A stretch of 33,331 bases of DNA from a bacterium (GTDB lineage: Bacteria > UBA6262 > WVXT01), in the NCBI GenBank assembly GCA_046759165.1, contig JBHIBS010000018.1, positions 1 through 33,331 on the forward strand. The letters are read 5' to 3'. The notes beneath the pieces are model-generated. The model was not told the DNA's origin and searched no databases. It worked only from the letters and a program-made list of their open reading frames with translations. This document shows, piece by piece, positions 1 through 33,331 of this stretch. Every line of letters starts with the position of its first letter. Position 1 is the first letter of the stretch. A program made the translations under genes and the position numbers.

Positions 1-2
1 TT

Positions 3-25
3 GTAGGCACAAATTCAATTTGTGC
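3..25 (+). repeat. GTAG-footed REP-like hairpin
   Basis: GTAG followed by perfect palindrome GCACAAATT-C-AATTTGTGC. Confidence 0.7.
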
Positions 26-27
26 AA

Positions 28-165
28 TTTGTGAAAAAGTTTTGGAATTTTAACCAAAAAACGAGGACGACATATTCGCATAATGCGAGGGAATTCAGTC
101 GCTGGCAATGACAGGCGGTGCTCGAAAAGCAAAAAATTGTCAGCGAGTGAACCAAATCCTGAGCA
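28..165. repeat. Composite repeat: MITE-like left end plus G.A-rich foldback element (copy A)
   Basis: 28-70 resembles 1516-1559 and 20774-20818 (TTTGTGAA..TTGGAATTTTARCCAAAAAA..AGGACGA); 71-165 resembles the flanks of 20819-20979; stem 99-109/136-146. Confidence 0.75.
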
Positions 166-182
166 TATCTTCCGACACTAAC

Positions 183-1268
183 CTAGCCCTCACCATATTT
201 GTAATAGGCTGCACATGTCCCTTCGGAAGATACCATGCACGGTCCGTAGGGATGCTCAGGATTACAGATTCTCCTATATAATTTGCACTGTGTTGGCCTC
301 TTTACTCCCCTCAGCACCTCTCCACAAACACAATCTGGATTCTCTTTACTCTTCCTTGTTTTTGGTCGAAACTCTTTTTCCGCATCTAAGTCAGAAAATT
401 CCCTCTTCAACCTGAGACCGCTTTTAGGGATAATTCCCAGACCTCGCCACCTAACATCACTTACCTCAAACACTTCAGATATTAACTCTTGGGCAATCCT
501 GTTCCCTTCCGGCCGAACGGCGCGAAAATATTGAATCTCTACTGCGGCTCTCTTCTCTTTAATCTGCTTCAGTAACATATAGATAGAATGCAAAACGTCC
601 AGTGGTTCAAAACCAGTAATCACGCAGGGAATGCTATACTTGTGGGCTATAAATCTGTAAGCGTCACTCCCTATGGTAACACTCACATGCCCTGGGCAGA
701 TGAAACCATCTATCTTAACCTCTTTTGACTCCAATAGCGCTTCCATTGCTGGAGGGATGAGCTTGTGACTGGAGAAGATATAAAAGTTCTCAATTTTCTG
801 TTTTCGCGCATCGAGCAGAGAGGCAGCGATAAGGGGCGAGGTGGTCTCAAAACCAATGGCTAAAAAGATAACTTTCTTGGCAGGATTCTCCCTTACAATC
901 CTTAAACTTTCGTTGGGACTGTAAACCACTCTTATATCAGCACCGTTCCCTTTCTCTTTCTCGAGGCTGGAATCGGTCCCAGGAACTCTTACCATATCGC
1001 CAAAGGTAGTAATTATCACATCTCTATTCTTCGCTAAGGCAATCACTTTATCAATGTCTTCTTGAGATGTTACACAAACCGGGCAGCCAGGACCTGACAA
1101 GAGGTTTACATTCTTCGGGAGCATTCCCTTCAGTCCCTGCTTGAATATAACCATTGTATGAGTGCCACAAACTTCCATAAGGTTGACTTTAAAGGAGTCG
1201 AACTCCTTTATCTTCTTAACTATTCTTTGCGCTATACCCCTGTCTCTAAACTCATCAACAAACTTCAT
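183..1268 (-). CDS. hypD: Hydrogenase maturation protein HypD
   Basis: Motifs CGTH, GPGCPVC, GFETT, PGHVS, C-terminal GPCMVSSEGTCAAYY. Confidence 0.97.
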   Translation of the reverse strand: MKFVDEFRDRGIAQRIVKKIKEFDSFKVNLMEVCGTHTMVIFKQGLKGMLPKNVNLLSGPGCPVCVTSQEDIDKVIALAKNRDVIITTFGDMVRVPGTDSSLEKEKGNGADIRVVYSPNESLRIVRENPAKKVIFLAIGFETTSPLIAASLLDARKQKIENFYIFSSHKLIPPAMEALLESKEVKIDGFICPGHVSVTIGSDAYRFIAHKYSIPCVITGFEPLDVLHSIYMLLKQIKEKRAAVEIQYFRAVRPEGNRIAQELISEVFEVSDVRWRGLGIIPKSGLRLKREFSDLDAEKEFRPKTRKSKENPDCVCGEVLRGVKRPTQCKLYRRICNPEHPYGPCMVSSEGTCAAYYKYGEG

Positions 1269-1474
1269 GCTATCTCCCTCAACAGCCTTAGAGTCTCTTC
1301 TGCATCTTTCTCTTCAATCTTCTCAATAGCGAACCCGGCATGGATTAGAACGTATTCACCAACTCTCACCTTACTCACCATGCGTACATCGGCTTCCCTC
1401 TTCACTCCAGCCATATCCACCTGAGCCAAATTACCCTCTATTTTTAATATCCTTGCCGGAATAGCCAAACACAT
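1265..1474 (-). CDS. hypC: Hydrogenase maturation chaperone HypC
   Basis: N-terminal MCLAIP, VGEYVLIHAGFAI; 4-bp ATGA overlap with hypD. Confidence 0.97.
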   Translation of the reverse strand: MCLAIPARILKIEGNLAQVDMAGVKREADVRMVSKVRVGEYVLIHAGFAIEKIEEKDAEETLRLLREIA

Positions 1475-1504
1475 TTTCCACTCCTTCCTTCACTACTCCT
1501 ACAT

Positions 1505-1694
1505 TTAAAAGATAGTTTGTGAAAAGCTATTGGAATTTTTAGCCAAAAAAAAGAGGACGATTCATTCTCTTTCAAGCAAATCACTGTCTGACGACTCCGA
1601 TTCATCGGAGGAGGAGTTTTGATTTGCGCCTTGCAGAGTCTGAAGTTTTTTGGCGTTAAGAAATTCCTCAAGCGATGAACAAACTATCTTTTAA
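1505..1694. mobile_element. MITE with terminal inverted repeats and TTAA flanks
   Basis: TTAAAAGATAGTTTGT (1505-1520) is the exact reverse complement of ACAAACTATCTTTTAA (1679-1694); inner IRs 1532-1538/1661-1667, 1542-1550/1646-1654, 1576-1582/1621-1627; no credible coding capacity. Confidence 0.8.
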
Positions 1695-4041
1695 TTTTAT
1701 CTTTAACTATTTCATCAGCTACTATAGCCTGACCCAGAGAAATTCCTCCATCGTTAGGAGGTACTTTTCTTTGATAATAACATATGAATCCTTGCTCTGT
1801 CAACTTTCTGAGGGCAAGGCCCAAAAGTAATCTATTCTGAAAGACACCGCCCGAGAAGGCGACTCTACGAACGCCTATTCTTTCCTTGATTTTTAAGCTA
1901 ACATCTTTTATTATGTCGGCAATCGAATTGTGAAATTTGGCTGCGACAACTGATGTAGGGACACGCCTCTGTAAATCCGCAACAATCCCCTTTACAATCG
2001 AGCCCGGCTCAACGATGAATGTACCTTCCTTTTCTCTTATTTCATATCTATAATTTTGAGTTAGCAAATTCCCAGAAGAGGCGGATAGATCTTCAGCCAC
2101 ACTTTCCAGTTCCATCGCCGCCTGGCCTTCATAAGTATTAACATCACATATCCCCAGAAGAGAAGAAACCCCATCAAAAAATCTCCCCATACTTGAAGTT
2201 AAAGGAGAATTTATTTTCTTCTTTATCATTCCTAGAATAATTGGTACCTTCTTTTTCCATCTCTCTGTAAAATCTATACAGGGAATTCTCTGACCAAAAG
2301 CCTCTACCAGAAGGCTTACTGCCATTCTCCAGGGCTCTTCAACCGCTCTGTCTCCTCCAGGCAAGGGAAGATATTTTAATTGGCCGATTCTCCGGAAATC
2401 CCTGCAATCCGCTACCAAAAACTCTCCTCCCCAGACATTCCCATCCGGCCCATAACCAATTCCATCAAACGCCACGCCGATAACTTTCCCTCTCACTCCG
2501 TTTTCTACCAAACAGCTAACAATGTGTGCGTGATGGTGCTGAACTGGAATGCGCATAATTTTGGGCCTTCGACGTGTAATGTTCAGGGCGTATTGAGTAG
2601 AAAGATAATCTGGATGGAGGTCGTGGGCAATTATTTTTGGACTAATGCCAAATAGTTTCTCGAACCGCCCGACCATCTTTTCATAGTAATGTAGAGTTTT
2701 ATAATCTTTTAGATCGCCTATGTACTGACTAACAAATGCGTAGTTCTTTTTGGTTAGACAGAAGGTATTTTTTAATTCGGCACCACATGCCAGTATAGAT
2801 TCTACTGGAGAGTCCAATTCTACTGGGGAAGGAACATAGCTCCTCGCTCTACGGATGAGGATAGGGTCTCCTGAGAATATTTCCACAATGGAATCATCGC
2901 ATCTATTGTAGATATCCCGATTATGCATGAGGAAATAATCTGTAATATGGGAAAGGTTATCGATTGCCTCCTGGTTACTGACTTCGATTGGCTGGTCAGA
3001 GAGATTGCCACTGGTCATCACCAGAGCGGAAGGAGAAGAAGAGCTGCTATGAAACAATAAATCGTGTAACGGGGTATAAGGAAGCATTACTCCCAGACAG
3101 TTATTATTGGGAGCCACTAAATCAGAAATTCTTGAGTCCTTTCTCTTCTTAAGAATGATAATGGGCTTCTGCCAAGCCAAAAGCAACTCCTCTTCTTTTT
3201 GAGAGACTAAACAATATTTCTTCGCCGTTTCTATATCTGAAACCATAATAGCAAAGGGTTTGTATGGACGTCCTTTCCTTTTGCGAAGTGTCTTCACCGC
3301 AACACTATTCGTAGCATCACAGGCGAAATGGAACCCGCCCAGTCCTTTGATTGCCACAATATTCCCTTTTTTTAGAAGTTGAACGGTAGCCTCAAGCGCC
3401 TCTAACCCTTTAAGGTAATATTCGGAACGTGTTGTAGAGCCAACCGATTCCCTTCCAAATTTTCGACTTTTGACGAGTTTTATCTCTGGACCACACCTGG
3501 GGCAGGCATTGGGTTCTGCATGGTACCGTCTCCGGGATATATCCTTATACTCCTTCTGGCATATAGGGCACATGCGAAATTTCTTCATTGTGGTAAGAGG
3601 ACGGTCATAAGGCAAATCTTTAATTATAGTAAATCTGGGCCCACAATTCGTACAATTAATGAAGGGATACTTGTGCCTGCGGTCGGAATTGTCCTTTAGT
3701 TCTTTAAGGCACTTCTGGCAAAAGGCTATATCTGGGGAGATGAGTACTTCCTTTCGTTGGTGGGAAGCGCTTTCCTTGATAATGAAAGACCGAGAGCCTC
3801 GAGGAGTTTGATAGACTATCTTTTTCTCTTTTATCTGAGCTGGAGGAGGTTTCCGTATAGTAATCTCATCATAGAATTCCCTTAAATTTCTTTTATTACC
3901 TTCTACTTCAATAATCACTCCGACTGTGGTATTTTTCACCGAACCTTTAAGCCCGAATTCTTCAGCTAACCTGTGAACGAATGGACGAAAACCAACTCCT
4001 TGAACAACGCCCTTAACTGTTATCTTCGCTCTCGTTTCCAT
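1684..4041 (-). CDS. hypF: Carbamoyltransferase HypF
   Basis: Acylphosphatase GVVQGVGFRP, zinc fingers (CQKC, CTNC, CPIC, CPRC), KGLGGFH, QHHHAH, PPNDGGISLGQ. Confidence 0.98.
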   Translation of the reverse strand: METRAKITVKGVVQGVGFRPFVHRLAEEFGLKGSVKNTTVGVIIEVEGNKRNLREFYDEITIRKPPPAQIKEKKIVYQTPRGSRSFIIKESASHQRKEVLISPDIAFCQKCLKELKDNSDRRHKYPFINCTNCGPRFTIIKDLPYDRPLTTMKKFRMCPICQKEYKDISRRRYHAEPNACPRCGPEIKLVKSRKFGRESVGSTTRSEYYLKGLEALEATVQLLKKGNIVAIKGLGGFHFACDATNSVAVKTLRKRKGRPYKPFAIMVSDIETAKKYCLVSQKEEELLLAWQKPIIILKKRKDSRISDLVAPNNNCLGVMLPYTPLHDLLFHSSSSSPSALVMTSGNLSDQPIEVSNQEAIDNLSHITDYFLMHNRDIYNRCDDSIVEIFSGDPILIRRARSYVPSPVELDSPVESILACGAELKNTFCLTKKNYAFVSQYIGDLKDYKTLHYYEKMVGRFEKLFGISPKIIAHDLHPDYLSTQYALNITRRRPKIMRIPVQHHHAHIVSCLVENGVRGKVIGVAFDGIGYGPDGNVWGGEFLVADCRDFRRIGQLKYLPLPGGDRAVEEPWRMAVSLLVEAFGQRIPCIDFTERWKKKVPIILGMIKKKINSPLTSSMGRFFDGVSSLLGICDVNTYEGQAAMELESVAEDLSASSGNLLTQNYRYEIREKEGTFIVEPGSIVKGIVADLQRRVPTSVVAAKFHNSIADIIKDVSLKIKERIGVRRVAFSGGVFQNRLLLGLALRKLTEQGFICYYQRKVPPNDGGISLGQAIVADEIVKDKIKR

Positions 4042-4085
4042 AATTTATCTCTTCCATACTCAGTTACCGATTGGACAAATGTAGA

Positions 4086-4243
4086 AAATGTAAAGGAGAC
4101 CTTTTAAGGTCTCCAGTTTTTGCAATTACAGGATTAGACAAAGAAAAAAACCAAGTTTCCTGCTAATAATAAAAAGCCCTCTATAGCACGTGAAGCAATT
4201 CTTCAAATGACTCCTAATCGAGCAATGGGAACTCCTGTCTTTA
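4086..4243 (-). ncRNA. Putative structured leader RNA / sRNA (unassigned family)
   Basis: Lies between a sigma70-like promoter and a terminator; several helices with G-U pairs only on the minus strand; no family recognised. Confidence 0.4.
4095..4114 (-). terminator. Intrinsic terminator-like hairpin upstream of hypF
   Basis: Perfect IR GGAGACCTT-TT-AAGGTCTCC; followed by TTTACATTTT on minus and AGTTTTT on plus (may be bidirectional). Confidence 0.7.
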
Positions 4244-4248
4244 AAAAA

Positions 4249-4277
4249 ATCTTATCATATTCGGGGGCTAAAATCAA
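4249..4277 (-). promoter_or_regulatory. Sigma70-type promoter
   Basis: TTGATT-N17-TAAGAT with extended -10 TGn. Confidence 0.55.
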
Positions 4278-4402
4278 GAATAATAAGGTTTACTTCCGTC
4301 TGGATATAAGGAGCATTTATCTCATTCGGAAGGGGTGAAAAAGGATTGGCTTCTATTATGGGACGGATCGGACCCTGGGCTAAGATTTCATATCCGGACA
4401 CC

Positions 4403-5044
4403 TCAATAGAGGATTTTTCCACCATCTAAGAGGTAAATTTCATCGGTAAGCATTTTTAAAAGATTCATATCATGGGAAGCTATTATGAAGGAGTGGCCGT
4501 TATATCTGAGATAATCAAGTACCTTGGTGGTAGAACGCTGGTCCAATCCCGCAGTGGGTTCGTCCAAGAGAAGTATCTCCGGGTTCATAGCGAGCACTGT
4601 CGCCAGAGAGACAAGCCGTTTCTCTCCCCAGGATAGTCTGTAGGAGACCCTCTCTATATATTTTTCCAGACCCAACAATTCGGATGTTCTTCTAACTATT
4701 TCTCTGGTTTCTTGATGTGATTTACCAAGGTTTAGCGGTCCAAAAGCGATGTCCTCAGCTACAGTTGGACAGAATAGCTGGTGGTCAGGATTTTGGAAAA
4801 GAAAACCTATTTTTCTCCTTACTTCTTCAAAATCCTTTTCTGTTTCGCGCACCTTGTTAAAGATTTCAATTTCACCTGCCTGCGGTTTTAATAATCCCAT
4901 CATAAGATAAAAAAGCGTTGTCTTACCCGAACCATTTGGTCCCACAATACCTACCTTTTGTTTCTGCCCATATTGGAAATCAAGGTCGTTAAACACCAAC
5001 TGATCTTCGAGATAAGCAAATTTAAGTTTTTTTATCCTTATCAT
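4403..5044 (-). CDS. nikO: ECF-type Ni/Co transporter ATPase (NikO/CbiO)
   Basis: Walker A GPNGSGKTT, FQNPDHQLF, LSWGEKR, LLLDEPT; ATG 5044 overlaps the nikQ stop. Confidence 0.9.
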   Translation of the reverse strand: MIRIKKLKFAYLEDQLVFNDLDFQYGQKQKVGIVGPNGSGKTTLFYLMMGLLKPQAGEIEIFNKVRETEKDFEEVRRKIGFLFQNPDHQLFCPTVAEDIAFGPLNLGKSHQETREIVRRTSELLGLEKYIERVSYRLSWGEKRLVSLATVLAMNPEILLLDEPTAGLDQRSTTKVLDYLRYNGHSFIIASHDMNLLKMLTDEIYLLDGGKILY

Positions 5045-5814
5045 GGCACCCCCCAAAAATAGTTACCCATTTCAACTGTCAGCAGGCCTCCCGCAACAAA
5101 AATCATAAAAATAAAGAAAATAAGATCTTTTCTGGTTAAACCAGTGAAATGGTCAAGTAGAGGAAACCTTCCTTTAAACCCTCGACAAAGCATAGCCTGA
5201 TATATCTTCTGAGAATGTTCATAACTTCTTATCACCAGCATACCTATGAGATACGCATAGCTACGATAAGTACGGACATTGGTGGTCGGCTTAAATGCCC
5301 TCACCTTCATCGCATTGTATAACGCAGAATAATCTTCATGTAAAACACTTATGTAGCGATAACAGAAAAAGAAGAGATTTACAAGTTTCTCGGGAACCCT
5401 TAGATGCCTGAGAGCATGCACAAGCCGAAAAATAGGTATGGTACCAATGAGGGCTACGGTGGAAAGCACAATGGCATTTGCTTTAAGTGTGATAGAGAGT
5501 GCGTAAGAAATCCCTTCAGAAGTTGCCGTCAAAGGACCGACGGTAAAGATACCTTCACCTTTAACACTAAAAGGTAATATGAACCAGAGAAAAAGGATGA
5601 AGAGGTTCACTGTTAATAATCGGCTTGACACCGCTTTTAGATTAAGTCGGGAAAATAAAACCAGATTCACGCCCACCATCAGGGCAATAAGAGGCGGGGT
5701 TAATCCCTTGGCTATCGCCACTACCACGATAAAAGGGAAAAGACCTAACAGTTTTATTCTTGGGTCTAAAGAATGGATTAGAGATTTCCCTTCGGCAAAC
5801 TCTTCAAGGTGCAT
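5041..5814 (-). CDS. nikQ: ECF-type Ni/Co transporter T component (NikQ/CbiQ)
   Basis: LDPRIK, YRYI, AMKVRAF and AMLCRGF motifs; hydrophobic. Confidence 0.9.
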   Translation of the reverse strand: MHLEEFAEGKSLIHSLDPRIKLLGLFPFIVVVAIAKGLTPPLIALMVGVNLVLFSRLNLKAVSSRLLTVNLFILFLWFILPFSVKGEGIFTVGPLTATSEGISYALSITLKANAIVLSTVALIGTIPIFRLVHALRHLRVPEKLVNLFFFCYRYISVLHEDYSALYNAMKVRAFKPTTNVRTYRSYAYLIGMLVIRSYEHSQKIYQAMLCRGFKGRFPLLDHFTGLTRKDLIFFIFMIFVAGGLLTVEMGNYFWGVP

Positions 5815-5835
5815 AAGGCTGTTCCTCCGGAATTC

Positions 5836-6447
5836 TCAATGCTTCGATTTATACCTAAAATAAATTCCTATGCCCATAAGTCCGAGTATATAGCCTATAC
5901 CACCCAAGATCTCTTGTATAGAGGGTTTCTGCATTTGTTCTTCTATTTTCATAAGTTTCCTCATCAAAGGAGCGGTCTTCTTTTCTACCACCTGGTCAAG
6001 AAGGGCTTCTAACTGGTAACTATCAATTTGACTCAGGCCCTTACCAAACGCCTGCTTCTTCTCTTTTTCTCCTATACCTTCAGCAGGTAATTTGCCAGAT
6101 GCCTTTAGCATACCAAGGGCATCTCTCACCTCATCTTCCGAGAGGAAGTATTCGTTCTTATGCCCCATACTAGCAGTCAACACGATGCGGAGAGCAGTGG
6201 CTTGAGTTATTTTGAAGGAAAATTCACCGTTCTTGTCAGTTTTACCTGTGAGGAAGAGTTTATTATTCTTCGCATCAAAGACCTCCACCGTTGAATTCAT
6301 TGCCTTTCTGCCGTCACTGAAATAACTTTCCGTGTAGACCATGCCATTCTCGGCATAAGCAAACAGATTTACCTTATGGGCCAGAATAGCGCTGGGAAGA
6401 AGTATCAAAAGAACTAACCCAATTAAGATACTTTTCATTGTAACCAT
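5836..6447 (-). CDS. Nickel transporter accessory component NikL/CbiL-like
   Basis: Signal peptide then AHKVNLFA, YFSDG, TDKNGEFSF, MGH, C-terminal TM GGIGYILGLMG; position between nikM and nikQ. Confidence 0.75.
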   Translation of the reverse strand: MVTMKSILIGLVLLILLPSAILAHKVNLFAYAENGMVYTESYFSDGRKAMNSTVEVFDAKNNKLFLTGKTDKNGEFSFKITQATALRIVLTASMGHKNEYFLSEDEVRDALGMLKASGKLPAEGIGEKEKKQAFGKGLSQIDSYQLEALLDQVVEKKTAPLMRKLMKIEEQMQKPSIQEILGGIGYILGLMGIGIYFRYKSKH

Positions 6448-6481
6448 AACTATTCCTCCTGTTTATTCCTTCACACAGGAT

Positions 6482-7093
6482 TCAGATTTTTACCGCCCTG
6501 GTTAAAAGTTCCGGTCTTACTTTACTTAAAGAAACAACTGCCGTAGTGGTTATCACCCCCTCTATAATCATAATCGGGATGTGAGCGATTACTATAAGTT
6601 TTGCTGCTGGCAAAAATGCCTCTCCTGTAGTTACCAGACTTAGAGCCACCAGGAGAGCACCTCCCAGAATACCGGTTACCCCACACAGAAAGCCAGAAAA
6701 CATAAGCATGTAGCGGTTATGGCTCCTGTTAAAGACCCTGAAAAGATAAAAACTCACCACTGCTGGAAACGCCATATTGAAGGTATTAACACCCAGAGAG
6801 GTGAGTCCACCGAACTGGAAAAGGAGGGCCTGCAGGGTAAGTCCAACAAGAATTGCGGGAAAGGCTGGCCAACCAAGCAGTAAACCCATAAGACCATTCA
6901 AAACTAGGTGGACGCTTGAGGGACCAACAGGAATATGGATGAGCGAAGCCACAAAAAAAGCGGAAGTCAAAACCGCCACCTCAGGAATTTTTTCATAATC
7001 CATCTTTTTGAGCCCCAGAGAAACACCACCAGCAGTAAGTATCACGCCCATTGCCAGAACGGGGGCCGAAAGCACACCCTCTGAAATATGCAT
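6482..7093 (-). CDS. nikM: Ni/Co ECF substrate-binding component NikM/CbiM
   Basis: N-terminal MHISEG metal-binding motif, SSVHL, GGLTSLGVN, IEGVIT. Confidence 0.92.
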   Translation of the reverse strand: MHISEGVLSAPVLAMGVILTAGGVSLGLKKMDYEKIPEVAVLTSAFFVASLIHIPVGPSSVHLVLNGLMGLLLGWPAFPAILVGLTLQALLFQFGGLTSLGVNTFNMAFPAVVSFYLFRVFNRSHNRYMLMFSGFLCGVTGILGGALLVALSLVTTGEAFLPAAKLIVIAHIPIMIIEGVITTTAVVSLSKVRPELLTRAVKI

Positions 7094-7139
7094 GGATCCT
7101 CCCTTTCATTATAATTGGGCCCTAAAAGAACCTGTATTC

Positions 7140-7925
7140 TTATCTCATGTCATGTGTTTTAATCCAAAGCACGGCACCTATTTCGACCGATTTATCCTCT
7201 CCCTTGTACTTCATCTTCTTTTCTGCTTCATTGAGAGCGGCGAACCCCCACCAGCCAGCTCTGGGCATAGCGTAGGTAAACACACCGTTCTGGTCGGCTT
7301 TTATGACCTGTGTAATCATCGGGTCAGCAGGCCATTTAACCTTTCCGTCCCGATTGTAATACTCAACTTCTACCTCTGTATAAGGCGCGGGTTTCCCGTT
7401 AACCTTTACAATCCCCTGAAAAACATTGCCAGTCCAGAGTCCATAAGGTCTAGTTAAAGGAACGATTTCTGTTTTTAGGCCAACCTCTTGATCCCAGCCC
7501 TCCTCCAGGCCAAGTGAATTTACAATCACTTTGGTATAGTGAACAATAAAACAATCTTCTGCCGGTTCCCAGTATGGCTTGGGTTCCACATAAAATATGT
7601 GGTCTCCTGGACGCCTCATTTTATAACTGGTTTCCCAAGTAGAAAAGCCCTTTACTTTTTTCTCCTTAAGGGTTTTCAACAAATTCTGCTTCTTACCAAT
7701 AACCATCACGCCGAACTGAACTGGTTTTTCCAGGTTCATGTAATCGCCTTCCATCGGATGCATAAACATAACTTTCAGCCTAACATTTCTATTATCCGTT
7801 TTGGTAACCATATCATCAGATGGAATTATCACCCCAAAATGTGCCCTGACTATACTGAAGTTACCCAGCAAAAACACCGTTGTAAAAATCAGGTTCCTCA
7901 GTAGCATTATTTTTCTTTTTTTCAT
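7140..7925 (-). CDS. Periplasmic NikK-like (DUF4198) nickel uptake protein
   Basis: Signal peptide then [45 protein letters not shown] before ATG 7925. Confidence 0.8.
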
Positions 7926-8021
7926 CACTATTATACCTCCTTCCTTAAATCCACGCAAGATTTAATTTTTGGTAACGAGAATTGGCTATCTCTCGTTTTT
8001 CCTAACGCCCTGAAGAAAGTC

Positions 8022-8987
8022 TTAGAAGCTCATTACCACCTGCATAGAAAAGAGATTATCGTTGACACTTGGTGTCTCATTATTTATCTGGTATTCACTC
8101 CTTAGGGAAATATTTTCTGCCAAGTCATATCCCAACCCTATAGTAATCTTGGTTACCCTATCACCTCCTTTCGGTTTCCAATACCCGTAGCGAGCCACTC
8201 CGTAAACATTTTGTGTTGCGTCACCCAGCACCTGCAGGTAAAAGCCTTCATGCTCATTTTCACCGCCACCAAGAATCTCTTCCTTTCCTCTGACAAATTC
8301 TCCTTTGATGTGGACCGGCTCATAGGTAAACTGGATATCCCCTCCTGTCCGGCAAAGGTCCTGTTTTGCGCTCCCGTCCAAATAAGGACCGCGAAGATAG
8401 GAAAAACCAAGCTCAAGATCTTTTATGGGCAAGATGCCAATTCGCCCTCCCACAGTTTTAGCACTGTTGTTATCTTCCAATTGATTTACTGGAGCACCGC
8501 TTCCATCCTGCCCCATCCCGTTTACAATATAGAGGTTGTAATTTAGCAGGGGGAGCGCGCCATGAAAATTTACTCCTATATCATCCCAGCCCCCATCCAT
8601 CATCAAATCGGTAATGAGCGGCACGGTTACCAATTTCCTATCCGGAGTGGCAAAGACTTTATAGTCTAGACCAAAAGGCATATCAATCAGTCCTGCCTGC
8701 AAACCAAGTTTCTCATCGATCAAATTAAAGTCCACCAGCGTCTGACCGAGACCCACTTCTTCCCCTTCCACATCAACTGCTCCCTGAAAAGATACTTTTG
8801 CAGAAAATTCAGAGACAAAGTCAATCTCGTACGTGCCCATCCCAAAAGTTACGTTTTTCCCCTGCTGATTTTGATAAAGAAAATCAACGAAACCAGAAAC
8901 CTCCAAACCCGCAAAAGCCGATGCTGTGCCTACCCACAAAACCAAAAACAAAACAACAAAAATCTTTTTTGTCTCCCTCATATTCAC
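8022..8987 (-). CDS. Putative outer-membrane beta-barrel porin
   Basis: Signal peptide (ASA-FA), alternating amphipathic strands, EDNNSAKTVGGR, C-terminal Phe. Confidence 0.75.
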   Translation of the reverse strand: MNMRETKKIFVVLFLVLWVGTASAFAGLEVSGFVDFLYQNQQGKNVTFGMGTYEIDFVSEFSAKVSFQGAVDVEGEEVGLGQTLVDFNLIDEKLGLQAGLIDMPFGLDYKVFATPDRKLVTVPLITDLMMDGGWDDIGVNFHGALPLLNYNLYIVNGMGQDGSGAPVNQLEDNNSAKTVGGRIGILPIKDLELGFSYLRGPYLDGSAKQDLCRTGGDIQFTYEPVHIKGEFVRGKEEILGGGENEHEGFYLQVLGDATQNVYGVARYGYWKPKGGDRVTKITIGLGYDLAENISLRSEYQINNETPSVNDNLFSMQVVMSF

Positions 8988-9117
8988 CTCCTCATTTATA
9001 GTATGCCAAAATTTACTAACCCTTCACCTTCCAACAAAACTCTCTTCTGGTTTCTCTAGCCTTTTCTACCAACACCACCTCCTTTCCACCTCGGTTATTA
9101 ATACATTTTTTAAAATC

Positions 9118-9145
9118 GTGTTACAAACAGGCAAAAAAATAATAC
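9118..9145. promoter_or_regulatory. Candidate second NikR operator upstream of porin-nik genes
   Basis: GTGTTA-N16-TAATAC imperfect palindrome directly after the nikR stop. Confidence 0.4.
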
Positions 9146-9147
9146 TA

Positions 9148-9564
9148 TTATGCTATTTCTTTCCCAGTTGTCGCCATAGTCAAAGAGCCGTGTTTTACCC
9201 CCTTTGTTGACTTCAGTCTATAAGCCAACTTCTCAACCTGCTTTGGCTTGCCTTTCACTACCACTATCTCCACACAATTGTTTTCATCCAGGTGAACATG
9301 TTGAGATGAAATGATAATCTGGTGAAAATTGTGCTGTACATCAGTTAGCCTATTTACTAATTCTCTTTTGTGGTGGTTATAGACTAAAGTAATTGCTCCC
9401 ACAATCTCCCTGCCTTCTACCCACTCCTTCTTGACTAAATTTTCCCTAATCAAATCCCCAATCGCTTTAGAGCGAGTAGGATAATCCTTCTCTTTGATAT
9501 GTTTATCAAACTTGGTTAAGAGTTCTTTCTCGACTGATACACCAAAACGAACTAAATATGGCAT
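9148..9564 (-). CDS. nikR: Nickel-responsive transcriptional regulator NikR
   Basis: Ribbon-helix-helix RFGVS..RSKAIGDLIR; Ni ligands QH..HVHLDENNC. Confidence 0.96.
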   Translation of the reverse strand: MPYLVRFGVSVEKELLTKFDKHIKEKDYPTRSKAIGDLIRENLVKKEWVEGREIVGAITLVYNHHKRELVNRLTDVQHNFHQIIISSQHVHLDENNCVEIVVVKGKPKQVEKLAYRLKSTKGVKHGSLTMATTGKEIA

Positions 9565-9579
9565 CTTGATATATCCTTT

Positions 9580-9606
9580 GTACTACTTTTTTTGTAATTG
9601 TAGCAC
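9580..9606. promoter_or_regulatory. Putative NikR operator (autoregulation)
   Basis: GTACTAC-N13-GTAGCAC near-perfect palindrome overlapping the -10 element. Confidence 0.65.
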
Positions 9607-9626
9607 AATCAGCTTATTCATGTCAA
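9597..9626 (-). promoter_or_regulatory. Sigma70-type promoter of nikR
   Basis: TTGACA-N18-TACAAT with extended -10 TGn. Confidence 0.7.
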
Positions 9627-9700
9627 GCATTTTTTCCGGCTCTCTTTTGAGACTTGCTTAAGTCTATTAAAAATCTTTCCTGCAAGACCTATATCTATTC

Positions 9701-10054
9701 CTACTCTCCTTCGATACTTTGTAAGTAAACACTTTTGCCTTGGGTAACTTCTAAATTGTCATTTCCACAGTTAGGACATCGTAAAGAAAAACTTTGCTGA
9801 GGATTTATTTCTTTTCGGCATGACAGGCATCTTGCCTGCAATGGCTCTCTTGTGATTTCTAATTCTGCTTTCTCTACAATAGTACCTGGCATGAGGTGAT
9901 CCATTAAGCTATGCCTCAGAAAGTCCTCCTCAATTCCCGAGACCTCTCCAACTACTACCACAATCTTAGTGACTGCTTTTAGATTATTCTCTTTTGCTTT
10001 ATCCTTTACTATATGGAATAAATCCTGAGCTATACCCAATTCATGCATAACCAC
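9701..10054 (-). CDS. hypA: Hydrogenase nickel metallochaperone HypA
   Basis: MHE motif (likely start ATG 10048), CLSC and CPNC zinc sites. Confidence 0.95.
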   Translation of the reverse strand: MVMHELGIAQDLFHIVKDKAKENNLKAVTKIVVVVGEVSGIEEDFLRHSLMDHLMPGTIVEKAELEITREPLQARCLSCRKEINPQQSFSLRCPNCGNDNLEVTQGKSVYLQSIEGE

Positions 10055-10066
10055 CTCAATTAAAAC

Positions 10067-10167
10067 GGGCTCAATAAATTGAGCCCCTACATAAAATCTA
10101 CAATTTTGTTTGGTAGCCGCAAACTTCAGTTTGCGTTTGAAATGTAGGGGTTCGATTCATCGAACCC
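10067..10167. repeat. Cluster of three GTAG-footed REP hairpins
   Basis: GGGCTCAATAAATTGAGCCC-CTAC (10067-10090); GTAG-CCGCAAACTTCAGTTTGCG (10113-10135); GTAG-GGGTTCGATTCATCGAACCC (10144-10167). Confidence 0.85.
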
Positions 10168-10178
10168 ATTATCCCAGG

Positions 10179-10673
10179 CTAAAGCCGTCGGCTACCCTTT
10201 GAGAAACCTTCCTCCAGTGTCTCAACAATATTTTCTAAACTCTCTCTTACTGGCCGAGAAATTTCTCTCCTGAATTCCACAGTTCTTGGCTGAATTCCCA
10301 GAACGAATACATCTGCAGAGGTCTCTTCCTGTAAGTACTTCGCTACCAGATTCAGGCTCACGTTATGCGTAGAAAGAGACTCGTCCCTTATATCGTCCCT
10401 TTCTATAATCTTTATTGTTCCTGGGGGAGCACCAAGGTCAACCGCATCAATCAAAACTATTGTATCTGGTTTCTCTTTGCCAATCTTTTCTAAATAATTC
10501 TCAGGAACTTCACCGACATCAAACAGAAATAGAGTAGGTAACGGATTCTTTAATCTGTTTATTATCTCTGGACCGACTCCATCGTCGCCACGCAAAGGAT
10601 TCCCAATGCCCACAATCAATGCCTTGCCCTGGAGTCTATTTTTGAGTTTTGCCAGTTGACTATTATGAGACAA
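10179..10673 (-). CDS. Hydrogenase maturation endopeptidase (HycI-like)
   Basis: VGIGNPLRGDDGVG, VPEN, IDAVD, STH; start uncertain (TTG 10673 chosen, just after the upstream stop). Confidence 0.9.
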   Translation of the reverse strand: MSHNSQLAKLKNRLQGKALIVGIGNPLRGDDGVGPEIINRLKNPLPTLFLFDVGEVPENYLEKIGKEKPDTIVLIDAVDLGAPPGTIKIIERDDIRDESLSTHNVSLNLVAKYLQEETSADVFVLGIQPRTVEFRREISRPVRESLENIVETLEEGFSKGSRRL

Positions 10674-10674
10674 T

Positions 10675-11301
10675 TTACTCTTCCAGTTTCTTTTTACCCC
10701 AGATATCCTCAAGCAGAACCTCTCGACGGCACCTGGGACAGAGGATGCGAAAGATGTGGGCCCTCCTCAAAGGAGGACCTATTATTGGTGGGGCTTTTAC
10801 CAACTCCAGCTCTCCAGATGCGGTGAGTAGTAAAGGCATATTACCGTATGCCAGAGGTCCGAGCTTCTTCGCCAAAAAGTAAAGGTGGTCTTTAGCGCCA
10901 ATCACCTTGCCACACTCTTCACAAACTAACAGTTCCTTTTCTACTTTGACTGTAGCCTCATCTCTATTAAAGAGGGCCAAATCGTACTCCCCAGTGAGCT
11001 TGATTCCCTTTTCAGTAATGCAATTCGCCTGGCACTGACCACAGAAAATACAGATGTCAAAATGCAAAACGAATTTCCGCATTGGTGGCTTTGCTTTAGT
11101 ATCATCTATGACATCGATTGCTGTTGCCGGACAGACTTCAGCACAGGCAGAACAGCCCACACAATCTTTCTCATAAAATTCGGGCTTCCCCCGGAACTTC
11201 TCAGGGGGTAGGTGGGGTTCATAAGGAAACTTCGTTGTATAGGGACCCTTTATGATTGCTTTAATTGCTTCTTTTAATTCCCGTAATTTCGGATACTTCA
11301 T
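10675..11301 (-). CDS. 2[4Fe-4S] subunit of membrane-bound hydrogenase (NuoI/MbhN-like) with C-terminal Cys extension
   Basis: CVGCSACAEVCP, CIFCGQCQANC, extra CEEC and CPRC; SD AGGTG before ATG 11301. Confidence 0.9.
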   Translation of the reverse strand: MKYPKLRELKEAIKAIIKGPYTTKFPYEPHLPPEKFRGKPEFYEKDCVGCSACAEVCPATAIDVIDDTKAKPPMRKFVLHFDICIFCGQCQANCITEKGIKLTGEYDLALFNRDEATVKVEKELLVCEECGKVIGAKDHLYFLAKKLGPLAYGNMPLLLTASGELELVKAPPIIGPPLRRAHIFRILCPRCRREVLLEDIWGKKKLEE

Positions 11302-11314
11302 AATACACCTACAG

Positions 11315-11641
11315 CTATTTTTTGTCTTCTTGGTATTTATCGCAAACTGACTTCTCCCAGAGCCTAACTCCAAAAAGATGCGCACCTCGGGCTAAGGCAT
11401 GGGCGGCAGTGGGAGCAGTAAGAAAGATAAAAGGAATACAGACTAGTGCCTTTATTCCTAAACTGTTAAACCCTTGCATAATGAAAATCCCAAACATGAT
11501 TCCACAGGTCCCCAATGTGACACACTTTGTGGCTGCCTGGAGACGATTATAAACATCGGGTAATCTCACAAGCCCTATACAACCAAATGTATCAAAAACT
11601 ACCCCAACCACAATAATAATCTTTCCTATAGTCTCATTCAT
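11315..11641 (-). CDS. mnhG: Mrp antiporter subunit G-like (MbhC-like)
   Basis: GLVRLPDVYNRLQAATKCVTLG, TAPTAAHALARGA. Confidence 0.92.
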   Translation of the reverse strand: MNETIGKIIIVVGVVFDTFGCIGLVRLPDVYNRLQAATKCVTLGTCGIMFGIFIMQGFNSLGIKALVCIPFIFLTAPTAAHALARGAHLFGVRLWEKSVCDKYQEDKK

Positions 11642-11888
11642 TAAATTTCCTCCCTGAGAGATACTTCGCCAAAGCTAAGGTACCAACGAAACCCAAAAAT
11701 ATCCAGGCTAAAGCAACATCAATTAGAAACTTCCTTTTTGTATAGACCGCCAACAGTGCACAAATTCCAACTACCAGAATAGCCATAATATCAATGGCCA
11801 CCATACGGTCAGGGATAGTCAGACCGCGCCAGGCCCTATACAAACAGAAGAAACATAAAATTACTAAAATTAGAATCAAAATTTGCAT
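11634..11888 (-). CDS. mnhF: Mrp antiporter subunit F-like (MbhB-like)
   Basis: GLTIPDRMVAID, IDVAL, FVGTLALAKYL. Confidence 0.9.
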   Translation of the reverse strand: MQILILILVILCFFCLYRAWRGLTIPDRMVAIDIMAILVVGICALLAVYTKRKFLIDVALAWIFLGFVGTLALAKYLSGRKFNE

Positions 11889-11909
11889 CTAACTATTCTC
11901 CGCTCAAAT

Positions 11910-12395
11910 TTAATCAAATATCTTTGCCAGTATCTTCTCAAAACGACCAACAATAAGTTTGGTTGCTTCGGGCACCTCTTGTGAACGAACATTAATCCAA
12001 TGAATATACAAATATTCATCCTTAGTATCTACACTCAAGGTCCCAGGGGTCATGGTAATCGAATTGGCAAGACATGCCTTTGCCATATCACTCTTTAACT
12101 GTGTCTTTACCTTTACAATCCCGGGGTGAATAGGCATTCTTGGATGGAGCACCCGATAAGCCACATCAAAATTTGCCTTAATGCATTCCCATAAGAATAT
12201 AGGTACGTAGTAGCAGAACCACAAATATCTTTTTATCTGGAAGGATTTCTTAGGTTGTTGTACAAAAATATTACCGAAAAGAAAAGCTACTAAAAAGGCA
12301 ACACCCGTCCCGATCAGGAGATGTTGCCAATCTAAGGTTGAGGTCACTAACAGCCAAAAAAGAAAAGCCACAATAAACAGAATAATCCTTTTCAT
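11910..12395 (-). CDS. mnhE: Mrp antiporter subunit E-like (MbhA-like)
   Basis: KANFDVA, PGIV, LANSITMTPGTL, YIHWI. Confidence 0.93.
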   Translation of the reverse strand: MKRIILFIVAFLFWLLVTSTLDWQHLLIGTGVAFLVAFLFGNIFVQQPKKSFQIKRYLWFCYYVPIFLWECIKANFDVAYRVLHPRMPIHPGIVKVKTQLKSDMAKACLANSITMTPGTLSVDTKDEYLYIHWINVRSQEVPEATKLIVGRFEKILAKIFD

Positions 12396-12452
12396 TTTCT
12401 TTGATACCTCTTAGAATCCTTTAATAATAATGCTGCTCGGACTGCATATTTT

Positions 12453-13946
12453 TCAGCTTCCTAATACAAGTTGTGCATACCTGGCACCATTATGCAATGC
12501 TTCAACTGCTGGATCCAGAATAATCGCCTTTATTCCCGGGATGAGCAATATTCCCAATCCCACACAAAGTATAGCCAGAATAATCATTGAAATGCACATA
12601 ACCGCTGGTACTTCTTTTATGTCTTGCCATGCTGTACCTAATTTGCCGAAAAAGGCCAATTTTTGCACCTTAAGGTAGTACGCCAGAGTAATAACGCTTA
12701 CCAAAACTGCCAATAAGGCAAATATGAACTGTTGAGCTTGGATGGCAGCAATAATTATAATCAACTTACTCCAAAAACCACTTAATGGTGGGATCCCAGA
12801 AATCGACATGGAAGCAATCATAGAAGTTGTTCCGGTAACTGGCATCCTTTGAGAAAGCCCACCCATCTTCTCTAAATCTCGGTTTCCCGTTGAGTAGACA
12901 ACTGCTCCTGAATTCAAGAAAAGAAGGGACTTAAAAGTAGCATGGTTCAAAAGATGAAATAAGCCTCCCAAAAATCCTAAGGGGGTGCCCAGACCGAACG
13001 CTAAGATGATATAGCCAATCTGGCTAATGCTCGAATAAGCTAACAATCGCTTAAAGTCCCGCTGGCCCAGAGCCAGCAGTGACCCCGCAACCATGGAAAG
13101 AGTTCCTAGGACCATCAAGATATACAAGAACGAACTCATTTCCCCCAATCCCAGTACGTTAAACAGGACCCGACAGAGGGCATAAACTCCGATCGCCTTG
13201 ATTAACACACCAGAAAGCATTGCTGATATGGGTGCTGGCGCAGAAGGATGGGCATCAGGCAACCAGGCATGAAAAGGCATAATTGCTGCTTTGAGACCAA
13301 AACCCATTAAGAAAAGAGCGCCAATAAAAAAGACTGTGGGAGTGGTGCCCTGCTGACCAATTATTCTTCCCATATCAGCCATATTTAAAGTTCCTGTTAA
13401 ACTATAGGCTATGGCAATTCCAAAAAGAATGAAACAGGAAGCAACTGTGCCCAACACTTGATACTTAAATGCTGCTTCCAATTCCTCAGCTTCAGTACCA
13501 AAGGCAACTAATGCATAGGAAGCAATGGCAGCCACTTCCATGAATACGAAAATATTGAACATATCGCCGCTCAAGACCACACCGTTCATCCCAGCAATCA
13601 TTAGTAAGAATAAGGTATAATATCTCGGCTTATCAGTATACCTTTCCATATAAGCAATAGAATAGAATGTGGCCAGAAAGCCAATCCCATTGACGATAAG
13701 AAGCATCAGCACTGCCAAACCATCGAGGACCAAGTAGATACCAATAGGTATTCCCTTTACTGCTTCCCATCCACCTATTTTGTAGACCACCAATCCCTGT
13801 TTTGTAGCAAGTAAAGCCAGAACCAAGAGACTAAAGTTTACTAAATTGGCCAGAATATCTGGAATCTTTCTTGCTATCCTGCCTAACAGAGTCATCAAGA
13901 ATGCTGCACCCAAAGGAATAGCAATAAATAAGACAATGAGATTCAT
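12453..13946 (-). CDS. mnhD: Proton-conducting antiporter-like subunit (MrpD/MbhH-like)
   Basis: DMFNIFVFMEV, KAAIMPFHAWLPDAH, KRLLAYSSISQIGY, GIPPLSGFWSK. Confidence 0.9.
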   Translation of the reverse strand: MNLIVLFIAIPLGAAFLMTLLGRIARKIPDILANLVNFSLLVLALLATKQGLVVYKIGGWEAVKGIPIGIYLVLDGLAVLMLLIVNGIGFLATFYSIAYMERYTDKPRYYTLFLLMIAGMNGVVLSGDMFNIFVFMEVAAIASYALVAFGTEAEELEAAFKYQVLGTVASCFILFGIAIAYSLTGTLNMADMGRIIGQQGTTPTVFFIGALFLMGFGLKAAIMPFHAWLPDAHPSAPAPISAMLSGVLIKAIGVYALCRVLFNVLGLGEMSSFLYILMVLGTLSMVAGSLLALGQRDFKRLLAYSSISQIGYIILAFGLGTPLGFLGGLFHLLNHATFKSLLFLNSGAVVYSTGNRDLEKMGGLSQRMPVTGTTSMIASMSISGIPPLSGFWSKLIIIIAAIQAQQFIFALLAVLVSVITLAYYLKVQKLAFFGKLGTAWQDIKEVPAVMCISMIILAILCVGLGILLIPGIKAIILDPAVEALHNGARYAQLVLGS

Positions 13947-14278
13947 CCCTTTAATCTCCTTATTTTCCTTATATCAAATGTTCCATGCTTTTCGTAAATT
14001 CGCACGGCAATAGAAACCAAAAGAGCCATAACCCCCAAGCCGATGACGATTGCCGTAAGAACTAATGCTTGAGGCAGAGGGTCAACAAACAAAGCTTTTT
14101 CAAACCCTTTACTGATAATTGGCGCTGTCCCTCCTTTCTGATAACCAATAATTGCAAAGAAGAGAAAGAGAGCATATTCCATGATGCTGAGTCCAATAAT
14201 TATCTTAATTAAGTTCCTCTTAACTAAAACACCATATAAACCAATTAATAGTAGCAGTGCACATAATAAATAGATCAT
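13943..14278 (-). CDS. mnhC: Mrp antiporter subunit C-like (MbhG-like)
   Basis: NLIKIIIGL, DPLPQALVLTAIVIG. Confidence 0.93.
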   Translation of the reverse strand: MIYLLCALLLLIGLYGVLVKRNLIKIIIGLSIMEYALFLFFAIIGYQKGGTAPIISKGFEKALFVDPLPQALVLTAIVIGLGVMALLVSIAVRIYEKHGTFDIRKIRRLKG

Positions 14279-14712
14279 TCCTTGTCCCCTTTCCCTTTTA
14301 AGACTGCCAAAGTAATGAAAATTGCAAACAGAGCCGCCCCAACCTCAATGCCAATACCAATATTACAAGGAAGGATAATACCCGCACTGAAAAGCCTGAG
14401 TGGTCTCCCCTTAGAGAGAAGGTTCAGAAAAAAGAAAGTGCCTCCAAAAACACCTAACATGGCTAAAAACCAGAAGATAAATATACCCAAACTTTCACCT
14501 AAAGACGCCCGCCATTTTTTTATCTCTGTTGATAACTCTTCTGAACCCTCTGCTAACACTAATAAAACAAATGCACCAGCAATGATTACCCCTCCAGCAA
14601 AACCTCCTCCTGGAGTAAGATGGCCATGAAACACTACGTAAATCCCGTATAAAAAGATTATTCCAGCAATCAATCTGGTAATTGTCTTTACTATGAGCGT
14701 CATTCCTCTCAT
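14275..14712 (-). CDS. mnhB: MnhB-domain subunit (MbhF-like)
   Basis: HGHLTPGGGFAGG, ESLG, LFSAG, IGIEV. Confidence 0.9.
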   Translation of the reverse strand: MRGMTLIVKTITRLIAGIIFLYGIYVVFHGHLTPGGGFAGGVIIAGAFVLLVLAEGSEELSTEIKKWRASLGESLGIFIFWFLAMLGVFGGTFFFLNLLSKGRPLRLFSAGIILPCNIGIGIEVGAALFAIFITLAVLKGKGDKE

Positions 14713-14771
14713 TTATACTCTCCCGTTTTGCTTAGAGGAACTCTTTTTGTGAGCCCCCCTCATCTCGTCGG

Positions 14772-14827
14772 GTAGGGGTTCGATTCATCGAATCCGCAAA
14801 AACGGGCTCAATAAATTGAGCCCCTAC
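14772..14827. repeat. REPIN (inverted pair of GTAG REPs)
   Basis: GTAG-GGGTTCGATTCATCGAATCC, 8-nt spacer, GGGCTCAATAAATTGAGCCC-CTAC. Confidence 0.88.
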
Positions 14828-14841
14828 ATTTGATTCGGTAA

Positions 14842-15378
14842 TCATTCCCTGGTTCGACGACCTATTTTTCGGAGCACGGCAATCACTCCCATCACAGCAG
14901 TAAACAATACAGTAGCCTCGCCCAAGGTATCATAGCCTCGAAAATCAAGGATTACTGCAGCAACCAAATTGCTCGCTCCTGTCTTTGTTAGACCTAAGGA
15001 GAGATAATTACGTGCCATCCTCATTATCGGATGGCCAAACTGAGGCAACTCTCTAAACGCTTGATTCACAAAGAATAGAAAGAGCCCCAAAAAACCGAGA
15101 CCGCATAAATATATGAAGATTTTTCTCACACCCCGTGTTTCAGCAGTATCCTCTCTTGTAGTTTTCAATATTGCAGCAATTAGAATAATAAGAGCTAAGG
15201 TTTCAACTACAATCTGGACAATAGCTAAATCGGGTGCCTGTAGAATCAAAAATACAAGGACCAGAGCAAATCCAACAATGCCCAAAGAGATAACTGCTGA
15301 GAGAAGATCCCTTCCTTCTAAAGCAACAATGGCTCCAAGAATCATCAAGATTAAGAGTAGAATTAGAATCGTCAACAT
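14842..15378 (-). CDS. Fused DUF4040 + MrpB N-terminal subunit (MbhD-MbhE-like)
   Basis: QAPDLAIVQIVVE and NLVAAVILDFRGYDTLGE in one ORF. Confidence 0.85.
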   Translation of the reverse strand: MLTILILLLILMILGAIVALEGRDLLSAVISLGIVGFALVLVFLILQAPDLAIVQIVVETLALIILIAAILKTTREDTAETRGVRKIFIYLCGLGFLGLFLFFVNQAFRELPQFGHPIMRMARNYLSLGLTKTGASNLVAAVILDFRGYDTLGEATVLFTAVMGVIAVLRKIGRRTRE

Positions 15379-15382
15379 TTCC

Positions 15383-17206
15383 TTAACCTTTTACCAACGT
15401 GAAGAATATAATTACCGTTCCAATTAGCACCCATATTAAGTATGTGGTCAAGACACCTGTATGTATTTTCTTTAATCCCTTGGTAAACAGAGAGACAACT
15501 CTCGTTCCTTGGTCATAAATATCGAAAAGTTTCTTTTCAGCCTTTCTATAGATTTCTTTAAATGTTCCCATGTCCCTTATTGTATCATAGAAGTCCACCC
15601 CGGTTACACGGCTATCTTCAGAAATTACCTCACCACCAATATAAGCCGTATCCATCCGTAAGCCCTTAATATTACCTATCCAATAGATAATTACTCCCAA
15701 AATAATTCCGATAACAATCAGTAAAGTCGCAAGACTTGGCGACCAGAAACCAAGGAAAGACACCCCAGGAACTGCAGGCAAAATAAAATTCTTTAAAGGA
15801 ATCTTGTATGCAAAAACACCAAAAATTACACATAGCACTGCCAATATCGCCATAGGCATCCACATAGCAAACGAAACCTCATTTCGTTTTGGTGCTGGGC
15901 GATAGGTAGTGGGCGATGGGGAGCCTAAAAACACAGAGTGTATCAATTTCATAAAACTAGCCAAAGTCAATGCGCTCCCGAATATTGCTGCCACTAACCA
16001 AATAATCCAGAACCTAGACACCAATCCCTGACTGTGGGTCTCTGTTTCTATTATCCCTTGATAGATCATCCATTTGGAGATAAATCCGTTAAGAGGAGGT
16101 ACTCCAGAGATAGATAAGCCAGCTACCAAGCAGGCACCAAAGGTTATGGGCATTGTTTTAGCCAGCCCTCCGAGATTATCAAATTCTGTAGTCTTTATTC
16201 TATTCTCTACTGCCCCACAAGATAAGAAAAGACAACTCGTCCAAATAGAGGTAGATAACAGATAAAATAATCCGCCGGCAATCCCTACAGAATTTCCAGT
16301 GGCAATTGCCACCACCATATAGCCAGCAGCACTAATATTTAAATAAGCAATGAGCTTTCTTATCTCCTTCTGTACTAAAGCAGCCATCACTGAAGCTACC
16401 AAAGTAAATGTGCCAAGAAGCATTAACACAAGACCCATTGCATTATTTATCTGAAACAGATGCAAGGCTATTCTTCCCAGAAGGTAGATACCTATCAATT
16501 TATCTAACGAAGCTGGTAAGAATGCAGTCACTGATGTCGGTGCGGTCTCGGCCATATCCGGAATCCAGGTATGCAATGGCATTGCCCCAACTTTGGCAAA
16601 CACAGCCATCACTAACGTGAGAAAAGCTATGATGGACAACTCCCCAGAAATAGGGATAATAATTTTATCCATCTCAAACGATCTGGTTAAAAACCAGATA
16701 ATCCCAACACCCAAGATCATTAAAGCATCAGACCCGCCAACAATTATGAAACTCTTTTTTGCTGCAGCAGAAGCTTCAGGTCCTCCAATTCCAATGAGTA
16801 AGTAGAGAGTCAAGCCAAGAAATCCCCAAAAAACCAGAAGTAGAATCAGATTGTTTGTTAAGATTGCCCCGCAAGCCCCACCAATTGTCCAGAGAAGATA
16901 AGTATAGTATTCGTTTAAGCGCTCTTTGCCTGCCATATATTTTAGTGAATATAGAATAATCAAAACTCCAAAAAGACCAATAGCTAAAAGAATAAATCCA
17001 CTAAGATTGTCGACTTTCAAAAGAAGGAGATTATTGTGAGTCCACTCAACAGGCTTACGCAGAAAACTAACTATAGTGAGATAGAAAGTTACGAGTGAAC
17101 CGCCTATCGCCAACCATTCTCTAAGCTTACTTAACTTTTTGGGAAGCACCAAACAGAATAGTCCCACTATAAATGGAATAATAATGAGATAAAGCACAGG
17201 ATTCAA
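15383..17206 (-). CDS. Second antiporter-like subunit (NuoL/MrpA-like)
   Basis: KVGAMPLHTWIPD, LPASLDK, GVPPLNGFISKW, C-terminal HTGVLTTY; start moved to TTG 17206 because the track start lies inside a REP. Confidence 0.88.
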   Translation of the reverse strand: MNPVLYLIIIPFIVGLFCLVLPKKLSKLREWLAIGGSLVTFYLTIVSFLRKPVEWTHNNLLLLKVDNLSGFILLAIGLFGVLIILYSLKYMAGKERLNEYYTYLLWTIGGACGAILTNNLILLLVFWGFLGLTLYLLIGIGGPEASAAAKKSFIIVGGSDALMILGVGIIWFLTRSFEMDKIIIPISGELSIIAFLTLVMAVFAKVGAMPLHTWIPDMAETAPTSVTAFLPASLDKLIGIYLLGRIALHLFQINNAMGLVLMLLGTFTLVASVMAALVQKEIRKLIAYLNISAAGYMVVAIATGNSVGIAGGLFYLLSTSIWTSCLFLSCGAVENRIKTTEFDNLGGLAKTMPITFGACLVAGLSISGVPPLNGFISKWMIYQGIIETETHSQGLVSRFWIIWLVAAIFGSALTLASFMKLIHSVFLGSPSPTTYRPAPKRNEVSFAMWMPMAILAVLCVIFGVFAYKIPLKNFILPAVPGVSFLGFWSPSLATLLIVIGIILGVIIYWIGNIKGLRMDTAYIGGEVISEDSRVTGVDFYDTIRDMGTFKEIYRKAEKKLFDIYDQGTRVVSLFTKGLKKIHTGVLTTYLIWVLIGTVIIFFTLVKG

Positions 17207-17230
17207 TATCTTCCCATCCTTTTCGACATT

Positions 17231-17284
17231 GTAGGGGCTCAATTTATTGAGCCCGCTTGCGGGTTTGATAAATCAAACGCCTAC
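17231..17284. repeat. REPIN (inverted pair of GTAG REPs)
   Basis: GTAG-GGGCTCAATTTATTGAGCCC, 6-nt spacer, GGGTTTGATAAATCAAACGC-CTAC. Confidence 0.88.
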
Positions 17285-18486
17285 AATAAATCTCTAATTT
17301 TTTCCATCTCCTTCTTAATCTTGAAGGTTTTTTCTTGAGATAACTTTATCAGGTCCTGACCGGTCAGATCTTTCTTTCCGGTCTTTTTATCCACAACTGC
17401 CACTCTTTCCGTGCAACAGTAGCAGGGGTCTACAGCAGCCAGGGTTATTGTGGCATCGGAAATAGTTCCACCGACTACCGATTTCTTATTAGTGGGAACA
17501 TTCATATAGCTGGGAGCCCTAATCTTATATCTTACTGGACGGTTACTGCCGTCACTCCGCACATAATGAAAAACTTCGCCCCTCGGAGCCTCGTGGTGAC
17601 CAATCCCTTCCCCAGGAGGAATCTCCTTAACCTTGGCATCTATCTCCCCACCAACTACTTTTAACCTTTCCAGACACTGCTTGATAATCTTTACTGATTC
17701 ATACATTTCCAGTATCCTGACCACGACCTTGGCAAAAACATCTCCCTCTGGACGCGTTATTGCTTTCCAGTCAACCAGAGGATAGGCAGCGTAAGGGTCG
17801 TCTTTTCTGACATCTATTGCCACACCTGAAGCCCGGGCTGTGGGACCAAGCGCTCCATACTCAATCACATCCTCCCTGGTTAAAACCCCCACTCCTTTTG
17901 TTCTGGCAGCGATTACAGGGTCATCCATTACCGCTCCCCTGAACATATCCAGTACCGGAAGCAAATCATCCACCATTTTCATTATGTGAGGAATATCATT
18001 ATTATCAATATCCCTTCTAACACCACCCGCTTTCATCATTGCATAATGGTTACGATTGCCTGAAATTCTTTCACAAATATCAAGCACAGGCTCCCGGTAT
18101 TTCCAGGCCCACATCCATACTGTATTGTAACCTATAAAGTGACCCGCAAGTCCCAGCCAAAGTAAATGTGAATGGAGTCTTTCCAGTTCAGCAATGATAC
18201 TTCGAATATATAGCGCACGTTCAGGAACTTTTATATTGCCCAAATCCTCCATTGCATTTACAGAGGCGATGGGATGCGATGTGGAGCAGATACCACAAAC
18301 ACGCTCCACCAGGAAAATTACCTGGTCGTAACTCTTCGCTTCAGCAACTTTCTCAATTCCCCGGTGATTATATCCTATTTCTATCTCCAGCTCCACAACA
18401 TTTTCACCCTCCACAAGGAGCTTAAAGAATTCCGGCTCTTCTTGTAAAGGATGGTATGGCCCAACAGGAATAATCGTCTTAGCCAT
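17281..18486 (-). CDS. Group 4 [NiFe] hydrogenase large subunit
   Basis: GYNHRGIEK, L1 RVCGICSTSH, EAPRGE, L2 DPCYCCTER followed by a 40-aa C-terminal extension. Confidence 0.95.
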   Translation of the reverse strand: MAKTIIPVGPYHPLQEEPEFFKLLVEGENVVELEIEIGYNHRGIEKVAEAKSYDQVIFLVERVCGICSTSHPIASVNAMEDLGNIKVPERALYIRSIIAELERLHSHLLWLGLAGHFIGYNTVWMWAWKYREPVLDICERISGNRNHYAMMKAGGVRRDIDNNDIPHIMKMVDDLLPVLDMFRGAVMDDPVIAARTKGVGVLTREDVIEYGALGPTARASGVAIDVRKDDPYAAYPLVDWKAITRPEGDVFAKVVVRILEMYESVKIIKQCLERLKVVGGEIDAKVKEIPPGEGIGHHEAPRGEVFHYVRSDGSNRPVRYKIRAPSYMNVPTNKKSVVGGTISDATITLAAVDPCYCCTERVAVVDKKTGKKDLTGQDLIKLSQEKTFKIKKEMEKIRDLL

Positions 18487-18918
18487 CTATTCTCTCCTCA
18501 GAGGATACTTCCCTTCTGGCCAATCTTCAAATAAGAGTAGCCTTTTTAGATTAGGATGGTTTCTGAAATTCACTCCCAAAAGTTCATGTATCTCTCTCTC
18601 TATCCACTCCGCTCCTTTTATTATGGGAGTTACTGATTCTATTTCTGGATGCTTCTTATCAATTAGAGTGCGAAGAGAAACAATTGTTCCCGAACTATCA
18701 AATGAAAAGTGGTAGAGTATTTCTATCCCCTTCTGGGTATCCATCCCGCTTGCAGTCGCTAATCGTCCTCTTAGTTCCCGGAATAGGAAACTCACCACCT
18801 CAGGTATATCTTTTGAGTCAAAGTCAACATATATTCGACGAGGAGACTTCTCAAAAACTTTAAGAACCCTTTTAGAGAATCTATCTTTTATTTTTACCAA
18901 AATTTCTTCTGCCATCAA
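18487..18918 (-). CDS. NuoC/MbhK-like hydrogenase subunit
   Basis: EILYHF, AEWIEREIHELLGVNFRNHP, YPLR. Confidence 0.9.
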   Translation of the reverse strand: MMAEEILVKIKDRFSKRVLKVFEKSPRRIYVDFDSKDIPEVVSFLFRELRGRLATASGMDTQKGIEILYHFSFDSSGTIVSLRTLIDKKHPEIESVTPIIKGAEWIEREIHELLGVNFRNHPNLKRLLLFEDWPEGKYPLRRE

Positions 18919-18919
18919 A

Positions 18920-19342
18920 TTAGCCTTTCTTTAATGCCTTAATCAGTTTGACAACTCCCATAATTATTGCTTCTGGTTTTGGAGGACAACCCGGGATGTA
19001 TGCATGAACAGGAACAAGTCTATCCACAGGTCCAGCCATATTATAAGAATCTCTAAAAATTGTCATCGAACAGGCACAAGCACCAACTGCTACAACCAGA
19101 CATGGTTTAGAAGCCTGCTCATAAAGCCTCTTTAACCTCACTGCTCCTTTATGAGAAACCGCACCAGTAACCAGCATAACATCTGCATGACGAATGCTTC
19201 CCACTAAAAGGATACCAAACCTCTCCAAATCGAACTTGGGAGTTAATGCATCCAGAATTTCTATATCGCAGTTATTGCAAGGAGCGGATGCAAAATGGAA
19301 AACCCAGATAGATTTGGTTAATGCCTTTGTCTTAAGATCCAT
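18920..19342 (-). CDS. Group 4 hydrogenase small subunit (NuoB/MbhJ-like)
   Basis: CNNCDIE, IRHAD, VGACA, YIPGCPP. Confidence 0.94.
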   Translation of the reverse strand: MDLKTKALTKSIWVFHFASAPCNNCDIEILDALTPKFDLERFGILLVGSIRHADVMLVTGAVSHKGAVRLKRLYEQASKPCLVVAVGACACSMTIFRDSYNMAGPVDRLVPVHAYIPGCPPKPEAIIMGVVKLIKALKKG

Positions 19343-19343
19343 C

Positions 19344-20273
19344 TTATATCCCCAAAAATGCAAGAATTATACCTATAACTGCTAAGATTGTCATCGGTCC
19401 CCAGAAAAATTTTATTGCCTGGTCAATACGCAGTCGGGGATTAGTGTTGCGCATTAAAATAATAATTACTAAGAGCAGGACATATTTTAATATGCCCCAT
19501 AAAATGTGCCAGCCGGAAAATATGATACCGCCCATAAACATAATTACTAAAAACATGGGGACTACAAACAACATCATCCAACGGCTAAGTTTATAAAGAG
19601 CTAAAGGGACTCCAGAATATTCAATATAAGGGCCTGCTATTATCTCCGTTTCTGCCTCAGGAATATCGAAAGGCACTAAGGCCAGTTTCGCCTGCATACA
19701 GACTATAGCAACAACAAAGGCAATAAATCCAGACCAGGAATTGAGGAAGATACTATTTGCCCATTGATACCGGAGCAACTCACCAAGCCTGATTATCCCA
19801 TGCGCTTGAATAACCGGAGTGAAAATAGCCAGAATGAAAGGTAACTCATATGCTAAAATCATTTTCATTTCCCGAGAAGCACCTAAGGAAGCTAAAGGAT
19901 TCCCAGAAGCAAAACCACCTATAATTACACTTATAGAAGGAATTGCCAATAAATAGATAACCACAATTAAATCTCCCAGAAAAGTCTCCTCTGGTGAAAT
20001 CATTACTAGCCAAATTAGAGTGGAGACAATAGTCACTGCAGCCAATCCAAAAAGGGGAGAAAGAAGAAAGGTCAATTTCGACCCTCCTTGAGGAACAATC
20101 GTTTCTTTACCCAATAATTTTACAAAATCGTAAAGTGGCTGAAGTATCGGCGGCCCTACTCGCCATTGCACCCGGGCAGTAACCTTTCGGTCAATCCAAC
20201 TAGCTAATATGGCTACCAATGCCGTAAACAAAAATCCAGGAAATACTATGAAGTAGAATAAAGTCTTTACCAT
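19344..20273 (-). CDS. NuoH/MbhM-like membrane anchor subunit
   Basis: DRKVTARVQWRVGP, DFVKLLGKE, GASRE, PFDIPEAETE, NPRLRIDQ. Confidence 0.93.
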   Translation of the reverse strand: MVKTLFYFIVFPGFLFTALVAILASWIDRKVTARVQWRVGPPILQPLYDFVKLLGKETIVPQGGSKLTFLLSPLFGLAAVTIVSTLIWLVMISPEETFLGDLIVVIYLLAIPSISVIIGGFASGNPLASLGASREMKMILAYELPFILAIFTPVIQAHGIIRLGELLRYQWANSIFLNSWSGFIAFVVAIVCMQAKLALVPFDIPEAETEIIAGPYIEYSGVPLALYKLSRWMMLFVVPMFLVIMFMGGIIFSGWHILWGILKYVLLLVIIILMRNTNPRLRIDQAIKFFWGPMTILAVIGIILAFLGI

Positions 20274-20275
20274 TC

Positions 20276-20749
20276 TTACTTTCTTTCCCAAGGAATATAA
20301 TGGACTACTAGATTCTTTCCCACAGCAAGATAGTTCTTTTTCGGGTCTTCCTCAATCTCCTCGTATCTAATTGCCTTCTCCGGACAGTCCTCTACACAAA
20401 CAGGAGCCTTTCCATTTGCCCGATCTAAACAATAATCGCAACTAGAAACGAGGTAGGGAATAACTTCAGGATAAATCGTTCCAAAAGGACAAGCTACAAC
20501 GCAAGATTTACACCCCACGCAGCGCATATTATATCTTTTCAATACTCCGTCCTTCTGTTTTTCAAGCGCCTCTTGGGGGCAGACTTTAACACAGGCAGCT
20601 TCCTCACAATGTCTGCAGATAAAAGAAAAAGCAGCTAATTCCCTTAAACTGGTTACTCCATTATTGTCAGGATGGTAGAAATAACTACAGGAGACCGTAC
20701 AGTCTTTACACTTAGAACAGGCTTCCAAATCAATAAACAACTTTTTCAT
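20276..20749 (-). CDS. Multi-[4Fe-4S] electron-transfer protein (HycB/CooF-like)
   Basis: CSKCKDCTVSC, CRHCEEAACVKVCP, CVGCKSCVVACP, CDYC..CVEDCP; track N-terminus lies in a repeat, so ATG 20749 chosen. Confidence 0.88.
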   Translation of the reverse strand: MKKLFIDLEACSKCKDCTVSCSYFYHPDNNGVTSLRELAAFSFICRHCEEAACVKVCPQEALEKQKDGVLKRYNMRCVGCKSCVVACPFGTIYPEVIPYLVSSCDYCLDRANGKAPVCVEDCPEKAIRYEEIEEDPKKNYLAVGKNLVVHYIPWERK

Positions 20750-20766
20750 ATCATTCCAATCTTTAG

Positions 20767-20979
20767 AAGATAGTTTGTGAAGAGTAGTTGGAATTTTAGC
20801 CAAAAAAACAAGGACGACATGTTCTCCTAATGCGAGGGGATTTGGTGGAGCGAGCATTAGAATTTTTAGCCAAAAATCGAAGAAAAGAGTTTAGTCCCAC
20901 AAAGACGGGAGAAACTCCTGAGATTTTTGGCAGTGCTCAAAGAGCAAAAAATTGTTAGCGAACGAACCAAATCCCGAAC
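20767..20979. repeat. Composite repeat: MITE left end plus G.A-rich foldback element (copy C)
   Basis: TTAG then AAGATAGTTTGTGAA identical to the MITE end at 1509; stems 20837-20846/20966-20975, 20869-20878/20922-20931, 20887-20892/20912-20917, 20934-20938/20942-20946. Confidence 0.8.
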
Positions 20980-21797
20980 TACAACCAGATATCCGGGACA
21001 TCTTTTATCAGATCGTATCTGAAAACCGGACCATCTTTACAAACATAATACTTACCGAGTGCACAATGTCCACATTTGCCAAGACCACAGGACATATTCT
21101 TCTCCATTGAAAGGTAGATATTTTCAGGTTTATATCCTAAATCCATCAACTTTAGCGTGCCGAATTTCATCATAATGGGAGGTCCACAAACCACGGCCAC
21201 AGAATTTCTTAAATCCATCTTGACTTTGTCCAGAAGGACAGTCACCAGTCCCTCAGTTTCATTCCATCCGGGAGTCGCTTTATCCACACTTCTCAAGATT
21301 TCCAATTTCCCTTTTTTCTTCCATTCAGGAAAGGCATATTTATAAACTATATCTTCAGGAGTTCTCGCTCCATAACAGAGAACTATTCGCCTGAACTTAT
21401 CTACATTTTCCAGAAGAGTAAGAAGTAGAGACCTCAGGGGTGCCATGCCCACTCCCCCGCCGAGAATCAAAACTTCCTTATCATAAAAATCACCAAGGGA
21501 ATATCCATAACCATAAGGACCTCGAATCCCTAAAATTTCTCCCTCCTTCATCTCATATAATTTGTCCGTTAGAAGTCCAACCTTCATGATGGTTAGCTCT
21601 ATCCTTTCATTCTGGGAGGGAGAAGAGGAAGGAGTAAAGGGCGCTTCGGCAATACTGGGTATAGTTAGTTGAACAAATTGACCAGTTTCGAATTTGATTT
21701 TTCGGCTGGGCTTCAACACAAAAGTCTTTATGTTAGGAGTCTCATCAATAATCTTCTCAACCTTAGCTCCAATTGGTAAATAGGGATTCTCCACCAT
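20979..21797 (-). CDS. FAD/NAD(P)-binding [2Fe-2S] oxidoreductase (AsrB / sulfhydrogenase gamma / FlxA-like)
   Basis: GQFVQL, RGPYG, GGGVGMAPLRS, VCGPPIMM, MSCGLGKCGHC..VCKDGPVF. Confidence 0.92.
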   Translation of the reverse strand: MVENPYLPIGAKVEKIIDETPNIKTFVLKPSRKIKFETGQFVQLTIPSIAEAPFTPSSSPSQNERIELTIMKVGLLTDKLYEMKEGEILGIRGPYGYGYSLGDFYDKEVLILGGGVGMAPLRSLLLTLLENVDKFRRIVLCYGARTPEDIVYKYAFPEWKKKGKLEILRSVDKATPGWNETEGLVTVLLDKVKMDLRNSVAVVCGPPIMMKFGTLKLMDLGYKPENIYLSMEKNMSCGLGKCGHCALGKYYVCKDGPVFRYDLIKDVPDIWL

Positions 21798-22817
21798 TTA
21801 CTTTTCACCCTTTTCACTTAATTTCTTTATCACTTCTCTTTTGTCTATTTTTCCCGGACAGGCTTCCACACAGCGACCACAACCGCTACAGGATACAATT
21901 CCAAAATTTTCTAGCCTATATTCGTATTTGCACAAATATCTATTCCTCAACCTTTCATATAATTTTGCTCGGGGATTGATGCCCGCAGCTACCCTGGCAA
22001 AGCCGGTATGCTGACAGGAATCCCAAAACTTAACTTTGGGAAATTTACCTCCATCTTTTGTATCCACAAGGAGAAAGCAGTAACAGGAAGGGCATATGTT
22101 AGTACAGGCTCCACATTCCACACAGGTTTTGGCTACTTCTTCCCAGACAGGCGAAGTATAATCCTCTTTTACAATAGAGAGGAAAGGTCTTCTGGTCTTA
22201 AATTCCCTGTTTATCTCTATCAATCTCTCCTTTGCTTCTTTTCTCTTATTTTCTCTCTCATCCATTAAATCCGAAGTTGCTTCTTTCAAATCTTCTCTTA
22301 TAGAAGCGATAAAGTTCTTTCCTTTAGGAGAACCCACTTCGAGCAGGAAGCCATTACCTATGGGAGAGATGTTGAGATCAAAGTCTCTTTCTGGAAAAGG
22401 ATTATTGTCCAGCAAAGTACAAAAACATGTATCTTTTGGCTGATAACAATCGGAGGAAATAATAAGAGTAGTCTCTCTTCTCTTTTTATAAAAAGGGTCT
22501 ACAAAGTCCTCCTCCAGGAAAATCTTATCCATAACCGAATGCGCTTTAAGGTCACAATTTTTAACTCCCAGAACTATCGTCCTCTCTGCCTGGGGAGTAA
22601 CCTCTGTTACCTTTTCCTGAGGTAAAGAGAAGAAGGTCTTAAAAGGTTGAACTGCCCGATAAGTACCATAAATGGTCTTGTTGACATTTTCTGGAGTCAA
22701 GACCTGATAGGCCAGATCGTCATAAACCTCTTGTGGAGCATAAATACGATAAGATCTTAAAATCTGTCCCAGAAATTTTTCCCAATTCGCTCTATCTATA
22801 TAAAATTTCATATTCAT
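21798..22817 (-). CDS. Iron-sulfur subunit (AsrA / sulfhydrogenase beta / FlxB-like)
   Basis: GVKNCD, TCFC, CVECGACTNICPSCYCF, WDSC, CSGCGRCVEACP. Confidence 0.9.
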   Translation of the reverse strand: MNMKFYIDRANWEKFLGQILRSYRIYAPQEVYDDLAYQVLTPENVNKTIYGTYRAVQPFKTFFSLPQEKVTEVTPQAERTIVLGVKNCDLKAHSVMDKIFLEEDFVDPFYKKRRETTLIISSDCYQPKDTCFCTLLDNNPFPERDFDLNISPIGNGFLLEVGSPKGKNFIASIREDLKEATSDLMDERENKRKEAKERLIEINREFKTRRPFLSIVKEDYTSPVWEEVAKTCVECGACTNICPSCYCFLLVDTKDGGKFPKVKFWDSCQHTGFARVAAGINPRAKLYERLRNRYLCKYEYRLENFGIVSCSGCGRCVEACPGKIDKREVIKKLSEKGEK

Positions 22818-22830
22818 AACTTGAGAAACT

Positions 22831-22848
22831 TTGTGAATTTTTTCACAA
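22831..22848. promoter_or_regulatory. Rex operator
   Basis: TTGTGAA-TTTT-TTCACAA, exact Rex consensus, between promoter and first gene, next to rex. Confidence 0.92.
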
Positions 22849-22888
22849 ATACCCCAAAAAAATTTAGAACTTGTTACCTTAAGTTTAG

Positions 22889-22918
22889 ATTATACAAAAT
22901 GAATCGAGTAAGTGTCAA
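22889..22918 (-). promoter_or_regulatory. Sigma70-type promoter of the hydrogenase operon
   Basis: TTGACA-N18-TATAAT. Confidence 0.85.
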
Positions 22919-22933
22919 GTAAATCTTTAAAAT

Positions 22934-23551
22934 TTATTTGGCCAAGAAACAGCTCAAGGTTTGTAGTTCTGTAGACAAGTCTATATTTTTTAATTTCAAC
23001 CCTTCTGGTACAGCCAGTTTATAAGGAGCAAAGTTTAATATCGCTTTCACCCCTGACTGGATTAAAATTTGAGCAACCTGTTGGGCGGAAAAATGGGGTA
23101 CAGCGATGATTGCAATTCTTATTCCTCTCTCCTTTACTACTTTCGGTATCTGCTTCATATCCAGAATCTCCACTCCCTGCCAGGTCCTTCCTATCTTTGT
23201 TGGTGAGTTGTCAAAGATGACCGAAATTTGGAATCCATGTTGGCGGAATCCAGGATAGGCAGAAAGTGCTCTTCCCAAATTTCCAGCCCCTACCAATGCG
23301 ACCTGCCATTTCCTATCCAATCCCAGGGTCTTATCAAGTCCCTCGGAAAGCTTGTTTACATTGTAGCCTTTTCCTCTCTCACCAAACTGCCCTACATAGG
23401 AAAGGTCACGGCGTATTTGAGAAGGTTTAAAATGCATCTTCACCCCCAACCTCTCAGAAGTCACCAAAGGCTTTCCTTTCTTAAGTAGAGACTTTATATA
23501 ACGGCGATAGATAGTTAGACGGTTGACTGTTATTTCAGGTAGCTTCTCCAT
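22934..23551 (-). CDS. rex: Redox-sensing transcriptional repressor Rex
   Basis: RLTIYRR, QIRRDLSYVGQFG..GKGY, Rossmann VGAGNLG, ILNFAP. Confidence 0.97.
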   Translation of the reverse strand: MEKLPEITVNRLTIYRRYIKSLLKKGKPLVTSERLGVKMHFKPSQIRRDLSYVGQFGERGKGYNVNKLSEGLDKTLGLDRKWQVALVGAGNLGRALSAYPGFRQHGFQISVIFDNSPTKIGRTWQGVEILDMKQIPKVVKERGIRIAIIAVPHFSAQQVAQILIQSGVKAILNFAPYKLAVPEGLKLKNIDLSTELQTLSCFLAK

Positions 23552-24335
23552 TCTCTCTAAATATTACCCTTTCTGAGTGAGAATATATGTTCATTCGCTC
23601 CCCTCGGCAGAAACCTATTAAGGTTATCCCTGACCTTTGGGAAAGTGCAACCGAGAGGTCAGTGGGTGCCCCGCGTGATATCAAGAAAGTAGCATTCATT
23701 CTCCTTGCCTTAAAAACCATCTCTGCAGAGACTCTTCCTGTGGTCAAAATTATGGAACCTTTTGTCGCAATCCCTTCCATAACACACTTGCCTGCGATTT
23801 TATCCAGAGCATTATGCCTACCAATATCTTCACTGAAAATAATAATTCCTCCTTCGTTAGCTAAGGCACACGAGTGAACTCCTCCTGTCGTGATATACAA
23901 CTGAGACCTCTTGTAAAATTCTCTAATCAACTGGCTTATCCAATGAGAGCTCAGAGAAATCCCTTCAATTGAAATCTCATCCTCTCCCCATTCCCCAGAA
24001 GGAAATAAAAACACCCCCTGGCCACATCCGGAAGTTATGACTCTCTCAACAGGCTGTTGCGTTCTATTCTCCACACATCCTTCTACCATTACTATTCCTC
24101 TCTCAGGGTCTTCTGAGATCCATTTTATCTCCTCAAAATAGGACAGAATTCCCTCCGAGAACAGAAATCCCACAGCCAGCTCCATAATCTGAACCGGGGT
24201 ACAGAGAAGGGTGGCTATTTTCCTCCCATTATAGAATATGGTAATGGAAGATTCCCTCACCAAGAGATCTTCTACATGCTTCTGTTTATCTCTGTAACTG
24301 CGCAATATGGGCAACCTGTAAATATTCTCTTCCAT
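23535..24335 (-). CDS. fdhD: Formate dehydrogenase accessory sulfurtransferase FdhD
   Basis: LAVGFLFSEG, TSGCG, TGGVHSCAL, EDIGRHNALDK, TGRVSAEM; start uncertain, overlaps mobA. Confidence 0.93.
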   Translation of the reverse strand: MEENIYRLPILRSYRDKQKHVEDLLVRESSITIFYNGRKIATLLCTPVQIMELAVGFLFSEGILSYFEEIKWISEDPERGIVMVEGCVENRTQQPVERVITSGCGQGVFLFPSGEWGEDEISIEGISLSSHWISQLIREFYKRSQLYITTGGVHSCALANEGGIIIFSEDIGRHNALDKIAGKCVMEGIATKGSIILTTGRVSAEMVFKARRMNATFLISRGAPTDLSVALSQRSGITLIGFCRGERMNIYSHSERVIFRENGEAT

Positions 24336-24969
24336 ACCACTCTTTTCCTTTTTTCTTCTCAATTTCTATTGCCTTTTTCCAGTCATTTATAGTATTAATA
24401 TTGAAAAATGAGATACCCTCAGAATCGAAAAATTCAATCTCTTGCCTCTCTAAATACTCCACCTCGACATATGGAAAGAAGGATACCATTTTTCTTCTAC
24501 CTTCTCCTAACACTTTTTCTATACTGTGTAAGCACCTTGACGAATAGAATGCGTGTAATGGCTCCAAAAATTCTCCAGTGCGAGGAATCAATATATCGGC
24601 CCGGGAAATTCTCCTGACCATATGAGATATCAGTTCTCTTTGAAGAAAGGGCATATCACACCCTACCAGAAAGTTAAACTTAGCCGGAGAGCGAAGAAGA
24701 CCACTATATAGGCCACGAAGTGGGCATTTTGGTCCAACCACATCGCTGACCAATTTGACAGAACTTCCAAAACCATACATAAGCTTTTCTAAATAATCGA
24801 ACTTATCTTCATCCACGACTATCAGGATGTCCTTAAAAAGGGAAAGAAGCGATAGTGTAATTCTTCTGATTAGAATCTCTCCTCCCAGTAAAAGCTTAGC
24901 TTTCAAGTGAGGAAGCCTGGAGTTTTCTCCTGCTGCCAATATTATTGCTGCAAAATCAGTTTTTCCCAT
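24286..24969 (-). CDS. mobA: Mo/W cofactor guanylyltransferase MobA
   Basis: ILAAGENSRL..K, PLRGL, CDMPF, EPLHAFY, FFNINT. Confidence 0.9.
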   Translation of the reverse strand: MGKTDFAAIILAAGENSRLPHLKAKLLLGGEILIRRITLSLLSLFKDILIVVDEDKFDYLEKLMYGFGSSVKLVSDVVGPKCPLRGLYSGLLRSPAKFNFLVGCDMPFLQRELISHMVRRISRADILIPRTGEFLEPLHAFYSSRCLHSIEKVLGEGRRKMVSFFPYVEVEYLERQEIEFFDSEGISFFNINTINDWKKAIEIEKKKGKEWYGREYLQVAHIAQLQR

Positions 24970-25031
24970 TTTACCTGAATTTTACCGATGATCTCTAATA
25001 TATCCATCTTTATATAGCAAACCTTTTATTC

Positions 25032-25820
25032 TTATTTCTTCCTGTAGGCCTCAAGATAGTTATCACAATATATCTGTTTCCCCATTAACAGCTCAGCAGT
25101 AATCATACTGTTCATTAAATCTTTATCTAAGGGATCCAGAATTGCCGCATCCAGACCACAGGCAATAGCCATTGCCAGGTAGGTTCGATTAACCAAGGGG
25201 CGATCGAGTGTCTTCTGAGAGACATTACTCAATCCTAAAATTGTCCTGGGGGCAGGGTCGCAGAGGAGCTTACACTGTTTTATTGTCTCCAAGACTTCCT
25301 TGGAATGGTCCTGTGCCACATTCACCGGAAGAATTACTCCATCGATATAAAGTTCGTTCATATCTATCCCTTGTTCCTGGGCAGAGGTTACTATCTCGGC
25401 AGCAATTTCTGCTCTACTCTCTGCATTTTGAGGAATCCCGCTCTTATTCAGAGTCAAGCCGATTATAGAAGCATTGTATTTCTTGGCTAAAGGAAGAAGT
25501 CTGTCCAGTTTTTCCTTATCTCCCGAGGTAGAATTTATAATCGCTTTACCTTTAGATAATTTAAGTCCAGCTTCCATTACCTCAAATTTTGTAGTATCAA
25601 TTGCCAAAGGCGCATCGGTAACTTCGCCAATAGTCTTAACCAGCCACTCCATAGCTCCGAGAGGATCTTCAGCAGCTGGGCCGACATTGACATCCAGTGC
25701 ATCTGCGCCTGCCTCCATCTGCTTGAAAGCCAAATCCTGTATAGTAGCTCTATCACCCTCTTTGATTGCCCTGGCCACATCCTCAAACATACCGTTAATT
25801 CTCTCCCCAATAACGAACAT
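25032..25820 (-). CDS. acsE: Methyl-THF:corrinoid iron-sulfur protein methyltransferase
   Basis: IGERING, DVNVG, IDTT, INST, GLSNVSQ, YCDNYL; acs context. Confidence 0.95.
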   Translation of the reverse strand: MFVIGERINGMFEDVARAIKEGDRATIQDLAFKQMEAGADALDVNVGPAAEDPLGAMEWLVKTIGEVTDAPLAIDTTKFEVMEAGLKLSKGKAIINSTSGDKEKLDRLLPLAKKYNASIIGLTLNKSGIPQNAESRAEIAAEIVTSAQEQGIDMNELYIDGVILPVNVAQDHSKEVLETIKQCKLLCDPAPRTILGLSNVSQKTLDRPLVNRTYLAMAIACGLDAAILDPLDKDLMNSMITAELLMGKQIYCDNYLEAYRKK

Positions 25821-25925
25821 ATTCTTTCCCTCCAGAATGTATTTCAAAGCCTTTTCGTGCTACCCGTCCTCTATGCTCCCTTTTGGGAGGACTCCAAGGT
25901 TTATCTTCGCTTTCAAATTCCTTAT

Positions 25926-26885
25926 TCATTTTTTCATTAATTCTTCGATGGTCTTTTTGACGCTCTCTATTGCCTTAGGATGGCACATTACCAGTATATC
26001 TGCTCCTGCCTGAAGATAGCTCACAGCAGTAGTAACTTCCCAGAGTGGTCCCCTAGAGGCTATTGGTCCCCATTCGGGAATCTCTTGTTCAGAGGCTTTA
26101 GCTTCTTTGGCTCTCCAGACCTCCCGTCCAACGAAATTCACCATAGGCATAGACATCATCCTATCCCCTTGCAGAGCTGCCAGACGACTACGCTCCATTA
26201 TGGAATATGTGTATTCCAGACCATAGCCTAAAGCTCCTGTGGCATGGTGCATAATTATCTTCTCCAGAGGAAAACCCATGTCTGATATAAGAATATTTAA
26301 TTGCTTGGCCAAATTGATATCGATGGGAGATTCCGCAATTATCGAATGTCCACCACTTTGACAGGCTGCAGTTATTGTCTTGTAGTTTGCCTGCACTGCT
26401 ATGCCCACCAAGCAGTTCTCTCCCCGAGCAGCCTCAGTGACTGCGGGGATAACTTCAGTGTCCCTTTCTGCCTGGTTACATCCTGTAATCATTAAAGGCA
26501 CGGACACCGCTTCCAGAATTTTCTTGACCGTGGCTGCAGCCTCTTGTGGAGAGTTATTTTTAGTATCCGGGTCTGTGGAAGCCAGACGGAGGCACAGGAA
26601 ATCGGCTCCATACTCGTTTACACATTTCTTAGCCCATTCTACTGGGTCACCAAGCACATCCCTAAATGGCCCCTTTAACACAGACGGCCAATCGGGAGGC
26701 TCCATATCCCAGACTTCCATAGCAATTGCAGGCGGATTGGGGATAACTCCTTCAAAGTGGAGGAATGGTAGGGTAGTTGCTCCTCCAACTTTGACAACAG
26801 AACTCCTCGTTCCACCCTCTTTCTGTGTTGCTCCAATAATTAGCTCGTTAACTCTACTCGCCCACTTTTCAGTAGCTTTTTCCAA
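25926..26885 (-). CDS. acsD: Corrinoid iron-sulfur protein small (delta) subunit
   Basis: KVGGATTLPF, SPIDINLAKQLN, ALGYGLEYTYSIMER, GADILVMCHP; SD AAGGAG before TTG 26885. Confidence 0.95.
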   Translation of the reverse strand: MEKATEKWASRVNELIIGATQKEGGTRSSVVKVGGATTLPFLHFEGVIPNPPAIAMEVWDMEPPDWPSVLKGPFRDVLGDPVEWAKKCVNEYGADFLCLRLASTDPDTKNNSPQEAAATVKKILEAVSVPLMITGCNQAERDTEVIPAVTEAARGENCLVGIAVQANYKTITAACQSGGHSIIAESPIDINLAKQLNILISDMGFPLEKIIMHHATGALGYGLEYTYSIMERSRLAALQGDRMMSMPMVNFVGREVWRAKEAKASEQEIPEWGPIASRGPLWEVTTAVSYLQAGADILVMCHPKAIESVKKTIEELMKK

Positions 26886-26937
26886 TTTTATACTCCTTAT
26901 GTGAATCAGCCTGTGCTCAATAGGGAAAACCTCACCC

Positions 26938-27020
26938 GGGGCGCTCACCGCCTCGCGCCCGCGCCTTTCCCTCGCTTCGCTCGGCCGTCGCTCCTTATTC
27001 GTCGCGACCGGCGCCCCTAC
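26938..27020 (-). repeat. GC-rich GTAG-footed branched foldback element
   Basis: Closing stem GGGGCGC/GCGCCCC, internal GTCGC/GCGAC arm and CC-GA-GCGAAGC-GA-GG arm; far more GC-rich than its flanks. Confidence 0.65.
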
Positions 27021-27769
27021 AACTTTAACTTTTTCATTAATCTACCAACTACTTGGAAAGCAGGAGATTCCGATGGAAGAGAAAGAAGGTCTTCCTCCTT
27101 TTCAGAAGCCTCAAGGACCAAATGGTCCTCGGGTATATTTTCCAATAACGATAATCTATCCGGTATCCCTCCTGAAATGAGAGAAGAGATGTCTTTAGAT
27201 TTCGCTACTCGATTGATAATTAAATATATATCTTTTACTTTCAGTTTTATCTGCAGAGCAATTTCCTGAATTCTTGCTCCAGACCTGATACTTACTAAAG
27301 TGGGTTCACTGGTAATAAGTAACACATCCACACCATCGGTTGTTCTCCTGCTCAAATGTTCCATTCCAGCTTCATTGTCAATAACTACATATTCATACTG
27401 TTTAGAAATTCTGGAGAGATATTGCCTGAGAAGATTATTCACTGCACAGTAACAGCCAGGACCCTCTGGCCGACCCATCACCAAGAGGTCAACTCTATCA
27501 CCCTCAACCAGACACTGGTGTAAGCGATAATCGAAAAAATCAGTTTTCGACATCCCTGAAGGAACTTCTTTAGCCAGAACCTCTTCTCTGAGATCGGCTA
27601 TAGTCTCTCCAAATTTCATACCCAGACCCACGTTCAGATTAGAATTCGGGTCAGCATCAACTGCCAGAATAGGTCCCTTATTCTGTCTGATGAGGTGGAG
27701 AATAATTAGAGTGGCTAAAGTCGTCTTGCCACTTCCGCCCTTACCCGCCACTGCAATAGTAAAAGCCAT
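27017..27769 (-). CDS. cooC: CODH/ACS nickel-insertion ATPase CooC/AcsF
   Basis: GKGGSGKTT, DADPN, GPGCYC, DNEAGMEHLSR. Confidence 0.93.
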   Translation of the reverse strand: MAFTIAVAGKGGSGKTTLATLIILHLIRQNKGPILAVDADPNSNLNVGLGMKFGETIADLREEVLAKEVPSGMSKTDFFDYRLHQCLVEGDRVDLLVMGRPEGPGCYCAVNNLLRQYLSRISKQYEYVVIDNEAGMEHLSRRTTDGVDVLLITSEPTLVSIRSGARIQEIALQIKLKVKDIYLIINRVAKSKDISSLISGGIPDRLSLLENIPEDHLVLEASEKEEDLLSLPSESPAFQVVGRLMKKLKL

Positions 27770-27790
27770 AATTGCCCACCACACAAACAG

Positions 27791-27822
27791 TTGATAGCTT
27801 TATAAGTTTATAAGTTGATAAG
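27791..27822. repeat. Short degenerate 8-bp tandem repeat (x4)
   Basis: TTGATAGC TTTATAAG TTTATAAG TTGATAAG. Confidence 0.6.
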
Positions 27823-27841
27823 TATCTTCCTCATTAACGTA

Positions 27842-29791
27842 TCAACTTATCAATCTTTTCTCCACGCTGGGGAAGAGACTTATATCTGTATGTGGCAAAA
27901 AAAGTGAAGCAGTATAGTTGTTCATAAATTCTGGAACTGTGCTCAAATCGATGTAGGTCATCCTCCCAGCAATCTTTTCTGCCTTTCTCATCGCCTCTTG
28001 AGACAGGAGACACATCTTTGTTCCAGCAATGGCGCTATTGCCAATGAAGGTAAATTTTTCTGGATGAATGTCGGGTAGAAGTCCAATCATAATTGCTTTC
28101 TCCACGTCTAAAGCTGTTCCCAATCCGCCGGCAATGAGAACGTGTTCTAAATCCTGGAAACTCAATCCCACCCGTTTCAATAGAACTTCAGCTCCGGAAT
28201 ATATTGCTCCCTTTGAATGTATCAGGTTCTTTATGTCAGTCTCAGTTATAACGATGTCCTGTCCCACAGCGGAATCCCTCGATTCTGCCAGGAGGAATTC
28301 CAGGCCATCTTCTCCCTCCCTTATTCGCTTCGATAATTGAGGAATTAGCTTACCTGCCCTGTTAAGCTTGCCACTTCCCAGGAGCTCAGCCACACAGTCG
28401 ACCAGTCCAGCACCACAGATACCCTTGGGTTTCTCTTCTCCGATGGTATGGAGATTGACGCCATCCCCGGAAGTATCTATCTCCACTCTCTGGATAGCTC
28501 CCTTCATAGCTCGAATCCCCCACTTTATTCCCCCACCTTCAAAACAGGGCCCAGCAGAAGTCGAACAGCAGACCAACCAATCTCGATTTCCCAGGACTAC
28601 CTCACCATTTGTGCCCATATCTATAAATAGTCCCAGAGTTGGCAAATCATCCAATCCCGAAGCTAAAACGCCAGCCGTTATATCCCCGCCAACGTAGCTA
28701 CTCACTCCAGGAATGCAACATAGGAGCCCCCTGGGATTGATCTTGATCCCTGCCTCCGCAGCCCTTATAACAGGAATGAAACTGGCAGTGGGGACATACG
28801 GTTCCTTTCGTAAGTATTCTGGAGGAACTCGCAACAAAAGGTGAATCATGGTTGTGTTGCCGGCACAAGCAACGCCATTAATATCGTTGAGGGTTAGATT
28901 TTGTTCCAGAGCCATTCCTAGAATGAGATTGTTAATTGCATCTATTACCACATGATGCAACTTCTCTATCCCATCCTCTTCCTGAGCGAAAATTATTCGG
29001 GAGATAACGTCCTCACCAAAATCTACCTGAGGATTATAGCAAGCCTTTGCACTCAGGATATGACGCTCTGTCAAGTTGACCAGATAAGCCACTATTGTCG
29101 TTGTCCCGATATCTACTGCCACACCATAGTTCTTATTAGTCGTATCTCCGGGCTCAATTAGAACCACTTCAGTAGTCTCATTTCGCTTACCAAGGGTGGC
29201 GGTCACTTTCCAGCCGCTATCTCGCAGAAGCTTGCTCAATTTTTTAATATTGGCTAAGCCCATCTGCATAATCGGAATTTCCCGTCCCTTTCTCATCTCC
29301 CGATAGAGCCGTTCCAGATCGCCAACATTATCTTCCAAGGTGGGGGGAGAAAGTTCCAAGTACAGCTTGGTTGAAAGGGGACCATGAGTAAACACTCTCT
29401 CCAAAGCCACTTCGGGTCCCTTCTCCACCTCTTCTGCTGGTGTATAAAGTCCCAGTAGCCTCTTTGCCTTTGCCTCCTCAGTAAGAATCTCCAAACCCTC
29501 CAGGCGAGTTTCGGGAGGTACTTCAATATCCATTCTTCCCCTGCAGGTAGTCCGGCAAGCAAGAACATAGCCCCTCTTCCTCTCTTCAGCACTCAAACGT
29601 CCCGTTGGTTCAGTCATGACCTCACCCTTTCTGACAATGACCTTGCACCGACCACAGACCCCCTCGCCTCCACAGCTATTATAAATATGGACACCTGCTC
29701 TTATTGCTGCAGTCAACAGATCAGTCCCACCAGGAACAGTTACTTCCTTTTTCCAGGGATAAAAGACTATCCTACATTTCTCCATAATCAC
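27842..29791 (-). CDS. acsV: Corrinoid reductive activator (RACo/AcsV; [2Fe-2S] + ASKHA)
   Basis: CGGEGVCGRC..LAC, DIGTTT, DMGTNGE, GPCFEG, GICGAG. Confidence 0.93.
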   Translation of the reverse strand: MIMEKCRIVFYPWKKEVTVPGGTDLLTAAIRAGVHIYNSCGGEGVCGRCKVIVRKGEVMTEPTGRLSAEERKRGYVLACRTTCRGRMDIEVPPETRLEGLEILTEEAKAKRLLGLYTPAEEVEKGPEVALERVFTHGPLSTKLYLELSPPTLEDNVGDLERLYREMRKGREIPIMQMGLANIKKLSKLLRDSGWKVTATLGKRNETTEVVLIEPGDTTNKNYGVAVDIGTTTIVAYLVNLTERHILSAKACYNPQVDFGEDVISRIIFAQEEDGIEKLHHVVIDAINNLILGMALEQNLTLNDINGVACAGNTTMIHLLLRVPPEYLRKEPYVPTASFIPVIRAAEAGIKINPRGLLCCIPGVSSYVGGDITAGVLASGLDDLPTLGLFIDMGTNGEVVLGNRDWLVCCSTSAGPCFEGGGIKWGIRAMKGAIQRVEIDTSGDGVNLHTIGEEKPKGICGAGLVDCVAELLGSGKLNRAGKLIPQLSKRIREGEDGLEFLLAESRDSAVGQDIVITETDIKNLIHSKGAIYSGAEVLLKRVGLSFQDLEHVLIAGGLGTALDVEKAIMIGLLPDIHPEKFTFIGNSAIAGTKMCLLSQEAMRKAEKIAGRMTYIDLSTVPEFMNNYTASLFLPHTDISLFPSVEKRLIS

Positions 29792-29809
29792 ACTCGCCTT
29801 GGATTAATC

Positions 29810-29866
29810 GGGTTCGATGAATCGAACCCCTACAGTTAATATGCACGGGCTCAATTTATTGAGCCC
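29810..29866. repeat. Two REP hairpins
   Basis: GGGTTCGATGAATCGAACCC-CTAC (29810-29833) and GGGCTCAATTTATTGAGCCC lacking its foot (29847-29866). Confidence 0.85.
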
Positions 29867-29876
29867 GCCTTCCTTT

Positions 29877-31214
29877 TTATTGCCAAGTCTCTTTCAGATA
29901 CTTGGGGATTCCAGAACCCTCTTTCGGACCCACCAGAACTTCCCAGCCACTCTCATCTTCTAATTTTGCCTTCATTACAGCTACATAGCCAGGAATGATT
30001 ACTTTTTTATGAGAGAGTTTCTTCTCTACCTCTTCCTTCTTCATTGCCTCGGCAATCCCCTCGGGGGTAAATTTCTCAGCAGCCCAGGCAGTAAGGACAG
30101 AGAGACCTTCAGCTTCAACAATTAATAGATAAGACGGAATTTTACTTGCTTCAATCTCCGGCTGAACTGTAAAGAATGTAAGGGAAAAGTTTGTAGTTAC
30201 TAATAGCGGAGAATTTTCGTTCGGTGTGCCAATTTCATAAAGCTTGGGTTCAACCATTATCGGTTTTTGAGGATCAGTGTAGATATTCTGCCTCAGAGTA
30301 ATTAAAGGTAAAATCTCCTCCGGCTCAATTCTATCAAGCACCACAATGTTAGCATACTTGGCAATATAAGTGGCTGCCATAGAAACCTCCTGGTAAGGGT
30401 CACTATCTTTGACAAAGGCAATTACAGGATAACCAACGGGTCGGTAACCTCTCTTTAAAGCCAACCTCCTGAGCTGAGTAAAATCCTGAACAGATCCTGC
30501 CAGAGTTCTGGTTCCGGGATCGAGGACAGCATCTTTTACTCCGGAGGCAACTACCTTTTGGGAAAGGGAATCTAACTCCTCTAAATTTTTTCCATAAATT
30601 ACTAGGGGGCAGGAATATTTCTTAGCTAAATCTACCATCGCTTCTCGATTATCTTCCTTAGCCGAATAAATTAATGGTTTTCTCTCACCAGATATTTTCA
30701 AACCGGCCTCTAAGGCTTGGGGATTATTGGAGATTAAAATTAATGGCAAATTAGATTTTTCCATTACTTCTCTTACCACATCGCAAAATTTATCTGGATC
30801 ATTGCTTTCGTTAAAAATAGCAACAAGATTTACCTGAAGCGGTATACCTACCCTTTCAAATTTTAACTTATTGACCTTATCAATTCGCTGGAGAATCTTT
30901 TCCTTTTCCAGCGAGTCACTCAAAGTAATGCCAATAGCAGAGGGGTGGTAGAAGGTCTTCTCGTGCCGGAAGAGAACTGTCTCGCCACCAATCTCTACCC
31001 TGTTCTCTCCTATTCCAAGAGTAACTGTTGCCATAGGAGGAGCAGAAGCAGATTCCAGAGCAATCTTGGCCTCTTCTGTAATATCGGGGCACTTATCCAG
31101 CGAAGTCTTCTTTCCGGCCAAAGCCATAGCAAATGCTAAACAAGTGGGAAATCCACACTTCTTACAGTTCGTCTTCGGCAAATGCTTATAAATTTCCAGA
31201 CCCGTCAAAGCCAT
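29877..31214 (-). CDS. acsC: Corrinoid iron-sulfur protein large (gamma) subunit
   Basis: LPKTNCKKCGFPTCLAFA..CP, ETVLFRHEKTF, NIYTDPQKP, TTNFSLT, SVLTAWAA. Confidence 0.97.
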   Translation of the reverse strand: MALTGLEIYKHLPKTNCKKCGFPTCLAFAMALAGKKTSLDKCPDITEEAKIALESASAPPMATVTLGIGENRVEIGGETVLFRHEKTFYHPSAIGITLSDSLEKEKILQRIDKVNKLKFERVGIPLQVNLVAIFNESNDPDKFCDVVREVMEKSNLPLILISNNPQALEAGLKISGERKPLIYSAKEDNREAMVDLAKKYSCPLVIYGKNLEELDSLSQKVVASGVKDAVLDPGTRTLAGSVQDFTQLRRLALKRGYRPVGYPVIAFVKDSDPYQEVSMAATYIAKYANIVVLDRIEPEEILPLITLRQNIYTDPQKPIMVEPKLYEIGTPNENSPLLVTTNFSLTFFTVQPEIEASKIPSYLLIVEAEGLSVLTAWAAEKFTPEGIAEAMKKEEVEKKLSHKKVIIPGYVAVMKAKLEDESGWEVLVGPKEGSGIPKYLKETWQ

Positions 31215-31314
31215 AGTCTCCTCCGACAGAGGTACGGAATTATAGCATCCTGCTTCATTGGGTAGACTACATTCACCCTATTTGTGGCAGCAAAGCGTAA
31301 GCTTTGCCCTTCCT

Positions 31315-31392
31315 GTAGGGGACGGACTCTGTGCTGTCCCTCTCTTTGGGCGACCACCCTGCGGAGCGGGATAAACTGCGTGTCGCCCCTAC
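31315..31392. repeat. REPIN of a second GC-rich GTAG family, with an insert in one loop
   Basis: GTAG-GGGACGG..CTGTCCC (31315-31340) and GGGCGAC..GTCGCCC-CTAC (31348-31392); further hairpin GCAAAGC-GTAA-GCTTTGC at 31290-31307. Confidence 0.7.
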
Positions 31393-31441
31393 ATTCCAGA
31401 GATTCGCTCTGCTTCCACAACAGTAACACTTAAAAGATTTG

Positions 31442-31460
31442 TAAAGAGCTTCGCTCTTTA
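31442..31460 (-). terminator. Hairpin directly after the ACT gene stop (terminator or stabiliser)
   Basis: TAAAGAGC-GAA-GCTCTTTA on minus; U-tract is weak. Confidence 0.4.
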
Positions 31461-31461
31461 G

Positions 31462-31878
31462 TTACTCTCCCGCAGATGGGATAGTGGTGAGGACCTTTAT
31501 TGCTTTCTCGTTGTCGCTTGAATTGAACACGAGGAGTGCCATGGTGCCATTACCAGTGGAACCATAACATTTCTTTAGATTCACTCCGGCATCCGCCAAT
31601 TTCTTAGCCATTATTTTTGCTGCGCCAACTTCATTTTCTAGTTCAACAGCTACAGCCTCTTCTTGACTCACTCCAAAACCGGCAGACTTGAGCGCCTGCT
31701 CTGCTTTTGAATTGTCCTCCGTGAGGAGCCTAAAATAACCCTTACCTTCTTCGGCATAGGCAGAGAGGGCTCTAATGTTCACTCCCGCATCCGAAATTGC
31801 CGAGCAGACCTTTGCCATCATGCCCACTTCATCGGCAGTCTCCACAATTAAATGGTTGACTCTGGTCGCTTTAGCCAT
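31462..31878 (-). CDS. Tandem ACT-domain protein
   Basis: Two repeats of (D/N)EVG..AK/KI....DAGVN(I/L); SD GGAGGT before ATG 31878. Confidence 0.85.
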   Translation of the reverse strand: MAKATRVNHLIVETADEVGMMAKVCSAISDAGVNIRALSAYAEEGKGYFRLLTEDNSKAEQALKSAGFGVSQEEAVAVELENEVGAAKIMAKKLADAGVNLKKCYGSTGNGTMALLVFNSSDNEKAIKVLTTIPSAGE

Positions 31879-32030
31879 AATCTCACCTCCTTTCGCTTCG
31901 CCGTTCTTTTGCAACAAAAGTTGCTTGATTTTTCTTCCTCCTTTCGGTATAGAGAGTAAATACTAAACTTTTAGGTTAATTTAACCCTCATATTTTTACA
32001 CCCCTTTTTGGGGACCGAAAGGAGGCTTAC

Positions 32031-33137
32031 ATGCCATTTATTAAAACTACTGTCCAAAGACCAAACTGTCCTAAATGTGGGTCATCAACTCATTGCTTCG
32101 GACTGGATAAAGAAACCAAACTCCAGAAGTTCCGTTGTAAAAATCCTAACTGCCGCAAGCAATTCGCCCCAGGTAAACCAACCAGACAGAAAAAATATCC
32201 CTCCTTTAAATGCCCTAAATGTGGATCACCTATGAGTATATTCAAACATCTCTCTGACGGCTTTAGACTACGTTGTAATAACCACATCTATCATGACCAA
32301 CGTCACTGTTCCCATAAGATTAATATCCCTTTACCCGGGAAACAGTTTAAAATTGCCAAAGATCCTATCGAATCAATTCAAGTTAACCTCCCGATTAATT
32401 TCACCTATAGTAAAATGCACTATTCTAAAGATACTGTCTCCCTTGCACTTTATTTCTCTATCTTTATGGCTATACCGGCTAAACAAGTTTCCCAAATGCT
32501 TGACCATATTTTTAAAGTAGCTCCATCGCACGATACAATCACCCGCTGGTCACATAAAGGCGTCTTATCTCTACACAAAAACCTTGGACCTTTATCTGTC
32601 CCTTTTTCTCTCCGTAAAAAACTCTTTACCGATGAAACTCAATTTAAACAAAGAGGGCAAAAACGCTGGCTCTGGCTAACTAAGGATTCTAAATTCGATT
32701 CCCTACAATCCTGGTTCTTAAGTCCTCGTCGTTCTACACAATTCGCTCGCTCTACTTTTAATATCGCTTTTGAAAACTCACCAGCTCTTAAATCGGCTAA
32801 AATCATTACCGACGGCCTTTGGTCTTATCCTTCTGCCTTAGAAGACCTTAATTTCGATGTCCACAAGAATCATCTGCGCTACATCGGCTTCTTTGAGCAC
32901 CCTCTTAATAATAACAATCGTCTTGAACGCCATTGGTCTACTCTGAAAGTCAAAGCACGCCCATTTAGAGGTTTTAAATCAGAACGTGGGTTATGGTGTT
33001 TTATTACCGGCCAAATCTATCTCCATAATTACTTCCAGCCCAACCAAAGACTCAAAGGACTTACTCCTGCAGAAACAGCCGGTGTTAAACTCCCTTACTG
33101 CCACTCTAAATGGAAGTTGTTCACCAGGTTCTTCTAA
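32031..33137 (+). mobile_element. DDE transposase (IS6/IS1-like) with N-terminal zinc ribbons
   Basis: CPKC..CKNPNC and CPKC..CNNH..CSH, HTH-like PSHDTITRW, catalytic TDET, TDGL, NNRLER, TPAETAG; SD AAGGAGG; element ends not resolved. Confidence 0.85.
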
Positions 33138-33271
33138 ACTTCCTCCTGCTTTGTAAATTTTCAAAGACCCTCTATCTCTATTACCTCTGAACTATCCCCG
33201 ACTTTAGCTTAAATGCATCTCTTGGCCTTGACTTGGTCTCTGTTTTTTGTTATTTTTTACTTAGTTAACCC

Positions 33272-33291
33272 CTCTCCTGCTGAAAGGAGAG
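33272..33291. other. Hairpin CTCTCCT-GCTGAA-AGGAGAG
   Basis: 7-bp perfect stem; either a terminator of an off-window minus-strand gene or part of a plus-strand leader. Confidence 0.35.
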
Positions 33292-33331
33292 AAAGTTACT
33301 TGCCTTTTTCATTCATTTTGCGAAAGAACCC

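Follow-up and report, generated by a model that had tools for sequence, protein, structure and literature searches.

Judged by its gene content, the locus analysed here is an intact copy of the hun operon, a described but uncharacterised operon of 16 genes (hunA-P) for a membrane hydrogenase. Homology and regulation suggest its use of NAD(P)H, its electron path, its ion coupling and its direction of reaction. We consider it rather probable that Hun works as an NAD(P)H:H+ oxidoreductase under Rex control and coupled to ion movement, with NAD(P)H instead of free ferredoxin as its redox partner and NADH to H2 as the likeliest direction.

Architecture of the hun locus

The window, that is, the whole analysed stretch of 33,331 nucleotides, carries 16 intact hun genes, all on the minus strand, behind one promoter and one Rex operator. 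Their order agrees with that implied by the accessible text of the preprint in which the Hun complex (hunA-P) was named (bioRxiv 10.1101/536078), where the same architecture and CGIC/CYCC signature are described and ferredoxin is assigned as the electron donor. This gene architecture was also noted in Saganbacteria in the accessible part of PMC6349859. The architecture at this locus has thus already been published as the Hun supercomplex and is not novel. What is added here to that preprint, as far as its accessible text goes, is the synteny of hunABC, the homology of HunAB, the invariant motifs of HunB, the conserved Rex boxes and the adjoining rex gene.

Every gene named in an earlier, sequence-only reading of this DNA was confirmed: each is there in intact form and runs on the minus strand. 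The range of 10675-22848 given there for the operon does contain the hun genes, but the genes for a HycI-type maturation endopeptidase (10179..10712; NCBIfam TIGR00142, 128.7 bits against a cutoff of 119.1) and the nickel metallochaperone HypA (9701..10054; TIGR00100, 94.1 bits against 88.1) lie outside it. The nickel-responsive regulator gene nikR (9148..9564; NF003381, 189.3 bits against 105) follows; these three genes are also on the minus strand. A Pfam scan of 37 main ORFs of the window likewise revealed no AsrC, no Hdr and neither the alpha nor the delta subunit of group 3b, all of which that reading had reported as missing.

The hydrogenase core consists of a NuoH-like membrane anchor (hunD, 19344..20291; Pfam NADHdh, 4.9e-67), a NuoB-like small subunit with CxxC...C...C motifs (hunE, 18920..19363; Oxidored_q6), a NuoC-like subunit (hunF, 18487..18918; Complex1_30kDa) and the [NiFe] large subunit of 401 aa (hunG, 17281..18486; Complex1_49kDa and NiFeSe_Hases). 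As had been claimed, HunG retains all four Ni-Fe cysteines, in the L1 motif RVCGICSTSH and the L2 motif DPCYCCTER, and it has a C-terminal extension. Among 80 relatives the L2 signature is CYCC in 78 and CYSC in two.

The Mrp-type part comprises two antiporter subunits, the MrpA/NuoL-like HunH (15383..17242; Proton_antipo_M/N) and the MrpD-like HunL (12453..13946; Proton_antipo_M, 4e-71). It is completed by HunI (14842..15378; MbhD and MbhE), which is MbhD/MbhE-like and equivalent to the C-terminal part of MrpA, and by the MnhB-like HunJ (14275..14712; MnhB), the MnhC/NuoK-like HunK (13943..14278; Oxidored_q2), the MnhE-like HunM (11910..12395; MNHE), the MrpF/MnhF-like HunN (11634..11888; MrpF_PhaF) and the MnhG-like HunO (11315..11641; PhaG_MnhG_YufB).

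Most of these genes overlap or are separated by 0-21 nt, and the bigger gaps contain repeats, in agreement with the earlier description. The 229-nt spacer between hunB and hunC (20750..20978) holds MITE-like pieces, of which 20755-20808 matches 1497-1550 (78%) and 20929-20977 matches 114-162 (86%); this spacer is missing from the close relatives L003 and L004. REP-like hairpins were found at 17230-17258, 14799-14829 and 10062-10167. The first of these overlaps the start of hunH, which is therefore uncertain. The second, in the hunI-hunJ gap (predicted RNA fold -17.8 kcal/mol, z -3.55), is terminator-like on the coding strand (14823-14804, minus strand). Because of this hairpin and the repeat-bearing hunB-hunC gap, a single transcript is not assured.

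Fe-S and flavoprotein subunits

The genes at the head of the operon encode an AsrA/HydB-like Fe-S subunit of 339 aa (hunA, 21798..22817; Pfam Fer4_22) and an AsrB/HydG-like FAD/NAD(P)H/2Fe-2S flavoprotein of 272 aa (hunB, 20979..21797; FAD_binding_6, NAD_binding_1 and DHODB_Fe-S_bind). HunA scored 174 bits for HydB and 128.9 bits for AsrA in NCBIfam, each under the cutoff, and 15 of its cysteines are invariant across 61 sequences. The closest solved relatives of HunA and HunB are the beta and the gamma (NADPH-binding) subunits of Pyrococcus furiosus sulfhydrogenase I (9nez_B, E 3e-45; 9nez_C, E 1.2e-50 over residues 3-268 of HunB). This enzyme is named 'NADPH-dependent hydrogenase/sulfhydrogenase 1' in NCBIfam.

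In 63 HunB sequences the motifs G114-G115-x-G117-x-x-P120 (GGxGxxP) and G205-P206-P207-x-M209 (GPPxM) are invariant, and so are R92-G93, E51/P53/F54/S57/S58 and the four 2Fe-2S cysteines. The mean column identity is 69% for HunB, above the 49% of HunA and the 43% of HunC. These motifs and the homology suggest that HunB binds NAD(P)H.

The 'polyferredoxin' of the sequence-only reading is indeed an Fe-S protein, but a small one of the HycB/CooF type: HunC (20276..20749; Pfam Fer4_11) is a connector ferredoxin of 157 aa with four predicted [4Fe-4S] clusters. Its ORF spans 20276-20857, and the likely start is M37 at 20749, which leaves four Cys4 motifs. Its PDB matches are HycB-type proteins (7z0s_B at 1e-11; HycB3/4 of 7qv7). 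The orthologues are 152-186 aa long, and eight cysteines are invariant in 66 sequences. The last gene, hunP (10675..11385; NCBIfam formate hydrogenlyase Fe-S subunit, 2.8e-28), encodes a NuoI/HycF-like subunit with two [4Fe-4S] clusters. Translation probably begins at a point downstream of 11385; the orthologues are about 200-214 aa long.

These subunits bear on the published interpretation, in which Hun is a ferredoxin-dependent, H2-evolving, Na+/H+-translocating hydrogenase of the Mbh type and HunABC would be an Fe-S antenna only, supplied with electrons by reduced ferredoxin. As the sole functional proposal published, put forward in the accessible text of 10.1101/536078, ferredoxin counts against NAD(P)H as the partner, and HydDB describes group 4g as 'ferredoxin-coupled (putative)'. 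The nearest solved structure to HunG is the alpha subunit of the ferredoxin-dependent Mbh (6cfw_L, 1.4e-88), followed by HycE (7z0s_E). HunA and HunC contain many Fe-S clusters, and a ferredoxin donor would be thermodynamically comfortable and permit ion export. However, an antenna role leaves unexplained why HunB, in 63 sequences from many groups, keeps an invariant GGxGxxP/GPPxM pair and an FAD-type site, and why it is conserved above HunA and HunC. The relationship of HunAB to the NADPH module of sulfhydrogenase 1 also argues against ferredoxin. HunP is nearer to HycF (7z0s_F, 1.5e-19), which is fed by a bound connector, than to the ferredoxin-facing MbhN (6cfw_N, 5.1e-12). Moreover, the NAD_binding_1 domain is at odds with the premise, in the accessible text of 10.1101/536078, that AsrAB is fed by ferredoxin. 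We therefore regard free ferredoxin as an unlikely candidate for the partner of Hun.

It is worth noting that both donors might act together, the membrane-bound complex taking NAD(P)H and reduced ferredoxin at once to form H2 in an ion-coupled reaction. HunB would be the pyridine-nucleotide flavoprotein for such a confurcation, HunA and HunC are of an exposed Fe-S type that could dock ferredoxin, and the thermodynamic problem of NADH-derived H2 would vanish. On the other hand, a Pfam scan of HunA and HunC revealed no further flavin-binding domain, and neither a NuoF/HydB-type nor a GltD-type bifurcating subunit was found in the operon with Pfam and NCBIfam. The beta-gamma module of sulfhydrogenase 1, which is homologous to HunAB, is not known to bifurcate. 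Confurcation thus appears very improbable.

Rex control and conservation in related loci

A sigma-70-type promoter, TTGACA-18 nt-TATAAT (22889..22918, minus strand), matches the consensus at 12 of 12 positions and is the sole such match within 9000-23700. In the same interval 39 promoter-like sites were counted; shuffles gave 31.9 +/- 4.8, which puts the weaker matches at chance level. The predicted Rex operator, a perfect TTGTGAA-N4-TTCACAA palindrome (22831..22848), lies 13 nt before the hunA start, and no other site in the 33 kb window has two or fewer mismatches (shuffle mean 0.24); this and all later counts use a generic Rex-box consensus not drawn from a particular paper. The single promoter and single Rex box of the sequence-only reading were thus both recovered. 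A rex gene (22934..23551, minus strand; Pfam Put_DNA-bind_N and CoA_binding; NCBIfam Rex NF003995, 256.7 bits against 126) lies directly upstream of the operon. This gene was absent from that reading.

We compared 80 related loci, of which 63 had 5 kb or more of sequence upstream of hunG and were informative. By their record titles they come from at least eight groups (Clostridia, Omnitrophota, Elusimicrobiota, Bacteroidales, Nitrospirota, Planctomycetia, Verrucomicrobiota and Eisenbacteria). Genes hunA, hunB and hunC precede hunG and share its strand in 62 of the 63; the exception, L063, is flanked by stretches of N. The proposed linkage of asrAB-like genes to a group 4 hydrogenase therefore held in the synteny comparison, in which its failure could have spoken against it.

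Rex boxes with two or fewer mismatches numbered 55 in 1,283,095 nt of related loci, and 47 of them fell within the 430-nt windows upstream of hunA, which make up 2.1% of the bases surveyed. Such a box precedes hunA in 43 of 63 loci and not in the other 20; some loci have one without a neighbouring rex gene (L011, L013, L024, L025, L070 and L071). In 38 loci hunA has a rex gene at a distance of 34-386 nt (six co-directional, 32 divergent; two of the 38 verified as Rex by NCBIfam), and the remaining 25 have no adjacent rex. Conserved synteny, Rex boxes and rex genes strengthen the earlier proposal of an AsrAB/HydBG-type NAD(P)H-flavin module joined to an Mrp-type group 4 hydrogenase under Rex. 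Both the boxes and the rex genes suggest a tie to the NADH pool, which argues against ferredoxin. Of course, Rex regulons of other bacteria also contain ferredoxin-dependent enzymes, and the substrate can therefore not be read from Rex control.

Direction of electron flow

If Hun is an NAD(P)H:H+ oxidoreductase, HunB, a flavoprotein of the FNR type with FAD and 2Fe-2S, would exchange hydride with NAD(P)(H). Electrons may then travel by way of the HunA Fe-S clusters to the connector HunC, and from there through HunP and HunE to the Ni-Fe site of HunG, while HunD and the Mrp-like HunH-O would couple the redox step to movement of H+ or Na+. Transcription would start at the one strong promoter and be blocked by Rex at the operator just before hunA. 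A rise in NADH/NAD+ would release Rex, and Hun would therefore be produced when an electron sink is called for. The reaction ought to run both ways, with NADH to H2 likeliest. This direction is endergonic by about 18 kJ/mol under standard conditions (E0' of -320 and -414 mV). It is unfavourable at 1 bar H2 and close to equilibrium at the H2 levels of sediments, and ions flowing inward would help to drive it. Ion gradients can reverse group 4 hydrogenases (Eha/Ehb, Ech).

The opposite direction, preferred in the sequence-only reading, would make Hun a source of reductant and a chemiosmotic site for a Wood-Ljungdahl acetogen, reducing NAD(P)+ with H2 and exporting H+ or Na+. Textbook potentials give a standard energy yield of about 18 kJ/mol for H2 to NAD+, which would pay for roughly one ion per H2, and the Wood-Ljungdahl genes for AcsC, RACo, a CooC-like ATPase, AcsD and AcsE lie immediately upstream in the window. 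However, Wood-Ljungdahl genes flank the operon, again on its upstream side, in only five of the 80 related loci (L001, L002, L003, L005 and L018), and most of the loci are labelled Bacteroidales or Omnitrophota. Derepression of Rex at high NADH better suits an enzyme that consumes NADH than one that produces it, and textbook values leave almost no free energy for ion pumping at low environmental H2. Reductant supply to an acetogen is thus quite unlikely as the role of Hun. The chemiosmotic site for an acetogen or acetate oxidiser suggested by the sequence-only reading agrees with the neighbouring genes here and not with the related loci, and a link to acetogenesis is at best confined to the lineage of this locus. 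Overall, that interpretation is partly supported; the coupling to NAD(P)H and the translocation of ions proposed there are suggested by homology.

To our knowledge, the characterised group 4 hydrogenases all use low-potential donors, namely ferredoxin, formate or CO, which speaks against NAD(P)H as the partner. With its HycF-like HunP and HycB-type connector HunC, the wiring of Hun would resemble that of hydrogenases with a substrate module. The complex as a whole would be a complex-I-like [NiFe] hydrogenase of 16 subunits organised around a full Mrp-type antiporter module.

Gene content and membership of the Hun family

ORF listing together with Pfam and NCBIfam scans showed an unbroken row of genes on the minus strand from 22817 to 9701. 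The row opens with an AsrA/HydB-like Fe-S protein (hunA, 21798-22817) and an AsrB/HydG-like flavoprotein (hunB, 20979-21797), the latter with FAD_binding_6 (9.8e-08), NAD_binding_1 (3.7e-17) and PyrK-type 2Fe-2S domains. The next gene, hunC, encodes a HycB/CooF-type ferredoxin of 157 residues with four Cys4 motifs; its ORF extends to 20857 and its likely start is M37 at 20749. NuoH-, NuoB- and NuoC-like genes and the [NiFe] large subunit (hunG, 17281-18486) follow. After hunG come MrpA/NuoL-like, MbhD/E, MnhB, MnhC, MrpD, MnhE, MnhF and MnhG genes and a NuoI/HycF-like gene, and the row is closed by HycI and HypA, with NikR after them. All 16 genes hunA to hunP were found intact and in the Hun order, the letters being assigned from the module lists of the preprint that named Hun (10.1101/536078) and not from its figure.

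HunG carries the motifs RVCGICSTSH (L1) and DPCYCCTER (L2), with all four Ni-Fe cysteines, and a C-terminal tail of the kind cleaved by HycI proteases. CYCC in L2 is present in 78 of the 80 loci related by HunG and is CYSC in the other 2. The cluster cysteines are kept in the NuoB-like subunit. The enzyme belongs to [NiFe] group 4, as it has two CxxC Ni-Fe motifs in the large subunit, a small subunit of the NuoB type with a single [4Fe-4S] motif and a membrane subunit of the NuoH type. No AsrC, group 3b alpha or delta subunit or Hdr was found by Pfam among the 37 ORFs scanned in the window (no NIR_SIR/AsrC match), and neither Pfam nor NCBIfam found a molybdopterin or CODH domain between 9701 and 22817. 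A sequence-only reading had proposed this gene content, the four cysteines and the lack of these partner subunits, all of which the scans bore out; its operon extent, 10675-22848, holds for the core genes but leaves hycI and hypA outside. Rfam gave no RNA family in the window at the gathering threshold.

As described in the accessible text of the preprint, Hun is a 16-subunit supercomplex of Atribacteria and Firmicutes MAGs, Omnitrophica, Elusimicrobia, Bacteroidetes MAGs and Kosmotoga isolates (10.1101/536078). HunAB resemble AsrAB but come without AsrC, the Ni-Fe module is made up of HunEFGP, the membrane part consists of Mrp-like subunits, and HunG has the signature CGIC-CYCC; HydDB puts HunG in group 4g, yet far from other 4g sequences (10.1101/536078). 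The accessible text on Saganbacteria likewise reports asrA, asrB and cooF beside an 'enigmatic' Mrp-type group 4 hydrogenase (PMC6349859). Since the window matches the Hun features listed in the preprint, its operon is a member of the published Hun family, and the architecture has already been described. The shared features are the 16 genes, their order, AsrAB-like HunAB without AsrC, the Fe-S protein HunC, the NuoB/C/D/I module, the Mrp-like subunits and CGIC...CYCC. There is no structural difference; the window copy has REP/MITE-like insertions in three gaps and Wood-Ljungdahl flanks. Within the searchable full-text literature, which leaves subscription journals and bioRxiv supplements aside, asrAB-like genes with an Mrp-type group 4 hydrogenase are described only in the accessible parts of these two sources (10.1101/536078, PMC6349859). 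No statement on the Kosmotoga [NiFe] enzyme was found in 10.1101/322537.

Conservation of the locus and repeats within it

HunG relatives at 71-91% identity are abundant in public protein sets. A scan of one genome per species gave 80 loci at about 65-89% identity, with titles naming Clostridia, Omnitrophota, Elusimicrobiota, Bacteroidales/Rikenellaceae, Nitrospirota, Planctomycetia, Verrucomicrobiota and Eisenbacteria. When the window proteins were compared with these loci by tblastn, AsrA-, AsrB- and HycB-like genes were found upstream of hunG and on its strand in 62 of the 63 loci with 5 kb or more of sequence ahead of that gene. Among the 17 shorter loci, one has all three genes, three have the HycB-like gene at the contig edge and 13 end before that gene. 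As far as each contig extends, the Mrp-like genes, the NuoI-like gene and hycI follow in the same order, minor variants aside. The linkage of asrAB-like genes to a group 4 hydrogenase, the lack of which the sequence-only reading had named as a refuting outcome, is therefore a conserved one. Because hunABC lie upstream of the hydrogenase in 62 of 63 loci, we rejected the idea that HunAB serve a soluble partner encoded elsewhere. The one exception, L063, at first resembled a Hun locus lacking hunABC, but runs of N flank it and it is uninformative.

Several variants were seen among the related loci. In L018 an additional MrpD-like gene lies between hunG and hunH, and in L024 the NuoI-like gene comes right after hunG and is followed by a distant (28%) MrpA-like gene. 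Seventeen of the 80 loci (L047:7202-7657 and 16 more), all with Bacteroid*-type labels, have an extra ORF of 151 aa between hunB and hunC with a cyclic-nucleotide-binding domain (cNMP_binding, Pfam 1.7e-10). A MAG labelled Nitrospirota has a 3.8-kb insert at the same place (L025:3148-6966), in which two ORFs are pilin-like (N_methyl) and two large ones have no Pfam match. It is not the molybdopterin protein reported in some Hun loci, and it could be an insertion or a mis-assembly. Among the closest relatives, identity to the window is 78-90% over hunA-hunG for L001, L002 and L005 (for L001 over hunP too) and falls to 54-73% in hunH-hunO, and L004 reaches about 72-95% over the whole operon and about 89-95% in hunI-hunO. 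Such a mosaic suggests that the membrane/Mrp cassette has been swapped by recombination.

REP/MITE-like repeats are present in three of the larger gaps between genes of the hun operon. A REP-like hairpin of 29-31 nt, with the stem GGGCTCAAT/ATTGAGCCC, is repeated, in either orientation, between genes of the hun, hyp and acs clusters; repeat comparison placed its copies at 10062-10092, 10132-10167, 14799-14829, 17230-17258 and 29805-29867. The hairpin folds far more stably than shuffled sequences (z -3.6 to -6.5). Two copies on the coding strand are followed by a T-run and are terminator-like, and one of these terminator-like repeats separates hunI from hunJ (14823-14804, coding strand). The hunB-hunC spacer, 229 nt long and MITE-like, is not found in the close relatives L003 and L004. 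This spacer and the terminator-like hairpin are weak points of the reading as one operon, since they may interrupt its transcript. Its pieces at 20755-20808 and 20929-20977 are 78% and 86% identical to the hypD-flanking sequences 1497-1550 and 114-162, and a related hypD-side repeat is also present at 1661-1699. Since the copy near 1500-1699 has inverted ends, the spacer repeat is probably a small MITE-like mobile element.

Predicted Rex control and flanking genes

The sigma-70 promoter at 22918-22889 is the sole 12-of-12 match of the region. A perfect palindrome, TTGTGAA-N4-TTCACAA, lies at 22831-22848, 13 nt ahead of the hunA start codon, and is the only site in the window with two or fewer mismatches to the consensus used here for the Rex box. 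A rex gene at 22934-23551 (NCBIfam 256.7 bits against a cutoff of 126) is located directly upstream of hunA. An operator in the promoter region and an encoded Rex, both present here, mark the operon as a predicted member of a Rex regulon. Related loci showed the same concentration of sites: 47 of the 55 Rex-box matches (two or fewer mismatches) in 1,283,095 nt fall within windows of 430 nt ahead of hunA that account for 2.1% of that sequence. Such a box is present in 43 of 63 loci (7 perfect, 14 with one mismatch, 22 with two); in 5 the best site has three mismatches and in 15 there is none, so that a Rex box cannot be recognised in about a third. In 38 of 63 loci hunA has a rex gene at a distance of 34-386 nt, co-directional in 6 and divergent in 32, and two of these neighbouring genes were verified as Rex with NCBIfam. 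Rex boxes also occur without an adjacent rex (L011, L013, L024, L025, L070, L071). The Rex box that had been noticed ahead of the operon thus proved to be a perfect predicted operator adjoined by rex and conserved across related loci.

Directly upstream of rex, between 23535 and 31214, lie Wood-Ljungdahl and cofactor genes: fdhD, mobA, an AcsE methyltransferase, AcsD, a CooC-like ATPase, RACo and AcsC. This interval has no second Rex box with two or fewer mismatches. Although fdhD and mobA are present, fdhA is absent from the window. Nickel/cobalt uptake genes, hypF and hypD are located downstream of the hydrogenase operon. The nickel supply and maturation block there (183-9564) includes nikR, a DUF4198 protein, CbiM, CbiQ, an ABC ATPase, hypF and hypD, as well as a weak porin-like ORF at 8022-8987 (Porin_4 only 5.6e-4) and an ORF at 5836-6447 with weak Ig-like matches only. 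At the other edge of the window, an ORF with a DDE_Tnp_IS240 transposase domain (32031-33137) is on the plus strand, opposite to the operon.

Electron donor and direction of the reaction

Rex lets go of its operators at a high NADH/NAD+ ratio. The hun operon would therefore be made when a sink for NADH is needed. Rex regulons are, on the other hand, not specific to one substrate. The word Rex does not occur in the accessible text of the preprint (10.1101/536078).

The preprint, in its accessible text, infers ferredoxin as the Hun donor (10.1101/536078), and group 4g enzymes are taken as putatively ferredoxin-coupled in the accessible text of PMC8542988 and in HydDB (PMC5037454), a label which favours that reading. 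Four lines of evidence, namely solved relatives, invariant cofactor motifs, wiring and Rex regulation, point to NAD(P)H instead. First, the best solved relatives are 9nez_C gamma for HunB (1.2e-50 over residues 3-268) and 9nez_B beta for HunA (3e-45), subunits of P. furiosus sulfhydrogenase 1, which NCBIfam names NADPH-dependent. Second, the FNR-type NAD(P) motif G114-G115-x-G117-x-x-P120 of HunB is invariant in 63 sequences. Also invariant are G205-P206-P207-x-M209, R92-G93, the EAPF..SS flavin-site stretch and four 2Fe-2S cysteines. HunB thus combines the FAD and NAD(P) domains with the GGxGxxP and CGPPxM-type motifs of NAD(P)H-dependent FNR-type proteins, and nucleotide binding is predicted. 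Mean column identity is 69% for HunB and only 49% for HunA and 43% for HunC; such conservation would be surprising in a vestigial domain. Third, HunP matches HycF (1.5e-19) better than the ferredoxin-facing MbhN (5.1e-12), and HunC matches HycB-type connectors in the PDB. The wiring of Hun therefore resembles that of hydrogenases with a dedicated substrate module. Fourth, the Rex boxes concentrated upstream of hunA and the rex genes beside it point to NAD(P)H as well. NAD(P)H as the Hun donor is not proposed in the accessible text of 10.1101/536078 or PMC6349859, and PMC8165549 mentions NADPH for photosynthesis only. What is new in this study is a specific, testable revision of function; the regulatory and motif evidence across groups is absent from the searchable literature.

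The electron path, the ion coupling, the direction and the preference for NADH or NADPH are what we infer from the sequences. The potentials of H+/H2 (-414 mV) and NAD+/NADH (-320 mV) give about 18 kJ/mol for electron transfer from H2 to NAD+ under standard conditions, and with H2 at 1-10 Pa little separates the couple from equilibrium. Other group 4 hydrogenases are known to run backwards when driven by an ion gradient. These near-equilibrium energetics and this known reversal, together with the release of Rex at high NADH/NAD+, lead us to favour Hun as a reversible NAD(P)H:H+ oxidoreductase, the main role of which would be to pass electrons from NADH to H2 with the help of inward H+ or Na+ flow through the Mrp-like arm. 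The opposite direction, from H2 to NAD(P)+ with ion export, is a serious possibility in this organism, which bears Wood-Ljungdahl genes. Those genes, however, adjoin the operon in only 5 of the 80 related loci, and acetogenesis therefore cannot be the general function of the Hun family. The chemiosmotic role in an acetogen that the sequence-only reading envisaged accordingly fits the genes upstream here but does not extend to the family; its anatomy, synteny and Rex control were supported.

Getting rid of electrons from NADH in the form of H2 is a long-standing energetic problem for fermenting and syntrophic anaerobes, and the known solutions are electron-confurcating [FeFe] hydrogenases, or Rnf with ferredoxin-dependent hydrogenases. 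We tentatively put forward, at somewhat under an even chance, that Hun is a widespread Rex-controlled membrane NADH-dependent hydrogenase, a "complex I" ending in protons and not in quinone, in which a Na+/H+ gradient drives NADH electrons to H2, or which conserves energy in reverse. If so, low-energy anaerobes of at least eight bacterial groups would be able to pass electrons from NADH to H2 with one enzyme, by a route other than confurcating [FeFe] hydrogenases or Rnf with Ech. According to the accessible text of the sources, group 4g/Hun enzymes are frequent in sediment and subsurface MAGs, and reconstructions routinely enter them as ferredoxin-dependent Mbh (PMC8542988, PMC5037454, 10.1101/536078). 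With NAD(P)H as donor, many metabolic models would change, among them those for Omnitrophota, Bacteroidales, Elusimicrobiota, Atribacteria and uncultured Clostridia, and the complex I family would gain a new class of ion-coupled NADH:H+ oxidoreductases. The hypothesis is directly testable, since the accessible text of the preprint reports hun in cultured Kosmotoga isolates (10.1101/536078).

Comparison with known enzymes

Hun shares the AsrA- and AsrB-like domain architecture with AsrABC. Both scores are below the NCBIfam cutoffs, however (AsrB TIGR02911, 219.5 against 288.6 bits; AsrA TIGR02910, 128.9 against 323.15), and the AsrC sirohaem subunit is absent from the window, so that the operon does not encode an AsrABC enzyme. 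The beta and gamma subunits of P. furiosus sulfhydrogenase I (group 3b, PDB 9nez/9nf0) are homologous to HunA and HunB over their full length. That enzyme is soluble, and its beta-gamma part is paired with 3b alpha-delta subunits, whereas the window has beta- and gamma-like genes only, which score well under the cutoffs (HydB 174 against 750, HydG 178.3 against 650).

With formate hydrogenlyase (group 4a, PDB 7z0s) and the Mrp-linked formate and CO complexes (4b), Hun shares the path from a substrate dehydrogenase through a HycB/CooF-type ferredoxin to a HycF-type subunit. HycF is the best PDB match of HunP, HunC matches HycB, and, like formate hydrogenlyase, Hun has a HycI protease and a large subunit extended at its C-terminus. 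The difference lies in the substrate module, which in Hun is an FNR-type flavoprotein with an AsrA-like Fe-S protein in place of a molybdopterin formate dehydrogenase or CODH; neither catalytic domain occurs in 9701-22817.

Mbh of P. furiosus (group 4d, PDB 6cfw), of the respiratory H2-evolving type, provides the closest solved large subunit to HunG (1.4e-88). Hun and Mbh also have in common a membrane arm derived from Mrp, with subunits resembling MbhD/E and MnhB, C, E, F and G. Hun differs from Mbh in having HunA, HunB and HunC and a second antiporter-like subunit, the MrpD-like HunL, and this set of subunits separates the operon from group 4d. Mbh consists of 14 subunits, MbhA-N, of which one is antiporter-like; it lacks a flavoprotein and a HycB-type connector, and ferredoxin docks on it directly.
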